This document shows positions 1 through 64,000 of a stretch of DNA of 64,000 bases, one piece after another. Each line of letters opens with the position of its first letter. The first letter of the stretch is position 1. The translations under genes were made by a program, and so were the position numbers. The stretch spans positions 96,001-160,000 of the forward strand of contig CAVXTP010000015.1 in NCBI GenBank assembly GCA_963764715.1, read 5' to 3'. Under the pieces are notes generated by a model, which was not told where the DNA came from, ran no database searches, and worked only from the letters and a program-made list of their open reading frames with translations. This DNA comes from an uncultured Acidobacteriota bacterium (lineage in GTDB: Bacteria > Acidobacteriota > Thermoanaerobaculia > UBA5066 > Gp7-AA6).

Positions 1-835
1 TCCCGACACGGTCCGCCGGCGCGTTCTGGATGCCGGCGAGGCCGAGCGTCCGGAGATAGGCCGCGTTCGTCAGCACGTACAGGAGCGTCACGACGAGGCA
101 CCCGGCGAGCAGCGCGAGCGGCAGCGTTCGTCCCGGGTCCCGGACCTCCTCGCCCGCGAAGGTCACGTTGTTCCAGGCCGACTGGGAAAAGAGGGGGCCG
201 ACCATCGCGGCCGCCACCGCCACCGCGGCGGGCAACGTCGCCGACGCCGCGCCGACCGGTGCGTCCGCGGCACGGCCGAGGACGAGGCCGCCGATCGCCA
301 GAGCCGCCAGCGCGGCGAGCTTGGCGGCCGTGAAGACGTTCTGCGTCGTCGTTCCCGCCCGCAGGCCCGTCGCGTTCGACGCCGTCAGCAGGGCGATCAC
401 CGCGATGGCGCAGAGCCTCTGGGGCGAAAGGGACAGCGTCCCCGCGGCCACCCACGGCTCATCGGAAACGCCGGGGATCAGGACGCCGAGGAACTTCGAG
501 AAGGCCACGGCGACCGCCGCGATCGTCCCTGTCTGGATGACGAGGAACATGGCCCAGCCGAAAAGAAAGCCGGCGAGCGGCCCGTACGCCTCCCGGAAGA
601 AGGCGTACTGGCCGCCGGCGCGCGGCAGCATCGCGGCGAGCTCCGCGCAGGAGAGCGCCGCCGAAATCGTCAGCAGGCCGGCGAAGGCCCAGACGAGGAG
701 CAGACCGGCCGAGCTGCCGAGAAGCCGTGCGCTCTCCGCCGAAACGATGAAGATGCCGGAGCCGATCATCGAGCCGACGACGAGCGCCGTCGCGTCGAGC
801 CGGCCGATCCCGCGCCGGAGTCCGGTTCCGGTCAA
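1..835 (-). CDS. APC-family amino acid permease (3' end runs off window)
   Basis: Manual minus-strand translation from TTG at 835: LTGTGLRRGIGRLDATALVVGSMIGSGIFIVSAES...CAELAAMLPRAGGQYAFFREAYG, the APC TM1 and ELAxxxPxxGG motifs. Confidence 0.85.
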   Translation of the reverse strand, partial: MTGTGLRRGIGRLDATALVVGSMIGSGIFIVSAESARLLGSSAGLLLVWAFAGLLTISAALSCAELAAMLPRAGGQYAFFREAYGPLAGFLFGWAMFLVIQTGTIAAVAVAFSKFLGVLIPGVSDEPWVAAGTLSLSPQRLCAIAVIALLTASNATGLRAGTTTQNVFTAAKLAALAALAIGGLVLGRAADAPVGAASATLPAAVAVAAAMVGPLFSQSAWNNVTFAGEEVRDPGRTLPLALLAGCLVVTLLYVLTNAAYLRTLGLAGIQNAPADRVG

Positions 836-857
836 CGCCGGCCGGGAAGGGCGCCGT

Positions 858-1490
858 TCACCGGCGCAGCCACCGACGGCGTCGCCGCCGGCGGCGCGCC
901 AGGCCGCGGGCGACGAGGAAGGCCGTCGCGGCCGCCGCCGCGGCCCCGGCCAGCAGCACGGGTCCGGCCGGCACGGGTCCCGGCGGGGGCGGGACCTTCG
1001 CGCGCTCGACGGCCGTCGTCACGCGGCGCCGCGCGAGCTCGAGCGCCAGGCTCTCCTCGCCCATGCGCATCGCCCAGCGGTGATTGGCGGCGAGCAGCGG
1101 CCGGAGAAGCGGCGAGAGCAGGCGCAGCAACGGCTTCTCGGCCCGGACGGTCCAGTGGTAAGTGACGAGCGTCCAGGCGCCGGCTTCCGTGAAGATCCAC
1201 TCGCCGCGCCCGGCGAGGTCACCCGCCGCCTCGATCGAGAAACCATGGGGATGCCTCGACTCGACCACGCGAAGCTCCCAGTCGAGGGTGTACGGAAGCC
1301 AGCCCTTCGTGTGGAGGCGCGCCCGCCGGCCGACGCCGTCCTCGCCGCCCGGCTCGAGCTCCTCGACGTCGAGATAGACCGACGGCCACCAGCGCGCGAG
1401 CTCCCGGACGTCCGTCAGCACGTCGGCGACCTCGTCGACGGTCCCGAGCACTCTCCAGCGGCTGACGAAGCGATACCCGGGCGCAGCCAT
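858..1490 (-). CDS. SRPBCC/polyketide cyclase-like protein
   Basis: ORF track 210 aa; YRFVSRWRV...EVADVL...WWP...NHRWAM START-like pattern; hydrophobic/basic C-terminus. Confidence 0.7.
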   Translation of the reverse strand: MAAPGYRFVSRWRVLGTVDEVADVLTDVRELARWWPSVYLDVEELEPGGEDGVGRRARLHTKGWLPYTLDWELRVVESRHPHGFSIEAAGDLAGRGEWIFTEAGAWTLVTYHWTVRAEKPLLRLLSPLLRPLLAANHRWAMRMGEESLALELARRRVTTAVERAKVPPPPGPVPAGPVLLAGAAAAAATAFLVARGLARRRRRRRRWLRR

Positions 1491-1495
1491 CGCGA

Positions 1496-2068
1496 TCAGC
1501 GGCGCCGTTTCCTGCCGCCGGTCGACGCCGTGGAATCGGCCGACTTCAGCTCCCCGCGCAGAAGGCCCATCCGGATGACGTCGATGTACCCGCCGCGCCG
1601 GAAGTTCTCCTCGCGCAGGAGGCCTTCCTTCCGGAATCCCACGCGCTCGTAGGTTCGGATCGCGCGTGCGTTGCCGGCGTGCACGTCGAGCCGGATCTTG
1701 TGCAGGTTCATCTCGTCGAAGCCGAAGCGGCAGAGGACCCGCGTGGCTTCCTCGCCGAGCCCTTTGCCGTGGCAGTCCTTTTCCCCGATCAGGATGCCGA
1801 AGGTCGCGACGGCGTTGTCCCGGTCGATCGCTTCGAGCCCGCAGTTGCCGATGTGGCGGTCGCCCTCAAAGAGGCAGATGGCGAACGTCAGCCGCGAAGT
1901 GTCCTGGCCGCGGGTCGTGCGCTCGATCCAGTCGGCTTCCTGCGCGAGCGACATCGGATAGCGCTGCGCGAGCGTCGCGCGCAGCTCCTCGTCGTTGATC
2001 CAGTCGTGGGAGCGCTCGAGGTCGTCGCGCTCGATTGCCCGGAGATAAAGCCTGTCGCCTCGGATCAC
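1496..2068 (-). CDS. GNAT N-acetyltransferase, RimJ/RimL type
   Basis: RLYLRAIE...HGKGLGEEA...LHKIRLDV..GNARAIRTYERVGFRKEG; start moved to GTG 2068 (AGAGG upstream). Confidence 0.85.
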   Translation of the reverse strand: MIRGDRLYLRAIERDDLERSHDWINDEELRATLAQRYPMSLAQEADWIERTTRGQDTSRLTFAICLFEGDRHIGNCGLEAIDRDNAVATFGILIGEKDCHGKGLGEEATRVLCRFGFDEMNLHKIRLDVHAGNARAIRTYERVGFRKEGLLREENFRRGGYIDVIRMGLLRGELKSADSTASTGGRKRRR

Positions 2069-2151
2069 ACGCAACCTCTTGACCCGCAAAGATATCCGAT
2101 CCCGGCCCCGCTGCGGAGGCCGGAAACGGCGGAAGGCCGCCCCGCCCCCGC

Positions 2152-2177
2152 GGAACCTGCCGCCGGCCCGTGCGTAA
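2152..2177 (+). promoter_or_regulatory. candidate ECF-sigma promoter (GGAAC-N16-CGTAA) upstream of ABC exporter operon
   Basis: GGAAC at 2152-2156, CGTAA at 2173-2177; resembles generic ECF consensus; pattern match only. Confidence 0.35.
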
Positions 2178-2248
2178 CTCCCTATCGAAGCCGCGATTTT
2201 CCGGCGCCGGCCCCGGTTCCCGGCGCTCTTCGATTCAGGGAGGACGGT

Positions 2249-3367
2249 ATGTCGAAGCTTTTCAAGACGCTGCTGCTTCTGGCCATCCTCGTGGCGGTCG
2301 CCGCGGGCCTGTATGCCCTGGCCCGGAACGGGAAGAGCAACGACGCCGACAAGAAGCTCGTGACGGTCGAAAAAGGCTCGATCACCGAGAAGGCCCTGGC
2401 CGTCGGCCAGATCCAGCCCCGACAGAAGTTCTCCATCAAGTCGAAGATCTCGGGGATCGTCAAGCGCTGCATGGTCAACGTCGGCGACAAGGTCAAGGCC
2501 GGCGATCCGCTCTTCGAGATCGCGCCCGACCCGACGCCGCAGGAGCTGACGGACGTGGACCGGCAGCTCGACTCCACGAAGGCCTCCTACGACCGCGCGA
2601 AGGCCGACTTCGAGCGGGCCCAGGAGCTCGTGAATCAGGGCGTGATTCCCAAGTCCGAGCTCGACGTCAAGCGCGAGGCCTTCGAGCTCGCCAAGGTGGC
2701 GGTCGCCCGCGCCGAGCAGGGCCGCGACCTGACCCGCAAGGGCCGGATCCAGACCGACACCGTCTCGATGGAATCGATCATCCGCGCGCCGGCGGCCGGA
2801 ACGATCCTGACGCGCGCCGTCAATCCCGGCGACCCGGTCGTGCCGCTGACCTCATACCAGCCGGGCACGGAGCTCGCCGCGATCGCCGACATGAGCGACC
2901 TCATCTTCAAGGGCACGGTCGACGAGATCGACGTCGGCAAGCTCAAGATGGCGCTGCCGGCGCGGATCAAGGTCGGGGCGCTGCCGACCGACGTGGTCAC
3001 CGGGAAGGTCGCGCGGATCGCGCCCCAGGCCCAGCAGAAGGACGGCGCAACGCTCTTCGACGTCGAGATCGAGCTCGACTCGACCGCGAACGTGACGCTG
3101 CGCGCGGGCTACTCGGCCAACGCGGACCTCATCATCCGCGAGCGCAAGGACGTCCTGACGATCCCCGAGCGCGTCGTGATCTTCGAGGACGGCGGCAAGA
3201 AGACGTTCGTCGAGGTCCCCGGCGCGACCGAGAAGGCGCCGCCCGTCAAGACGGCCGTCAAGCTCGGCGTCTCCGACGGGTTGAACGTCGAGGTCGCCGA
3301 GGGCCTGCCGAAGGGGGCGAAGGTCCTCGAGCGGCCGCCCAAGAAGCTGACGTCGGCGGTCGACTGA
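2249..3367 (+). CDS. efflux membrane-fusion/periplasmic adaptor protein (MacA-like)
   Basis: GGAGG then ATG 2249; N-terminal anchor MSKLFKTLLLLAILVAVAAG; SKISGIV..VGDKVKAGDPL and IRAPAAGTI lipoyl-like halves; VDEIDV. Confidence 0.9.
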   Translation: MSKLFKTLLLLAILVAVAAGLYALARNGKSNDADKKLVTVEKGSITEKALAVGQIQPRQKFSIKSKISGIVKRCMVNVGDKVKAGDPLFEIAPDPTPQELTDVDRQLDSTKASYDRAKADFERAQELVNQGVIPKSELDVKREAFELAKVAVARAEQGRDLTRKGRIQTDTVSMESIIRAPAAGTILTRAVNPGDPVVPLTSYQPGTELAAIADMSDLIFKGTVDEIDVGKLKMALPARIKVGALPTDVVTGKVARIAPQAQQKDGATLFDVEIELDSTANVTLRAGYSANADLIIRERKDVLTIPERVVIFEDGGKKTFVEVPGATEKAPPVKTAVKLGVSDGLNVEVAEGLPKGAKVLERPPKKLTSAVD

Positions 3368-3378
3368 GGAGGCCAGCC

Positions 3379-3507
3379 ATGCAGTTGACCGAGCTGCGGG
3401 GGCGTAGGGGCGGGGCTTGCCCCCGCCCTGCCGCAAAGGAGCTCCTGCCCGCGCCATCGCTTCCGGAGAGGGCGGCCACGAGGGCCGCCCCTACGACGGG
3501 GGCCTGA
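3379..3507 (+). other. 42-codon small ORF spanning a REP doublet
   Basis: AGGAGG-N6-ATG at 3379; MQLTELRGRRGGACPRPAAKELLPAPSLPERAATRAAPTTGA*; stop ends 3 nt before next GTG. Confidence 0.4.
3404..3494. repeat. GTAG-family REP doublet (REPIN-like), GTAG ends facing outward
   Basis: GTAGGGGCGGGGCTTGCCCCCGCCC 3404-3428 and inverted GGGCGGCCACGAGGGCCGCCCCTAC 3470-3494. Confidence 0.9.
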
Positions 3508-3510
3508 CCC

Positions 3511-4746
3511 GTGCTTTCCATCCGCGACGCGTTCCGCCAGATGTGGCGGGACATCCGGAGCCAGAAGCTCCGCACCTTCCTGACGGTCTTCGGGATCGTG
3601 TGGGGCACCGTCTCGGTCAGCCTGCTCCTGGCGTTCGGGAAGGGTCTCCAGCGCCAGATGATCCTGAACAGCTCCGGCCTCGGCGACGCGATCTGCATCG
3701 CCTGGCCCGGCCTGACCTCCACGCCCTTCGAGGGCCTCGGCAAGGGCCGCAAGATCCGGTTGAACGAGGACGACGTCGAAGCGATCCGCCGCGAGGCCCG
3801 CGGCGTCAACGCCATCTCGAGCGAGTACTCGAAGACGCTGAAGCTCAACTACGGCGCCAAGACGATCGCGATCGACATCTCCGGCGTCTCGCCCGAGTTC
3901 GGCGGGATGCGCAACCTCATCCCCCAGGTCGGCGGACGTTTCGTCAACCCGACCGACATGACCGAGCAGCGGCGGGTCCTCTTCATCGGCAACAAGATGG
4001 CCGACGACATCTTCGGCCAGGGCGTCGACGCGGTCGGCAAGACGGTCATGCTGGGCGGATCCCCCTTCCTGGTCGTCGGCGTCCTCCAGAGCAAGGTCCA
4101 GAACTCGAGCTACAGCGGCCGCGACAACCAGAAGGGCTTCATCCCCGGCACGACCTACCGCGCCATCACCGGCGAGAAGTGGGTCGACAACCTGATCTAC
4201 CAGCCGAAGGTGGCCGCCGAGGCCGAGCGGGTGACCGACGACGTGCGCCGCGTCATCGCCGGGCGCCAGCGGTTCGACCCCGACGACAAGGAAGCCTTCT
4301 CGGTCTGGGACACCACCGAGAACCTCAAGTTCTTCGCGACGTTCTTCCTGTCGTTCCGGCTCTTCCTCGGGATCATCGGCTCCTTCACTCTCATCGTCGG
4401 CGGCATCGGCGTCTCGAACATCATGAACGTCGTCGTCGAGGAGCGCACCCGGGAGATCGGGATCAAGATGGCGCTCGGCGCCCGCGACCGCTGGCTGATG
4501 CGGCAGCTCCTTCTCGAAACGCTTCTCATCACCGCGATGGGCGGCGCGCTCGGCTTTCTCATCTCCTTCACCGTCTGCGCCATCTTCCCGAAGTTCGGCG
4601 TCACCGAGTTCGTCGGCGATCCCGACCTGTCGCTCTCGGTCGCGGCGCTGACTGCGGTGATTCTGGGCGTGACGGGCCTTCTCGCGGGGTATTTCCCGGC
4701 GCGGGACGCCTCGCGGCTGGATCCCGTCGTGGCGATGAAGCTCTAG
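3511..4746 (+). CDS. ABC transporter permease, MacB/FtsX family
   Basis: RTFLTVFGIVWG; GGIGVSNIM...EERTREIGIKMALGA; LDPVVAM. Confidence 0.92.
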   Translation: MLSIRDAFRQMWRDIRSQKLRTFLTVFGIVWGTVSVSLLLAFGKGLQRQMILNSSGLGDAICIAWPGLTSTPFEGLGKGRKIRLNEDDVEAIRREARGVNAISSEYSKTLKLNYGAKTIAIDISGVSPEFGGMRNLIPQVGGRFVNPTDMTEQRRVLFIGNKMADDIFGQGVDAVGKTVMLGGSPFLVVGVLQSKVQNSSYSGRDNQKGFIPGTTYRAITGEKWVDNLIYQPKVAAEAERVTDDVRRVIAGRQRFDPDDKEAFSVWDTTENLKFFATFFLSFRLFLGIIGSFTLIVGGIGVSNIMNVVVEERTREIGIKMALGARDRWLMRQLLLETLLITAMGGALGFLISFTVCAIFPKFGVTEFVGDPDLSLSVAALTAVILGVTGLLAGYFPARDASRLDPVVAMKL

Positions 4747-4754
4747 TGACCGCG

Positions 4755-6011
4755 ATGAAGAGAGACCTGTCCGTCATCCTCCACCTCTTCCTCGCCTCGG
4801 CGCGGCTGCAGAAGAAGCGCGCCACGCTGACGATCGCGTCGCTCGCCTGGGGCACGGTCACGATCCTGCTGCTCCTCGCCTTCGGCGAGGGCCTGAAGCG
4901 CCAGATGATGTCGAATGACCAGGCCATGGGGAACAACCTCGCCATCATGTGGCCCGGCGAGACCTCCAAGCCCTACAAGGGCCTGCCCGAGGGGCGGCCG
5001 ATCCGGCCGAAGCTCGAAGACATCGACTACGCGCGCGAGCGCCTGCCCGAGCTCGACGCGATCTGGGGCGAGCTGACCTCCTGGCGGACGGCGCTCTCCT
5101 ACGGGCGCAAGACCGTCAATGGCCGGGTCATCGGCACCCGCTTCGACTACGGCGACGCCCGCAAGCACTTCCCGAAGGCCCGGGGCCGTTTCATCAACCC
5201 GAGCGACGAAGAGGAGAAGCGGCGCGTCGTGTTCCTCGGCGACGAGATGGCGAAGGACGTCTTCGGCCCGGAGGATCCCCTCGGAAAGCAGCTCCTGATC
5301 AACAACTCCCCCTTCACGGTCATCGGCGTCATGCAGCGCAAGCGGCAGTCCTCGACGTACGGCGGGCCCGACGCGACGCACGCCGTCATCCCGCAGTCGA
5401 CCTTCAAGGCCGTCCTCGGCAACGATCGCATCAACGTCGTCGTCTTCCGGGTGAAGAAGGCCGACGACATGCCGGCCGCGCTCAAGCACTTCAACGAGGT
5501 CCTCGGCCCCCGCCTCGGCTTCGATCCCGAGGACCCTCGCGTGTGGGGCCTCTGGGACACCGTGAAGGGCCAGAAGATGCAGGAGAAGATCTTCATCGGC
5601 CTCGAGATCTTCTTCGGCGTCATCGGGGCGTTGACGCTGATCATCGGCGGCGTCGGGGTCGCCAACATCATGTACGCCGTCGTCAAGGAACGGACCCGGG
5701 AGATCGGCGTCAAGATGGCTCTCGGCGCCCGGCGCGGCTGGATCACCGGCCCCTTCATCCTCGAGGGGCTGGTCTACACCCTCGTCGGCGGCCTCTTCGG
5801 CGCCCTGATCGCGATCCTGCTCGTGACGGGCCTCTCGTTCCTGCCGATCGAGGGCAACGACGTCCTGGAGTTCATGGGCCGGCCCACGCTGTCCTGGCCC
5901 ATCGGCCTCGCCACGATCGCGATCCTCGGCACCTGCGGACTGCTCGCCGGATACTTCCCCGCCCGCCGCGCCGCGTCGGTCGACCCGGCGTCGACGCTTC
6001 GATACGAGTGA
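4755..6011 (+). CDS. ABC transporter permease, MacB/FtsX family (second)
   Basis: GGVGVANIM...KERTREIGVKMALGA; PARRAASVDPASTLRYE; alternative GTG start at 4746. Confidence 0.92.
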   Translation: MKRDLSVILHLFLASARLQKKRATLTIASLAWGTVTILLLLAFGEGLKRQMMSNDQAMGNNLAIMWPGETSKPYKGLPEGRPIRPKLEDIDYARERLPELDAIWGELTSWRTALSYGRKTVNGRVIGTRFDYGDARKHFPKARGRFINPSDEEEKRRVVFLGDEMAKDVFGPEDPLGKQLLINNSPFTVIGVMQRKRQSSTYGGPDATHAVIPQSTFKAVLGNDRINVVVFRVKKADDMPAALKHFNEVLGPRLGFDPEDPRVWGLWDTVKGQKMQEKIFIGLEIFFGVIGALTLIIGGVGVANIMYAVVKERTREIGVKMALGARRGWITGPFILEGLVYTLVGGLFGALIAILLVTGLSFLPIEGNDVLEFMGRPTLSWPIGLATIAILGTCGLLAGYFPARRAASVDPASTLRYE

Positions 6012-6022
6012 ACGGAGAACGC

Positions 6023-6712
6023 ATGACCGCCATCATCGACATGCAGACCATCAGGAAGATCTACGACACCGGCAAGGTCAAGGTCGAGGCCCTGAAGGGC
6101 ATCGACCTCGCGGTCGAGCCCGGCGAGTTCGTCGCCATCGTGGGACCGTCGGGATCCGGGAAGTCGACGCTGATGAACCTGATCGGCTGCCTCGACACTC
6201 CCTCCGAGGGCACCTACCGGCTGGGCGGCGAGGACGTCTCGAAGTTCACGCGCGACGAGCTTGCCGACGTCCGCAACCGCCGCGTCGGGTTCGTGTTCCA
6301 GGGCTTCAACCTGCTGCCCCAGATTACCGCGTTCGAGAACGTGGAGATGCCGCTCCTCTTCGGCGGCGTGCCGCCGAAGAAACGCCGCGAGCGCACCACG
6401 GAGCTGCTGACCCGCGTCGGCCTCGGGGAGCGCATGGACCACAGGCCGACCGAGCTTTCCGGCGGCCAGATGCAGCGTGTCGCGATCGCCCGCGCCCTCG
6501 CCATGCAGCCGGACGTCGTCCTCGCGGACGAGCCCACGGGCAACCTCGATTCCTCGGCCGGCGGCGACATCATGGGCCTCTTCACCGAGCTCTGGAAGCA
6601 GGGCTCCACCCTCGTCGTCATCACCCACGACATGTCGCTCGCCCGGCGCGCGAGCCGGATCGTCGAGATCCACGACGGGAAAATTGTGCGCGACGGCGAG
6701 GTCGCGGCCTAG
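6023..6712 (+). CDS. ABC transporter ATP-binding protein (LolD/MacB-type)
   Basis: Walker A GPSGSGKST, signature LSGGQMQRV, LADEPTGNLD, ITHD. Confidence 0.95.
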   Translation: MTAIIDMQTIRKIYDTGKVKVEALKGIDLAVEPGEFVAIVGPSGSGKSTLMNLIGCLDTPSEGTYRLGGEDVSKFTRDELADVRNRRVGFVFQGFNLLPQITAFENVEMPLLFGGVPPKKRRERTTELLTRVGLGERMDHRPTELSGGQMQRVAIARALAMQPDVVLADEPTGNLDSSAGGDIMGLFTELWKQGSTLVVITHDMSLARRASRIVEIHDGKIVRDGEVAA

Positions 6713-7839
6713 GGGCCGGGGAAGAAGTTCGAGCCGATGTCCTTCAGCCCGTTCCAGTCCACCAGGTAGAAGCACGCCGGGGCGGCCTGATCGACGCGTA
6801 CCCGGGCCGTGAAGCCCTGGGGCGTGAACTGGCCAGTGATCGTGATCGTGAACTGCCCGCCCACGGCCTCGGGCTGCATCGCGAAGGACCCGTCGTCCTC
6901 GACCGTGCCCTCGTAGGTGATCCCGGCGTGGGTCAGGGTCAGCGCGTGCGAGCCGGGCGTCTGGACGACGGTCGTCGGGTTGTCCTGCACGGTGACGTTG
7001 GAGCAGGTGTTCTGCCCGGGGACGAGCGAGACCTGCGTCGAGAACGTCCCTCCCACCGAGAGGACGGGCGGAACGTCCTCGGCCCCGGCCACGAAGATGG
7101 GATCGGTCGTCGCGTTGTCGATCACGGCCGCGTAGCTGAAGACCTCCGGGCCGTTCGTCTGCACCGTCACGACCGAATCGGTCGTCTCGAGCAGGCCGTG
7201 ATTGATCCCGCCGGACCCGAAGATGTCGTTGATCTGGGCACCGGAGTGGGCTGGAATCGTCCGCCGGACCTCACCCACCCAGTGGCCCTGCCAGTACACC
7301 GCGAAGACCACGTCCGCCGCCGTGTCTTCGCCGTTGAAGGCGCCGACGTTGGTCCGGAATCCTTCTCCGGATCCCCCGTTCGCGATCTGCGTGAGCACGG
7401 AGTACCGGTGCGCGGAGGACGCTCCGACGCCCGGGATGAACATCCCGACGGTCGGCGTCGGCGCGGTCGAATAGAGGCGGCTCGTCACGACGACGTCCGA
7501 GGACGTCGCGGGAGGCGCGACGTCGAACTCGACGCCTCCGGCCGAGTTGGGCGCGGCGAACGCGGAGGCCACCATGTCGTCGAAGGCCCTCGACTCCCGC
7601 GGCGAGAGCGTGAACGTCGTCGGCGCGGACGCCGGGCAGGTCCCCAGGAAGCAGCGATAGGTCGCCGTGATCTCGGCTCCCGAGGCGTAGGAGGTGTTGA
7701 ACACGCGGACGTCCGAAAAGAAGGGCGACACGCCCACGATCGACGCCGCCGCCGGGATCGTGATCCGCGACGGCTGCGCCGAAAGCGGCGCGCACGCCGC
7801 CGCGGCGAGGAGGGCGAGGAGCGGCCGTCGCGACTTCAT
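6709..7839 (-). CDS. secreted beta-rich hypothetical protein
   Basis: Signal peptide MKSRRPLLALLAAAACAPLSA; two related segments (FFSDVRVFN / FRTNVGAFN), YAAVIDNATTDP. Confidence 0.75.
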   Translation of the reverse strand: MKSRRPLLALLAAAACAPLSAQPSRITIPAAASIVGVSPFFSDVRVFNTSYASGAEITATYRCFLGTCPASAPTTFTLSPRESRAFDDMVASAFAAPNSAGGVEFDVAPPATSSDVVVTSRLYSTAPTPTVGMFIPGVGASSAHRYSVLTQIANGGSGEGFRTNVGAFNGEDTAADVVFAVYWQGHWVGEVRRTIPAHSGAQINDIFGSGGINHGLLETTDSVVTVQTNGPEVFSYAAVIDNATTDPIFVAGAEDVPPVLSVGGTFSTQVSLVPGQNTCSNVTVQDNPTTVVQTPGSHALTLTHAGITYEGTVEDDGSFAMQPEAVGGQFTITITGQFTPQGFTARVRVDQAAPACFYLVDWNGLKDIGSNFFPGP

Positions 7840-7889
7840 CGGTCGCCGGTCACACTAGCACCCGCGAGCGGGCGGCGATTATTGGAAAC

Positions 7890-10418
7890 TCATCGGGACG
7901 CGGGCGCGGTGAACGCCTTCGTCTCGTCGATCCCGTCGTTCGCAAACACGACGACGTTGGGATCGGGATCCCTCGTGAGGGCTTCGAGCAGGTCGAGGTC
8001 CTCCGTGCGGTGGAGCCGGCCGAGCATCTGGATCGCCTCCAGGCGGACGCCCCGGTTGAGGTCGGCGGTCAGGGTCCGCAGGCTCGCCGCGAGCTTCGGG
8101 TCGCCGGGGGCCGACGCCTCCCAGCCCTTGAGCGCCGCCAGCCGCAGGTCCGCGACGTACTTCGGCGCCGTGTACTTTTCGAACGTCGCCGCGAGGGCGG
8201 GATCGCCGAGCTTCGAGAGGCCGATGACAGCGCCGATCCGCACCGAGTCCCACCAGCGCGAGTCGCGCGAGAGCTGCTTCGTCAAATAGTCCTTCGCACC
8301 GGGCGCGCACAGCCGCCCGAGCGAGATCTCGGCAGCCGCGACGACGTCCTCGGCCCGGTCGGTCTCGATCGTGCGGCGGAGCGCCTCGCCCGCCGAGGCT
8401 TCTCCGGCCTGGCCCAGGGCCAGCGCCACGGCGCGGCGCACGCGCGGGTCAGGGTGCCCCAGCGCCCGGACGAGCGGCGCGGACCCCGCCGAGCCGCCGA
8501 TCCGCCCGAGATCGAGGGCCGCCTCCTGCTTCAGGCCCCAGTGCGCCGCCGGGTCGGTGAGGAGCTTCGTCAGCGCGTCGACCGTCCGCGAATCGGAGCC
8601 GAAGTCGTCGGCGAGCTGCCGGGCCGCGCGCAGCCTCGCGGCGAGGTCCCCGCCCGAGAGCTCGGCGAGCACCTCCGTGATCGGCCGCGCGTAGGCCACC
8701 TCGCAGACGAGCCAGCCGCCCTTGTCGAACGTGACGCGGGTCGGCCGGGTCTGTGCGGGCAGGGCGACCTTCGTCTCCCATCCGGACAGTTGCACGGTGT
8801 GCGTCTTCGTCCCGCCCGCCTCCGCGACCTCGATCTCGACCGGAAGGCGGAACTCGTTCTCGAACGGCAGGTCCGCCTGGATCTGCTTGACCGTCAGGTC
8901 GACCTGCCTTCGCTCCGGGGACCACCGGTACGACACCTCGAAGCGCGGATGGCCTCCGCCTCCGACGACCCAGTCCTCGAAGAACCACGAGAGGTTCCGC
9001 CCGGCCGCGCGCTCGATCGCCTCCTTGAGGTCCGCGGAGTCGACGTTCGAGAACTCGTGCTTCTTCAGGTACGCGGCGATCATCCGGTCGAAGTCGGCCT
9101 CGCCGAGAAAGTGCCGGATCATGTGCAGCACGAGCGCGCCCTTCACGTACGTCGTGTCCTGCTGGTACATCGCGCCCGGGTCCTTGTAGCGGAGGTATTC
9201 CATCGGCCGCACGCTGCCGGTCGTCCGGACGTAATCGACGTACTCGTCCAGGTAGGTCCAGCGCTGGTACGTCAGGTCGTCCTCGCCATGCGCCTTCGCG
9301 TTCCACAGCGTGTGCCAGAAGGTGGCGAAGGACTCGTTCAGCCAGATCGAGCCGAGCGACCGGCAGGTCACCATGTCGCCGAACCAGTGGTGCGCCAGCT
9401 CGTGCGCGACGACGTCCTCGTAGGAGAAGACCGGCCACGCCTCCTCGAAGGTCGGCGACATGTCCGGCGGGTCCCCGGCGAGCCGGAGCTCCGATTCCGT
9501 GAAGCCCGTCGCGCTCGTCGTCTCCATCGCGCCCGAGAACTCCCGCAGCACGACCTGGTCGTACTTGACCCAGGGATACGGGTAACCCATCTTCTGCGAG
9601 AAGAACTCGACCATGTCGGGAGTCTTGCCGAAGACGAACGTCGCCTTCTCCTCGGTGCCGGGAGGCGTCCAAGCCGAGAGCGGCACGGTCTTGACTTCTT
9701 GTTCCGCGCCGCGGAGCGGGACCTTCGCGTCGCGGAGCGGCACCTTCGTCAGCTCCGCCACGTCGACGGTCACGAGGTAGTTCGGGATCGGTCCGTCCTG
9801 GACCCAGTGAAAGGTGCGCGTTCCGTCCGGGTTCTCGCGCACGCCCTCGAGCCGGCCGTTGGCGACGACGGAGAGCGGCTTCGGCGCCGTCACGATCCAT
9901 TCCACGGAAAAGCGGTCGTTGGTGTCGTTGTAGATCGGCAGCCAGGCGCGGTGGAGTCCGCCCTCGCCGTAGTTCCAGGCCTCCGCCGTGCGCTTGCCTG
10001 CGGCCGGATAGAAGTACATTCCGCCCTTCGGCTTGCACGAATACGCGATCGCGACCGTCGCGGACTCGCCGATCCCGACGGGCGGGTCGAGGGTGATGTC
10101 GAGCTTGAAATTCCCGGCGTCCGTCGTGAATTTCTGCGGCTTTCCACTCCGCTCGACCTTCGTTACGGCGATGTCCGCGGCGTCGAGCGAGAGCGTCGCG
10201 AGCGGCGCGCGCAGGGCCTGGAACGTCACGGTCGCGGTCCCGGCGATCGAGGCGGCGGCCATGTCGAACGCGAGCTCCGCCTTGTAGCTCTGGATGTGAA
10301 ACGTCCGCTCGCGGACCGGCCGTTCCGGGCCCTCGGGCAGCCGGTGTCCGGGAAGCACCTGAGCGGCCGATGCGAGCGGCCACGAAGCGAGCGCCAGGAT
10401 GGCGAGGGCACGTTTCAT
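7890..10418 (-). CDS. M1 family aminopeptidase with C-terminal HEAT repeats, secreted
   Basis: GAMET (GAMEN-like), HELAHHWFGD...WLNESFA zinc motif, YVKGA; HEAT-like DPRVRRAVALALG; signal peptide from ATG 10418. Confidence 0.92.
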   Translation of the reverse strand: MKRALAILALASWPLASAAQVLPGHRLPEGPERPVRERTFHIQSYKAELAFDMAAASIAGTATVTFQALRAPLATLSLDAADIAVTKVERSGKPQKFTTDAGNFKLDITLDPPVGIGESATVAIAYSCKPKGGMYFYPAAGKRTAEAWNYGEGGLHRAWLPIYNDTNDRFSVEWIVTAPKPLSVVANGRLEGVRENPDGTRTFHWVQDGPIPNYLVTVDVAELTKVPLRDAKVPLRGAEQEVKTVPLSAWTPPGTEEKATFVFGKTPDMVEFFSQKMGYPYPWVKYDQVVLREFSGAMETTSATGFTESELRLAGDPPDMSPTFEEAWPVFSYEDVVAHELAHHWFGDMVTCRSLGSIWLNESFATFWHTLWNAKAHGEDDLTYQRWTYLDEYVDYVRTTGSVRPMEYLRYKDPGAMYQQDTTYVKGALVLHMIRHFLGEADFDRMIAAYLKKHEFSNVDSADLKEAIERAAGRNLSWFFEDWVVGGGGHPRFEVSYRWSPERRQVDLTVKQIQADLPFENEFRLPVEIEVAEAGGTKTHTVQLSGWETKVALPAQTRPTRVTFDKGGWLVCEVAYARPITEVLAELSGGDLAARLRAARQLADDFGSDSRTVDALTKLLTDPAAHWGLKQEAALDLGRIGGSAGSAPLVRALGHPDPRVRRAVALALGQAGEASAGEALRRTIETDRAEDVVAAAEISLGRLCAPGAKDYLTKQLSRDSRWWDSVRIGAVIGLSKLGDPALAATFEKYTAPKYVADLRLAALKGWEASAPGDPKLAASLRTLTADLNRGVRLEAIQMLGRLHRTEDLDLLEALTRDPDPNVVVFANDGIDETKAFTAPASR

Positions 10419-10497
10419 TTTTTTCTCCTGATGGGGCCCGGGGATTCTACGCCCGAGCGAAATCCCATAGCATGGCGCCACGTACGAGGAGAAATTC

Positions 10498-11442
10498 ATG
10501 ACCTCTCGATTGGCCCGTTTCGCCGCGGTCCTTCTCATCGTCGCGGGCATGCCGGGCAAGGCCCGCGCGCAGGTGTCGGCCGGTTCCTGGATCGACCGCG
10601 CGAGCTTCGAGTACTCGGTTTTCCCGAACATCGTCTATCGGACCGCCAACAACTCCCCGCTGAAGCTCGACCTCTACCTGCCGCCCAACCGCACGGCGCC
10701 CGTGCCGGTGGTCATGGTCATCCACGGCGGCGGATGGGTCGCCGGGAACAAGGAAGAGAACGCGCTGACGTTCCTTCCCTATCTCGCCATGGGCTGGGCC
10801 GCCGTCAACGTCGAGTACCGGCTGGCGGAGAGCTCGACCGCGCCGGCGGCCGTGGAAGACTGCCGGTGCGCCCTCGGCTGGATCCTCCAGAATGCGAAGG
10901 AGTACCAGCTCGACCCCGGCCGCATCGTCACCACCGGCTACTCCGCGGGCGGCCACCTCGCGCTGACGACCGGAATGCTCGATCCGAAGGCCGGCTTCGA
11001 CCGCGGCTGTCAGGCCAAGCGCACGATGGATTACTGGGGCGTCGGGGCCCCGCCCATGCCGAAGGTCGCCGCGATCGTCAACTGGTTCGGGATCACCGAC
11101 GTTGCCGGAATGCTGACCGGCGCGCCGAACGAGCGGGCTTACGCCATCGAGTGGATCGGCAACCCGTCCAACGCCTTCGCCCTGGCGACGAGCGTGTCGC
11201 CCCTCGCCATGATCCGTCCCGGCATTCCCCCGATCCTCACGATCCACGGCGACCAGGACCCGTGGGTCCCGTACAGCGACGGCGTGCGGCTCCACGAGGC
11301 GCTCCAGAAGGCGGGGCTCCCGAACCAGCTCCTGACGATCAACGGCGGCAAGCACGGGGACTTCACGTCGGCGGAGAACGACCGGATCTGGTCGACGATC
11401 CGCGAGTTCCTCAAGAAGAGCGGTCTGCCGACGGCGCCATGA
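10498..11442 (+). CDS. alpha/beta hydrolase (esterase/lipase)
   Basis: LKLDLYLP, IHGGGW, GYSAGGHLA nucleophile elbow, HGDQDPWVP, GGKHG. Confidence 0.9.
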   Translation: MTSRLARFAAVLLIVAGMPGKARAQVSAGSWIDRASFEYSVFPNIVYRTANNSPLKLDLYLPPNRTAPVPVVMVIHGGGWVAGNKEENALTFLPYLAMGWAAVNVEYRLAESSTAPAAVEDCRCALGWILQNAKEYQLDPGRIVTTGYSAGGHLALTTGMLDPKAGFDRGCQAKRTMDYWGVGAPPMPKVAAIVNWFGITDVAGMLTGAPNERAYAIEWIGNPSNAFALATSVSPLAMIRPGIPPILTIHGDQDPWVPYSDGVRLHEALQKAGLPNQLLTINGGKHGDFTSAENDRIWSTIREFLKKSGLPTAP

Positions 11443-12068
11443 CGATGCCACCGCCCGTCACGAAACGTCTCGCGCGGCGGTCGGCGGCCGCATTCGCTCT
11501 CGTAGCGCTCGGCGGGCCCGCCGTCGCGCGCGCCGCCGACTACGCCATCGACCCGGGATCCTCCAACGTCCAGTTCTCGGTGCCGGTCATGCTCGTCTCG
11601 AAGGTCACCGGAAAGTTCATGCGCTACGACGTCAAGATCGACGCCGGGAACGCCCGCGACCTTTCGCAGGCCAGGGTCGTCGCGGTCATCGAGATGGCGA
11701 GTGTCGACACCGGCAGTGACTCCTGGGACGGGAAGCTCCGGACGCCGGCGTTCTTCGACGCCGCGAGGTACCCCGAGATCCGCTTCGAGAGCCGCAAGGT
11801 CAGGAAAGCGGGGGGGCAGTGGCAGGCCGTCGGCCCGCTTTCGCTCCACGGCGTCACGAAGGAAATCACTCTGCCCTTCGAGATCAAAGGCCGTTTCGAC
11901 GGCCCGAATCCCGACGCGCACATCGGCATCCATACGACCTTTTCGTTCGACCGGCGCGATTACGGGATGGCCTGGACCGGCAACACGGAGGCCAAGTCGG
12001 TCGGGAACAAAGTCACGGTCGACATCGCGCTGCTGGCGACGAAGGTTCCCTCGCCGAAAAAGAAGTAG
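11439..12068 (+). CDS. YceI family protein
   Basis: YAIDPGSSNVQFSV, SVDTG, FFDAARYPEIRFES, LSLHGVTKEI, DRRDYG; ATGA overlap with upstream stop. Confidence 0.88.
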   Translation: MTMPPPVTKRLARRSAAAFALVALGGPAVARAADYAIDPGSSNVQFSVPVMLVSKVTGKFMRYDVKIDAGNARDLSQARVVAVIEMASVDTGSDSWDGKLRTPAFFDAARYPEIRFESRKVRKAGGQWQAVGPLSLHGVTKEITLPFEIKGRFDGPNPDAHIGIHTTFSFDRRDYGMAWTGNTEAKSVGNKVTVDIALLATKVPSPKKK

Positions 12069-12089
12069 GGGCGGGGCTTGTCCCCGCCC
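12065..12089 (+). repeat. single GTAG-family REP; its TAG is the YceI stop codon
   Basis: GTAGGGGCGGGGCTTGTCCCCGCCC, identical to copies at 23648, 39190 and 41875. Confidence 0.9.
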
Positions 12090-12096
12090 TTCCGGG

Positions 12097-15000
12097 CTAC
12101 CGCACCGTCAGCGTCGCTCCCGCCGAGTAGGCGTTGAACTCCGGCGCGTACATCGACTGCACGGTCGCGGGCGCGACCTTGAACGTCCCGCCCATGTTCG
12201 CGCGGATGCGGTGCCGGAACGTGTACTCGCCGACCGGCAGGCGCTCGAAGAAGAAGTTCGCGCCCGAGTCGCGGGTCTCCTCGTACCAGGAGATCCCGAG
12301 GTCCCACTTGTACCGCGACAGCACGTTCTCGGGCTCTGCCCCCGCGGGCCGGGGATCGCGCAGGTGGACGTACTCCGCGGCATGCTTCGAGCGGAGCGAG
12401 ATCTGCACCTCGATCTCGTCCCCGGCGCGCACCGCCGCGCCCTCGGAGAGCGGCTTCAGGACGAATCCGGAGGGCGTCGACTCCCGCAGGAAGTACTTGC
12501 GCGACACGGAGAAGAAGTCGCCCCGGTCTTCCTCGGGCAGCTTCTCCGTCGAGAAGTGCCACGTGGCCGAGGCGAAGGCGAGGCCCTTCCCGGTCTTCTC
12601 GATGCCGATCGAGGCGTCGCGGCGCGGATCGATCTTCTCGCCCGGCACCACGACCTGGTTGCGCCGGCCCGTGTAGCGGTCCGGCTCGAAAACGAAGGTC
12701 GTCTTCTGGCTCGCGACGTCGACCGTGACGTCCTCCCGGACCGCGAGGGCGCCCTCCTTCTTCAGGTACCACACCAGCGCGTAGATCGCCTCCGCCGTCG
12801 CCCGGGTCGACTTCCACTGGTTCATCTTCTTGTTGAGGAAGAGCCACTGGACGAGGCCGTGGCGGCGCGGGTCGGCCGGCTCGAGCTCCGCGAGCACGCG
12901 CAGGGCGAAGGCCTGCGTCTCGACCGTGTCGTTGTACCAGAGCCAGGAGCGGTCCTCGGGGGTGAAGGCCGTGCCGAGATCCGGATCGGTCTTCGCCGCG
13001 TCCATCACCGAGTCCCACACGAGCTTCGCGTCCTTCGGCCGGCGCATGCGCTGGAGGGTCAGCGCGAGCTGGCCCTTGAGCAGCGGGGAGTGCGCCTTCC
13101 ACCGGGCGAACGAATAGTCGAGGAGCTTCTTCCGGTACGCCTCGTCGAACGCCGGGCCGTACCAGCCGGCGTCCGGGTAGGAGGAGAGCACGTAGTTGAC
13201 GAACGTCGCGTACTCGCAGGTGCCCTTGTCGGCCATGCAGCGGTCGATGTCGCGGCGGACCTCGGCCCCGGCGTACTTCCACGCGGCGAGCGCCAGGTCC
13301 TTCGGCACGTCGACGCCGAACTCGAGGGCATGCGCGAAGCCATTGAGGATGTAGAGCGTCATGTAGGGAGAGGGCGGCCCGCCCGGCCACCACGGGAACC
13401 CTCCCGAGTCGGTCTGCGCCTGGCGGAGCTTGGCGAGCGCCGCGTCCCGGTCGGCCTTCGCGATGCGCGGATCGAGCACGCGCGTCAGGTCCGCGCCCGG
13501 TTTTCCGCCCCGGGCCTCCTCGAGCCACGGCGTCTCCTCGAGCTGCATCTTCCGGTTGGGATCGGCCGCGTCCCACGGCTCGAGCCGGGTGTCGCGCTTC
13601 GAGAGCTCCTGCGCCATCGCCGCGACGGCCGGATAGTCGCGGAAGACCGACGAGACGATCCCGGTCGAGAGGAAGCGATTGAGCGTCTGCTCGGTGCACT
13701 CGTACGGGTAGTTCACGAGATAGGGCAGCGCCGACAGCACCGAGTAAAAGAGCTGCCCGTCGACGGTCACGACGAGCTGCTCGTCGACGCGCGACGGATC
13801 GTCCGACCTCGCCATGTCGGCGAAGGTCAGTGTGCGGCGCTCGCCGCCGCGGAGCGCGGCGAACCTCGACTGCGCGAGCTGCATGCGGCCCGGCAGCACC
13901 GGCACGGGGCGCCGTTCGCCGTCCGACAGATCGCCCGAGACGGCCGTCGCCTGGATCGCATAGGACCCGACCCTTCGCGGCGTCGACAGCCGGAACGTCA
14001 CATCCGTCCCGGCGCCCGCGGCCGCGGAGAACGGCAGGGTCGCGCGCTCCGGCAAGAGGCCGAACTCGGACAGCGCGCTCGCGTTCGTCGCGGTGTCGAG
14101 GATCTCGAGCCGCACGCGGCCCGACAGTCCGCCCTCGGACGCGTTGTTGACGACGACCTTGAGGTCCGCCGCGTCGCCCTCGCGCAGGAAGCGCGGGACG
14201 TACGGCCGGACCATCAGGTCCTTGACGCTGCGCGTCTCCTTCTGCACGGAACCGGCCTTCAGGTCCTTCGTCACGGCGTGGACCCAGACGCTCCAGGACG
14301 TCACCGAGTCGGGGACCGTGAACTCGATCGAGGCCGACCCGTCGGGCCCGGTCAAGAGCTGCGGCTTCCAGAAAGCGGTCTCGGAGAAGTCGGCGCGAAT
14401 CGCGATCGGCCCGGGCGCCTCGGCGCGGGCCTTGCCCTCGTCCTTGAGGCGCACCTCTTCCCTGGCCTGCCCGGCGACGAATCCCTCGGCAACCGGTGCG
14501 GAGGCCGGAGCGGCGGCGTCGACCGACTGCGCCTTCGCCATCGCCATCACGTTCCGCCGCCCGGGCCCGCCGAAGGCGTAGCCTCCGGGGAACTTCAACG
14601 TGTCGGGGCGAAGCGGCGGGTAACCTGGAAGTTCGGGGAAATTTCCGCGAACGTGACCGAAATAGGCCTCGCCGAGATTCGAGCTGCTCGGCCAGACGTC
14701 GGTGTGCGACGGGTAGAGGGACAGCGGGCTCGGCGGGTGGTACGGAGCGAAGGCGTCGAGGCTCCGGTCGTACATGCTGGCGAGGATCTCCGCCGCGGCC
14801 GTCTCGACCGGCGCCCCGCCGGGGGCCTCGACCTTGACGGTCCACGTCTCCGCCTGTCCCGGCCGGAGCTCGTCGCGGAAAGTCGCGAAGCTGACCTTGA
14901 GCTCCTTGTCGTCCCACGGCACGAAGACGGTCTGGGTCTGGGTGACGAGCTGGTGATCCCGGACCATCGTCAGCTTGACGGCGAAGCCGCCGCGATGCCT

Positions 15001-18000
15001 CTCCTCGATCGGGATTTCGATGACCGCCGCCGACTTCCCCGCGACGAGCGTGCGGCGCTCGACCGCCGCCCCGTCCCGGTCGATCTCGAAGTAGAGGTTC
15101 TGGCCGGCGAGGCCCGAGGACGCGAGGATCCGCGCCGTCCCTCCGACGGGGACCGACGGCGCCTCGGCGAGCAGGACGGCCGGAAGCGCGAGCGGCGTGC
15201 TCGCGGCGGCGACGAGGATCTCGCGCGGCGCCTCGTACTCGGCGCCGAACTCGTCGCGCGTCCGGTAGACGAGGCGGTACGCGCCGGCGGAAAGGTTCGG
15301 GACCGCGATCCGCGCGATGCCCTTCGCGTCGTGCGTGAGCTCCCCCTGCGCCACCTCGACGCCGTTCTTCCACTGCGCCATGACCTGCTCCGCCGCGTAC
15401 CCGGTCTGCCACCGGGGGCGCAGAGCGTCGCCCGGCGTCCGGAGGCCGCCCTCCGCCGTCTCGGTCGGATCCGGCGGAAGGTCCGCCGGGAGCGGCGCCT
15501 CGGACGGTTGCTCGAGCCGGAAGAGGCGCCACCCGCCCTGACCCGCGCGCGGCGCCCCGTCGAGGTTCGTCCGGACGACCGTGACCTCGGATCGATCGCC
15601 CGCGCGCAGGAACGCGCCGGGCAAGTCGATGCGCGCCTCGACCGCGACGAACCCCAGGCGGAAGGTCCGCGTCGCCGATCGCGTCTCGCCGCCCTCGTCC
15701 GAGGCGTCGGCGGAGACCGCGTAGCGATAGGTCGTCGCGCTCTGGCCGGCGAGCCGCTCGTCGGCCTTCGGCGTGAATGCGATCGTGAACGAGCCGTCGG
15801 CCTGGAGGGCGGAGGTTCCCGCCGCGATCGTCTCGGTCCGGACGTCGGGGTGGAATCCCCGCCACCAGAACCACCACGGGAAGCTCGGCGTGCGCGTCAC
15901 GTTCCACCGCACGCTGCCGGAAGAGACCGGCAGGCCGAAGTAGTAGCGCGCCTCTCCGGTCACACGGGCGGGCCGATTGAGGCGGAGGGCTTCGGTCGAG
16001 TCCTTCAGCGTGACCTCGAAGGTCGGCCGCTTGTACTCCTCGACCCGGACCGACGCGCCGCCGCCTTCGAGCGACGTCGCGACCCGCCAGGCGCCGAGCG
16101 CCCTTCCGGCGGGAATCGCGAACTCGCCCGCCGCCGTCCCGAAATCGTTCGTCGTGACGGAACGGCTTTCGACCGACTGGCCGTTCCGATCGTAGAGCGT
16201 GACCGTGACCGGCGACCGGAGAAGCGCATGGAAGCGGCCCGCGCGGGCGTCGCCGTGGTAGGCGAGCACCTTCCAGAGGATCTTCTGGAGGGGCCGATAG
16301 ATGCTGCGGTCCGTGAAGACGAGGGATGCGGTCGTGGGCCCCTCCGCCGAGGCGGGACGCCAGCCGTACGGCGTTCCGCTGCCGACGGCGAGGTCCGCGC
16401 CGCGGCGGGCGAAGACGAAACGCTCCGCCCATCCCCGCTCGGCCGGAAAGTCGAGCACGGCCCGGCCTTCGCGGTCGGTCACGGCCTCGCCGATCCGCTG
16501 GGTCGACGTCGGGTTCCAGCGGCCCTTCAGGACCGTGATCGCGACGCCGTCGAGCGGCCGCCCGGTCTCTCCCGACAGCGCGAGGATCTCGATCTTCTGG
16601 CGCCCGTCCGCTCCCGGGGCGCCCGCCGTCTCGACCAGGACGAGGTCCGACAGGAGGAACCCCGCCGCGACGACGGGAAAGCCGCGGCCCGCCGAGAAGG
16701 AAGGATCGCCCGAAGCGGCGACGACGTAGTAGCCCTTCGCCCGCATCGGCGGAACGACGAACGTCTGGTGCTCGAGGTAGTCCGGTGTCGCCGGAAGGAC
16801 GGCCGACCACTCGGCGGCCGGGCGCCCGATCAGCAGGCGCTCGAGCTCCGGCCCCTGCGGCAGGATGGCGCGGAGGTCCCTCTCGGACGCGACCCGCGCC
16901 GGCAGGTCGACGGCCCAGGCGCGAAACGTGAGCCTCGCCACGTTCTTGTGGCGGACGAGAATCGAACGGCGGTCGGCCCCGTCGCTCTTCATCGTCGTCA
17001 ACTGGTAGGCCGGAGCCTCGATCCGCTGGACGATCGCGAGGCAGCGTCTCCCGCCGGGCGACTCGGGAAAGGCGCGCCGGCCCTTCTGCGCGGCTTCGCG
17101 GGCGCGGACCAGGCGGTCGGGCCGGCGTCCCGGCTCGAAGAGCTCGGCGAGCTGCGCCTCTCCCATCGCGTACCAGGGCAGGGCGGCCATCGCCGGGAGA
17201 CGCTCCTCGAGGTCGCGGGAGATGGTCTCGCGATCGCTCGCCTCCGTGAACGCGCCGCTCAACCGACGCTCGCGCTCGAGCCGCGCCTCGAACGCCGCTT
17301 CGCGCTCGCCGCGGCCGGCGTGCCAGCCCTCGAGGTCGGCGAGGACGGCGACGAGGCGCGTCACCGGGTGGTTGGCGTCGTCGTCGAGCTTCACGGATGC
17401 GGTCGATTTCGCGTCGGCGCGCAGCAGCTCCGTCAGGTCGAGGGTGAAGACGGAGTTCGACTGCGCCGGGCTCCAGCCCGTCGAGTCCGCGAGCAGGGCC
17501 ACGAAGAAGTAGCCGACCGCGTCGCGCAGCGTGTCGCGAATCCCGGGCGGGTAGTCGTTGGGCTGCACGAACTCCGAAAGGGCCTGGACCTTCTCGGCGC
17601 CGAGGGCCTCCCGGTCCTTCCAGATCGCGACGTACGCGCGCGCGGCCTCGTCGTAGATCTGCTCGCGCGTCCACGCCTTCAGGTCCACCTGGCCCGTCGA
17701 CTCGACGCGCTCGCGCCGCGAGATCTCCCACGAGTACATCTGCGCGTAGTTGACGAGGGACTGCGCGTAGAAGAGCTCGAGCGCCGTGCGGGAAAGCAGA
17801 TCCGGCGGCCAGGGCTCGTCCTTGAGGAACCGCACGGCGGTCTCGTAACCGTGGAGACCGGTGCGGAGCTGCACCGAGCGGATGAGCGCCTTCGTCCAGT
17901 CGGCCGAATCGCGGCGCGCCTTCGCCGACTGGAGGAGCGCGTCGACCTGCCGGGAGGCCTCCTCGAATTTCTGTTCGGAGACGAGCCCGTCGACGTCCTT

Positions 18001-18165
18001 CCAGGAGGCGGGAGACGGCGGCGCGGGTGTCGGCGTCCGCGTCGCCGCGACGGCGACGGCGGCTTTCTTCTGCGGCGGCGCGGTCGACGCCGTTCCCGCC
18101 AGCGCCGCCAGCGCCGACGCCACCGCCACCCCGACCCACCGTCCGGACGCGCGCATTCCCGTCAT
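12097..18165 (-). CDS. bacterial alpha-2-macroglobulin family protein
   Basis: 2022 aa; TDRSIYRP, VEEYKRPTFEV, IRADFSETAFW, thioester motif YPYECTEQ, QSMYAPEF; true start may be ATG 18156. Confidence 0.93.
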   Translation of the reverse strand: MTGMRASGRWVGVAVASALAALAGTASTAPPQKKAAVAVAATRTPTPAPPSPASWKDVDGLVSEQKFEEASRQVDALLQSAKARRDSADWTKALIRSVQLRTGLHGYETAVRFLKDEPWPPDLLSRTALELFYAQSLVNYAQMYSWEISRRERVESTGQVDLKAWTREQIYDEAARAYVAIWKDREALGAEKVQALSEFVQPNDYPPGIRDTLRDAVGYFFVALLADSTGWSPAQSNSVFTLDLTELLRADAKSTASVKLDDDANHPVTRLVAVLADLEGWHAGRGEREAAFEARLERERRLSGAFTEASDRETISRDLEERLPAMAALPWYAMGEAQLAELFEPGRRPDRLVRAREAAQKGRRAFPESPGGRRCLAIVQRIEAPAYQLTTMKSDGADRRSILVRHKNVARLTFRAWAVDLPARVASERDLRAILPQGPELERLLIGRPAAEWSAVLPATPDYLEHQTFVVPPMRAKGYYVVAASGDPSFSAGRGFPVVAAGFLLSDLVLVETAGAPGADGRQKIEILALSGETGRPLDGVAITVLKGRWNPTSTQRIGEAVTDREGRAVLDFPAERGWAERFVFARRGADLAVGSGTPYGWRPASAEGPTTASLVFTDRSIYRPLQKILWKVLAYHGDARAGRFHALLRSPVTVTLYDRNGQSVESRSVTTNDFGTAAGEFAIPAGRALGAWRVATSLEGGGASVRVEEYKRPTFEVTLKDSTEALRLNRPARVTGEARYYFGLPVSSGSVRWNVTRTPSFPWWFWWRGFHPDVRTETIAAGTSALQADGSFTIAFTPKADERLAGQSATTYRYAVSADASDEGGETRSATRTFRLGFVAVEARIDLPGAFLRAGDRSEVTVVRTNLDGAPRAGQGGWRLFRLEQPSEAPLPADLPPDPTETAEGGLRTPGDALRPRWQTGYAAEQVMAQWKNGVEVAQGELTHDAKGIARIAVPNLSAGAYRLVYRTRDEFGAEYEAPREILVAAASTPLALPAVLLAEAPSVPVGGTARILASSGLAGQNLYFEIDRDGAAVERRTLVAGKSAAVIEIPIEERHRGGFAVKLTMVRDHQLVTQTQTVFVPWDDKELKVSFATFRDELRPGQAETWTVKVEAPGGAPVETAAAEILASMYDRSLDAFAPYHPPSPLSLYPSHTDVWPSSSNLGEAYFGHVRGNFPELPGYPPLRPDTLKFPGGYAFGGPGRRNVMAMAKAQSVDAAAPASAPVAEGFVAGQAREEVRLKDEGKARAEAPGPIAIRADFSETAFWKPQLLTGPDGSASIEFTVPDSVTSWSVWVHAVTKDLKAGSVQKETRSVKDLMVRPYVPRFLREGDAADLKVVVNNASEGGLSGRVRLEILDTATNASALSEFGLLPERATLPFSAAAGAGTDVTFRLSTPRRVGSYAIQATAVSGDLSDGERRPVPVLPGRMQLAQSRFAALRGGERRTLTFADMARSDDPSRVDEQLVVTVDGQLFYSVLSALPYLVNYPYECTEQTLNRFLSTGIVSSVFRDYPAVAAMAQELSKRDTRLEPWDAADPNRKMQLEETPWLEEARGGKPGADLTRVLDPRIAKADRDAALAKLRQAQTDSGGFPWWPGGPPSPYMTLYILNGFAHALEFGVDVPKDLALAAWKYAGAEVRRDIDRCMADKGTCEYATFVNYVLSSYPDAGWYGPAFDEAYRKKLLDYSFARWKAHSPLLKGQLALTLQRMRRPKDAKLVWDSVMDAAKTDPDLGTAFTPEDRSWLWYNDTVETQAFALRVLAELEPADPRRHGLVQWLFLNKKMNQWKSTRATAEAIYALVWYLKKEGALAVREDVTVDVASQKTTFVFEPDRYTGRRNQVVVPGEKIDPRRDASIGIEKTGKGLAFASATWHFSTEKLPEEDRGDFFSVSRKYFLRESTPSGFVLKPLSEGAAVRAGDEIEVQISLRSKHAAEYVHLRDPRPAGAEPENVLSRYKWDLGISWYEETRDSGANFFFERLPVGEYTFRHRIRANMGGTFKVAPATVQSMYAPEFNAYSAGATLTVR

Positions 18166-18209
18166 TCTGCCAACACAGGAACCCGCCCGCCCCCAAAAAG
18201 TTCCTGGTT

Positions 18210-18276
18210 CCTGGGGTCAGCCCTGCATTACTGAACTATTCCCGCAACAATTCAGAAATGCAGGTCAGGCACCAGG
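18210..18276. repeat. 67-bp GGGGTCAG-family imperfect inverted-repeat element (type A)
   Basis: CCTGGGGTCAGCCCTGCATTACTGAA-N15-TTCAGAAATGCAGGTCAGGCACCAGG; same length and arms as the inverted copy at 36021-36087. Confidence 0.85.
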
Positions 18277-18283
18277 TTCCCGG

Positions 18284-20533
18284 CTAGTGCTGGAAGGCGT
18301 AGGAGAGCTTGATGAGGAACTGGCGGTTCTGGGGCCGGAGGTCGACGTAATTGGTCTCGAAGAGGGCCCGGTTGTCGCCGTAGCCGACGTAGAGCACGGT
18401 CTGCCAGTTGAGCTTGTAGGAGAAGAGGGCCGAGCCGGAGAACTCGGACTCCTTCGGCAGGACGGGGACGCTCCAGAGCGACGGATCGCGGGTCGTCTCG
18501 ATGTACTGGCCGATCACGCGGAAGAGCATCCGGGAGTTGAAGACGTAGATCGCCTTGGCCCGCGCGACGGTCGCGGTGAAGAGACGTCCCGAGCGCCCGT
18601 CCACGGTCTCGTCGATCCACTGCCGCTCGCCGACGAGGTCGAGGCCGAGGTGGTCCGTCGGGCGGATCGTCGCGGTCATCGAGAGCGTGCCCCCGCTCCC
18701 GACGCGCACGTTGGAGACGTCGGGCTGGTCGCCGTAGTTTCCGGCGAAGGTCAAGCGCGGGACGATGCGCGAGGGCGAAGCCTGCAGCGTCCAGACGAGG
18801 CGGTCGAACTCGAGCGTCTGCCCGGCGATCCGGACGGCCTCGAAGTTGTAGTCGATCTCCCCGCGCAGGCTCCACTGCCCTTGAAAGGAGACCCCCGGGA
18901 AGTAGCGGCGCGAGATGAGGTCCCCCTCGCGATCGGTGGAATAGTTGCCGCCCACGAGCGGGCGCAGCCGCGAGAAAAAACCGGTCGGAAAGAACCGGTA
19001 GCCGAGTCCCGCCTCCCCCTCGCGGTACCCGACCTGGGGAACGAACCCGTCGTCGGCGACGAAGCCGGGCGCGAAGTCGTCGTAGCTCAGGTTCCAGTCC
19101 CAGTGCCGCGTCGAGTGGGTCCACGCCGTCGTCCAGCCGAAGCCCGACTGCGTCTGCCCCGTCCATCCCGGGTACAGGTCGGGCCGGTCCGGGTTCTTCG
19201 AGAAGCTGTAGAGGTACTGCCCGTTGACGACGTCGTTCGCGCCCGCCTGCAGGTGGAAGTCGCCGCCCACGACGTAGTTGTAGCCGCCGCCGTCGGCGCC
19301 GTCGATGGACCGCGCGGTCCCGATGAACCCGGCGAAGGAGTCGCCGAGGTCCTGGCGGACGCGCAGGATCGCGACCGTCGACTGATAGTCCTGGGGAGCG
19401 ACGTCCGAGAACACCGGTCCGGGGATGATGACCGTCCCTCCTCCGCGATCGTTGCCGACGAGCGCGACGTAGTTCGTCCCGCCCGTCTTGCCGGTGATGC
19501 GCGCGCCCCAGAGCGGCGAGGTGATCGTGCGCGTGTAGACAGCCTGGATCGGAGTCTGGAGCAGGTCCACGTGCTCGAGGAAGAACGGTCGCTTCTCCGG
19601 ATAGAAGAGCGCGAAGCGTTCGTTGACGGAGATCTGGGCCGTGTCGGACTCGATCTGGGAGAAGTCGGGGTTGATGGTCGCGTCCACGATCGTGTCGGGG
19701 TCGGGAAGCCATTTCGCGTCGAGCCCGACCTTGCCCTTGGTCGTCGTGTCGTCGTCGGGAAGCCCGTTCGATCCGGCATACGTCTTCGTGCTCGTCACCG
19801 CGCCGTACGGCGCGAGCACCCAGTGGGCGCCCTTGGACAGGCCGGTGATTCCCTCGATCGTCGCCGACTGGCACAGGAAGCAGCTCGAGCCGCGCGGCAC
19901 CCGCACGTTGTAGAACTGGTAATTCCGGTCGCGCGGCCAGACGCGGTACAGCATGAGCGCCCAGTCCTGCGGGTCTTTCTCCGGGTAGCGCAGCGACGAC
20001 AGCGGGATCGCGACCTCCGCGACCCAGGAGTCGGTGCCGATCTTCCCGGCCGACTGCCAGAAGTAGTCGGGGCCGAAGTCTTCGTTGAAGGTCCCCTCGT
20101 TGAAGACCGAGTCCGCCTGGATGCCGCGCGGCCCGATCCAGAAGTCGATCGCGGAGTGGTTCTGGTTCTCGACGTCGAGCAGGACGCCGACGTAGTCCTG
20201 GTCATCGTTGATCCCGTCGCGGTCGACGTAGGGCGCGCGGATCTTCGACACGTCGGGCTCCTCGGACCAGAACGAGGCGTAGAAGAACTCGTCGTCGTAG
20301 CCGATCCGGGCGAGCGTTCGGACGGGCGGCGTGACGTTGTCGCCCGGATTGATCTCGTACATCAGGGGGACCTCGGTCGCCTCCGCCCAGCCGGGGTCCG
20401 AGAGGTCGCCGTCGATTTTGATCGGCGTCGTGATCCGCCCGAGCTTGAGCTTCGGCTTTTCGGGCTCCTCGGCGAGGAGGAAAAAGGACGGCGCGCACAC
20501 CACGGCCATGGCGGCCAGCGCTCGGAGCCTCAT
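18284..20533 (-). CDS. CBM9-like domain + DUF5916 probable outer-membrane protein
   Basis: IKIDGDLSDPGW, WVAEVAIPLSSLRY, TINPDFSQIESD, FYPEKRPFFLE; beta-barrel-like C-terminus FLIKLSYAF. Confidence 0.85.
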   Translation of the reverse strand: MRLRALAAMAVVCAPSFFLLAEEPEKPKLKLGRITTPIKIDGDLSDPGWAEATEVPLMYEINPGDNVTPPVRTLARIGYDDEFFYASFWSEEPDVSKIRAPYVDRDGINDDQDYVGVLLDVENQNHSAIDFWIGPRGIQADSVFNEGTFNEDFGPDYFWQSAGKIGTDSWVAEVAIPLSSLRYPEKDPQDWALMLYRVWPRDRNYQFYNVRVPRGSSCFLCQSATIEGITGLSKGAHWVLAPYGAVTSTKTYAGSNGLPDDDTTTKGKVGLDAKWLPDPDTIVDATINPDFSQIESDTAQISVNERFALFYPEKRPFFLEHVDLLQTPIQAVYTRTITSPLWGARITGKTGGTNYVALVGNDRGGGTVIIPGPVFSDVAPQDYQSTVAILRVRQDLGDSFAGFIGTARSIDGADGGGYNYVVGGDFHLQAGANDVVNGQYLYSFSKNPDRPDLYPGWTGQTQSGFGWTTAWTHSTRHWDWNLSYDDFAPGFVADDGFVPQVGYREGEAGLGYRFFPTGFFSRLRPLVGGNYSTDREGDLISRRYFPGVSFQGQWSLRGEIDYNFEAVRIAGQTLEFDRLVWTLQASPSRIVPRLTFAGNYGDQPDVSNVRVGSGGTLSMTATIRPTDHLGLDLVGERQWIDETVDGRSGRLFTATVARAKAIYVFNSRMLFRVIGQYIETTRDPSLWSVPVLPKESEFSGSALFSYKLNWQTVLYVGYGDNRALFETNYVDLRPQNRQFLIKLSYAFQH

Positions 20534-20573
20534 TGCGGTGATCGTACGAGAGATTCCAGATGAAGGTTGCGGG

Positions 20574-20662
20574 GGAGGCAGGCGGCCGACGTCAGGAGGC
20601 AGGTTGACCCACGGTTTTCCTGCCTCCGGCCTCCTGCCTCCTGCCGCCTGTCTTCCCGACTT
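20574..20662. repeat. degenerate heptamer repeats in inverted arrangement
   Basis: GGAGGCA-like units 20574-20603 facing CCTGCCT-like units 20619-20657. Confidence 0.7.
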
Positions 20663-23600
20663 CTAGCGGAAATCGTGGCTCGGGAGGCGGGCAAACTCGG
20701 GGATCGTCCAGAACTGCTCCGCCCGGACCGACAGCGAGCCGTCCTGCCGCTGGAGCCTGCCCTTGACGACGAGCGCCCCCGACCCGACGACGACGGCGCG
20801 CTGCTCGCGGAAGAGGTCGGGCCGGACGATCGCCTGGAGCATCCCGGTCTCGTCCTCGAGCGTCAGGAAGACGAACCCCTTCGCCGTCCCCGGCCGCTGG
20901 CGCACGATGACCGCGCCGGCCGCCGTGACCCGGTCGCCGTCCCGCTGGCGGCGGAGCTCCGAGGCCGACAGAACGCCCCGGCGCGCCAGCGACTTGCGCA
21001 GGTGCGACAGCATGTGCGGCCCCGTCGTGATCTCGGTCGACGCGTAGTCGGCGCGGGTCTCCTCGATCGGCGACATCTCCGGCAGCGGCGAGGGGTCGTC
21101 CGTCGGGATCTCCGCAAAGAGCGGCCCGGCCTCGCGCGCGACCTTCGCCACCTGCCAGAGCGCGGCCCGCCGCGTCCGCCCGAACGCCGCGAGCGCCCCG
21201 GCGTGCGCGAGGAGCTCGAGCTCCCCGTCGCGCAGGCGGCAGCGGCGGGCGAGGTCGTCGATCGACACAAAGGGCGCCTGCCCCTGCGCGCGCTCGATCG
21301 CCTCTCCCGTTTCCTGCTTCAGGCCCTTGACGAAGCGCATCCCCAGACGGACTCCGCCGCGCTCCCACCGGCACATCCAGCCCGACGAGGTCACGTCGAC
21401 CGGCCAGGCCGGCGTCCCGTGAAGCTGCGCGTCCTTGACGAGCGTGGCCGGGTGGTAGAAGCCCATCGGCCACGCGTTCAACAACGCCGCGAGAAACGCC
21501 GCCGGATGGTGGGCCTTGAGATAAGCGCTCGCGTACGCGATCAGCGCGAAGCTCGCCGCGTGCGACTCGGGAAACCCGTAGAGCGCGAAGGACGTGATCG
21601 ACTTGACGATCTGCTCCTGCGCCTCCGGACCGATGCCGCGCTCGGCCATTCCCTTCCGCAGCCGCGCCTCGATCGCGTCCATCCGCTCGACCGAACGCTT
21701 GAAGCCCATCGCGCGCCGCAGCTCCTCGGCCTCGCCGCCCGTGAATCCCGCCGCGACCATCGCCATCTTCAGGATCTGCTCCTGGAAGAGGGGCACGCCG
21801 AGCGTGCGCTTCAGGATCGGCTCGAGGCAGGGATCCGGGTACTCGACCTTCGCCCTCCCCTGCCGCCGCTCGAAGAACGGCCGGACCATGCCGCCGACGA
21901 TCGGCCCGGGCCGGATGATCGCGACCTGGACGACGATGTCGTAGAAGCACTTCGGAGCGTTCCTCGGGAGCGAGGCCATCTGGGCGCGGCTCTCGACCTG
22001 GAAGAGGCCGACCGTGTCGGCCGCGTTCAGCATCCGGTAGACCGCGGGATCGTCCTGCGGCAGGTGCGCGAGGTCCACCTCGAGCTTCTCGTGGGTCGAG
22101 ATCATCGGAATCGCCTCCTCGATCGCGGCGAGCATGCCGAGGCCGAGCAGGTCGACCTTCACGATCCCGAGATCCGCGCAGTCGTCCTTGTCCCACTGGA
22201 CGACGACGCGCCCCGGCATCGAGGCGGGCTCGAGCGGCACGACCTCGTCGAGCCTTCCCGCCGCGACGACGATCCCGCCCGAGTGCTGGCCGAGGTGGCG
22301 TGGGAGGTTCTGGATCTGCAGAAAGAGACGCAGGAAATGCCGCGCGCGCCGCTCTTCCGGATCGAGCCCCGCCGCGCGGACCTCCCGGGCGAGCTCCTCT
22401 GGCGGATCGCGGATCTCCCCGAAATTCCAGCCCCCGAGCTGCTTGGAGAGCGCGTCGACCTGCTCCGGCGAGTAACCGAGGGCCTTGGCGGTCTCGCGCG
22501 CCGAGGAACGGTCGCGGTAGGTGATGACGTTGGCCGTCATGCCGGCGCCGTGGGGACCGTACTTCTCGTAGACGTGCTGGATGACCTTCTCGCGCTCCAC
22601 CCCCGACGGGAGGTCGAGATCGATGTCGGGCCACTCGCCGCGCTCCTCCGAGAGGAACCGCTCGAAGAGCAGCTCCATCTTCACCGGATCGACGGCCGTG
22701 ATCGAGAGCGCATAGCAGACGGCGCTGTTGGCGGCGGACCCCCGGCCCTGCGCGAGGATGCGGTTCTCCAGGCAGAAGCGCACGATGTCCCAGACGATCA
22801 GGAAGTAGCCGGCGAGATCGAGCTTCTCGATCATCGCGAGCTCCTTCTCGATCTGTGCCTGGGCCTTCGCCGTCAGCGGACGGAACCGCGCGCGGGCGCC
22901 GTTCCAGGCGACCTGGCGCAGGTACGAGGACGGCGTCTCGCCGGGCGGAAGCGGATAGTCCGGGAACCGGTAGCCGAGGTCCGCGAGCGTGAAGTCGAGC
23001 CGGCGCGCGAGCTCGACGGACGCGTCGAGCATTTCCGGCATGTCGGAAAAGAGCCCGGCCATCTCGGCTGAGCCCCGGAAGTGGCGCTCGCGCTGCGCGG
23101 CGAGGAGGCGGCCCGCGCGGTCGAGCGTCGTGTGGTGGCGGATGCAGGTGAAGACGTCGTGGAGCTCCTTGTCCTTCTTGCGCGCGTAGCGCACGCCATT
23201 GGAGGCGAAGAGCGGAAGGCGGAGCCGCCGCGCGAGATCCACGAGCGCCTGGTTGCGCCGCTCCTCTTCCCGGAGACGATGCCGCTGGAGCTCGACGTGG
23301 AGCCGCCCCGGAAAGATCGCGCCGAGCCGCTCGAGCAGCGCCCGCGCCGCGTCCGGCCCGCCCTCCGCGAGGGCGCGCGCCACGGGCGACTCGTCGCCGC
23401 CCGTCGCGACGTGCAGGCCCTCCGCGTGCGCGGCGACCTGCTCGAGCGTGACCACGGTCTCGCCCTTCGGCTTGCCGAGCGCGCCGGCGGTGATCAAGCG
23501 GCAGAGGTTCCGATAACCGGCGCGGTTCTCGACGAGGAGCGTGAGACGGGGGCGGGCGGCCACAAGCCGATCACCAGAGGCAGACCCACGGCCATAGGCA

Positions 23601-24082
23601 ACGCCGGCACCAGCCGGCGGTAACGCCGCCCCTACTCTCCCGTGGTCGTAGGGGCGGGGCTTGTCCCCGCCCTCCAGCGTCACCTCCGCCCCCACGAGCG
23701 CCCTCACCCCTGCGGCCTTCGCCGCCTTCCAGAAGCGCGGCGCGCCGTAGACGCCGTTGCGATCGACGAGCGCGACGGCCGGGATCTCCAGGCGCGCGGC
23801 CTCTTCGACGAGGTCCTCCGGCAGCGACGCGCCGTCGAGGAAGGAAAACGCGGAGGCGGCGCGCATCTCGACGTAGGGGCGCGGCGCCGGCGGCGCGAGC
23901 TTCAGCGCGCGGGGAAAGTCGCGCTGCCGGAGCTTTTCCTTGCGCGCTCCCGCGGCGACGATCAGCGAGAGAGGGTCGGCCTCGGCGTGGCGCCCCCCGC
24001 AACTCGCGTTGCCGACTCCCAGGTTGCGGGACGGCGGCATTTCCGGAGGGCCTCCCGACGGGCGCGTGCGCTTGTCGGCCAC
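20663..24082 (-). CDS. dnaE2: error-prone DNA polymerase III alpha subunit DnaE2 (ImuC)
   Basis: SAFSFLDGASLPEDL PHP start, QGRGSAANSAVCY, ERGEWPDIDLD, PRHLGQHSGG, YGFPESHA, RQRPGTAKG, C-terminal SHDFR (SRDF-like motif). Confidence 0.95.
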   Translation of the reverse strand: MADKRTRPSGGPPEMPPSRNLGVGNASCGGRHAEADPLSLIVAAGARKEKLRQRDFPRALKLAPPAPRPYVEMRAASAFSFLDGASLPEDLVEEAARLEIPAVALVDRNGVYGAPRFWKAAKAAGVRALVGAEVTLEGGDKPRPYDHGRVGAALPPAGAGVAYGRGSASGDRLVAARPRLTLLVENRAGYRNLCRLITAGALGKPKGETVVTLEQVAAHAEGLHVATGGDESPVARALAEGGPDAARALLERLGAIFPGRLHVELQRHRLREEERRNQALVDLARRLRLPLFASNGVRYARKKDKELHDVFTCIRHHTTLDRAGRLLAAQRERHFRGSAEMAGLFSDMPEMLDASVELARRLDFTLADLGYRFPDYPLPPGETPSSYLRQVAWNGARARFRPLTAKAQAQIEKELAMIEKLDLAGYFLIVWDIVRFCLENRILAQGRGSAANSAVCYALSITAVDPVKMELLFERFLSEERGEWPDIDLDLPSGVEREKVIQHVYEKYGPHGAGMTANVITYRDRSSARETAKALGYSPEQVDALSKQLGGWNFGEIRDPPEELAREVRAAGLDPEERRARHFLRLFLQIQNLPRHLGQHSGGIVVAAGRLDEVVPLEPASMPGRVVVQWDKDDCADLGIVKVDLLGLGMLAAIEEAIPMISTHEKLEVDLAHLPQDDPAVYRMLNAADTVGLFQVESRAQMASLPRNAPKCFYDIVVQVAIIRPGPIVGGMVRPFFERRQGRAKVEYPDPCLEPILKRTLGVPLFQEQILKMAMVAAGFTGGEAEELRRAMGFKRSVERMDAIEARLRKGMAERGIGPEAQEQIVKSITSFALYGFPESHAASFALIAYASAYLKAHHPAAFLAALLNAWPMGFYHPATLVKDAQLHGTPAWPVDVTSSGWMCRWERGGVRLGMRFVKGLKQETGEAIERAQGQAPFVSIDDLARRCRLRDGELELLAHAGALAAFGRTRRAALWQVAKVAREAGPLFAEIPTDDPSPLPEMSPIEETRADYASTEITTGPHMLSHLRKSLARRGVLSASELRRQRDGDRVTAAGAVIVRQRPGTAKGFVFLTLEDETGMLQAIVRPDLFREQRAVVVGSGALVVKGRLQRQDGSLSVRAEQFWTIPEFARLPSHDFR
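23554..23672. repeat. REP doublet (82-nt long form + 25-nt form) inside dnaE2, frame preserved
   Basis: Long REP 23554-23635, 12-nt spacer, GTAGGGGCGGGGCTTGTCCCCGCCC 23648-23672. Confidence 0.9.
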
Positions 24083-24088
24083 CCCGGA

Positions 24089-24117
24089 ACGATAGGCGGT
24101 AAAAAGGCGTAAGTCAA
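24089..24117 (-). promoter_or_regulatory. sigma70-type promoter of dnaE2, probably leaderless
   Basis: Minus strand TTGACT-N17-TATCGT, then 6 nt, then GTG at 24082. Confidence 0.7.
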
Positions 24118-24133
24118 CCGCCCGCCGGGCCCC

Positions 24134-25078
24134 CTAACGCTCCCCGGGCTTCTCCTCCGCGGCCACGGCCACGCGGAGCCCCCGGCTCCGCCCGACCGAC
24201 TCGCGATAGCCGAGCTCCTCCCGGATCCTCCCGGTATCGGCGACGAGATCGTGGGAGAAGTCGAAGGGCTCGACGAGCTCCGGCGGAAGTTCTTCGCGCG
24301 AGAGCTCCCGGACCTCGCCCCGCCACCCCGCCGCCGCGCTGATCGCCCGGATCCAGTCGGCTTCGCTCAGGGCGTCCGGTTCGCCCAGGTTGTAGACGCG
24401 CCCGGCCGCTTCCCGCCTCGTCGCGGCCAGGGCGATCGCGTCGGCCACGTCCTCCACGTACCCCCGCGTCCATCGCCACCGCGCCTTGGCCCGGTCGACC
24501 GGAAACGGCCCCGTCGCGCGCCACATGCGGTCGAGGTAAGGCTGAAGGCGGCGGTGCGGATCTCCCGGGCCGTAGACGCAGGGCAACCGCAGGATGGTCA
24601 CGGGAGCCTCCGCCGAGCCGAGGACGGCCGACTCGACCAGCACCTTGTCGTAGTCGTACGCGACTTCGCCGGGCTTCGCCATCGCCCGGTACGGATGGCG
24701 GCACGTCCTCAGCGCGGAGATCTCGGTCAGGGGCGAACGGTCCGGCGCGCCGCTCTCGAGCCGGAGCAGTCTCCCGTAGGCGGCATACACGTCCTGGCTC
24801 GACAGGACGACGAGCCGCCCCGCGAGGCCGGTGAACGTCTCGGCCAGCGCCCGCCCGTCCGCCTCGCTGTAGGCGATCGTGTCGACGACCACGTCGGGCG
24901 CGAAACGACGGAACTCGTCGCGATGCGCCGCGAGGTTCGCCCGATCCCCGCGGATCGTCTCCGCGCCGCCGGACTCCGCGCCGCGGTGGAAGGCCGCCAC
25001 CGCGTGACCCCCGGCCCGCAGCCGCCGCACCACCGCCCCGCTGACGAACCCCGTCCCCCCGATCACGGCGACGCGCAT
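24134..25078 (-). CDS. NAD-dependent epimerase/dehydratase family protein
   Basis: MRVAVIGGTGFVSG, LSSQDVY, YDK, LRLPCVYGPGD, YVEDVADAI. Confidence 0.88.
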   Translation of the reverse strand: MRVAVIGGTGFVSGAVVRRLRAGGHAVAAFHRGAESGGAETIRGDRANLAAHRDEFRRFAPDVVVDTIAYSEADGRALAETFTGLAGRLVVLSSQDVYAAYGRLLRLESGAPDRSPLTEISALRTCRHPYRAMAKPGEVAYDYDKVLVESAVLGSAEAPVTILRLPCVYGPGDPHRRLQPYLDRMWRATGPFPVDRAKARWRWTRGYVEDVADAIALAATRREAAGRVYNLGEPDALSEADWIRAISAAAGWRGEVRELSREELPPELVEPFDFSHDLVADTGRIREELGYRESVGRSRGLRVAVAAEEKPGER

Positions 25079-25100
25079 GGGGTCAGCCCTGCATCTCTGA
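25079..25100. repeat. half copy of type A GGGGTCAG element
   Basis: GGGGTCAGCCCTGCATCTCTGA directly abutting the epimerase ATG. Confidence 0.75.
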
Positions 25101-25113
25101 CTTGTTGTGCGGC

Positions 25114-25614
25114 TCAGCTCTCGACGCCGACGCTCGTGCTCCGGCGCTCGAGCAGCGCGACGTCCCGCCAGACGCCGGCGAGCTTGCCGAGCTTCTCGCG
25201 CACGCCGACGACCCGGAATCCGCAGGCCTGGTGGATGGCGAGCGAGGCCGTGTTCTCCGGAAAGATCCCGGCCTGGAGGGTCCAGACGCCGGCCTTCTCC
25301 GACGTCTCGACGAGGGCCGCGAGCAGCGCGCGTCCGACGCCCCGCCCGCGCGCCGCCGCGGCGACGTAGACGCTGATCTCCGCCACGCCGCCGTAGGCGC
25401 ACCGGTCCGAGACGGGCGAGAGGGCGGCCCAGCCGAGCACGTCCCCGTCCCCGGCGCCGCGCCCGACGAGCCGGCAGTCCGGGCGGTGCTTCGCGTCCCA
25501 CGACTCCCACGGGGGAGGCGCCGTCTCCATCGTCGCGTTGCCGGTCGCAATTCCCTCGGCGTAGATGCGGCGCACCGCGTCCCAGTCGCCGGGGGTCATC
25601 GGCTCGATGCGCAA
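25114..25614 (-). CDS. GNAT acetyltransferase, phosphinothricin-acetyltransferase-like (YncA/MnaT type)
   Basis: IYAEGIATGNATMET, VAEISVYV, RGRGVGRALL, QAGIFPENTASLAIH, WRDVALLERRS. Confidence 0.88.
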   Translation of the reverse strand: MRIEPMTPGDWDAVRRIYAEGIATGNATMETAPPPWESWDAKHRPDCRLVGRGAGDGDVLGWAALSPVSDRCAYGGVAEISVYVAAAARGRGVGRALLAALVETSEKAGVWTLQAGIFPENTASLAIHQACGFRVVGVREKLGKLAGVWRDVALLERRSTSVGVES

Positions 25615-25636
25615 GGCCTCGGCGGACGGGGTCGCG

Positions 25637-26092
25637 CTAGACGTCCATGTACTCCGGAACGTAGCCCGACATCAGACTTCCTTTCGGAAGGATCGTGCGG
25701 CCCGAGCCGGCGGGCGCGTCCTCGCCGGTCTTGACCCAGTGCCACGCGTGGAGGATGTTCGGGGCGTGGTAGTAGCGCGTCTCGGCCTGGATGAGAACGG
25801 TGCCGCCGAGGATCTCCGCCTTCAGCTCCTCCCACTTGTGGGCGCCGACGACGGCCACGCGCTCGATGTGCTCGGAGTACTTCGAGAAGAACTTGATCTC
25901 CTGCCAGCGCGCCTTCCACTCGGTCCGGTCCATCTCCGAAAGGTCCGCCAGGATCCCGATCGTGCGCTTGCCGCGATCCTTGATGGCGAATTCGAGCTGC
26001 GGCAGAAAGGCCTCGACCTCCTCGGCCGTGACTCTGCCCTTCGCCCGGAAGCCGAAGGCCCGCCCCTCGCTCTCCTTGAGTCGCTCGATCAT
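25637..26092 (-). CDS. SpoIIAA-like (STAS/SEC14) domain protein
   Basis: MIERL...FGFRAKGRVT...IERVAVVGAHKW...AWHWV; ATG 26092 with GAGGG-like element upstream. Confidence 0.8.
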   Translation of the reverse strand: MIERLKESEGRAFGFRAKGRVTAEEVEAFLPQLEFAIKDRGKRTIGILADLSEMDRTEWKARWQEIKFFSKYSEHIERVAVVGAHKWEELKAEILGGTVLIQAETRYYHAPNILHAWHWVKTGEDAPAGSGRTILPKGSLMSGYVPEYMDV

Positions 26093-26130
26093 GCGTTGTC
26101 GTCCCCTTTCGGTGTCGGGAGCAACATATC

Positions 26131-26664
26131 TCAGACCCGACGGCCGGCCGGCGAGGCGAGCTGCCGGCGATGGTGGTCCGCGTGCGAGGTCAGGACCCGC
26201 AGCGCATCGACCGCCGACAGCATGCCGAAGTAGGCGTGCGTCAGCCGCACGCGCCGCTCCCGGCAGGCGCGCTCGAGGCCGTCGAGGAAGGCCGCCACCT
26301 GCTCGGAGAGGCGGACCGCCGCGCGCTCGGGATCGGGCGAGGCCTCGGACGGGCGGATCTCGCGCGGAGCCGGCGCTCCGCGGGGGAAATCGCCGCGCCG
26401 GATCTTCGGCAGGACCGTCCAGCGCAGCGCCAGCCGCTTCCACCACGGCAGCCGGATGGCGAAGCCCGGACCGCCCGCGAGCTCCGACAGCGGCGGGGCG
26501 TAGGAGACTGCGAGGTGCTCCGCGATCTCGGCGCGCGTCCAACCCCCGGGCCGCGCAGACCGTCCCCAGTCGTCCCGCGGGACCGCGCGGATCGCCGCCA
26601 CGCAGTCGGCGACGGCTCTCCGGTGCTCCTCGACCGCGGAAGCGATGGCCTCCGCCCGGCTCAT
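26131..26664 (-). CDS. DinB family protein
   Basis: GGWTRAEIAEHL, HAYFG, HADHHRRQL His pattern. Confidence 0.8.
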   Translation of the reverse strand: MSRAEAIASAVEEHRRAVADCVAAIRAVPRDDWGRSARPGGWTRAEIAEHLAVSYAPPLSELAGGPGFAIRLPWWKRLALRWTVLPKIRRGDFPRGAPAPREIRPSEASPDPERAAVRLSEQVAAFLDGLERACRERRVRLTHAYFGMLSAVDALRVLTSHADHHRRQLASPAGRRV

Positions 26665-27065
26665 GCCGACGCGGTCTCCTCCGAGCGCCGCACCGCCTGA
26701 CGTTCGAACGCGTTGTCTTCGTAGACGCGCCGTCCGCGGGCGAGCGCCGCGAGGCTCGACGCGGCGTAGGCGATCGGGAAGAGAACGCCCCAGCGCTCGT
26801 ACTGCGCGACGTGGACCCGCTCGTGCGCCCGGCAATCCTCGAGCTCCCGCGCTCCGACGCCGAGCACGACGTGACCGAACGTGATGGCGCGGATCGACAT
26901 CCACGGCAGCGCGCGCGAGAGCAGCGGCCCGAGGACTCCGCCGCCCGCCTCGAGCACGCCCTCTTCGATCCGCACCCGACCGCCGGTCAGGACGGCCGCC
27001 GCGACGAGAGGCAGGGCGGCGAGCGAAACGGGCCCCGCCCAGAGATAGCCGCGCAGGGGCCTCAC
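26661..27065 (-). CDS. hypothetical protein with HExxH motif
   Basis: AITFGHVVLG...AHERVHVAQYERWG...YEDNAFERQA; GTGA overlap with cupin stop. Confidence 0.7.
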   Translation of the reverse strand: MRPLRGYLWAGPVSLAALPLVAAAVLTGGRVRIEEGVLEAGGGVLGPLLSRALPWMSIRAITFGHVVLGVGARELEDCRAHERVHVAQYERWGVLFPIAYAASSLAALARGRRVYEDNAFERQAVRRSEETASA

Positions 27066-27415
27066 GGGGCCCCGGCCATCCCCGCTTCTCCGCCCTCCGG
27101 CCCGTAGAACATGACCCACACGACGAGGTCGTCGGTGAAGTTCTCGAACCGGTGCTCGGAGAACGCCGGAACGAACAGGACGTCCCCCGGACCGAACCGG
27201 TCGATGGCCGAACCGTTCCGGAACTCGCCGCTTCCCGACATGACGACGTAGAGCTCGTCGCGCGTGTGGGGCTTCTGGGGGTCGGTGCCGCGCGGGGCGT
27301 AGATTTCGACCTCCAGGGTTCCGTGCTCCAGGACCTTCACGAAGCGGTCGCCGCCGGGCCCCGGAAGTTGCTTCAACGCATCGGCGAGACGGACTCGCCA
27401 CTTGTCGCGGTACAT
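27062..27415 (-). CDS. cupin domain protein
   Basis: QKPHTRDELYVV..GSG, GDVLFVPA..EHRFE. Confidence 0.85.
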   Translation of the reverse strand: MYRDKWRVRLADALKQLPGPGGDRFVKVLEHGTLEVEIYAPRGTDPQKPHTRDELYVVMSGSGEFRNGSAIDRFGPGDVLFVPAFSEHRFENFTDDLVVWVMFYGPEGGEAGMAGAP

Positions 27416-27455
27416 CGCGGTCTCCTTTTCGGCGCACCCGCCGCGCCGCCGATTC

Positions 27456-28856
27456 TTACATTTCTTCGAGCGTCCGGCCCTTCGTCTCCCGCACGAACTT
27501 GAGCACGAGGACGAACGACAGCGCCGCCGCGGCCGTGTAGAGCCCGTACGCGAGCCCGAGGCCCATCCGCGAGAGCCCCGGGAACGTCAGCGTGACCAGC
27601 CAGTTGGCGATCCACTGCGCCGCGGCCGCGAGCGCCAGCGCCGCCCCGCGAATCCGGTTGTTGAACATCTCGCCGAGCAGGACCCAGACGATCGGCCCCC
27701 ACGAGAACCCGAACGCGAAGACGTAGAGGTTCGCCGCGACGAGCGCCGCCGTCCCGTTCGCTCCCGTGAGCACCGGCGAGCCGGCGGGGTCGCGGGGGGC
27801 GCTCGCGAAGAGGACCGCCATCGTGCCGAGCGTCAGCGCCATCCCGATCGAGCCCGCGAGCAGGAGGGGCCTGCGCCCGAAGCGGTCCACGAACGCGATC
27901 GCGATGAGGGTCGTGACGATGTTGATCACGCCGGTGATCGTGCTGATGCGCATCGAGTCCGCCACGGTGAAGCCGACCGAGTGCCAGAGCGCGGTGCTGT
28001 AGTAGAAGATGACGTTGATCCCGACGAACTGCTGGAAGACGGAGAGCCCGATGCCGACCCAGACGATCGGCAGCAGCAGGCTCTTCGGCGAGCGCAGGTC
28101 CTCCAGCCGCGACGGGCGGTCCTCGACCACGGTCTTCTGGATGTCGGCGATCCGCTCCTCGACTCCGGGCTCGCCGATCCGCGTCAGGATGGCGGCCGCC
28201 TCGGCCGCGTGGCCCCTCGCGACGAGGTAGCGCGGCGACTCGGGGATGAGGAACGCCCCGAGGCCGTAGATCAGGGACGGGAGCACCTCGACCCAGAACA
28301 TCCACCGCCAGGCCGGCACGCCCAGCCAGAACGGCGCGTCGGGCGATCCGGCCGTGTGCGCGATCAGGTCGTTGACGGCGAGCGCCAGGAAGATGCCGAC
28401 GACGATCGCGAGCTGCTGCAGGGAGCCCAGGCGCCCGCGGATGCGCGCCGGCGCGACCTCCGCGATGTAGGCGGGCGCGATGACGCTCGCGGCGCCGACG
28501 GCGATGCCGCCGAGGAATCGCCAGATCGAGAAGGCCAGCAGGCTCTGCGCGATGCCCGAGCCGAGGGAGCTGACCGCGAAGAGCAGGGCCGTCATGCGCA
28601 TGGCCTGCACGCGCCCGGCGCGGTCCGCGACACGGCCCGCGATGAGGGCGCCGACGGCCGAGCCGAGCAGCGCCGACGCGATCGCGAAGCCGAGCCGGCC
28701 GGGGTCGGCCCGGAAGTGCCGCTCGAGCGCGCCGACCGTCCCGTTGACGACGGCGGTGTCGTACCCGAAGAGGAATCCGCCGAGGGCCGCGATCGCGGAG
28801 ATGAACGCGACGTAGCCGACGGTCGTCGAGGGCGCTCCGGGCGTTCTACGGCTCAT
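27456..28856 (-). CDS. MFS sugar porter (GlcP/XylE-like)
   Basis: GGFLFGYDTAV, ADRAGR, YIAEVAP, PESPRYL, QQFVGIN, DRFGRRP, ETKGRTLE. Confidence 0.95.
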   Translation of the reverse strand: MSRRTPGAPSTTVGYVAFISAIAALGGFLFGYDTAVVNGTVGALERHFRADPGRLGFAIASALLGSAVGALIAGRVADRAGRVQAMRMTALLFAVSSLGSGIAQSLLAFSIWRFLGGIAVGAASVIAPAYIAEVAPARIRGRLGSLQQLAIVVGIFLALAVNDLIAHTAGSPDAPFWLGVPAWRWMFWVEVLPSLIYGLGAFLIPESPRYLVARGHAAEAAAILTRIGEPGVEERIADIQKTVVEDRPSRLEDLRSPKSLLLPIVWVGIGLSVFQQFVGINVIFYYSTALWHSVGFTVADSMRISTITGVINIVTTLIAIAFVDRFGRRPLLLAGSIGMALTLGTMAVLFASAPRDPAGSPVLTGANGTAALVAANLYVFAFGFSWGPIVWVLLGEMFNNRIRGAALALAAAAQWIANWLVTLTFPGLSRMGLGLAYGLYTAAAALSFVLVLKFVRETKGRTLEEM

Positions 28857-29943
28857 CGAGAAACGCCTCCGCGATGGCCGGCGCCCGGCCGGTGAACGAC
28901 TCGTCGCTGTTGACGAGCAGGGCGACCACCAGACGCTCCTCCGGATAGATCACGAGGTTGGCCGTCCCGCCCATCGCGCCGCCGGAATGCCGCACCCGCC
29001 GCCGGCCCTTCGAATCGCGGTCGACCGTCCAGCCGATGCCGTACTCCGTGTCCTTGCCGTCCGTCGTCTTCTGCGACGTCCACAGGAGGGCGAGGGTCTC
29101 GGGCTTCAGCAGCCGGCCCTCGAGCAGCGCATTGCCGAAGGCGACGAGGTCTTCCGCCGTCGAGAGGAAGCCGCCCCCGGCCCACTTGTAGCTGTTGTCG
29201 ACGAAAGCCGCGTTGCGGACGGCGCCGGTCGCCTCGTCCCGCGTGTAGAAGCGGGCCCGGCCGGGAACGATCGGCGTCGGGTCGTCCGCCGCCGTGTGGG
29301 TCATCCCGGCCGGCGCGAAGACGCGCTTCTGCATGACGGACAGAAACGGCTCGCCGCTCGCGCCCTCGATCACCGCCGAGATCAGGTTCCAGCCGTAGGA
29401 CGAGTAGGAGAACCGCGTCCCGGGCTCGAAGAGCAGGGCATCCCTCTCGAAGATCGCCAGTCCCGCGCGCACCGTGTCGTAGTGGTCGCGGATGCCGAAC
29501 TCCTCCCCCTCGTAGTGCCGGATCCCGGCGAGGTGGCCGGCGAGCTGCCGCGTCGTGATCGGCCAGGCCTTGCGGGGAAAGTCGGGCACGTAGGTCTGCA
29601 CCGGAAGGTCGAGGTCGAGCCGGCCCTCCTCGACGAGGAGGCCGAGCGCCGCCGCCGTCAGCGGCTTGGAGACGCTGCCGATCCGCAGGCGGGAGTCGGA
29701 CGCGACGGGGACGTCGAGCTCGAGGTCGGCGCAGCCGAAGCTCTCGCTCCAGACCGTGCGCCCGGCCCGCGACACGGCGATCTGGGCGCCCGGCGCGAGC
29801 GTGCGGAACATCGCGAGCTCGACCATGGCGCGCGACCGCTCGATCGCGCCGGCGGTCCCCGCGGCGGCCGGCGCCGCCTGGGCGAGGAGCCCGGACGTCC
29901 AGAGCGCGAGAAGCGCCGCGAGGCCCGCGCGCCTCACCGCCAT
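28846..29943 (-). CDS. serine hydrolase, beta-lactamase (class C-like) fold, secreted
   Basis: IGSVSK (SxxK), FSYSSYG, AGGGFLST, HSGG. Confidence 0.88.
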   Translation of the reverse strand: MAVRRAGLAALLALWTSGLLAQAAPAAAGTAGAIERSRAMVELAMFRTLAPGAQIAVSRAGRTVWSESFGCADLELDVPVASDSRLRIGSVSKPLTAAALGLLVEEGRLDLDLPVQTYVPDFPRKAWPITTRQLAGHLAGIRHYEGEEFGIRDHYDTVRAGLAIFERDALLFEPGTRFSYSSYGWNLISAVIEGASGEPFLSVMQKRVFAPAGMTHTAADDPTPIVPGRARFYTRDEATGAVRNAAFVDNSYKWAGGGFLSTAEDLVAFGNALLEGRLLKPETLALLWTSQKTTDGKDTEYGIGWTVDRDSKGRRRVRHSGGAMGGTANLVIYPEERLVVALLVNSDESFTGRAPAIAEAFLDEP

Positions 29944-30347
29944 GCGGCCAGGATCGCGCCCATGAGGACGAGGTAGGCGAGCTGGTAAGCCGCGTCGATC
30001 GCCCAGGCCGACAGCTTCCGGTCGGAGTACATGTTGGCGGTCAGGCCGAGCGTCGCCGCGAAGCCGACGCCGACGAGGCCTCCGAGCTTCGCCCCGGTCA
30101 GCCACGACACGATCCCGATCCGCTGCAGGAGCACGCAGAGCGCTCCGGCCATCACGAGGTTGCACAGAAAGGAGACCGCGTAAGCCCGCGGGGCCGAGGC
30201 CCGCATCGCCTCGATCTTCTCCGCCGTCAGCCCGTTCGCCGCCACCCAGGCCTTCCCGAAGAGCACCGGCGAGTACCAGAGAGCGCCGAGGACGAACGCC
30301 GCCACCGCGGCGACGACGATCGCTGAAACGTGACAGGACCCCGGCAT
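29934..30347 (-). CDS. DUF1761 family membrane protein
   Basis: AVAAFVLGALWYSPVLFGKAW...IDAAYQL. Confidence 0.8.
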   Translation of the reverse strand: MPGSCHVSAIVVAAVAAFVLGALWYSPVLFGKAWVAANGLTAEKIEAMRASAPRAYAVSFLCNLVMAGALCVLLQRIGIVSWLTGAKLGGLVGVGFAATLGLTANMYSDRKLSAWAIDAAYQLAYLVLMGAILAAWR

Positions 30348-30385
30348 ACGGACCTCCTCTTTCCTGGAACGCGCCTTCCCCGGCT

Positions 30386-31003
30386 CTATCCGTTGCGGCT
30401 CACGGCGATCCACAGCCCGGCGAGGACGGCGCAGATGCCGACGCTGACGAAGACGTTGACGAACGCGGCGGCCATGGCGACGAGGTAGCCCGGCACGCCG
30501 AGGCGGTAGCTCTTCGTGAACGCCGCGATCATCTCCTCGGTGACGTGGGGGCGCAGGAGCCGCCGCCCGCGGATCGCCGTCTGCCAGAGGAGCCAGAAGG
30601 CGACGCCGATCGCGACGAACGTGCCCGCGTAGAAGGCCGCGGCGGCGGGCGCCGCGGGCCGCTCGAGGTACTCGGCGAGGATGGCCGTGGGGAACGGGAC
30701 GAACGTCACGAGCAGCAGCAGGAAGCCGTTGGCGTAGAGAAACCGGGGGTCGGCCTTCGCCACGAGGTGAAAGATCGCGTGATGATTGGCCCACATGATG
30801 AAGATCGTCAGAAAGCTGACGAGAAACGCCACGTACGAAGGCCAGAGCCCGCCGAGAGCCGCCCACAGAGCGGGTGCGCCGCTTCCCGCCGGCAGATGTG
30901 GCACACGGATCTCGAGGATCAGCAGCGTGATCGCGATCGCGAACACGCCGTCGCTGAAGGCCTCGATGCGGCCCGTCTCCTTCTCCTCGGCCGGTGGAGT
31001 CAC
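30386..31003 (-). CDS. TMEM175 family potassium channel
   Basis: RIEAFSDGVFAIAITLLILE, W.NHH, PFPT. Confidence 0.9.
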   Translation of the reverse strand: MTPPAEEKETGRIEAFSDGVFAIAITLLILEIRVPHLPAGSGAPALWAALGGLWPSYVAFLVSFLTIFIMWANHHAIFHLVAKADPRFLYANGFLLLLVTFVPFPTAILAEYLERPAAPAAAAFYAGTFVAIGVAFWLLWQTAIRGRRLLRPHVTEEMIAAFTKSYRLGVPGYLVAMAAAFVNVFVSVGICAVLAGLWIAVSRNG

Positions 31004-31013
31004 GGCCCGGCCG

Positions 31014-31484
31014 CTACGGTTTGGCCGGCGCGGGTGCCGGGGCAGGATCCGCGGACGCCAGGTCGGCGACGTAAGCCCACTTCCCGCCCGTCTTCTTCGT
31101 GACCGCGGTGAAGCGCCCCCTCATCGTCACGGGGGCCCCGCCCTTCTTCGGCTGGAGGGTGAGCGTGAAGTTGCCCCACGCCGCCGAGAGGTCGCCCGAC
31201 GTCCGGTAGACCGCGTTCGCGATGGTCGCGTCGGCCACGGTGTTGGCGGCGAGCAGCCCCGCGTACGCGTCGCGGATCGCCTTCGCGCCGCGGGCCTCCG
31301 GCGCGTCCGGCAGCCACATCACGGCATCCGGCGCGTAGCAGGCCACGAGCGCTTCGACGTCGTTCGCCTTGATCGCCTTCAGCCAGGCGGCGTCGACCGA
31401 TTTCGCCCCCTCTTCGGCCTTCAAAGCCGCCGCCGAACACAGGATCCCGAAAGCCAGGGCCGCCGCCGCGAACCTCGTCCTCAT
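31014..31484 (-). CDS. secreted NTF2/SnoaL-like (DUF4440-type) protein
   Basis: Signal peptide; ANDVEALVACYAPDAV, GRFTAV..KTGGKW; GGAGG upstream of ATG 31484. Confidence 0.8.
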   Translation of the reverse strand: MRTRFAAAALAFGILCSAAALKAEEGAKSVDAAWLKAIKANDVEALVACYAPDAVMWLPDAPEARGAKAIRDAYAGLLAANTVADATIANAVYRTSGDLSAAWGNFTLTLQPKKGGAPVTMRGRFTAVTKKTGGKWAYVADLASADPAPAPAPAKP

Positions 31485-31529
31485 CGTCTTCCTCCCCCTC
31501 TTCTTGCGCCGGATCATAGCTGGCGGACT

Positions 31530-31554
31530 CTGGGGTCAGCCCTGCATTTCTGAA
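31530..31554. repeat. half copy of type A GGGGTCAG element
   Basis: CTGGGGTCAGCCCTGCATTTCTGAA. Confidence 0.8.
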
Positions 31555-31569
31555 TTTTCCGGGGGTGGC

Positions 31570-32028
31570 TCAGGAGATCGGCCGGCGCAGCTTGGGCCCC
31601 GTGAAGACGAAGCCCTGCGACTCGTAGAACCGGATGGTGCGCTCCCACTTCGGCCCCGGCGGCGCGGTCACGTCGATCCGGCGCCATCCCCGGGCGCGGC
31701 CGAAGACGACGGCCGCGTCGAGCAGGCGGCGGCCGATGCCGCGCCAGCGATGCTCGGGTGCGACGTAGAGCTCGTCGATCACGCCATACCGCCCGCCGGC
31801 GTAGATCGCAAAGGTCTCCGTCAGCGTCAGGACTCCGACGGGCTCGCCGTCCTCGCGCGCGAGGAACGCATGGACCGCGCCCCCGTCGGCCTCGAGCGAG
31901 CGGAGCGCGCCGGCCTCGTCGAGCCCGGCGAACTCGGCGGGTGAATCCTCGAGCTCCGCGAGCAGCCGCGCGACCAGGCGCACCACCGCGGGCCGGTCCG
32001 CCTCCCCGGCGGCGACGATCTCAACCAC
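31570..32028 (-). CDS. GNAT N-acetyltransferase
   Basis: IDELYVAPEHRWRGIGRRLL, FYESQGF. Confidence 0.85.
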   Translation of the reverse strand: MVEIVAAGEADRPAVVRLVARLLAELEDSPAEFAGLDEAGALRSLEADGGAVHAFLAREDGEPVGVLTLTETFAIYAGGRYGVIDELYVAPEHRWRGIGRRLLDAAVVFGRARGWRRIDVTAPPGPKWERTIRFYESQGFVFTGPKLRRPIS

Positions 32029-32527
32029 GCCGGACCTCGATCGCGACGCGGACCGGCACCGGCGCGAGCACGCGCTCGAGGTCCGCCGGGGCAATCCGGA
32101 CGAGAAACCCCCGCCGCCCGCCGTTGATGAGGAAACGGTCGAGCCCGAGGATCGTCTCCTCCACGTAGACCGGCAGCCGCGCCCGCGTGCCGAAGGGGCT
32201 GACGCCGCCCGGGACGTAACCGGTGTGCTTCTCGACCGCCGCCGGGCTCGCCGGCGCGACTTCCCGGGCGCCGATCTGGCGCGCGAGCTCCTTCGTCGAC
32301 ACCTCGCGGTCGCCGTGCATCAGCACGATGAGCGGCTGCGGGCGGCCCTCGCGTCCGCGCGCCTCCATGACGAGCGTCTTGACGACGGCGTGCTCGTCGA
32401 CGCCGAGCGCCTCGGCCGAGTGCTTCGTTCCGCCGCGCTCCACGTACGCGTAGACGTGCGGCTCGAACTCGACGCCCGCCGCGCGGAGCGCCCGGACCGC
32501 CGCCGTGACGGGCACCTCCGCCTTCAA
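32021..32527 (-). CDS. ybaK: Cys-tRNA(Pro) deacylase, YbaK/EbsC family
   Basis: VVKTLV, HTGYVPGGVSPFG, INGGRRG; TTG start overlapping upstream stop assumed. Confidence 0.85.
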   Translation of the reverse strand: MKAEVPVTAAVRALRAAGVEFEPHVYAYVERGGTKHSAEALGVDEHAVVKTLVMEARGREGRPQPLIVLMHGDREVSTKELARQIGAREVAPASPAAVEKHTGYVPGGVSPFGTRARLPVYVEETILGLDRFLINGGRRGFLVRIAPADLERVLAPVPVRVAIEVRRG

Positions 32528-32712
32528 CGGCAGCCGTGCAGGAAGAGCGCCCAGACCACCACGGCCAGCCAGCCGAACGCGAGGAGCCCCGCCACCCCGA
32601 GGACGATGGGCTGCTGGAAGAGCGAAAACGCCTTCTCGAGCGGCGCCCCGCATCGGGCGCACGTCTGCCGCTCGTCGAGGTTGTTCTCGGCCCGACAGCT
32701 CCAGCAGGTCAT
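32524..32712 (-). CDS. small zinc-ribbon membrane protein (62 aa)
   Basis: CWSC...CARCG followed by one hydrophobic helix; stop overlaps the next start. Confidence 0.6.
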   Translation of the reverse strand: MTCWSCRAENNLDERQTCARCGAPLEKAFSLFQQPIVLGVAGLLAFGWLAVVVWALFLHGCR

Positions 32713-32725
32713 GCCCTCGAGAGCC

Positions 32726-33223
32726 TCAATCGAACTCCACGCGCGGCGGAACCTGGGTCTCGCTGACGCGCCCGGCCTCGATGTCCGCCTTGAAGTAGTT
32801 CTCGCCCTTCATCGGAGCGCCCGCCATGCGGCGCAGCATCGCGAGCTGGCCGATGTGCGTCAGCGCGTCGGCGACCGGGCCCTGGAAGAGCCGCTCCTCC
32901 GTCGAGCCGAGCGGCCGGCCCGAGGCGAGCCGCGCGTCGAAGCGCGCGAGTCCCGCGTGGAACCTCGCCACCTCGGCGTCCCACGGCAGCGGCTCCGAGT
33001 CGTGCCAGACGTGCCGGCCGTCGGCGAGCTGCAGGGCCCAGTCGAAGAGATCGTTGACGTGGGCGAGGATCTGGGCCGGCGTGCGGGTCCCCGGCGACGC
33101 CCGGAACCCGGCGAACATCTCGCCCGCCCCGCGCAGCGCCTTGGCGCCCCGGTACGCCACGGTTGCCACCGCGTGCCTCAGCCCCATCGGGCCGGCCCCT
33201 CCGCTCTCCGCCGCGCCGCTCAT
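32726..33223 (-). CDS. DinB-like hypothetical protein
   Basis: LRHAVATVAYR, ILAHVNDL, QGPVADALTHIGQLAMLRR. Confidence 0.75.
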   Translation of the reverse strand: MSGAAESGGAGPMGLRHAVATVAYRGAKALRGAGEMFAGFRASPGTRTPAQILAHVNDLFDWALQLADGRHVWHDSEPLPWDAEVARFHAGLARFDARLASGRPLGSTEERLFQGPVADALTHIGQLAMLRRMAGAPMKGENYFKADIEAGRVSETQVPPRVEFD

Positions 33224-33636
33224 CCGCCCTCGAGATCGCCGAGCTGCGTGAGCATCCCGAGATCGTCGACGACGTCCCAGTGCTCGACGATCCGGTTGTC
33301 GCGCAGCCGGTAGAAGTCCATCCCGCGGACGAGGATCGTCTTGCCCGTCGGGGGGATTCCGAGAAACGCGCCGCGGTGCGTGCCGCGCCAGGAGTAGCGC
33401 GCCGCGACGGTTTCGTCCTCGCCGACGAGCTCCTCGAGCGTGAAGCGCACGTCGGGGAAGCCCTCGCGCAGGGCGGCGACCTTCGCCTTGACGCCGGCCG
33501 CGCCGGCCACCTGCCCCGCAGCCGGGCTGTGATCGACGTACGCCGCGCCGACGATCGTGTCGAGCAGGCCGAGCCGTCCGCCGTTGAGCACGTCGTCGAA
33601 CAGCCGCCGGATGATGTCCTTGTTGGCTTCGCTCAT
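33220..33636 (-). CDS. SnoaL-like ester cyclase
   Basis: MSEANKDIIRR, GFPDV, GTHRGAFLGIPPTGK, IVEHW. Confidence 0.88.
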   Translation of the reverse strand: MSEANKDIIRRLFDDVLNGGRLGLLDTIVGAAYVDHSPAAGQVAGAAGVKAKVAALREGFPDVRFTLEELVGEDETVAARYSWRGTHRGAFLGIPPTGKTILVRGMDFYRLRDNRIVEHWDVVDDLGMLTQLGDLEGG

Positions 33637-34439
33637 GCGCGGCCTCCGGTCTCGACGATCTTCGCGGCGATCTCCCGCGCCAGCTTGGCCGCGACCATCG
33701 CCGTCATTCCCGAGGAATCCATCCGGGGATTGAACTCCACGACGTCGGCGCCCACGACCCGGCCGCGCATGCGGCGGATCACGTCGACGGCCTGGCGGGT
33801 CGTCAGCCCGCCCGGTTCGCGGTGCGAGACGCCCGGCGCGCACGAGGGATCGAGTCCGTCCAGGTCGAACGTCACGTAGACGGGGGTGTCGAACGCGAGG
33901 TCGAGGCCGTCGCGAAAGTCCTTCATCTCGATCATCTCGACGCCGAATCGCTCGGCCTGCGCGCGCTGCGGCGGATTGGCCGCCCGGATCCCGACCTGCA
34001 CGAGGCGCTGCGCGAGCCCGCTCTCCATGATCCGGGCGAACGGGCAGGCGTGCGAGAGGCGATTGCCGCCGAACTCGTCGTAGAGGTCGGGGTGCGCGTC
34101 GAACTGCAGCACCGAGAGCCGCGGATGCCGCTTCGCGAAGGCGCGCAGGATCGGATACGTGATCGCGTGATCGCCCCCGAGGGAGACGGGCGCGTGATCC
34201 CCCTCGAGGAGATGCGTCACCGCCGCCTCGATGCGCGCAAAGGTGTCCGCGCCGGGCTCCTCGCCGAGGTCGCCGGCGTCGTAGAACGCGGTGCGCGGGA
34301 GGTCGATGCCGCCCTCGGTCCAGGTGTTCGAGGACTCGCAGAACATCGCCTCGCGGATCAGCGGCGGGGCCTCGGCCGCTCCCCGCATGTACGACGAGTT
34401 CGCGTCGCTGCGAAAGCCCACGAGGGCGAGACGCGTCAC
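33633..34439 (-). CDS. speB: agmatinase/ureohydrolase
   Basis: LGGDHAI, FDAHPDL, SHACPF, FDLDGLDP..APG, DVVEFNP; exact substrate not established. Confidence 0.8.
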   Translation of the reverse strand: MTRLALVGFRSDANSSYMRGAAEAPPLIREAMFCESSNTWTEGGIDLPRTAFYDAGDLGEEPGADTFARIEAAVTHLLEGDHAPVSLGGDHAITYPILRAFAKRHPRLSVLQFDAHPDLYDEFGGNRLSHACPFARIMESGLAQRLVQVGIRAANPPQRAQAERFGVEMIEMKDFRDGLDLAFDTPVYVTFDLDGLDPSCAPGVSHREPGGLTTRQAVDVIRRMRGRVVGADVVEFNPRMDSSGMTAMVAAKLAREIAAKIVETGGRA

Positions 34440-34468
34440 GGCGCCTCGACCGCCGGACCGAGGCTCAT
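34436..34468 (-). other. 10-codon minigene coupled to ureohydrolase start
   Basis: GGGAGGT upstream of ATG 34468; MSLGPAVEAP*; TGA overlaps GTG (GTGA). Confidence 0.45.
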
Positions 34469-34493
34469 CGAGACACCTCCCGTCGCGGTCGGA

Positions 34494-35567
34494 TCATAAG
34501 TCCCCGGCCGGCAAATCGCGCTCCATGCGGACGACCGGCAGGCCCGCGCCGCCCGGCAGCGGCACCACCATCGCTTCCCGTTCCGCAAAGCCGAAGGCGA
34601 GGTAAAAGGGCACGCCCGGCAGCGTCGACGCGAGCTCGACGCGCTGGAATCCCGCGGCGCGCGCCGCGTCGAGGCACGCCTCGAGAATCGCGCGGCCGAC
34701 GCCCCGCCGTGCGAAGCCGGGGTGCACGAAGAAGGCGCGGATCCGGGCCGCGTCGGTCTGCGGATCCAGAAACGGGTCCTCGACCCCCTTCATCTGGTCG
34801 CCGCCGTAGAGCGTGCGCCGGCGGCTCCAGCCCCCGCAGCCGGCGAGGAGCCCGGCCTCCTCGGCCACGAAGTAGGTGCCGTCGGAGATCAGCCGCGTGT
34901 CGGGGCCGAAGACGTGGACGATCGCGGCCTCCGTCTGCTCCTCGGTGTAGTAGCCGCGCGAGAGCTCGCGGGCGGAGCGGGGAATGAGCTCGACGAGCGC
35001 CGGAAGGTCGCCCATCGTCGCGCGGCGAAGCTCCAGCTTCGCCTCCGGAGTCTCGAAGCGGACCCGCCCGGTCGCCGCGTCCTCCTCGGCGGCCTGCAAG
35101 CCGCAACGCTCGAGCACGACGATCGACGCGGCGTTTCCCCGGGTCGTGTGCGCGATGACTTTCCGGACGCCGGGAGTGCCGAGCGCGCGGCGCACCAGGG
35201 CGCGAGCCATCTCGGTCGCGTAGCCGCGGCCGCGATGCTCGGGCGCCACGGAGTAACCGAGCTCGGCGACGCCCTCCTCCGAGGGCGGTCCGAGGAAGCC
35301 TCCCGCGCCCACGAGAGCGGCGGGCGATCCCGGCGCCGCGCGGCGCACGGCGTACCAGCCGTACCAGCCCTCGACGCCGGGTCCGCCTTCGCGCAGCCGG
35401 CCGCGGAAGAACTCCATCGCCGACCGGTCGTATTCGCCAGGCGGCCAGCTCGGCGGCACCTGCGCCGAGAGGAGGTCGGTGAGGCGCTCGGGCGCGGCGA
35501 GCTCGGCCTCGACGTGGGCGAGCGTCGCCGCCACGAGGTCGAGGCGATCGGTCGAGATGACGGTCAC
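34494..35567 (-). CDS. tandem double-GNAT acetyltransferase
   Basis: Domain 1 ELGYSVAPEHRGRGYA..NAASIVVLERCG; domain 2 IRAFFVHPGFARRGVG..STLPGVPFY; no stop between. Confidence 0.8.
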   Translation of the reverse strand: MTVISTDRLDLVAATLAHVEAELAAPERLTDLLSAQVPPSWPPGEYDRSAMEFFRGRLREGGPGVEGWYGWYAVRRAAPGSPAALVGAGGFLGPPSEEGVAELGYSVAPEHRGRGYATEMARALVRRALGTPGVRKVIAHTTRGNAASIVVLERCGLQAAEEDAATGRVRFETPEAKLELRRATMGDLPALVELIPRSARELSRGYYTEEQTEAAIVHVFGPDTRLISDGTYFVAEEAGLLAGCGGWSRRRTLYGGDQMKGVEDPFLDPQTDAARIRAFFVHPGFARRGVGRAILEACLDAARAAGFQRVELASTLPGVPFYLAFGFAEREAMVVPLPGGAGLPVVRMERDLPAGDL

Positions 35568-35581
35568 GGCAGGCGGCGCGG

Positions 35582-35953
35582 CTAGCGCACCTTCTCGCGC
35601 GAGAAGTGCGGGTTCTGGATGATCCCGAAGGGGTTGCCGAAGGGATCCTTCACGACCGCCACGCGGATCCCCTCGCCGACGTCGGCGAGATCCTTGAACG
35701 GCCTCGCGCCGAGGGCGAGGAGCCGCGCGAGCTCGGCCGCGGCGTCGTCGACGGCCCAGTACGCCGCGACTCCTCCCGCCGGGCCCGCCCCGCTCATGTC
35801 GGGGTCGAGGCCGAGCTCGAAGCCGCCGACCTCGAACCCCACGTAGAACGGCTGGGCGAAGTAGGGCTCGATCCCGAGCGCCCGCGTGTACCACGCTTTC
35901 GCGGCTTCGAGGTCCGGGACCTGGTAGATCACCGTGCGGAGCCCCTGGATCAT
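35582..35953 (-). CDS. VOC/glyoxalase family protein
   Basis: LRTVIYQVPDLEAAKAWY, ELGLDP, KDPFGNPFGII. Confidence 0.9.
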   Translation of the reverse strand: MIQGLRTVIYQVPDLEAAKAWYTRALGIEPYFAQPFYVGFEVGGFELGLDPDMSGAGPAGGVAAYWAVDDAAAELARLLALGARPFKDLADVGEGIRVAVVKDPFGNPFGIIQNPHFSREKVR

Positions 35954-36020
35954 CGGCGTCCCCCCTCGCGGGAGTCTATCGAGCCGGGGGGAATTTCGAG
36001 TCAATGGCGGAAATCGGAGT

Positions 36021-36087
36021 CCTGGGGCCTGACCTGCATTTCTGAATCTTTCGAGTAAAGATTCAGTTATTCAGGGCTGACCCCAGG
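36021..36087. repeat. 67-bp type A GGGGTCAG element, overlapping 3' end of amidohydrolase fusion gene
   Basis: Reverse complement CCTGGGGTCAGCCCTGAATAACTGAA-N15-TTCAGAAATGCAGGTCAGGCCCCAGG. Confidence 0.85.
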
Positions 36088-38252
36088 AGGCGGGCGAGGG
36101 GCTTGCCGGAGGCGTCGAGGAGCTCGAGGGCGCCGGAGGCGATCCGCCAGCGGGCGGTCGAATGGAGGGCCTCGAGGAAGCGTCGTTCGAGGTCCATCGC
36201 CGGGCAGGCCATCTTCGTCGTCATCAGGGGACCGAACGCGAGCGCCTCGCCCGCGCGGGTGTACGCGCCGGAGACGCGGTTGCAGCCGGCCGAGCCCTGG
36301 ACCTTGCCGTCGGCCGTGAAGCGGAGCTCGATCGGGCGGCCGCCCGTGTCGGCCGGGACCGTTTCGCCCCCGAGGGCGGCGAGCTTCCACGCGCCGGCGG
36401 TCAGGGATGGATCGGCGGCCCTCGGGGGCGCGGCCGCCGGCTCCGCGACGACGACCGGCGACAGTCCCGCCGCCCTGCGCCACTCGACGAGGACCACGTG
36501 GAAGCGCTGCGGACGGTCTCCCGCGGGATCGATCCGGCCGCCCGGCATCAGGTACTCGAGCTCCGCCGGCTTCTCGCGCTTCGCCCACGCCTTGAATTCG
36601 TCGAAGCGGTCGCCCGGGACGACGGCGCCGCGGGGCTCGAAGAGGAAGCCCGAGATCTTCCCCGAGGCATCGAGCCACCACGTCGCCCGGAACTTCTGCG
36701 GCGACCGGTCGATGAGGCGGTAGAAGTCGTTCATCTCGACGCCCGCGGCCGTCACCGAGTCGCGGCCCTCGCGCCAGTCGGAGTACTCGTTCTGCGAGTG
36801 GAAGTACGAATCCCAGCCGCTCCACCGCCCACCGAGCGTCCAGGCCTCGCCGGGGCCCGCCTTCGCCTCCCACCAGATCCGCGCGTCCGGCGACATGAGC
36901 GCGCCGGCCGCCGCCTCGTCGCCCCGCTTTCTCGCCGCCAGAAACTCCTGCACCTTCGCGATCCCGAGCGCGTCCTTGAACACCACGCCGCCCTTCATGA
37001 CCCAGGCCACGCGCTCGAGCGTCGCGACGTCGACGAGCGGGTTGCCGCGCACCGCGATGATGTCGGCGAACCGGCCCGGCGCGATCGCGCCCACGCGGTC
37101 CGACCAGCCCAGCAGCTCGGCCGCGCCGACCGTCGCCGCGCGGATCGCCTCGAGCGGCGTCATCCCGTGCGAGGCCATCCAGACGATCTCTTTCGCGTTC
37201 TCACCCTGGGGGAGCACCGAAGCGTCGGACCCCATCGCGATCTTCACGCCCGCCGCAACGGCCTTCCGGAACCCCTCCTCGCTTCCCCGCCGGAACCGCT
37301 CCTGGCGCTCCCGCTGCCAGGCCGGAGCGTCCGGCGAAGGAGCCTCCTCCTCCATCTCCCAGATCGCGCCGGTCGGAACGAGAAAGACGCCCTTCTCCTT
37401 GAGCATCCGCACGCCCTCGTCGTCCAGGAGCGTGCCGTGCTCGACGGAATCGACGCCGGCGCGGATCGCCGTCTTGATCCCGTCGGTGCCGTGGGCGTGC
37501 GCGGCGACCTTCTTGCCGTAGCGGTGCGCCTCGTCCACGATCGCCGTCATCTCGTCGAGGGTGAACTGGGTCTCGCTCGCGACGTTCTTTCCCTCGCCGC
37601 CGCCCTCGGTCGCCATGATCTTGATGACGTCGGCGCCGTACTTGATCTCGTACCGCGTGAGCTTGCGCACGCCGTCGACGCCGTCCGCGATCCCCGATTC
37701 GCCGCCGACCTTGATCGTCGGGGAAAGTCCTTCGACGTCTTCGTTGTGCCCGCCGGTCGAGCCGATCGCCAGGGTCGCGACCAGCATCCGCGGGCCCGCG
37801 ACGTCGCCGCGGGCGATCGCGTCGCGCAGCGCCACGTCCGTGAAGTCCTTGGCCCAGAGGTCCCGGACGGTGGTGAAGCCGGCCTCGAGAGTCACCTTCG
37901 CGCGGGCGGACGAGGTCACCGCGTCCTGCATCGGGCCGCCCTCGAGCAGGTACTTGTAGGTCGTCGTGAGATGCGTATGACAGTCGATGAGGCCGGGAAG
38001 AATGGTGGCGTCGCCCAGGTCGAAGACCTCGGAGCCCGGCGGGATCGCGAGCCCGGGCCCGACCGCCGTGATCCTCTCGCCCTCGATCAGGACGACCGGG
38101 TTCTCGACGATGCGGCCCGCGACGACGTCGAGCATCGCCTTCGCGCGGACAGCCTTGCGGCTCGCGCGCGCCGCGGCGGGCGCGGCGCCGCCGAGGATCG
38201 CCGCCACGCCGACCGCAAAGACGGCCCGCGCCATCCGCCCCAGGACCGCCAC
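36063..38252 (-). CDS. secreted amidohydrolase fused to NTF2-like and META domains
   Basis: PGLIDCHTH, GFTTVRD, AAHAHG, SVEHG, GSDA, GRFADIIAV; then FLAARKRGD..MSPDARIW; then WKLAALGG..GSAGCNR..TKMAC (META). Confidence 0.85.
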   Translation of the reverse strand: MAVLGRMARAVFAVGVAAILGGAAPAAARASRKAVRAKAMLDVVAGRIVENPVVLIEGERITAVGPGLAIPPGSEVFDLGDATILPGLIDCHTHLTTTYKYLLEGGPMQDAVTSSARAKVTLEAGFTTVRDLWAKDFTDVALRDAIARGDVAGPRMLVATLAIGSTGGHNEDVEGLSPTIKVGGESGIADGVDGVRKLTRYEIKYGADVIKIMATEGGGEGKNVASETQFTLDEMTAIVDEAHRYGKKVAAHAHGTDGIKTAIRAGVDSVEHGTLLDDEGVRMLKEKGVFLVPTGAIWEMEEEAPSPDAPAWQRERQERFRRGSEEGFRKAVAAGVKIAMGSDASVLPQGENAKEIVWMASHGMTPLEAIRAATVGAAELLGWSDRVGAIAPGRFADIIAVRGNPLVDVATLERVAWVMKGGVVFKDALGIAKVQEFLAARKRGDEAAAGALMSPDARIWWEAKAGPGEAWTLGGRWSGWDSYFHSQNEYSDWREGRDSVTAAGVEMNDFYRLIDRSPQKFRATWWLDASGKISGFLFEPRGAVVPGDRFDEFKAWAKREKPAELEYLMPGGRIDPAGDRPQRFHVVLVEWRRAAGLSPVVVAEPAAAPPRAADPSLTAGAWKLAALGGETVPADTGGRPIELRFTADGKVQGSAGCNRVSGAYTRAGEALAFGPLMTTKMACPAMDLERRFLEALHSTARWRIASGALELLDASGKPLARLLGSALNN

Positions 38253-38253
38253 C

Positions 38254-39165
38254 CTACTTCCCCAGGTACTGCTGCACGTTTTCCTTCGTGATCATCGCCG
38301 TCGGGAGAACGATCTTCTTCGGCACCTTCTCGCCCTTGAAGATCTTCTCGGCGACGTCGATGGCCTCCTTGCCGCCCGTCGGGTAGATGAACGTCGCCGA
38401 GAGCTTGCCGTCGGCGACGGCCTGCCGTCCGCCGTCGAGGCCCGGCAGCGCGTCGATGCCGACGAAGAGCATCTGGCCGTCGCGGCCCTTGGCCTTGGCC
38501 GCGAGGAACGCGCCCATGGCCATCGGATCGTTGTGCGCGTAGACGAGGTCGATCTTCTCGTGCGCCGAGAGCGCCGATTCCATCTGCGCCATCGCCTCCT
38601 CGCGCAGCCAGTTGGCGACGGGGTCGTGGACGATGTGGATGTCGGGGAACCCGGCGATCGCCTCGCGGAAGCCCTCGCTCCGGTCGCGGGCGGGCGGCGA
38701 TCCGGGAAGGCCCTTGATCTCGACCACGTCGCCCTTGCCCTTGAGGACCTTCGCGATGAACTCGCCGGCGGCCTTGCCGATCTCCCGGTTGTCGGCGCCG
38801 ATGAAGGTCGTGTAGGTGTCCCCCTCGATCGCGCGGTCGAGCACGATGACGGGAATGCCCTGCTCGTAGACCCGCCGGACGATCGGCGTCAGGGGCCTGG
38901 CCTCGTTCGGCGAGATGATCAGCAGGTCGATCTTCTGACGCAGGAAGTTCTCGACGTCGGCGACCTGCTTGGCGTTGTCCTGCTGCGCGTCGGCGTAGGC
39001 GACCTCGATGTCGGGAAAGCCCTTCGCCGCTGCCGCCACGTCCGCGTTCATGGAGACGCGCCAGGGCTCCCCCAGGTTGCACTGGGAGAAGCCGATGAGG
39101 TGCTTGCCGGACTTCGCCTTGCCGCAGCCGAGGGCGCCGAACGCGAGCGCGAAGAGGGCGGCCAC
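38254..39165 (-). CDS. sugar ABC transporter substrate-binding lipoprotein (RbsB-like); start uncertain
   Basis: Lipobox-like ALGC; IGFSQ, IDLLIISP, IPVIVLDR, YAHNDPMA, VGIDAL; nearest in-frame start is a GTG inside a REP. Confidence 0.85.
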   Translation of the reverse strand: MAALFALAFGALGCGKAKSGKHLIGFSQCNLGEPWRVSMNADVAAAAKGFPDIEVAYADAQQDNAKQVADVENFLRQKIDLLIISPNEARPLTPIVRRVYEQGIPVIVLDRAIEGDTYTTFIGADNREIGKAAGEFIAKVLKGKGDVVEIKGLPGSPPARDRSEGFREAIAGFPDIHIVHDPVANWLREEAMAQMESALSAHEKIDLVYAHNDPMAMGAFLAAKAKGRDGQMLFVGIDALPGLDGGRQAVADGKLSATFIYPTGGKEAIDVAEKIFKGEKVPKKIVLPTAMITKENVQQYLGK

Positions 39166-39214
39166 AAGGGCCGCCCCTACGACGGGAGCGTAGGGGCGGG
39201 GCTTGTCCCCGCCC
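39156..39214. repeat. GTAG-family REP doublet, GTAG ends facing inward
   Basis: GGGCGGCCACAAGGGCCGCCCCTAC 39156-39180, 9 nt, GTAGGGGCGGGGCTTGTCCCCGCCC 39190-39214. Confidence 0.9.
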
Positions 39215-39220
39215 TTCCGG

Positions 39221-39378
39221 CTAGCGCTTCTTCCGCTGGAGCCAGACCGGGCACGGACGGGGGTCAGGTCTTCATTTTTCGGGCCCCGGCTCCGTCCGCG
39301 GCTCGAGTCTCCGTCTCCCGGGGCCTTCGAAAAATGAGAGACCTGACCCCTACCGCTTCTTCCGCTGGAGCCAGACCG
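39221..39378. repeat. 29-bp direct repeat of permease 3' end flanking an inverted-repeat element
   Basis: CTAGCGCTTCTTCCGCTGGAGCCAGACCG 39221-39249 vs CTACCGCTTCTTCCGCTGGAGCCAGACCG 39350-39378. Confidence 0.9.
39260..39350. mobile_element. 91-bp MITE/REPIN-like element with GGGGTCAGGTCTTCATTTTTC inverted ends (type B)
   Basis: GGGGTCAGGTCTTCATTTTTCG...CGAAAAATGAGAGACCTGACCCC; further copies at 63333 and 63977; mobility inferred. Confidence 0.7.
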
Positions 39379-41845
39379 CGCCGAGGATGATGACGCCCTT
39401 GAGGATGAGCTGCAGGTTCGCATCGACATTGTTCAACCCCATGATGTTGTTGATGACTCCGATGATCAGCACGCCGACGAGCGTACCGCCGACCGATCCG
39501 GTTCCCCCCGAGAGGCTCGTTCCGCCGATGACGACCGCGGCGATCGCGTCGAGCTCGTACGCGATCCCGTCGTTGGGATTGCCCTGCTCGAGCTGCGCGC
39601 AGTGGACGATGCCGGCCAGCGCCGCGAGCGTCGCGGCGATCACGTACACGCCGGCCTTGTGCCAGGCCACGCGGATCCCCGACAGCCGCGCCGCCGTTTC
39701 GTTGTCGCCGATCGCGTAGAGGTAGCGCCCGGCGCTCGTGCGCGTCAGGAAGACGTGCATGCCGGCGACCGTCAGCAGGAACAGGACCGCCGGCGCCGGC
39801 ACGAAGGGCAGGAGCGTCCCGGCGATCCGGTGGACCGACTCCGGCGCGCCGCCTTGCCCGAACCCGAGCGGGATCGCCATGCCGCCGCTGACGTACCGGG
39901 CGACGCCGCGCGCCGCGCTCATCGTCGCGAGCGTCGCGATGAAGGGCTGCAGCTTCCAGCGCGCGACGACGAAGCCGTTGATCGCTCCGCAGAGCGCGCC
40001 GACGGCGAGGACGGCGAGGGCCGCCGCTCCGAGGCCGAGGCCGGCCTTCATGAAGAGCCAGGCCGTCAGCGTCGCGGCGAGCGCGAGGACCGAGCCGACG
40101 GAGAGGTCGATGCCGCCCGAGATGACGACGGCGGTCATGCCGACGGCCAGGATCCCCTTCTCCGCGACCTGCCGGAGGATGTCGGTCAGGTTGCCGATGT
40201 CGAGAAACACCGGCCGCCCGCCCCGGACCGGCGAGAAGACGACGGAGAGGAGCAGCACCGCCGCGAGCCCGAAGAGCCCGGTGTACCGTCCGAGCCGGCG
40301 CCGGCCCCGCGCCGGGGGCCCGCCGGACGGCGGACCGCCCGATTCTTCGCGCCGCTCCGTCGCGGTCGTCCCGGCCGCCGCGGCGAGGACCCGCTCCTCG
40401 GTCGCCTCGGCGTGCGGCAGCTCCGCCGTCACGCGGCCCTCGCGGAAGACGAGCACCCGGTGGCACTGCGTCAGGATCTCCGACATCTCGGAGGAGCAGA
40501 GGATGATCCCGAAGCCCTGCGCCGCGAGCCGGCGCAGGAGCGCGTAGACCTCGGCCTTCGCCGCGAGGTCGATCCCCCGCGTCGGCTCGTCGAGCAGCAG
40601 GACCGACGGCGAGGCGAAGAGGCAGCGCGCGAGAATCGCCTTCTGCTGGTTGCCGCCCGAGAGCGTCGCGATCGGGACCTCCGGCGACGCGGCGCGCACC
40701 CCCGTGTCGCGCATGAGCGCGGCGCCGGTCGCGCGCGCGCGAGGCCGGTCGATCCAGCCGAAACGCGAGATCTTCGGCAGCGATCCGACGGTCACGTTCT
40801 CCGATACCGCGAGATCCGGGAAGATCGCCTGGGACTTGCGCTCCTCGGGCAGCAGCACGACGCCGGCCTCGCGCGCTTCGGCGGGCGAGGTGGGCCGGTA
40901 CTCCGACCCGCCGACGACCACGCGGCCCGACACGGGGCGCTCGAGCGCGCCCGTCAGCGCGAGCAACAGCTCCGTGCGGCCTGCCCCGATCAGGCCCGCG
41001 AGACCCAGGATCTCGCCCCGGCGCAGCGTCAGGGAGACGTTCGACAGCCGCCGGCCGCCCGGGCGCTCGGGGTCCTCGACCGACAGGTCCTCGACCCGGA
41101 GGACCTCCGGGGCGCCGGCCTCGAGCGGCGAGAGCTCCACGCGCTCGATGTTGCGGCCCACCATGAGGCGGACCATCTCGTCCTCGCCGACGCCCTCGGC
41201 CTCGCGCGTGACGATGCGCTTCCCGTCGCGCAGCACCGTGATCCGGTTCGCGAGCCGTTGCACCTCGTCGAGCTTGTGGGAGATGTAGACGATCGCGACC
41301 CCGCGCTCGGTCAGGCGGCGGATCAGGCGCTCGAGCCGGGCGGCCTCCGACGAGGAGAGGGACGTCGTCGGCTCGTCCATGATGATGAGCCGCGCGTCGA
41401 GCGAGAGGGCGCGCGCGATCGCGACGAGCTGCCGCTGTCCGGCCTCGAGGTGCCCCACCGTCTCGTCCGGCGCGACGTGCGTTTCGCCCAGGGCCTCGAG
41501 CGCCTTCGCGGCTCCCGGCAGCAGCGAGCGCGGCCGGCCGAGGAAGATGTTCTCGGCGACCGACAGCGACGACACGAGCTGCAGCTCCTGCGGGATCACC
41601 GCGATCCCCGCCTCGATCGCCTCGCGCGGGCTCTCCATCCGCCGCGGCGCGCCGTCGACGCGGACCTCTCCCGCGTAGCCCGAGATCTCGCCGGAGAGGA
41701 TCTTGATGAGCGTCGACTTCCCGGCGCCGTTTTCGCCGATCAGCGCGTGCACCTCCCCCGGCCGCACGTCGAAGTCGACCGCGTCGAGCGCGCGAACGCC
41801 CGGGAACTCCATCGACACGCCGCGGGCTTCGACGAGGGAGGTCAT
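39350..41845 (-). CDS. fused sugar ABC transporter ATPase + permease (RbsA-RbsC-like)
   Basis: GENGAGKST, IIMDEPT, LSGGNQQK, LLDEPTRGID; then GGIDLSVGS, PFIATLA, YAIGDNE.AA.LSGI, YELDAIAAVVIGGTSL in one frame. Confidence 0.9.
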   Translation of the reverse strand: MTSLVEARGVSMEFPGVRALDAVDFDVRPGEVHALIGENGAGKSTLIKILSGEISGYAGEVRVDGAPRRMESPREAIEAGIAVIPQELQLVSSLSVAENIFLGRPRSLLPGAAKALEALGETHVAPDETVGHLEAGQRQLVAIARALSLDARLIIMDEPTTSLSSSEAARLERLIRRLTERGVAIVYISHKLDEVQRLANRITVLRDGKRIVTREAEGVGEDEMVRLMVGRNIERVELSPLEAGAPEVLRVEDLSVEDPERPGGRRLSNVSLTLRRGEILGLAGLIGAGRTELLLALTGALERPVSGRVVVGGSEYRPTSPAEAREAGVVLLPEERKSQAIFPDLAVSENVTVGSLPKISRFGWIDRPRARATGAALMRDTGVRAASPEVPIATLSGGNQQKAILARCLFASPSVLLLDEPTRGIDLAAKAEVYALLRRLAAQGFGIILCSSEMSEILTQCHRVLVFREGRVTAELPHAEATEERVLAAAAGTTATERREESGGPPSGGPPARGRRRLGRYTGLFGLAAVLLLSVVFSPVRGGRPVFLDIGNLTDILRQVAEKGILAVGMTAVVISGGIDLSVGSVLALAATLTAWLFMKAGLGLGAAALAVLAVGALCGAINGFVVARWKLQPFIATLATMSAARGVARYVSGGMAIPLGFGQGGAPESVHRIAGTLLPFVPAPAVLFLLTVAGMHVFLTRTSAGRYLYAIGDNETAARLSGIRVAWHKAGVYVIAATLAALAGIVHCAQLEQGNPNDGIAYELDAIAAVVIGGTSLSGGTGSVGGTLVGVLIIGVINNIMGLNNVDANLQLILKGVIILGAVWLQRKKR

Positions 41846-42021
41846 GGGCAAACGGGTTCCTGAGGGCTTCCGTCGTAGGGGCGGGGCTTGTCCCCGCCCT
41901 GATGAGCCGTGAGGGCGGCCACGAGCCGGCCAACGAAGGCAGGCCACCGGCGGTAGGCAACGCCGAGCGCAGCTCGGCGGTAACCCGCCCCTACGACCGG
42001 GCGCGCGGAACGGACTGTCAT
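41842..42021 (-). other. 59-codon REP-derived ORF coupled at both ends
   Basis: ATG 42021 overlaps ribulokinase TGA (ATGA); its TGA overlaps ABC ATG 41845 (ATGA). Confidence 0.55.
41875..41994. repeat. REP doublet (25-nt form + 82-nt long form), 120 bp
   Basis: GTAGGGGCGGGGCTTGTCCCCGCCC 41875-41899; long form 41913-41994 ending CCGCCCCTAC. Confidence 0.9.
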
Positions 42022-43649
42022 CCTCGCCCCTTCAGCCGCCGCATCAGATCCGTCTTGCGCCCGAAGTGGTCGTGCAGCTCCAGCCAATCCCGGTAGAGCG
42101 CGTCGTACGCATCGGCGGCCTCGGGTCGAGGCGTCACGCGCTCGGGCCTGAGGCGCGCCATGGCGCGCGCCGCGTCGGCGAAGGACCCGTGGCCGCCGTG
42201 CGCCGGCCCCGCCGCGACGGCCCCGAGCATGGCCGCCCCCAGCGCCGAGGCGTTCGCCGCGGCCGCGAGGCCGATCGGCCGCCGCGTCACGTTGGCGTAG
42301 ATCTGGAGGAGCAGGGGGCTCCTCTCGGCGAGGCCGCCCACCGCGATGAGCTCCGTTACCGGGATCTGCTTCTCGCCGAACGCGTCGAGGATCCGGCGCG
42401 TCGAGAACGCCGTCGCCTCGATCAGCGCCCGGTAGATGTCGCCCGCCGTCGTCGCGAGCGTCATGCCGACGAGAAGGCCCGTGAGGTTGGCGTCGACCAG
42501 GACCGAGCGGTTCCCGTTCCACCAGTCGAGCGCGAGCAGGCCGTGGCCGCCGGGCGGCGCCTCGGCGGCTTCCCGCTCGAGCGCCGCGAACCCGGCGCCG
42601 GTGCCGGCGACGAGCCTGGCGAACCAGCCGAAGATGTCGCCGACGGCCGGCTGCCCCGCCTCGTACCCCGAAAAGCCCTCGACGATGCCGTCGCGCACGA
42701 CGCCGCCCACGCCCTCGACGAGGGCGTGCCGGTCCGAGAGCAGCATGTGGCAGGTCGAGGTGCCCATGACCATGACCATCCGGCCGGTCTCGACGACCGT
42801 CGCCGCGGGGACCGCGCTGTGCGCGTCGATGATCGCCGCGGCGACCGCCGTTCCCGGCGCCAGGCCGAGCCGCGCGCCCATGGCCTCCGTCAGGCCGCCG
42901 ACGCGCCGCCCGGGCGGCACGATCTCGCCCGAGAGCTTCGAGGGCAGATCGCCGAAGCGCGGGTTCAGCGCCGCGAAGAACTCCGTCGACGGAAACCCGC
43001 GCTCGCGGCTCCAGAAGCCCTTGTAGCCGGCGCCGCAGGAGTTGCGCACGCGCGCGCCCGAGAGCTCGCCGACGACCCAGTCGCCGCCCTCGACGATCGC
43101 CGCCGCGGCGTCGTAGACCTGGGGATCCTCCTCGAGGACCTGGAGGGCCTTGGCGGCGAGCCACTCCGAGGAGCTCTTCCCGCCGTAGTCGGCGAGAAAC
43201 GCCTCGCCCCGCTTCTCGGCGAGCGCGTTGATCCGGTCGGCCTGGGGCTGCGCCGCGTGGTGCTTCCAGAGCTTGACCCACGCGTGCGGACGCGACGCCC
43301 ACGTCGGGAGCAGGCACAGCGGCCGCCCCGCGGCGTCGACCGGCAGCACGGTGCAGGAGGTGAAGTCGACGCCGATCCCGACGATGGATTCCTTCGCGAC
43401 GCCCGCCGCGGCGAGCGCCCGGGGCACGGCCTTCTCGATCGAGGCGATCCAGTCGCCCGGGTGCTGCAGCGCCCAGTCGGCTCCGAGGCGGACGCCCGAG
43501 TCCGGGAGCGCCGCGTCGATCACGCCGTGGGGATACTCCACGACGGCCGAGCCGCGTTCCTTCCCGGTGCGCGTCTCGACGACGACGGCGCGCACGGACG
43601 CCGTGCCGAAGTCGAGGCCGAGCGCGCAGGGCGGCTGCGGTGCCGTCAC
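42018..43649 (-). CDS. araB: ribulokinase (FGGY kinase)
   Basis: LGLDFGTASVRA, ALQHPGDW, GIGVDFT, WKHHAAQ, IDAH, MGTSTCH, LDWWNGNRS. Confidence 0.9.
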   Translation of the reverse strand: MTAPQPPCALGLDFGTASVRAVVVETRTGKERGSAVVEYPHGVIDAALPDSGVRLGADWALQHPGDWIASIEKAVPRALAAAGVAKESIVGIGVDFTSCTVLPVDAAGRPLCLLPTWASRPHAWVKLWKHHAAQPQADRINALAEKRGEAFLADYGGKSSSEWLAAKALQVLEEDPQVYDAAAAIVEGGDWVVGELSGARVRNSCGAGYKGFWSRERGFPSTEFFAALNPRFGDLPSKLSGEIVPPGRRVGGLTEAMGARLGLAPGTAVAAAIIDAHSAVPAATVVETGRMVMVMGTSTCHMLLSDRHALVEGVGGVVRDGIVEGFSGYEAGQPAVGDIFGWFARLVAGTGAGFAALEREAAEAPPGGHGLLALDWWNGNRSVLVDANLTGLLVGMTLATTAGDIYRALIEATAFSTRRILDAFGEKQIPVTELIAVGGLAERSPLLLQIYANVTRRPIGLAAAANASALGAAMLGAVAAGPAHGGHGSFADAARAMARLRPERVTPRPEAADAYDALYRDWLELHDHFGRKTDLMRRLKGRG

Positions 43650-45316
43650 GCCCGGTACTTCGCCGCCTGGTGCCGGTCGAGCGTCTGCTCGGGATCGCCG
43701 CACAGGTTGACCTGCATACCGAGCGCGCGGGCCATCGAGGCCTTGCGCACGAGCGCCCGGTTTGCCGTGGCCGCGTCCGGCGCGTATGCGACCTGGATGT
43801 GGTTGGCCATGTGCTTGGCCATCATCTGGTCGCGCGTGATCCCGTAGAGGACGGCGTGCATGATCGGCCACTGCGGCGTCGTCGCGTTCCACCGCCGCTG
43901 TGTCTCGGCATCCGACAGCTTCACGACGCCGCCCCGGCCGATGTCCATGTGGAGCGCGTGGTTCTTGACGTACACCCGCGAGAAGACGATCTCGCCCGGC
44001 TTCGAGACGCCCTTGAGGGTGGACCCGCCCTTCGGAAAGTACATGGGCGGCTGGCGTTCGCCCTTCGCCCCGGCGTATCCCCCGATGAAGTGCGAGGCCG
44101 GCGCGGCGCCCGAGATCTCGAAGACCCACACGTACGCGTTCACGCCGTTCTCCTCGACCGCCGCGCCCCAACGCACGTCGTGGAGCGTCGTCGAGGGATC
44201 GATGCCGAGGTCCGTCCAGACCCGGTTCGTCAGCAGCGCGTCGACCCCGGCGCACTCGTCGACCTCGTTGAAGTGCGGCACGGCGAGTCCGGAAAAGAGC
44301 GGCTTCCCGTCGGCGCCGGCGACCGGCGGCCGGTCGGGGTTGTTCAGCAGACCCTCCGCCAGGTCCGACGCGACGCACGTGTCCTTGAGTCCCTGCTGGT
44401 ACTGGATGCCGATCGCGGCGCAGCCGAAGTCGTGCGCCATGCGGACCGCGGCGTCGTACATCTTGAGGCCTTCGAGGACCTGCCCCTCGGTCAGCTCCGT
44501 CGACTCGTCCCGGCCGAGCGCGAACTTCATCCCGCGCGAGGTCAGCCACGCGTAGTGCCGCCGCGCAGCGTCGTCCGGCACCTCGCGCATCGCCGCGTAC
44601 AGCATCGACTGCGAGAGGCGCTCCTTGAAGAGCCCCATCGCGTGCATCAGGTCGTCGGGGACGATCGCGTTGTACATCCCCATGCAGCCCTCGTCGAAGA
44701 CGCCCAGGATCGCCTGGTCGCGCCTCAGTGCCTCGCCGAGCGCGGCGCCGCGGGCCCGGTCCTCGGCGTAGTTGCCGTTGAACGTCCGGTCCTCGATTGC
44801 CTGCGCGTGGCTGGTGTCGTGCGCGATCGCGCCCTGCGACAGCCACTGGCGCAGGGCCCCGCGCGCGAAGCCGTCCTCGAAGTCCTCGCTCCAGATCGAG
44901 CTGTACGGGATCCCCGCCTTCGTCAGCGAGGCGTTGACGTTCAGCATGCCGACGAGGCCCGGCCACTCTCCGCTCCAGTTGGCGAGCGTCAGGATCGGGC
45001 CCCGGTGCCTGGTGAGGCCGGCCAGGATGTGGCTCGTGTACTCCCAGACCGCCTCGGCCACGACGAGCGGGGCTTCGGGATCGATCTTGCGGAAGATCTG
45101 GATGCCGCGGGCCTGCCCGTCGATGAAGCCGTGCTTCTTCTCGGGATCGTACGCATGGCCGCGCGTGATCCGCGCGCCGAGCTCGCCGAAGGCCTTGTCC
45201 ACGGCCTTCTCGAGGGTCTGCTGCGCCGGCCAGCATCTCTGGTTGGCCGAGATCCGCGAGTCGCCGCTCGCGACGAGGACGACCTCCTTTGCTCCGGGCT
45301 TGACGGATGTGCTCAT
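43646..45316 (-). CDS. L-fucose/D-arabinose isomerase-like protein
   Basis: ANWSGEWPGLVG, FDEGCMGM, IGIQYQQG, HFNEVD, TTLHDVRWG, ANHIQVAY; family recalled from memory and supported by position beside ribulokinase. Confidence 0.7.
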   Translation of the reverse strand: MSTSVKPGAKEVVLVASGDSRISANQRCWPAQQTLEKAVDKAFGELGARITRGHAYDPEKKHGFIDGQARGIQIFRKIDPEAPLVVAEAVWEYTSHILAGLTRHRGPILTLANWSGEWPGLVGMLNVNASLTKAGIPYSSIWSEDFEDGFARGALRQWLSQGAIAHDTSHAQAIEDRTFNGNYAEDRARGAALGEALRRDQAILGVFDEGCMGMYNAIVPDDLMHAMGLFKERLSQSMLYAAMREVPDDAARRHYAWLTSRGMKFALGRDESTELTEGQVLEGLKMYDAAVRMAHDFGCAAIGIQYQQGLKDTCVASDLAEGLLNNPDRPPVAGADGKPLFSGLAVPHFNEVDECAGVDALLTNRVWTDLGIDPSTTLHDVRWGAAVEENGVNAYVWVFEISGAAPASHFIGGYAGAKGERQPPMYFPKGGSTLKGVSKPGEIVFSRVYVKNHALHMDIGRGGVVKLSDAETQRRWNATTPQWPIMHAVLYGITRDQMMAKHMANHIQVAYAPDAATANRALVRKASMARALGMQVNLCGDPEQTLDRHQAAKYRA

Positions 45317-45333
45317 GGACGCGTTCTCCCCCT

Positions 45334-47163
45334 TCAGGTTTGGAGGTCGAAGTACATGTTGTACGGCATGTCGGGTCCGATCTTGTAGAACGGAAGGAAG
45401 AGCCCTTCCGGCTGTCCGGGCGCGGCGAATTCGAGTCCCGGGCGGCCGACCATCCACTCCGTCGGCCCGCCCTGGACCTTCAGCCGGGGCGTCTCGTCGC
45501 GCACGAGCACGACCGGGCCGTACGTGACGGCGACGCGCTTCGGGTGCTGCGCGTCGATCGGCGAGAGCGCCAGCCGCATCGGCAGGCGCACCGTCACACG
45601 GTCGCCCGCGCTCCAGGTCCGGCGGAGGACAGCCCACGTCCCGGGCCGCGCGTCGACCGGGTACGCCTTCCCGTTGACCGCGACCTCGACGCCCTGCGTC
45701 CAGGCCGGCACCCGGAACTTCAGGTCGAACGCGGCGCTCTTGCCGGGCCGCACCGTCAGCGTCGTCGCGTCGGCGTCCGGGAACGCCGTCTCCTGTTCGA
45801 CCGAGACGAGCGTGCCGCCCTGGTTCCACGCCGCGCGCGAGGGGACGAAGAGGTTGACGAGAAGGCCGCCCGCGTCCCGGAAGTAGACGACGTTGTGGTA
45901 GTCGGCGAGGACCTGCGGGTAGGTGCCCGAGCAGCACGGCCAGTTGCCGTCGGGGTGGTAGAACTTGCGCCCGCCCCCCATCCGGTAGTCGGAGTAGTAG
46001 AACGTCGCGCCCTTCGGCCCCATCGGGAGGGCGCCGAGCATTCCGTTGTAGAGGAGCTTCTCGATCCAGTCGCCGTAGCGCGCCTGCCCGGTGTACGCCA
46101 GCAGGTAGCGGGCGAGCTTGAACCCGCCCCAGGAGCCGCAGGTCGTCTCGAAGGAGTAGGAGGTCGTCTCGAGCCGGCGGCCGAGCTCGCCGTCCTCCGG
46201 GACGAGGTCTTCTTCGGGGCCGTATCCCCCGGTCGCGTAGCACTGCGTCTGCTGGAGCCAGTCGTACTCGTTGACGATCGCGTCGAGGTACGGCCGCTCG
46301 CCCGTCACGGCGTAGGTCATCGCGCACGACGACATCGTGTTGACGTGGCTGTAGGCGTGGTGGCCGTGTTTCTTGACGTCCGTCGGCGCCGCGCCCGAGA
46401 ACGCGTTCCAGTAGGCGTCGAACCGCCAGAGATCGCCGAACCGGCGGTACTTCTCGTCGCCGGTGACCTGGTACGCGCGGTAGAGGTTCTCCGAGAGCGT
46501 GTACCACTCGGTGTCGGAGTCGAGCTTGCGGCTGCGGTCGAGGTTCTCGATCGCCCAGTCCGTGATCTTCGAGAGGTGCGTCAGGGCGTCCCGGCGGCCG
46601 GCGTAGACCGCCATGTCGACGAGGCCGCCGACCTGCTTGTCGTAGATGTAGTGCGGCTGCCAGGGGCGGCGCGAGTAGAAGAACCAGCCGTCGGGCTCGA
46701 TCGTCGAGGCCCACTCCCCCATCAGGAAGATCGCCTTCGAGCGCATCTCGGCGTCGCCGGTCGCCTTCGACATCCGGGCCATCCCCGAGAGCCACTGGCC
46801 GAAGGTGTTGAAGGTGTCGCCGTTGGACCACCAGAAGCGCCGGTTGGGCTCGCCGCTGTACCAGCCGCCCAGGTCCTGGCCGCGCGCCCGCTGGCCCGCG
46901 CGCATGCGGAAGCCCTTGAGGATGTCGTCGTCGGGGATCGCGTAGTAGTAGGCGCGCATCGTGTCGAACTGCGCCTTCATCGGGCCGGGCAGGAGGGAGA
47001 CGCCCTCGTAGTCGAAGGCCTCGAGGAAGGTCTTCGGCCCGGCCGCCGCGGGAGACGTGGGCGACGCGACGCCGAGGGCGGAAAGCCTCGAGCCCAGCGG
47101 CGCGGCCGTCGCGCCCAGGAGCGCTTTCGTCACGAACTCCCGCCGGCTGGTCCCGTGGCTCAT
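45334..47163 (-). CDS. GH127-like glycoside hydrolase, Tat-exported
   Basis: Twin-arginine SRREFV; FGQWLSG, ETTC and WPCCSG Cys/Glu motifs, YGPVVL. Confidence 0.85.
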   Translation of the reverse strand: MSHGTSRREFVTKALLGATAAPLGSRLSALGVASPTSPAAAGPKTFLEAFDYEGVSLLPGPMKAQFDTMRAYYYAIPDDDILKGFRMRAGQRARGQDLGGWYSGEPNRRFWWSNGDTFNTFGQWLSGMARMSKATGDAEMRSKAIFLMGEWASTIEPDGWFFYSRRPWQPHYIYDKQVGGLVDMAVYAGRRDALTHLSKITDWAIENLDRSRKLDSDTEWYTLSENLYRAYQVTGDEKYRRFGDLWRFDAYWNAFSGAAPTDVKKHGHHAYSHVNTMSSCAMTYAVTGERPYLDAIVNEYDWLQQTQCYATGGYGPEEDLVPEDGELGRRLETTSYSFETTCGSWGGFKLARYLLAYTGQARYGDWIEKLLYNGMLGALPMGPKGATFYYSDYRMGGGRKFYHPDGNWPCCSGTYPQVLADYHNVVYFRDAGGLLVNLFVPSRAAWNQGGTLVSVEQETAFPDADATTLTVRPGKSAAFDLKFRVPAWTQGVEVAVNGKAYPVDARPGTWAVLRRTWSAGDRVTVRLPMRLALSPIDAQHPKRVAVTYGPVVLVRDETPRLKVQGGPTEWMVGRPGLEFAAPGQPEGLFLPFYKIGPDMPYNMYFDLQT

Positions 47164-47828
47164 CGTGCCTCCCGCGTCGAGTGCCGGAATTCTACGTCGT
47201 CTGATCCGCCGATCTCCGGCCGGGTGCGGACGACGCCGATCCAGAGGATGGCGAGGAGGAGGACGAGCAGGTGGGCCGCCTCGAAGGAGTCCGAGGCGGG
47301 GTCGCCGTTTCTCGCGTGGGTCGCGATCGCGCCCACCATGACGAGCGCGAGGCCCGCCGCCGCCACCAGCCGCACGCCCGGCGCGAGCAGAGCGAACGCG
47401 CCGAGCGTCTCGAAGGCGATGACGGCGTAGAGGAACCAGACCGGGAAGCCCGAGGCCGTGAAGAAGGCCCGCATCTCGGCGTCGTGGGCGAGCTTGCCGA
47501 GCTCCGTGGCGAGGAAGGCGAGCGCGACCGAGACGCAGAGGCCGCGAATGAGAAACGGCGAGGCCGCGAAGGCGAGGCCCGCGCCGCGCGTCGCCCCGGG
47601 GGCCTTCGGCCGCGCCACCGCCCGTCCCAGGACGACCGACGCCGCGAGGGCCGCCGCGAGGACGAGGCCGAACCGGAAGATCGCCGCGCGGAAGAGCCCG
47701 GCGTAGGCGCCCCGGATCGGGACGAGCCCGAGCATCGACAGGACCGTCGCCGCGAGCACCGCCGCGCCGGCCGCGACACAGAATCCGTAGAAGACGCGCG
47801 CCAGCCGCTCGCCGCCGGCCGGGGTCAT
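47160..47828 (-). CDS. DoxX-like membrane protein
   Basis: GKLAH..MRAFF..GFPVWF...ETLGA..LL.P...MVGAIATH; ATGA overlaps at both ends. Confidence 0.7.
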   Translation of the reverse strand: MTPAGGERLARVFYGFCVAAGAAVLAATVLSMLGLVPIRGAYAGLFRAAIFRFGLVLAAALAASVVLGRAVARPKAPGATRGAGLAFAASPFLIRGLCVSVALAFLATELGKLAHDAEMRAFFTASGFPVWFLYAVIAFETLGAFALLAPGVRLVAAAGLALVMVGAIATHARNGDPASDSFEAAHLLVLLLAILWIGVVRTRPEIGGSDDVEFRHSTREAR

Positions 47829-49849
47829 TTCCCTTCGATCTGCCGGATCGCGACCTCGGCCGCGTACGACGGCGACCGGTCGATCACCCCGCCGACGTTC
47901 GAGATCTTCCGGGCCGCGATCTGCCGGAGCACCGGGAGCGCCGGCTTCGCCGCCGGGCCGATCGCGCCGAGCGCCTCCGCGCACGCCCGCAGGACGTTCA
48001 CGTTCTCGTCCGCCACACCCGCGGCCGCGACGAGCGCGGGCACCGCAGGCGCCGCCTTCGGGCCGATCGCGGCGAGCGCCTCGGCCGCCGCCATCCGCAC
48101 GACGCGGTCGGAATCCTTCAGCCGCGCCGCGAGGGCGTCGACCGCCGGGGCCGCCGCGGCGCCCATCTTCCCCAGCTCGCGCGCGGCGAGCCCCCGCACG
48201 ACCGGGTCGGGGTCCGAGAGGGCCCGCGTCGCGCCGGCGAGGTCCGTCGGGACCTCCGGCGGCTTCACGGCCGCCGCCTTCGCCCAGCCCTTCGCCCCGA
48301 CCTCGGCGAGGACGATGTTGTCGACGCCGAGCACGTAGCCCGTCGAGGCCGCGTTCCTGCCGATGCAGACGTAGGTCAGCGTGTGCCGCCCCTTCGTCAG
48401 CCGCGGCCAGCCGACCTGGTAGTCCATGCCGACGTAGATCTCGTAGGCGTAGCCGTCGAAGGAGAGCTGCGGCCGGACGTCCGCGCCCGGCTCGTGCTCG
48501 AGGACCGGAGCGACCGGCGGCTTGCCGTCGAGGAGCACGGTGTAGATCCCGTAGTCCGAGCCCTGCGCGACCTGCGTGTAGAGCTCGTAGTCGCCCGACT
48601 CCGGGACCTCGAACGGGATCTCGAGCTTCGAGCCCGGGCCCTCGCCCTTGAAGATGAGGACGTCTTTGGACCAGAAGAGGTCCGGAAAGACCTCGGCCGT
48701 GCCCTTCTCCGTCTTCACCTGTCCGGCCGCCGTCTCGACCTCGAACTGGATGGCGTTGCCCTGCGGGAGCCGCGCCGACCCGTACGGCACGGGCCAGAGC
48801 CCCGTCGCGACGCCGTCCTGGTACCAGTAGGCGACCGACGACATCAGGTCGTCGCGCGTGCCGTAGGGCGACTTGAGCGAGCCATCGTTGTTGAAGGTCC
48901 AGCCCAGGTGCTCGAGGTCGAACCGGAAGGAGGTCTTGAACGGGATCGGGTCCTTGACGTGCCACCGGTATCCCGTCATGCGGGAGCCGAGGCCCGTCCC
49001 GTCGGCGACCGTGACGCCGGTGTACGGCCCGTCGACCACGTGGAGGCCCCAGGCGTCGTTGAAGTAGTCCTCCGAGCCCGTCCCGACGATCGACGGCTCC
49101 TTCTCGCCGTCGACGGTGATGCGCTCGTCGCCCTCGCCGAACCAGCCGGCCTCGGGCTGGATCACGTTGAGCACGGTTCCGGCGTAGAACCCGCGGCCCT
49201 TCACGTCGAGGAACGTGTAGACCTTTTTCTCTGCCGGCGCCGGGAGCTCCTGCTTGTACCGCGCGTGGAAATAGAGGGTGTCGGGCGGAAGGGCCGGGAC
49301 CTTCGACCAGTCGACGTGGTAGTAGACGTGGTCGACTCCGCGCCGGCCCTCGTTCGTCAGCGTGATGCGGCAGGACTTCGCGAACGGCATCGGCCAGTAG
49401 CTGTTGCGGGCCCGCCCGTCGGAGCTCGCGCGGATCATCTCCGACTTGACCCAGCGCTCGAACCCGTGGCCGACGGCGAAGAAGTCGCCGACCGGCGCAT
49501 CGACCGACGGCTCCGCGTTCCCGTCGTAGTAGACCCGCAGGCGCATCAGGCGCGGCCAGGCGTATTCGTTGGCCGCGATCGTCAGCCAGATGTGCGTCAC
49601 GACGCCCGGACCCTTCAGGTCCGCGAGCGTCAGCGTCTCGCCGGGGATGGGGTGTTTGCTGTCGTTGTTGGAGTCGGGGTTCGGGCTCGAGGAGGAGACG
49701 CGCTCGGCCTTCGCATCCTTCATCTGGGCGAAGCGCAGCGCGTCGAGCGGCGGAAGCGGGGCCGTTTGCGCGCGTGCCGGCGCGGGAGCGAGACCGGAAG
49801 CCAGCACCGCGGCGAGGCCCAGCACGGACGTCTGGAGAACGGTCCTCAT
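47825..49849 (-). CDS. GH172 (DUF2961) glycoside hydrolase with extra beta domain and HEAT repeats, secreted
   Basis: GPGVVTHIWLT, PVGDFF, NSYWPMPF, YFHARY, WFGEGDE, GTGSEDYF, YRWHVKDPIPF, SVAYWYQ; C-terminal DPDPVVRGLAARELG repeats. Confidence 0.88.
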   Translation of the reverse strand: MRTVLQTSVLGLAAVLASGLAPAPARAQTAPLPPLDALRFAQMKDAKAERVSSSSPNPDSNNDSKHPIPGETLTLADLKGPGVVTHIWLTIAANEYAWPRLMRLRVYYDGNAEPSVDAPVGDFFAVGHGFERWVKSEMIRASSDGRARNSYWPMPFAKSCRITLTNEGRRGVDHVYYHVDWSKVPALPPDTLYFHARYKQELPAPAEKKVYTFLDVKGRGFYAGTVLNVIQPEAGWFGEGDERITVDGEKEPSIVGTGSEDYFNDAWGLHVVDGPYTGVTVADGTGLGSRMTGYRWHVKDPIPFKTSFRFDLEHLGWTFNNDGSLKSPYGTRDDLMSSVAYWYQDGVATGLWPVPYGSARLPQGNAIQFEVETAAGQVKTEKGTAEVFPDLFWSKDVLIFKGEGPGSKLEIPFEVPESGDYELYTQVAQGSDYGIYTVLLDGKPPVAPVLEHEPGADVRPQLSFDGYAYEIYVGMDYQVGWPRLTKGRHTLTYVCIGRNAASTGYVLGVDNIVLAEVGAKGWAKAAAVKPPEVPTDLAGATRALSDPDPVVRGLAARELGKMGAAAAPAVDALAARLKDSDRVVRMAAAEALAAIGPKAAPAVPALVAAAGVADENVNVLRACAEALGAIGPAAKPALPVLRQIAARKISNVGGVIDRSPSYAAEVAIRQIEGK

Positions 49850-49918
49850 CGAGTCCCCCCTCTCACCCTTCCGATAGAACCAGCGAAGCGGGGGGATTCT
49901 AGCGTGGCGGCCGGATCT

Positions 49919-51436
49919 TCACTTTTCGGATTTCGCCCCGCTCTTCGCACCCGAGGCGGCCTCCGCCCTGGTTTCCCCCGCAACCGTCCCGCGCGCCTTC
50001 GCGAACCACTGTTTCGCGAGCAAGGGGCGGACGGCGGCCCTCCCGTCGTGGAGCTCCACCCCGACGGTCAGGATGCCGGTCTCGATCAGGAAGGCCCCGT
50101 TGGAGTGCTCGCCGCGCCGGTCGTACTCCCCGTCGATCTGGAAGTCGCCGCCCTCGGCGTGGAGGTTGCGCACGGCCGTCCGTGGCTCCGAGAAGACGAC
50201 GTCCGAAGTCGCCTTGAGTCCATCGAGGTTGATCAGGCCCTGCGTCCACTTCGGGAGCGACTCGCCCAGGAAGGCGACGAGCGGCCGACCGTCCTTGCAC
50301 TCGGCCGCCACCTTCCCGGTCAGGCCGTTCTTCAGCCGGCCCGAAGGGATCTCGAAGTTGCCCCACCAGCCATGCGAGCGGTCGGTGGCGCCGGCGACGA
50401 ACACCTCGGTGAACTTGACCGAGCTGCCTCCGATGTTCGGGCCGCCTCCATCGAGCGTCCAGCCCGCGAACCTCGTCTTCGCCTCGGCGTTGCCCTCGAG
50501 GACGAGGCCGGGCCGCGCGTACTTGCCCTTCTTCGCGGTCAACTCGACCGATCCCGAGGCCACGCCCTTCTCGATCCCGCCCGCCAGCGCGAGGCGTCCG
50601 GGCCCTCCCGAAACGTGAACCCCCCGACCCAGTTGCAGCAGGCCCTCGAGAAAATCGACGCTCTCCGTCGGCCCCGAGAGCTCCGCCTTCGCGGTGACGA
50701 CCGCCCAGACCTTGTCCGCCACGAGCTCCTGCACGTCCCAGTCGGCGAAGGTCGCCTCGAGCTTCCCGTGCGTCTCGGTCATGACGGGGTTCGGCCCGAG
50801 CGCGAACTCGCCCCCCGAGAACACGACCGAGGCGGGACCGATCTGCGCGCGGTGGCCGGGCTTCAGGCGGAAGCGCCCCTTCAATGCCGCATTGCCGCGG
50901 TGGCGCATGGCGTCCACCCAGATGTCGTCGAACGCGTCGGTCGCAACGTCGAGGACCTCGACCGTCCATGGATTCGGTTGGGGCGGGCCGAGCTTCGCGT
51001 CCGGATCGCGCAAAGGCGGGTCCGGGAATCCCGGGATCTCCGGCAGGTTCCTGAGCCGCTCGGGCGTCGCCTGCGCCGCGAGCACCTTCTGCCGCAGGCG
51101 GAACTGGATCGACGTGGGGCGCAGGGCGGTCACCCGGAACGTGCGCCGCAGGAGCGCGCCCACTTCGTAGGAGACCGTCGTCTCCGGGATCGTCACGATC
51201 CACTGCACGTTGGGATCGCTGCCCCGGATCCGGAGGTTTTTCAGCCAGACGGAGCCGGGCCAGGTCGACACGGCCTCGTCCCAGTCGATGAAGATCTCCT
51301 CGGGCTTCTTGTTGATCTCGGCGCGCAGCACCGGCCCCGAGAGGAGCTTCTTCGCCGCGATCCGGTAGGCCCCGAGGAACAGCAGCGGAAGGGCGGCGAC
51401 GACGAGCGCCGCGATGAGAAGGCCTTTTCTCCTCAC
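49919..51436 (-). CDS. membrane-anchored beta-rich hypothetical protein
   Basis: 505-aa ORF with N-terminal anchor; fills the gap in the minus-strand gene run. Confidence 0.7.
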   Translation of the reverse strand: MRRKGLLIAALVVAALPLLFLGAYRIAAKKLLSGPVLRAEINKKPEEIFIDWDEAVSTWPGSVWLKNLRIRGSDPNVQWIVTIPETTVSYEVGALLRRTFRVTALRPTSIQFRLRQKVLAAQATPERLRNLPEIPGFPDPPLRDPDAKLGPPQPNPWTVEVLDVATDAFDDIWVDAMRHRGNAALKGRFRLKPGHRAQIGPASVVFSGGEFALGPNPVMTETHGKLEATFADWDVQELVADKVWAVVTAKAELSGPTESVDFLEGLLQLGRGVHVSGGPGRLALAGGIEKGVASGSVELTAKKGKYARPGLVLEGNAEAKTRFAGWTLDGGGPNIGGSSVKFTEVFVAGATDRSHGWWGNFEIPSGRLKNGLTGKVAAECKDGRPLVAFLGESLPKWTQGLINLDGLKATSDVVFSEPRTAVRNLHAEGGDFQIDGEYDRRGEHSNGAFLIETGILTVGVELHDGRAAVRPLLAKQWFAKARGTVAGETRAEAASGAKSGAKSEK

Positions 51437-51446
51437 TTCGCGTCCT

Positions 51447-51878
51447 TCACCGCCGCTCGTTCCCGTTGTCCATGTCGGACGCGATGAGCCACGTTCCCGA
51501 GGCGTCCTTCTTCAGCGTCAGCGTGAACTTGCCGACGTCCGGCTCGCCCGCCCTCCGCGCGAAGCCGCCGATGATGTATCCGATCCGGCCTTCCGTCGCG
51601 AACGCCAGCGCCCGCAGCACGAGCGGCCCGCCGGCGCCCGCGTAGGCCTTCTCGATTGCCGGGCGCCCGCGCACCGGAGGCGCGCCGCTCGCCAGGACGA
51701 AGCCGTCCTCGGCGAAGAGCCGCGCCAGCCCGGCGGCGTCCTTCGCGCGCCACGCCGTCTCGTAATCCGTCAGGACGCGCGCGAGCTCCAGCGGCAGGCT
51801 GGTGCTCGGAAGCGGCGCGGGCCCTCCGGTCGGCGCGGCCTGGGCCGCGAAGAGAAATGCGAGGACCGCGGCGAGCAT
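51447..51878 (-). CDS. secreted NTF2-like (DUF4440-type) protein
   Basis: AWRAKDAAGLARLFAEDG, GKFTLTLKK..GTWLIASDMDN. Confidence 0.8.
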   Translation of the reverse strand: MLAAVLAFLFAAQAAPTGGPAPLPSTSLPLELARVLTDYETAWRAKDAAGLARLFAEDGFVLASGAPPVRGRPAIEKAYAGAGGPLVLRALAFATEGRIGYIIGGFARRAGEPDVGKFTLTLKKDASGTWLIASDMDNGNERR

Positions 51879-52360
51879 CAGGCCTCCTCCCGGCCGGGCC
51901 GGACTTCGAACACCGCCTCGACCTCCACGGCGACGTCGTAGGGCAGCGCGGCGACCCCCACGGCCATGCGGGTATGGCGGCCGGCGTCCCCGAAGACGTC
52001 CACGAAGACGTCCGACGCGCCGTTGACGACCTGCGAATGCGCCGTGAAGTCCGGCGCCGAGTTGACGAAGCCCGCGACCCGCACCCAGCGCCCGATGCGG
52101 TCGAGATCGCCCCCGCACGCGTCCTTCGCGTGCGCGACGAGGTTCAGGGCGCACAGGCGCGCGGCCTCGCGGCCCTCCTCGACCGAGAATTCCCGGCCGA
52201 GCTTGCCGATGAAGCGCCGCTCCCCGTTCCACTGCGAGAGCTGCCCCGTCAGGTAGACGAGCGCTCCCGTCCGGACCCACGGCACGTAGTTCGCCCCGGG
52301 CTTGCTCGGCTGCGGGAGCTCGATGCCGAGCTCGCGGAGGCGTTCGTCGACGCGTCCCAT
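51878..52360 (-). CDS. RidA/YjgF family protein
   Basis: ANYVP, VYLTGQL, GFVNS, NGASD, GRHTRMAVGVAALP..VAVEVE. Confidence 0.9.
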   Translation of the reverse strand: MGRVDERLRELGIELPQPSKPGANYVPWVRTGALVYLTGQLSQWNGERRFIGKLGREFSVEEGREAARLCALNLVAHAKDACGGDLDRIGRWVRVAGFVNSAPDFTAHSQVVNGASDVFVDVFGDAGRHTRMAVGVAALPYDVAVEVEAVFEVRPGREEA

Positions 52361-52362
52361 CG

Positions 52363-52431
52363 CTATTTCCCCCGGGACCCGGCGGACGCCGGAACGTTCG
52401 CTTCCGTCTTCTTCGTCTTCAGCTCCGCCAT
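52363..52431 (-). pseudogene. 22-codon gene remnant resembling the N-terminus of DUF1801 proteins
   Basis: GGGAG upstream of ATG; MAELKTKKTEANVPASAGSRGK*; family resemblance from memory. Confidence 0.5.
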
Positions 52432-52447
52432 CGGCGCTCTCCCGGCC

Positions 52448-52870
52448 TCACGGCCTCGCTACCGCGATTCGACGGACGAGGTTTTTCTCCGGCAGGTCCA
52501 CCAGCGTTCCATCCATGGAGCTCCCGTGCACGACATATTTCCAGAGGCCGTGATTGTTCCGAACGCGAAACTCGCCGAGCCAGGCGCCTTCGCCCGCGTC
52601 CCAGACGAAGTCCTGCTCGTACATCGTGACCCGCTGCCCGTCGACGATCTTGTCGGCTTGCAGCGAGACCGCGTCGGGAGCGCCGGGTTTCTCGCGGAAC
52701 TCGTAGACGACGACCTCGTCCTTGCAAGCCGGGTGCCGCGAACGGTCGACACAGGTCGAGGTGCCTTTCCAGGTGCCGAGGATCTCGTCCCTTCTCGCCG
52801 GCGCGGCCGGCGAGCGCTGCGAGAGCGCCAGTGCGAGCGCGGCCGCCGCCGCGGTTCTAAGGGCCTTCAT
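52448..52870 (-). CDS. secreted hypothetical protein
   Basis: MKALRTAAAAALALAL signal; GTWKGTSTC..PACKDE; ATGA overlap. Confidence 0.7.
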   Translation of the reverse strand: MKALRTAAAAALALALSQRSPAAPARRDEILGTWKGTSTCVDRSRHPACKDEVVVYEFREKPGAPDAVSLQADKIVDGQRVTMYEQDFVWDAGEGAWLGEFRVRNNHGLWKYVVHGSSMDGTLVDLPEKNLVRRIAVARP

Positions 52871-53664
52871 GCGCCGCCCTCCGGTTTGAATTCCGTGATC
52901 TGGCCGAACTTCTGGAAGCCGATTCTCTCGTAAACGCCGAGGCCGTCGGCGGAGGCCTGGAGCACCGCCCTCGCCATCCCTTCCGCCCGCGCCTCGAGAA
53001 GCGGGTGCGCCGTCATGGCCGATCCGTAGCCGCGACGGCGGTGCGCCGCGAGCGTCGAGATGCCGTAGAGGCCGGCGACGCCGCCCGCGACCGTCAGCTC
53101 GCAGGTCGCGACGGCCTCCCCGCCGGCGTACCCCACGTACATCCGCAGCGGGCTCTCCGGCGCGAGGAGCACGGGGATCGCGAGCTCGTAGAAGCGGACG
53201 ACGAGGCGATCGGGCGGGTCCCAGTTGGCCGCGTTGATGCGCGCGTATCGGGCGAGCTCCTCCGGCGTGCGGACGCGGCGGACGTCGAGGCCGCCCGGCG
53301 CCGTGTCGACGGGACGCAGCCGGGACAGGTCGGCCGCCATCGCGACCTCGGACTCGGCGGCCGCGAGGCCCTCGGCGGAGAGCATCGCGCCGAGGTTGCC
53401 GGGCTCGTCGGCCGACCCCACCCACCAGGAGAACGGCCGCCCGCCGAACCAGGCGATCGCCTCGCGAATGCGCGACGCGGCCGCCGCCGGTGAGAGCCGG
53501 GCGCGGCAGGCGGCGTTGAACGTGTCGCACGGCATCCCGCACTCGGTCAGGACCAGGTCCTCGCCGACGACCGTGCGCATCCCCGGGGTGCGCGCCTGGA
53601 CCCACGTGAAATGCGCCGCCAGGTTTTCGTCGGCCGCCGCGGCGAGACCGGCGTTCGCTCCCAT
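52867..53664 (-). CDS. GNAT N-acetyltransferase
   Basis: GLYGISTLAAHRRRGYG, LQASADGLGVYERIGF. Confidence 0.85.
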   Translation of the reverse strand: MGANAGLAAAADENLAAHFTWVQARTPGMRTVVGEDLVLTECGMPCDTFNAACRARLSPAAAASRIREAIAWFGGRPFSWWVGSADEPGNLGAMLSAEGLAAAESEVAMAADLSRLRPVDTAPGGLDVRRVRTPEELARYARINAANWDPPDRLVVRFYELAIPVLLAPESPLRMYVGYAGGEAVATCELTVAGGVAGLYGISTLAAHRRRGYGSAMTAHPLLEARAEGMARAVLQASADGLGVYERIGFQKFGQITEFKPEGGA

Positions 53665-53678
53665 GGCGGATGCCGCGC

Positions 53679-53981
53679 CTACCCGGGAAGCTTCGCCGCG
53701 AGGACGTCGACTTTCTCGATCGACGGCGGCTTCGCCAGGAGCTCGCCGGCCTTCGCCCGGAGCGCGTCGGCCACTCTTCCGGTCATGTGCGCCTGCCGCC
53801 CGGCCTCGCCGGGGAAGGCGTCGAAGATGCCGAAGGTCGACGGACCCATCCGGATCGCGAACCAGGCCGTCGTCTCCGGCTCGTCGTCGACGACCGGGAG
53901 CGCTCCCTTCAGGAAGCTTTCGACCTCCGCCTCCTTTCCGGGTTTCGCTTCGAGACGCAGGAGCAACGCCACGCTCACCAT
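53679..53981 (-). CDS. antibiotic biosynthesis monooxygenase (ABM) family protein
   Basis: LEAKPGKE, FGIFDAF..GRQAH; GGGAGGT upstream of ATG 53981. Confidence 0.85.
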   Translation of the reverse strand: MVSVALLLRLEAKPGKEAEVESFLKGALPVVDDEPETTAWFAIRMGPSTFGIFDAFPGEAGRQAHMTGRVADALRAKAGELLAKPPSIEKVDVLAAKLPG

Positions 53982-54032
53982 GAGGACCTCCCTGAGGATC
54001 CGAACTCTATGCAAACCCGGGCGCGGCCGCCG

Positions 54033-54983
54033 TCACCGGAACAACGGCGCGCACGCCAGGGCCATCTGCTCGACGTGCCGCTCGTCGGTGCCGCAGCAGC
54101 CGCCCAGCACGTTGATCCGCGGGAGCCTCCGCTTGAGCCGGGCATGGTCCGCGCCCAGGCCGGCCGGGTCGCCGACGTCGAGCTCGGAGGACTCGTTGAG
54201 CTCGGCGTGGCTCTTGATCGAGGCATTGGCGCGCAGGCCCCGGATCCGGCCGGTCCACGGCTCCCCCGGCTCGAGCGCGCCCTCGAAGTGCGCGGGGTGC
54301 GCGCAGTTGATCATGTAGTAGGCGGGCGAGGAGCCGGTCGCCGCGTCCGTCCCCTCGATCGCGTCCCGGAGCGACTGCCCGGTCGGCAGGCGTCCGTCGG
54401 TCTCGACGGTGAAGGAGATGACCGCCGGCATTCCCGCCTTTCGGGCCGCCCGGGCCACGCCGATCGCTTCCTCGACGTAGTTCATGGTGATCGCGGTGAC
54501 CATGTCCGCCGCCGTGCCGGCGAACGTCCCGATCTGCTCGGCGTGATAGCTCTCGGCCTCCGCGTCGGTCATCGTCCGGCCGGGCACGTATCCGTCGCCC
54601 CGCGGCCCCACGCATCCGCTGATCACGGCCGGCGTCGTCCCGTCGTCGATCCCGTTCCGGATGTCCTCCAGGAGGCGGATCGCCTTCCGGTTGGCCTCCG
54701 CGAGCGCCTCGCGGGTGTAGCCGAGGCGCGCTCCCCAGTCCGGGTTGGAGCGCCAGGTCGCGCTCTCGAGAATCACGCCGGCCCCGAGGCGGCGCGCGAG
54801 CGCGGCGTAGCCCTCGAAGTAGCGGCGGAGCGCCGCCTCGCCCGCGGCGCTCTTCAGGAGGTCGAACGCCGCGAAGAGCGGAAGGTCGAGGCCCTCGCGA
54901 AAGATGAGCGTCGTTTCGATGCCGCCGTCGGTCAGGAAGAGGCGGCCGTCGAGCTGCGGCAGGGAATTTCGATACCGGGCCAT
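54033..54983 (-). CDS. homocysteine S-methyltransferase family protein
   Basis: LTDGGIET, GCVGPRGDGY, MINCAHP, LGGCCGTD. Confidence 0.9.
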   Translation of the reverse strand: MARYRNSLPQLDGRLFLTDGGIETTLIFREGLDLPLFAAFDLLKSAAGEAALRRYFEGYAALARRLGAGVILESATWRSNPDWGARLGYTREALAEANRKAIRLLEDIRNGIDDGTTPAVISGCVGPRGDGYVPGRTMTDAEAESYHAEQIGTFAGTAADMVTAITMNYVEEAIGVARAARKAGMPAVISFTVETDGRLPTGQSLRDAIEGTDAATGSSPAYYMINCAHPAHFEGALEPGEPWTGRIRGLRANASIKSHAELNESSELDVGDPAGLGADHARLKRRLPRINVLGGCCGTDERHVEQMALACAPLFR

Positions 54984-55020
54984 GCGTCGCCTCCGTCCCC
55001 TCCGGGGCCGTCGGAACGGA

Positions 55021-64000: not shown

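Follow-up and report, generated by a model that had tools for sequence, protein, structure and literature searches.

The window, a 64,000-nucleotide stretch of DNA from an uncultured soil bacterium of the Acidobacteriota, contains seven co-oriented minus-strand genes at positions 38254-49849 that probably form an operon-like unit for the scavenging of D-arabinofuranosides. D-arabinose is the best-supported substrate, and judging from sequence comparisons, the cluster would rather probably clip this sugar, import it, and feed it into central metabolism. D-arabinose is a rare sugar on the glycans of other bacteria, and the cluster would represent a variant of the D-arabinan pathway first described in 2023. 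A preceding sequence-only reading had proposed the uptake and catabolism of D-arabinose from the known activity of L-fucose isomerase (FucI). The substrate is retained here, although on a different basis: it is favoured by the comparative context, namely the GH172 and GH116 neighbours, a ribulokinase without AraD, and the coexistence of the isomerase with L-arabinose isomerases.

Organization of the gene cluster

Profile searches and reading of open reading frames recovered, on the minus strand, all seven genes that had been noticed earlier (Table 1). Their order is GH172-HEAT, DoxX-like, GH127/GH146-like, isomerase, ribulokinase, fused ABC ATPase-permease, and binding protein. The DoxX gene is translationally coupled on both sides by ATGA stop/start overlaps with the GH172 and GH127 genes. 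A gap of 17 nt separates the GH127-like gene from the isomerase, and the isomerase/kinase junction is a GTGA overlap. The kinase-to-ABC and ABC-to-binding-protein gaps are larger, 172 nt and about 184 nt, and each contains a REP-like hairpin whose core occurs 128 times in the genome when up to two mismatches are allowed. The second of these spacers also holds a 32-nt copy of the 3' end of the ABC gene. No regulator gene is present within the seven-gene cluster. The host genome has a size of 4.36 Mb and is 96.8% complete. Gene content, order, and coupling, the family assignments, and the conserved neighbourhoods were established in this analysis. DoxX and GH172 genes occur together in seven metagenome relatives.

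Table 1 Features of the cluster and of the second GH172 gene in the window
Feature	Position	Strand	Remarks
Furanose-type periplasmic binding protein, possible lipoprotein	38254-~39165	-	Peripla_BP_4 193 bits
ABC-to-binding-protein spacer	39155-39349		Inverted REP-like pair; repeats D13, D16, I6
Fused CUT2-type sugar ABC transporter	39350-41845	-	831 aa; two ATPase domains and permease
REP-like GC-rich hairpin, kinase-ABC gap	41874-41900		Exact 27-nt copy of 39189-39215
AraB-type ribulokinase	42018-43649	-	543 aa; NF003154 660 bits
FucI/AraA-fold isomerase	43646-45316	-	556 aa; weak Pfam matches
Clan GH-P (GH127/GH146-like) cysteine glycosidase	45334-47163	-	609 aa; Tat-exported, SRREFV Tat motif
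DoxX_2-family membrane protein	47160-47828	-	222 aa; Pfam DoxX_2 54.3 bits
GH172 (DUF2961) with beta-sandwich middle and C-terminal HEAT repeats	47825-49849	-	674 aa; Sec-type signal peptide
Second GH172, frameshifted	62152-63325	+	Signal peptide; two DUF2961 pieces in different frames

Glycosidases and the sugar importer

Conserved catalytic residues are present in both glycosidases of the cluster. In GH172-HEAT, Pfam places DUF2961 at residues 100-344 (252.8 bits) and HEAT_2 at 543-609. A sequence search of the PDB returned 4kq7 (1.4e-49), the Dysgonomonas gadei GH172 enzyme 8ah3 (2.3e-46), the exo-alpha-D-arabinofuranosidase 8ic8 (4.4e-41), and alphaFFase1 (7v1v, 1e-38); the scores are thus slightly better against the solved alpha-D-arabinofuranosidases 8ah3 and 8ic8 than against alphaFFase1. 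The catalytic glutamates align as E239 (GEG) and E260 (SED), and their spacing of 21 residues equals that of E256/E277 in Dg79. The protein is probably an exo-alpha-D-arabinofuranosidase, as indicated by these similarities. Two other GH172-HEAT paralogues are placed in unrelated gene contexts. The second GH172 gene, which the sequence-only reading had correctly located 12 kb away, lies 12.3 kb from the cluster, and one frameshift near 62.8 kb splits its reading frame in the assembly. Its C-terminal 186 residues match 8ic8, the exo-alpha-D-arabinofuranosidase ExoMA1, with 4e-72 over 180 residues, which identifies it by similarity as a close relative of ExoMA1.

The cysteine glycosidase had been labelled GH127. 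The label agrees with the Pfam matches to the GH127 catalytic (126.5 bits) and middle (90.8 bits) domains, but the best-scoring PDB entry is 5opj (2.4e-33, about 119 bits), which we take to be the GH146 enzyme BT0349. The GH127 C-terminal domain had no Pfam match in the protein. The motifs C410-C411 (PCCSG), E339/C342 (FETTC), and E317/E318 (GPEE) are retained, with E-x-x-C in place of E-x-C, a feature common to the whole subclade. The protein thus shares with the clan GH-P beta-L-arabinofuranosidases, among them GH127 HypBA1 and GH146 BT0349 and Bll3HypBA1, not only the two domains but also the adjacent cysteine pair including the nucleophile, a third cysteine near a glutamate, and the acid/base glutamate region, as these are described for the clan (PMC10850190). 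It differs from them in its distance from the best solved member, in the E-x-x-C motif, and in a partner pathway without AraD. In a comparison with 15 homologues from other families, 165 positions proved nearly invariant, and members of the host genus deviate at 44 of them. The changes include W314Y beside the acid/base region and Y345W beside the cysteine of the zinc site.

The fused ABC protein contains two ABC_tran domains and BPD_transp_2 at residues 553-823, and scores 420-500 bits, each below cut-off, against the NCBIfam models XylG, AraG, and RbsA. Likewise, the binding protein scores below cut-off against RbsB (150 bits) and YtfQ (140.9 bits). Its best PDB match is 2x7x, a "sensor protein" (2e-79), followed by ribose and galactofuranose binders. 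The entry 2x7x is presumably the fructose-binding sensor domain of BT1754. D-arabinofuranose corresponds to D-fructofuranose minus C1. Fructose is described as the ligand of the BT1754 sensor domain (PMC3404733). The binding protein had been proposed to be a lipoprotein, which is plausible, since a cysteine follows a hydrophobic stretch, with the start codon uncertain because the REP-like hairpin overlaps the 5' region.

Isomerase and kinase

The isomerase matches the Pfam models Fucose_iso_C with 31.0 bits (cut-off 29.3) and Fucose_iso_N1 with 26.0 bits (cut-off 28), and sequence and profile searches of solved structures in the PDB returned no match. Its AlphaFold2 model (pLDDT 91.2) was matched by Foldseek to FucI and D-arabinose isomerase (3e-20 to 9e-20), and to AraA with 1.6e-16 and weaker. 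The match to FucI is at the level of the fold, with 15-16% identity, and residue-level alignment fails (hhalign probability 0.8% for FucI and 0.2% for AraA). Based on the predicted structure, the protein is a third branch of the FucI/AraA fold. Therefore, the D-arabinose activity of FucI, from which the sequence-only reading had argued, is not simply transferable to this non-canonical enzyme. We propose from the gene context that it converts D-arabinose to D-ribulose.

The kinase passes the equivalog cut-offs for ribulokinases (NF003154, cut-off 428; TIGR01234, 633.6 bits, cut-off 583.25), but scores below those for xylulokinase, fuculokinase, and other models. A tblastn search of the genome with E. 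coli AraB found this kinase alone, with 35% identity. Seven kinases adjoining isomerase orthologues, from Planctomycetota, Verrucomicrobiota, Pedobacter, and one Thermomicrobiales MAG, were compared, and six score above the ribulokinase cut-off of 428 bits (612-733 bits). In five such genomes, no Aldolase_II gene adjoins the isomerase. At the loci examined, the partner of the isomerase is a ribulokinase, and AraD is never adjacent. The proposed product of the kinase is D-ribulose-5-phosphate. In E. coli, FucI acts on D-arabinose together with FucK/FucA; in E. coli B, its partner can be the D-ribulokinase DarK. The host lacks FucK and FucA, its isomerase shares only the fold with FucI, and its kinase is AraB-like, not DarK-like. 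Common to both would be the conversion of D-arabinose through D-ribulose to ribulose phosphate and an AraB-type kinase that accepts D-ribulose, since AraB of enterohaemorrhagic E. coli is described as phosphorylating D-ribulose in vivo (PMC12307932).

The lack of araA and araD that had been noted for the cluster extends to the whole genome. AraA_N had no matches there, the single Aldolase_II member scores 47 bits compared with 251 for the AraD model and so falls short of an AraD assignment, and E. coli AraA, AraD, FucI, and FucK gave no tblastn match. Four sampled genomes of the host's family had no AraD-like match. Fuculose-phosphate aldolase was not found in the host genome, whereas ribulose-phosphate 3-epimerase is present. 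With none of AraA, AraD, FucI, and FucK detected, neither an L-arabinose nor an L-fucose route is predicted to be completable in this genome.

The conservation survey suggested by the sequence-only reading covered 80 genome loci of isomerase orthologues. GH172 is present at five and GH116 at four, together eight loci from Acidobacteriota, Gemmatimonadota, and Chloroflexota, while the remaining 72, many of them on short contigs, have neither and their context is usually varied. One Gemmatimonadales contig (L010) carries both, in the order GH116, isomerase, ABC/binding protein, GH172. Its GH116 protein matches the solved exo-beta-D-arabinofuranosidase 8ic6 with 1.4e-102, and the next PDB match is 2.2e-06. 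In a sample of 401 genomes of the phylum, GH172 was found at four of 14 isomerase loci. At two Hymenobacteraceae loci, an SSF transporter and a DHDPS-family lyase precede the isomerase, a setting that could fit D-arabinose set free from Kdo.

Proposed pathway and alternative explanations

Based on these assignments, a pathway can be proposed, of which we infer all substrates and the source glycan. In the periplasm, GH172-HEAT would strip alpha-linked D-arabinofuranose, and the Tat-exported GH127/GH146-like enzyme would strip another terminal furanose, either beta-D-arabinofuranose caps or, if the ancestral specificity is kept, beta-L-arabinofuranose. The latter enzyme may thus have a new specificity, as the sequence-only reading had suggested, or retain the old one. 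Free D-arabinose, probably in the furanose form, would be bound by the RbsB/YtfQ/fructose-sensor-like binding protein and imported by the fused CUT2 monosaccharide transporter. In the cytoplasm, the isomerase would form D-ribulose, and the AraB-type kinase D-ribulose-5-phosphate, which would enter the pentose phosphate pathway directly and make an AraD-type epimerase unnecessary. The suggestion that the sugar comes from actinobacterial arabinan found no backing in the 96.8%-complete genome, where neither GH116 nor an endo-arabinanase (GH183) was found; the GH183 result is a weak negative, as the control genomes were also silent. The source may be actinobacterial arabinan or lipoarabinomannan from which other organisms have freed fragments, or different glycans that carry D-arabinofuranose.

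The D-arabinan locus described for Microbacterium arabinogalactanolyticum contains EndoMA1/2 (GH183), ExoMA1 (GH172), ExoMA2 (GH116), an ABC transporter, and a putative isomerase together with a putative kinase, the product of which would be D-ribulose-5-phosphate (Shimokawa et al. 2023, PMC10509167). The host cluster has in common with it GH172, an ABC importer, and an isomerase and kinase proposed for the same conversion. The second GH172 of the host resembles ExoMA1, and orthologous loci in other phyla carry ExoMA2-like GH116. In contrast to the locus as published, the host has a GH127/GH146-like enzyme where its relatives have GH116, both cluster glycosidases are exported instead of cytoplasmic, the transporter is of the CUT2 monosaccharide type with Peripla_BP_4 in place of an oligosaccharide importer with SBP_bac_8, the GH172 protein carries fused HEAT repeats, and there is a DoxX gene. 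PUL42 of D. gadei (Al-Jourani et al. 2023, PMC10115798; Ross et al. 2026 preprint) is reported to encode three GH172 enzymes, GH183, and a protein predicted to be a fucose isomerase, which was the top-abundance carbohydrate-active protein during growth on D-arabinan (PMC10115798). The linkage of GH172 to a FucI-type isomerase and the GH172 catalytic glutamates are shared with the host; however, PUL42 as described is a SusC/D-type Bacteroidota system with endo-arabinanases, whereas the host set is ABC-based and exo-only.

The cluster might instead serve the use of beta-L-arabinofuranosides, with the GH127/GH146-like enzyme keeping its ancestral activity, the isomerase replacing AraA, AraB acting as L-ribulokinase, and an unrecognised or unassembled epimerase replacing AraD. 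The activity-named solved relatives of the glycosidase are all beta-L-arabinofuranosidases, and the models whose cut-offs the kinase exceeds were trained with L-ribulokinases. Neighbours of 17 homologues with 34-46% identity include, among 111 ORFs scanned, GH51 (3), GH42 (3), GH35 (2), canonical GH127 (3), and FGGY kinases (3); this setting of GH51, AraD, and other L-arabinan, L-arabinose, or plant-glycan genes points to a beta-L-arabinofuranosidase ancestry. Relatives with 56-60% identity are partnered by a different, 478-residue isomerase, and one locus (G189) reads GH127-like, GH51, AraD, 478-residue isomerase, kinase. The GH127-like gene heads the cluster as the lone glycosidase beside the isomerase, with GH172 absent nearby, in a member of the genus (G286) and on three contigs from metagenomes. 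An AraD-like gene occurs elsewhere in nine of 15 isomerase-bearing genomes of the phylum, and six of the nine lack AraA_N, as would also be expected if the isomerase stood in for an L-arabinose isomerase. That reading is weakened by the presence of the 478-residue isomerase in all four isomerase-bearing genomes tested. AraA itself is present in three of the 15 genomes, and in Hymenobacter telluris it lies beside an Aldolase_II gene at a locus separate from the isomerase. This coexistence favours the view that the 556-residue isomerase is not an L-arabinose isomerase. Moreover, its orthologues adjoin GH172 and ExoMA2-like GH116, not GH51/GH43, the binding protein resembles D-furanose binders, and L-ribulose-5-phosphate would be a dead end in the host and the sampled genomes of its family, which have no AraD-like gene. 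We consider the use of L-arabinose unlikely.

It is quite unlikely that another D-furanoside or rare sugar is the substrate, with GH172 acting as an alpha-D-fructofuranosidase of the difructose-anhydride type, the binding protein taking fructose or a related ketose, and the isomerase and kinase D-psicose/D-altrose, L-fucose, or D-ribose. The substrate of the isomerase is a putative assignment, the best solved relative of the binding protein is presumably a fructose sensor, and GH172-HEAT matches alphaFFase1 nearly as well as D-arabinofuranosidases. However, fructose can be used without an aldose-ketose isomerase or a ribulokinase, the kinase fails the models for other sugars, fuculose-phosphate aldolase is missing, and orthologous loci also carry an ExoMA2-like beta-D-arabinofuranosidase. 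The fructofuranoside alternative draws on alphaFFase1, which is described as cleaving both alpha-D-fructofuranosides and alpha-D-arabinofuranosides (PMC8605356; PMC10509167). A chance or recently rearranged juxtaposition of two unrelated modules, GH172-DoxX-GH127-like and isomerase-kinase-ABC-binding protein, is very unlikely. It would agree with a locus in which GH172 is joined straight to the isomerase without the GH127-like gene (G357), with G286, with the scattered GH172-HEAT paralogues, and with several metagenome relatives in which an inserted gene of about 2 kb separates the GH127-like gene from the isomerase. Nevertheless, the genes share one strand and overlapping stop and start codons, with 17 nt at the module boundary. 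The isomerase is downstream in all eight close GH127-like relatives with visible downstream DNA, GH172 is upstream in eight of 11, and the GH172-isomerase linkage recurs in other families and phyla, where the genes are ordered differently. The inserted gene, read by eye, is a putative S9-type peptidase.

Composition of the cluster and its relation to D-arabinan loci

Apart from the cell envelopes of mycobacteria and related bacteria, D-arabinose is seldom encountered, and, to our knowledge, enzymes that dismantle D-arabinan were first identified only in 2023. Shimokawa et al. (2023, PMC10509167) described a system in which GH183, GH172, and GH116 enzymes are accompanied by an ABC transporter, and in which D-ribulose-5-phosphate would be formed by a putative isomerase and kinase, and Al-Jourani et al. 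(2023, PMC10115798) reported a predicted fucose isomerase that exceeded every other carbohydrate-active protein in abundance on D-arabinan. The cluster in the window is the same kind of locus as these two, in an altered form. It couples GH172, isomerase, and kinase genes, which is a feature of the 2023 loci, with the action of the products on D-arabinose being putative. In contrast to the 2023 loci, it lacks an endo-arabinanase and a GH116 enzyme, and it adds a GH127/GH146-like enzyme, a DoxX gene, and the fusion of GH172 to HEAT repeats. In whole-genome searches, GH116 was unmatched (PF04685; three control genomes were positive), also by tblastn with the GH116 enzyme of a Gemmatimonadales contig (L010), and so was the GH183 endo-D-arabinanase family (DUF4185), the latter being a weak negative with none of 14 control genomes positive.

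D-arabinose is the best-supported substrate of the cluster, and we consider this putative assignment moderately probable. The catabolic isomerase and kinase of the 2023 loci are still putative, and the locus in the window and its relatives indicate a concrete and very widespread candidate family. Confirmation of the assignment would mean that soil Acidobacteriota, Gemmatimonadota, Chloroflexota, and others feed on actinobacterial wall glycans or on D-arabinose from elsewhere, and an isomerase with a ribulokinase in the absence of AraD would then serve as a genomic marker.

Gene picking in the window, which has about 70% G+C, relied on third-position G+C, followed by family searches; the genome searched comprises 4.36 Mb in 26 contigs and is 96.8% complete. 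The organism is an acidobacterium, and its closest contigs bear the labels Acidobacteriota and Thermoanaerobaculia. The seven co-oriented genes proposed by the sequence-only reading were recovered by this procedure. Three junctions within the cluster have overlapping stop and start codons, and one further gap is 17 nt long. Both larger gaps contain an exact copy of a REP-like, GC-rich palindrome, the 22-nt core of which occurs 128 times in the genome with up to two mismatches. A copy of the final 32 nt of the ABC gene, stop codon included, lies 129 nt downstream at 94% identity, and this duplication in the spacer before the binding-protein gene looks like an insertion footprint. A scan that found no promoter-like sites, and three terminator-like sites against 4.4 expected, was uninformative. 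The gene of a 505-aa membrane-anchored protein lies 69 nt upstream of the GH172 gene on the same strand. Directly after the binding-protein gene, and co-oriented with it, begins an amidohydrolase-META domain fusion that is probably unrelated to the cluster.

Genes of the cluster and other features of the window
Feature	Position	Strand	Evidence or remark
Exported GH172-HEAT protein	first of seven genes, 49849 down to 38254	minus	DUF2961 252.8 bits (cut-off 27, profile positions 2-235 of 235); C-terminal HEAT repeats
DoxX_2 membrane protein	second gene in cluster	minus	family search
GH127-type glycosidase	third gene in cluster	minus	SRREFV twin-arginine motif
556-aa isomerase	fourth gene in cluster, 43646-45316	minus	weak Fucose_iso_C and N1 matches
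Ribulokinase	fifth gene in cluster	minus	two NCBIfam equivalogs over cut-off
831-aa ABC fusion	sixth gene in cluster	minus	two ABC ATPase domains and BPD_transp_2 permease
Peripla_BP_4 binding protein	seventh gene in cluster	minus	best NCBIfam models RbsB and YtfQ, both under cut-off
Second GH172	62152-63325	plus	frameshifted in assembly
REP-like palindrome, 27-nt exact copies	39189-39215 and 41874-41900
REP-like element, further copies	near 3407, 12068, and 23651
End of ABC gene (32 nt) and its repeat	39350-39381 and 39221-39252
505-aa membrane-anchored protein	49919-51436	minus	no Pfam match
Amidohydrolase-META domain fusion	36063-38252	minus
Open frame of 2040 codons	12097-18216	minus	strong coding signal

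The ABC fusion, with its tandem ATPase domains and permease, and the binding protein have the composition of a CUT2 importer. No named equivalog model (xylose, arabinose, ribose, galactofuranose) was matched over its cut-off by either protein. Among solved relatives of the binding protein, 2x7x (2e-79), which we take to be the fructose-binding sensor domain of BT1754, ranks far ahead of all others. D-arabinofuranose corresponds to D-fructofuranose without C1. The sensor domain of BT1754 has been reported to bind fructose (PMC3404733). By analogy, the likeness of the binding protein to a fructose sensor appears to be the same cross-recognition as that of the GH172 enzymes. CUT2 transporters import monosaccharides and both glycosidases of the cluster are exported; therefore, the sugar is probably released in the periplasm. 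This arrangement of periplasmic exo-enzymes and an imported monosaccharide differs from that of the Microbacterium system.

Isomerase, kinase, and completeness of the pathway

The isomerase belongs to a very large, strongly conserved family with at least 597 genome loci and at least 8000 scored proteins, the members of which share about 60% identity across Acidobacteriota, Verrucomicrobiota, Planctomycetota, Chloroflexota, and Bacteroidota. The only names given to its members in source annotations are "fucose isomerase" and "L-fucose isomerase-like protein". Among the three Pfam domains of FucI, Fucose_iso_C is matched just over its cut-off (31.0 against 29.3), N1 scores under its cut-off (26.0 against 28), and N2 is unmatched. 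The protein has no match to the AraA Pfam domains, to NCBIfam, or, by phmmer and profile search, to the PDB. Its structure model (pLDDT 91.2) has the fold of FucI and AraA: Foldseek matched it to FucI and D-arabinose isomerase at 3.2e-20 to 9.2e-20 (TM about 0.5, 15-16% identity), and to AraA at 1.6e-16 and weaker (about 11% identity). Based on this model, we read the isomerase as a third branch of the FucI/AraA fold. Mapping of the active site by hhalign with a 32-sequence family alignment was rejected, as it reached a probability of 0.8% against E. coli FucI and 0.2% against E. coli AraA. Because the residue-level alignment failed, the substrate cannot be deduced from family membership. The catalytic and Mn-binding residues of E. 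coli FucI are Glu, Asp, and His, and the invariant E351, D353, D380, H502, and H506 of the isomerase family are only candidates for these roles. Searches of the PDB and of the literature on D-arabinose isomerases found no characterised or solved member of the family.

The kinase exceeds the cut-offs of two ribulokinase equivalogs (NF003154, 660 against 428; TIGR01234, 633.6 against 583.25) and is far under those of the xylulokinase, fuculokinase, and glycerol kinase models. It is the sole tblastn match of E. coli AraB in the genome (35% identity). E. coli AraB was reported to phosphorylate D-ribulose in vivo (Cottam et al. 2025, PMC12307932). The cluster had been described as having neither araA nor araD, and this extends to the whole genome: AraA_N has no match there (five of 14 control genomes were positive), and tblastn with E. 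coli AraA, AraD, FucI, and FucK found nothing. The only class II aldolase (Aldolase_II) gene of the genome was ruled out as AraD, having a signal-like N-terminus and 47 bits with the AraD model against 251; its best model, with a cut-off of 200, gave 85 bits. Because AraA, AraD, FucI, and FucK were not found, neither an L-arabinose nor an L-fucose route can be completed with recognisable genes. The route from D-arabinose through D-ribulose to D-ribulose-5-phosphate needs nothing further, and a ribulose-phosphate 3-epimerase is present in the genome.

The neighbourhoods of the best 80 of at least 597 isomerase loci were searched by tblastn with the window proteins within 10 kb. Since antisense ORFs in high-GC DNA confounded crude ORF clustering, neighbouring ORFs were filtered by GC3, and Pfam tallies were made from 114 of the 313 ORFs. 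An AraB-like kinase was found at 12 of these 80 loci, GH172 at five, and GH116 at four. The L010 contig has the order GH116, isomerase, ABC/binding protein, GH172, and its isomerase is 74% identical to that of the window. Its GH116 enzyme matches the exo-beta-D-arabinofuranosidase ExoMA2 in the PDB at 1.4e-102, with the next match at 2.2e-06. The glycosidase partners of the isomerase are two families known to release D-arabinose. The isomerase is present in 18 of 401 sampled genomes of the phylum, with at least 54% identity in 15 of the 18, and GH172 is present at four of 14 isomerase loci in three different gene orders.

The main rival substrate of the isomerase is L-arabinose. Six of the seven kinases adjoining it in other phyla are over the ribulokinase cut-off, and none of five such genomes has a class II aldolase/epimerase gene adjoining the isomerase. 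Hymenobacter telluris carries a canonical AraA beside an Aldolase_II gene at a locus apart from the isomerase, and AraA is also present in three of the 15 isomerase-bearing genomes of the phylum. Six of these 15 genomes, including all four of the organism's family, have no AraD-like gene. A different isomerase of 478 aa (Fucose_iso_C 96 bits) also occurs in all four genomes tested for it. Judged from sequence and gene context, the 556-aa isomerase family is predicted not to be an L-arabinose isomerase; its putative product is ribulose, and it is likely a D-arabinose isomerase.

An AraD-like gene is found in 67 of the 401 genomes and AraA_N in only 25; therefore, the 478-aa protein may be a common non-canonical L-arabinose isomerase. 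It is encoded at L106 (contig C1 of phylum genome G189, 3447-10855) together with GH127-like, GH51, AraD-like, and FGGY kinase genes, which is an L-arabinose cluster; L105 and L114 are alike. In two Hymenobacteraceae loci (L028, 5561-11587; L024, 5826-11611), genes of an SSF transporter and a DHDPS-family lyase precede the 556-aa-type isomerase. L028, the only locus scanned for regulators, has a divergent AraC-type regulator, and in L024 an apiosidase-like gene follows the isomerase. We speculate that these loci could be a sugar-acid (Kdo-type) route giving D-arabinose from Kdo.

Exported glycosidases

The catalytic acid/base and nucleophile of the GH172 enzyme Dg79 of D. gadei are E256 and E277 (Ross et al. 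2026, preprint). In an alignment to 8ah3, GH172-HEAT keeps both catalytic glutamates, E239 (GEG) and E260 (GT/SGxED), 21 residues apart. Its matches to two D-arabinofuranosidases (2.3e-46 and 4.4e-41) are close to, and slightly better than, that to the difructose-anhydride enzyme alphaFFase1 (1e-38). Its activity on alpha-D-arabinofuranosides, or alpha-D-fructofuranosides, is putative. Two paralogues of GH172-HEAT are encoded elsewhere in the genome (contig C14, 215921-217903, 65% identical; contig C22, 462200-464194, 61%). They were ruled out as further sugar loci, as their neighbours are M14 peptidase and outer-membrane genes, and aconitase and URO-D genes. Because the paralogues lie in non-sugar contexts, the HEAT fusion is a lineage feature. 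C-terminal elements have been reported to determine the oligomeric state of GH172 enzymes (Ross et al. 2026, preprint). The second GH172 gene, noted in the sequence-only reading as lying 12 kb away, is present 12.3 kb from the cluster. Its product has a signal peptide and a C-terminal half matching the D-arabinofuranosidase ExoMA1 at 4e-72. One frameshift near 62.8 kb interrupts the gene, which may be a pseudogene or reflect an error of assembly.

The GH127-like protein has the catalytic and middle domains of its family (PF07944, 126.5 bits; PF20736, 90.8 bits), and the C-terminal domain PF20737 is unmatched. Bll3HypBA1 has a Zn site of three cysteines and one glutamate, a cysteine nucleophile, and a glutamate acid/base (E723, C725, C804, C805, and E694; PMC10850190). 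The CC pair (C410, C411), C342, and the glutamate of a GPEE motif of the GH127-like protein align with this clan GH-P site. The Zn-site glutamate is one residue further from the cysteine (E339-T-T-C342) than in solved members. This spacing was ruled out as a peculiarity of the protein, since E-x-x-C occurs throughout the subclade, including homologues from L-arabinose clusters.

A switch between beta-D- and beta-L-arabinofuranosides, which are mirror images, would need a large change of the sugar pocket. The gene context is mixed with respect to a beta-L-arabinofuranosidase specificity, distant homologues lying by L-arabinose genes and close ones by the isomerase and GH172. Homologues at 34-46% identity adjoin GH51, GH42, GH35, canonical GH127, AraD, and FGGY kinase genes. 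The group at 56-60% identity pairs with the 478-aa isomerase, and two of its loci (L134 and L167) pair the GH127-like gene with GH172. Among close relatives (at least 71% identity, 15 metagenome loci), the isomerase lies downstream in all eight cases in which the DNA is visible, and GH172 lies upstream in eight of 11; one genus member and three contigs have the GH127-like gene without a nearby GH172. In its own lineage the GH127-like gene immediately precedes the isomerase gene, a place taken by an ExoMA2-like GH116 in Gemmatimonadota loci and by GH116 in L010 and L011. Of 165 positions near-invariant in 15 homologues from other families, 44 are changed in the genus, some of them beside catalytic motifs.

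Because of the gene position, the missing GH116 and L-arabinose pathway, and the residues by the catalytic motifs that are changed relative to homologues from L-arabinose clusters, the GH127/GH146-like enzyme may conceivably have switched from beta-L- to beta-D-arabinofuranosides or another D-arabinan cap, which we consider doubtful. A limited literature search found no published report of a GH127 or GH146 D-arabinofuranosidase. Such a switch, if true, would let the enzyme take over the job of GH116 in the known D-arabinan systems, and on the same reading the isomerase would found a very widespread family of D-arabinose isomerases. If the assignment of the cluster to D-arabinose is confirmed, the enzyme would be a good candidate, among the unusual cysteine glycosidases, for having a new specificity. 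In several soil metagenome relatives (L121, about 1860-3931, and L120, L122, L128, L130, and L143), the GH127-like gene is separated from the isomerase by an inserted gene of about 2 kb, the product of which, judged by eye, resembles a beta-propeller serine peptidase of S9 type that has a GxSxGG-type motif.

Follow-up and report, generated by a model that had tools for sequence, protein, structure and literature searches.

Repeat-filled open reading frame, coupled by ATGA overlaps at both ends, as a probable ribosome relay between a ribulokinase gene and an ABC transporter gene in an uncultured acidobacterium

In an uncultured member of the Thermoanaerobaculia (Acidobacteriota; this genome is G000), the gap between a ribulokinase-like gene, araB, and the gene of a fused ABC transporter is spanned by an open reading frame (ORF) which consists of repeat DNA and which overlaps both the stop codon preceding it and the start codon following it; this bridge ORF probably relays ribosomes from araB to the ABC gene as a throw-away product, with its frame kept by selection. 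A translational bridge of this kind had been proposed in an earlier note on this DNA, and comparison with related genomes lends the idea support, as the frame is conserved there while the content changes. That the bridge ORF is translated, and that the ABC gene depends on it, we infer from sequence.

The junction and its reading frames

All features given here lie on the minus strand unless stated otherwise. The order fucose-isomerase-like gene, araB, gap and ABC gene is kept in 27 congeners, the gap being situated between co-directional genes of one operon. The isomerase-like gene (43646..45316), upstream of araB, joins the latter by a direct GTGA overlap, in which the GTG start of araB overlaps the isomerase stop; araB itself (42018..43649; Pfam FGGY_N and FGGY_C) ends in GGA TGA, and the homologous stop position is retained across congeners. 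The ABC gene (39350..41845) encodes 831 amino acids with two ABC_tran domains and a BPD_transp_2 permease domain (Pfam); its start, ATGACC, was set by homology, and the N-terminus MTSLVEARG can be aligned in 27 congeners. Overlaps of 4 nt occur in 566 of the 2507 co-directional neighbour pairs of G000, and this style of coupling is therefore the norm in the genome.

The bridge ORF (42021..41842) comprises 59 codons; its ATG (42021-42019) overlaps the ribulokinase TGA (42020-42018) and its TGA (41844-41842) overlaps the ABC ATG (41845-41843). The description in the earlier note of an ORF filling the whole ribulokinase-ABC gap, with an ATGA overlap at each end, is thus borne out, and the translation is exactly the 59-residue peptide given there. 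Openness by itself means little, because the GC content is 70% and all three frames are almost open at the gap: the ABC frame is open as far as 42031 and the bridge frame as far as 43317. The same applies to the related loci L032 and L034, which, like G000, have three open or almost open frames throughout the gap; the single ORF of G000 is therefore on its own not distinguishable from chance. When dinucleotide shuffles were read in a random frame, the path stayed continuous in 35% of trials with the G000 gap and in 23-67% of trials per locus.

Similar ORFs, which the earlier note had suggested counting genome-wide and whose absence it would have held against the bridge, do exist: in 54 of the 1136 co-directional gaps of G000, one doubly coupled ORF reaches from end to end, and 20 of these gaps bear repeats. 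Frame-shift controls lead one to expect about 41 and about 14, respectively, which amounts to a modest excess; bridges and in-frame extensions taken together (99 versus about 93 expected) hardly exceed expectation. About five of the 20 ORFs in repeat-bearing gaps resemble real small genes, for example zinc-ribbon-like ones.

Repeat content of the gap

The G000 repeats are REP-like: short imperfect palindromes with many dispersed copies and inverted pairs. The araB stop is separated from the repeats by a unique 5′ spacer (41998..42017), for which blastn returned no second genomic copy and which cannot be aligned with its counterpart in the closest relative (genome G056, locus L032). The spacer is followed by a REP-B unit of inverted repeats (41912..41997; arms at about 41997-41985 and 41925-41912), which is interrupted by a two-hairpin element nested within it (about 41984-41926); the latter is spanned by 43 genomic copies, with compensatory changes in its stems, and is absent from L032, where REP-B is plain and the gap 57 nt shorter. 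Next come the REP-A hairpin GTAGGGGCGGGGCTTGTCCCCGCCC (41875..41899, plus strand), whose minus-strand reading is GGDKPRPY, and a 3′ spacer (41846..41871) common to L032, which contains a weak AGGA (41861-41858). Positions 41872-41885 and 41984-41997 form an inverted pair. The core 11-mer has 128 exact matches in the genome and, at ≤1 mismatch, 12 in the window (the whole 64,000-nt stretch analysed) versus 2.3 expected; a pattern search for REP-A found 120 copies genome-wide. Rfam models, at gathering threshold, had no match in the whole window.

The segment GTAGGGGCGGG...CCCGCCCCTAC (41875..41994) is indeed 120 bp long, as the earlier note had it; the doublet described there is made up of a REP-A unit and a REP-B unit, the latter with a nested element in its loop. 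The further claim that the frames in which the REP units are read match those in DnaE2 is correct with regard to the frames (GGDKPRPY and VGA..GVAY..LVAA), the unit order being reversed in DnaE2; as a signal it carries no weight, because REP-A shows no specificity for the bridge frame genome-wide (1/9/10 across co-directional gaps when counted from the upstream stop, with 10 in the bridge phase and 9 in the next). Repeats are also tolerated in frame inside proteins of G000, namely in a loop of DnaE2 and in the leader of a binding protein (lipoprotein).

As RNA, the gap is predicted to fold at -100.1 kcal/mol (z = -1.2), which is not exceptionally stable; in this minimum free energy (MFE) fold the region of the araB stop pairs with that of the ABC start. 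ATGAC is present at both gap ends. A target-site duplication may be its source but is not supported: the repeat copies stop about 16 and 21 nt before ATGAC and the spacers are single-copy.

The araB-ABC junction in relatives

Some congeners have a direct overlap (ATGA, TTGA or GTGA) of araB and the ABC gene; overlaps of the RTGA form are seen in L005, L006, L038 and L054 as well as in L063, the most divergent, and these sit on separate branches of the tree. The 60-bp REP-free version predicted in the earlier note was not found among the relatives; those free of REPs have this direct 4-nt overlap. In 18 congeners the gap is filled, and the fillers belong to four or more repeat families without relation to one another (REP-A/B, GAG-type, GTC-type and a TIR MITE at these junctions; heptamer palindromes elsewhere). 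Fillers in relatives measure 6 to 147 codons, and even sister species differ in the family used (L008 with REP versus L009 with GAG-type filler; likewise L010/L046, L011/L058 and L001/L003).

Gaps were classed by offset (length modulo 3), and triplets of counts are given in the order chain-breaking/bridge/in-frame, G000 being left out. The 18 gapped congeners yield 0/14/4, and a continuous translation path exists in 17 of them: 12 have a single bridge ORF with the doubly coupled ATGA-type geometry of G000, four an in-frame extension from an overlapping start and one a two-step relay, while one is broken (L055). Kin are not independent in such counts; as 17 distinct states, the junction gives 0/13/4 (binomial p = 3e-4). 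Gap lengths and spacers vary and the total stays 1 mod 3; the tally of stops in the 19 gaps is 13 for the araB frame, 16 for the +1 frame and 2 for the bridge frame. In L046, the ABC gene's native ATG does not lie in frame, and the sole in-frame start is a GTG overlapping the araB stop. Some of the relative genomes are metagenome-assembled, and in L002, L007 and L016 the ABC gene itself is frameshifted. A metagenome scan found only three close relatives, of which contigs L140 and L141 also have a doubly coupled bridge and L142 ends before the ABC gene; a survey of sequencing runs listed no RNA run with the organism, which makes up a small share of each DNA run listed. The isomerase-araB junction was tried as a replicate and is uninformative, its 27 readable congener loci being mostly direct overlaps, with a few gaps (≤41 nt) and none filled by repeats.

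Replicate and control junctions

Three other junctions, chosen for having a bridge in G000, were scored in up to 29 congeners each. At J1 (0/5/0), all five gapped loci are in the bridge frame; at J2 (3/19/3), the path is continuous in 23 of 25 loci and at J3 (0/13/2) in 15 of 15. Pooled over the four coupled junctions, the distinct gap states are 3/49/9 (p = 6e-14), and the downstream end has an exact RTGA overlap (type C) in 43 of the 63 gapped congener loci. At the uncoupled control junction K3, where stops are mostly CTGA and the gaps hold REP, GTC-type and heptamer repeats, partly the same types as at the coupled junctions, the counts are 12/8/9 and only 6 of 29 loci are continuous; K2, syntenic in only 9 congeners, gives 1/4/4. 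Together these controls are uniform (13/12/13) and differ from the coupled junctions (chi-square p = 3e-6). Together with the start signals given below, this difference in offsets argues that the bridge frame is under selection, and selection on the frame in turn supports the relay. The ABC-to-binding-protein junction (K1) was unusable as a control, since the frame of the binding protein is free of stops from -80 onwards and contains a conserved ATG at -77/-71, which makes the "gap" probably coding.

Start signals were compared as well. In gapped loci of the coupled junctions a 5-mer Shine-Dalgarno (SD) core is found in 1 of 67 and a start codon overlapping the upstream stop in 66 of 67; K3 has a 4-mer SD core in 30 of 30 and an overlapping start in 9 of 30. 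The earlier remark that the ABC gene has no obvious Shine-Dalgarno sequence is fair, as there is only the weak AGGA, badly spaced at -16 and off the genome-wide peak at about -11 to -9; some independent initiation at the ABC gene could be possible from it.

A relay and its alternatives

The ancestral araB and ABC genes would have shared a 4-nt stop/start overlap (RTGA) and been translationally coupled. Repeat DNA would then have entered the overlap, in G000 as REP-B, later split by the nested hairpin element, and REP-A; the survivors would be only those arrangements with an unbroken translation chain, that is, a start overlapping the araB stop, a stop-free frame and a TGA overlapping the ABC start. 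Ribosomes ending araB would re-initiate at the overlapping AUG, translate the 59-codon filler and melt the REP hairpins on their way, terminate at the ABC AUG and re-initiate there.

Alternatively, the ORF might be a neutral by-product of repeats that landed in an ATGA overlap and duplicated it, left open since GC-rich repeats are poor in stops, with nothing depending on it and the ABC gene starting alone. The continuity of many shuffled gaps, the three nearly open frames of G000 and the small genome-wide excess all fit, and ATGAC stands at both gap ends as a target duplication would leave it; yet the repeats stop short of these ends and the spacers are unique. A neutral origin also leaves unexplained why offsets are skewed at the coupled junctions and uniform at the controls, though K3 shares repeat types with the former, why the overlapping start is nearly universal, and why the Shine-Dalgarno sequence is missing; we regard it as quite unlikely. 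That the bridge ORF encodes a functional small protein is hardly credible: it is complete with an ATG, and some other G000 "bridges" look like true small genes, but the peptide has no Pfam match, is encoded by repeat DNA and is not conserved, unrelated peptides taking its place in sister species.

Selection could also act against interference and polarity and not for a relay, an explanation we hold to be unlikely. Here, the start at the araB stop would fire anyway, and ABC initiation would be fresh, aided by hairpin melting (the RNA-unfolding model); out-of-frame overshoot past the ABC start would block the ABC gene and an untranslated gap would invite Rho termination or RNA decay, so that the geometry would only avoid harm. 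The overshooting offset is accordingly seen in none of the gapped congeners at the araB-ABC junction, and the pairing of stop and start regions in the MFE fold means that upstream translation could unmask the ABC start; unfolding and re-initiation are both live models in the accessible part of PMC12548453. Avoidance alone, however, does not require the exact downstream RTGA seen at most gapped loci, and in-frame extensions are far outnumbered by separate bridge ORFs (9 versus 49 distinct states).

The relay through a throw-away ORF, our preferred reading, may be part of a broader pattern, for which we would give slightly less than an even chance. In the genus, perhaps widely in GC-rich bacteria, stop/start overlaps would be safe landing sites for any mobile repeat, subject to a strict filter for doubly coupled, stop-free throw-away ORFs; chains that relay over as many as about 150 codons, or through two successive ORFs, would keep operons coupled, the same tolerance would allow the in-frame repeats inside DnaE2 and the lipoprotein leader, and the repeat families may have become stop-poor and codon-friendly in order to exploit it.

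Implications

What appeared to be a single odd ORF turns into a natural experiment, with dozens of insertions at the same junctions in which the frame of the filler, and not its sequence, appears to be selected. The comparative evidence argues that downstream expression needs the 4-nt stop/start coupling and that a throw-away ORF may pass this coupling on over long distances. For annotation, bridge ORFs would then be neither genes nor noise; operons could be designed with a relay ORF that maintains coupling past an inserted element; and for repeat biology, the filter would help to explain the sites at which REPs and MITEs are tolerated.

Comparison with known systems

Classical proteobacterial REP/BIME sequences are described as untranslated elements of RNA stability or termination. 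The repeats of G000 share with them a short, GC-rich and imperfectly palindromic sequence, copy numbers above 100 and a frequent arrangement as inverted pairs behind genes, but at this junction they belong to a coupled ORF, and at other sites in the genome they lie in frame inside genes. In this tolerance of repeats within translated sequence they resemble the Rickettsia palindromic elements, which are inserted in frame in genes; the bridge, in contrast, is an ORF of its own, situated between two genes and not within a protein.

The canonical 4-nt overlap of termination-reinitiation coupling at ATGA/TGATG, as described in the accessible text of Huber et al. 2019 (PMC6728339), occurs at either end of the bridge; unlike there, two such overlaps are chained via a 59-codon filler ORF. 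A literature search gave nothing relevant on translational coupling with REP or MITE, nor on MIRUs in connection with small ORFs and polycistronic transcripts, and, for MIRU coupling or overlap, only Brown & Wade 2025 (J Bacteriol, PMC12548453). According to the accessible part of that paper, MIRUs are mobile short repeats at start codons inside operons, whose ORF is coupled to the neighbouring gene at a -4 nt spacing, which is said to allow insertion with little effect on expression. Where a gap is untranslated, the same text states, coupling as a rule weakens once the distance exceeds about 30-40 nt. The relay principle is thus already in print for MIRUs, in that part of the text without comparative counts of the present kind. 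As far as it can be compared on this basis, the bridge shares with MIRUs the position of the repeat between co-directional operon genes and an ORF overlapping the downstream start at -4 nt as well as the upstream stop, a likeness of geometry and description. It differs in its acidobacterial host, in that at least four unrelated families fill the same junctions, and in that the G000 repeats have no ORF of fixed length, orientation and phase as a property of one element, the frame being set instead by the whole gap, spacers included.

The bridge ORF and its operon

The operon is read from the minus strand. Its fucose-isomerase-like gene (45316..43646) shares a GTGA overlap at its 3′ end with araB, a ribulokinase-like FGGY kinase gene (43649..42018) whose own 3′ end reads GGA TGA; the A of this GGA and the TG of the TGA form the ATG (42021) of the bridge, an ORF of 59 codons, the TGA of which (41844-41842) overlaps the ATG (41845) of a gene encoding a fused ABC ATPase-permease of 831 residues. 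The bridge is composed of a unique spacer of 20 nt, a REP-B palindrome with a two-hairpin element nested in its loop, a REP-A palindrome, and a unique spacer of 26 nt with a weak AGGA at −16. The doubly overlapped ORF described in the earlier note is borne out, in its coordinates and in the ATGA-type overlaps at both ends, as is the length given there for the repeat doublet, the outer GTAGGGGCGGG cores being 120 bp apart.

On its own, the bridge ORF is not beyond chance because stops are rare at 70% GC, the composition of the source genome (G000; 4.36 Mb in 26 contigs, from an uncultured genus). Read on the minus strand, the bridge frame stays open as far back as 43317 and that of the ABC gene as far back as 42031, and an unbroken translation path was still found in 35% of trials in which the gap was shuffled and its phase randomised. 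The RNA fold of the bridge region has no unusual stability (z = −1.2), and Rfam yielded no family match. The genome-wide count of similar ORFs that the earlier note had proposed did find others: with 3484 genes called by a simple codon-bias caller, 2507 neighbour pairs are co-directional, 566 of them with a 4-nt overlap, and a single doubly coupled ORF spans 54 of the 1136 gaps that measure 30-500 nt, where frame-shift controls would predict ~41. Repeat-bearing gaps contain 20 such ORFs (~14 expected), some of which resemble real small genes, and bridges plus in-frame extensions amount to 99 (~93 expected); the excess being small, the genome-wide signal is weak.

The araB-ABC junction in relatives

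araB is present in 29 of 44 genomes, and the order araB-then-ABC is kept across the genus. We read 28 junctions, G000 among them; a locus with its two frames fused (L004) and two at contig edges (L012, L015) were left out, and L060, L061, L062 and L064 were dropped as duplicate copies. Five loci (L005, L006, L038, L054 and the most divergent, L063) have a direct ATGA/TTGA/GTGA overlap; in L002, L049 and L050 the araB frame runs through a MITE (an element with terminal inverted repeats) and stops on the ABC ATGA, and in L007 it ends 4 nt ahead of the ABC ATG. The other 18 congeners are gapped, with 73 to 436 nt of filler from at least four unrelated repeat families: REP-A/B, GAG-type palindromes (CCCCTCACCC/GGGAGAGGG), GTC-type palindromes (GTCATCCCGAG/GGGATCCCTC; five tandem 78-nt units in L011), and a MITE with terminal inverted repeats GGGGTCAGGTCT. 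Sister species, as placed by a tree of the ABC N-terminus, contain different families, and filler turnover is therefore fast. The closest relative (G056, locus L032) has REP-A and the 3′ spacer in common with G000 and a plain REP-B, relative to which the nested element of G000 adds 57 nt and keeps the frame. Two metagenome contigs (L140, L141) have doubly coupled bridges too.

What an ORF begun on the araB stop can do depends on d, the distance to the ABC start as measured from the first base of that stop. When d is 1 mod 3, an ORF begun on an RTGA (ATGA/GTGA stop/start) overlap can end on the ABC RTGA; when d is 2 it is in frame with ABC, and when d is 0 it overruns the ABC start out of frame. 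Among the 18 gapped congeners these offsets (0/1/2) occur 0/14/4 times, as 12 single bridge ORFs, four in-frame extensions, a two-step relay (L003) and one path that a stop interrupts (L055). Counted as distinct states, of which there are 17, the offsets are 0/13/4 (binomial p = 3e-4, a value that ignores phylogeny, kin not being independent). A count of stops over 19 gaps found 2 in the bridge frame, as against 13 in that of araB and 16 in the +1 frame.

In L046 (genome G041) a 2-nt difference puts the native ATG of the ABC gene out of frame, and the sole in-frame start is a GTG over the araB stop, 36 codons upstream; either the bridge start is truly used there or the assembly is in error. 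The sample includes several MAGs, and the ABC frames of L002, L007 and L016 (G017, G003 and G013) have internal stops after ~175-230 codons, probably owing to indel errors in long-read MAGs; any frame-based count is therefore to be read with caution.

Replicate and control junctions

Three further coupled junctions (J1-J3), chosen from the 20 repeat-bearing gaps, were scored in up to 29 congeners each; being ascertained on G000, they were counted with G000 excluded, downstream starts being placed by homology to it and gaps of <16 nt taken as short. J1 (29 loci) has 22 direct overlaps, 2 short gaps and 5 gapped loci (d 0/5/0; translation path continuous in 5/5), J2 (28 loci) 3 direct overlaps, no short gap and 25 gapped loci (3/19/3; 23/25), and J3 (29 loci) 14 direct overlaps, no short gap and 15 gapped loci (0/13/2; 15/15). 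Two of the three J2 loci with d = 0 get through by two chained ORFs, and the third has its start 4 nt past the bridge stop.

Controls were junctions without a start codon over the upstream stop in G000, of which two were usable. One (K3), gapped in 29 congeners and holding REP, GTC-type and heptamer repeats there, has offsets of 12/8/9 and a continuous path in 6/29; the other (K2) keeps its synteny in 9 congeners, where the offsets are 1/4/4. Pooled as distinct states, coupled junctions stand at 3/49/9 versus 13/12/13 for controls; the excess of d = 1 (binomial p = 6e-14) and the difference between the two sets (chi-square p = 3e-6) both ignore phylogeny, and kin are not independent. Of 67 gapped loci at coupled junctions, 66 have a start codon over the upstream stop and one has a 5-mer Shine-Dalgarno (SD) core ahead of the downstream start; at K3 all loci have an SD core (4-mer) and 9/30 an overlapping start.

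Other repeat sites

The isomerase-araB junction (43646-43649) has no repeat-filled gap in 27 congener loci, where it is mostly a direct GTGA overlap, with a few gaps (≤41 nt). Immediately downstream, the araB-ABC junction is a hotspot of repeat insertion. The gene for the error-prone polymerase DnaE2 (24133..20663, minus strand) has REP-A and REP-B with the nested element in frame (23553-23668), in a loop between GAEVTL and RLTLLVENR; congeners have in-frame GTC-type, GAG-type and heptamer-type copies in the same loop, and a search pattern that caught 9 of 30 loci puts the length of the loop region at 51-95 residues.

The two-hairpin element (~57 nt; ~41926-41984 and 23560-23625) occurs in 43 copies in G000, with the pattern ..ACCGCCG-stem-CGGCGTTGCCTAC.GCCGGGGGTCTGCC.TCGGTGG.CGGCT.. 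and compensatory changes in its first stem. The REP-B loop is a frequent site for it, and in relatives it is nested inside other repeats as well; Rfam gave no match to it within the window. Heptamer palindromes, (GGCAGGC)n ... (GCCTGCC)n, make up five doubly coupled bridge ORFs in G000 (L220-L224; contigs C10, C12 (two), C16 and C2), read as ..AGGRRQAAG..LLPPAS..; the composition of this family leaves all frames stop-free.

In the stretch 39166-39432 (minus strand), a sugar-binding lipoprotein gene probably starts at ATG 39429 or 39423, 77 or 71 nt inside the ABC 3′ end. Of 28 congeners, 24 retain this candidate ATG together with an open frame, nine have no alternative start ahead of the lipobox, and the offset at the junction is 1 mod 3 in 25/28. 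If the gene does start there, the MITE, REP-A and REP-B of the apparent gap would be in-frame insertions in a pre-signal leader. Within 39221-39373 (minus strand), a piece of ~24 nt from the 3′ end of the ABC gene (GGTCTGGCTCCAGCGGAAGAAGCG plus TAG) flanks the GGGGTCAGGTCT MITE on both sides; insertion and duplication total 129 nt, a multiple of 3.

Interpretation

Judged by these comparisons, the filler is free to vary in sequence and constrained in length class and openness. This constraint goes beyond what a repeat alone can impose: spacers differ between loci, and at an uncoupled junction repeats of these kinds are spread uniformly over the offsets. The simplest account is the relay of ribosomes through the hairpins proposed in the earlier note, which the contrast between coupled and control junctions (3/49/9 versus 13/12/13) supports: the start over the araB stop would be used, the frame opened there translated, and the end point of this translation would matter for the ABC gene. 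It may be that the ABC start is unmasked by melting of the hairpins, in place of true re-initiation, or that the pattern reflects mere avoidance of interference or polarity rather than a relay. The bridge offset, with 49 distinct states versus 9 for the in-frame offset, makes bridges far commoner than N-terminal extensions, and this excess fits a relay with hand-over at the second RTGA, by which both proteins would remain unchanged.

Comparison with known systems

A literature search found no account of REPs or MITEs as coupling bridges. According to a review (Brown and Wade, PMC12548453), MIRUs insert at start codons, so that an ORF in the repeat is coupled at −4 nt, which limits harm to expression. 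The bridge and MIRUs follow one principle, a repeat-borne ORF coupled to a neighbouring gene; here, however, the phylum is different, several unrelated families take part, REP-type palindromes among them, and the frame is a property of the whole gap, not of one element.
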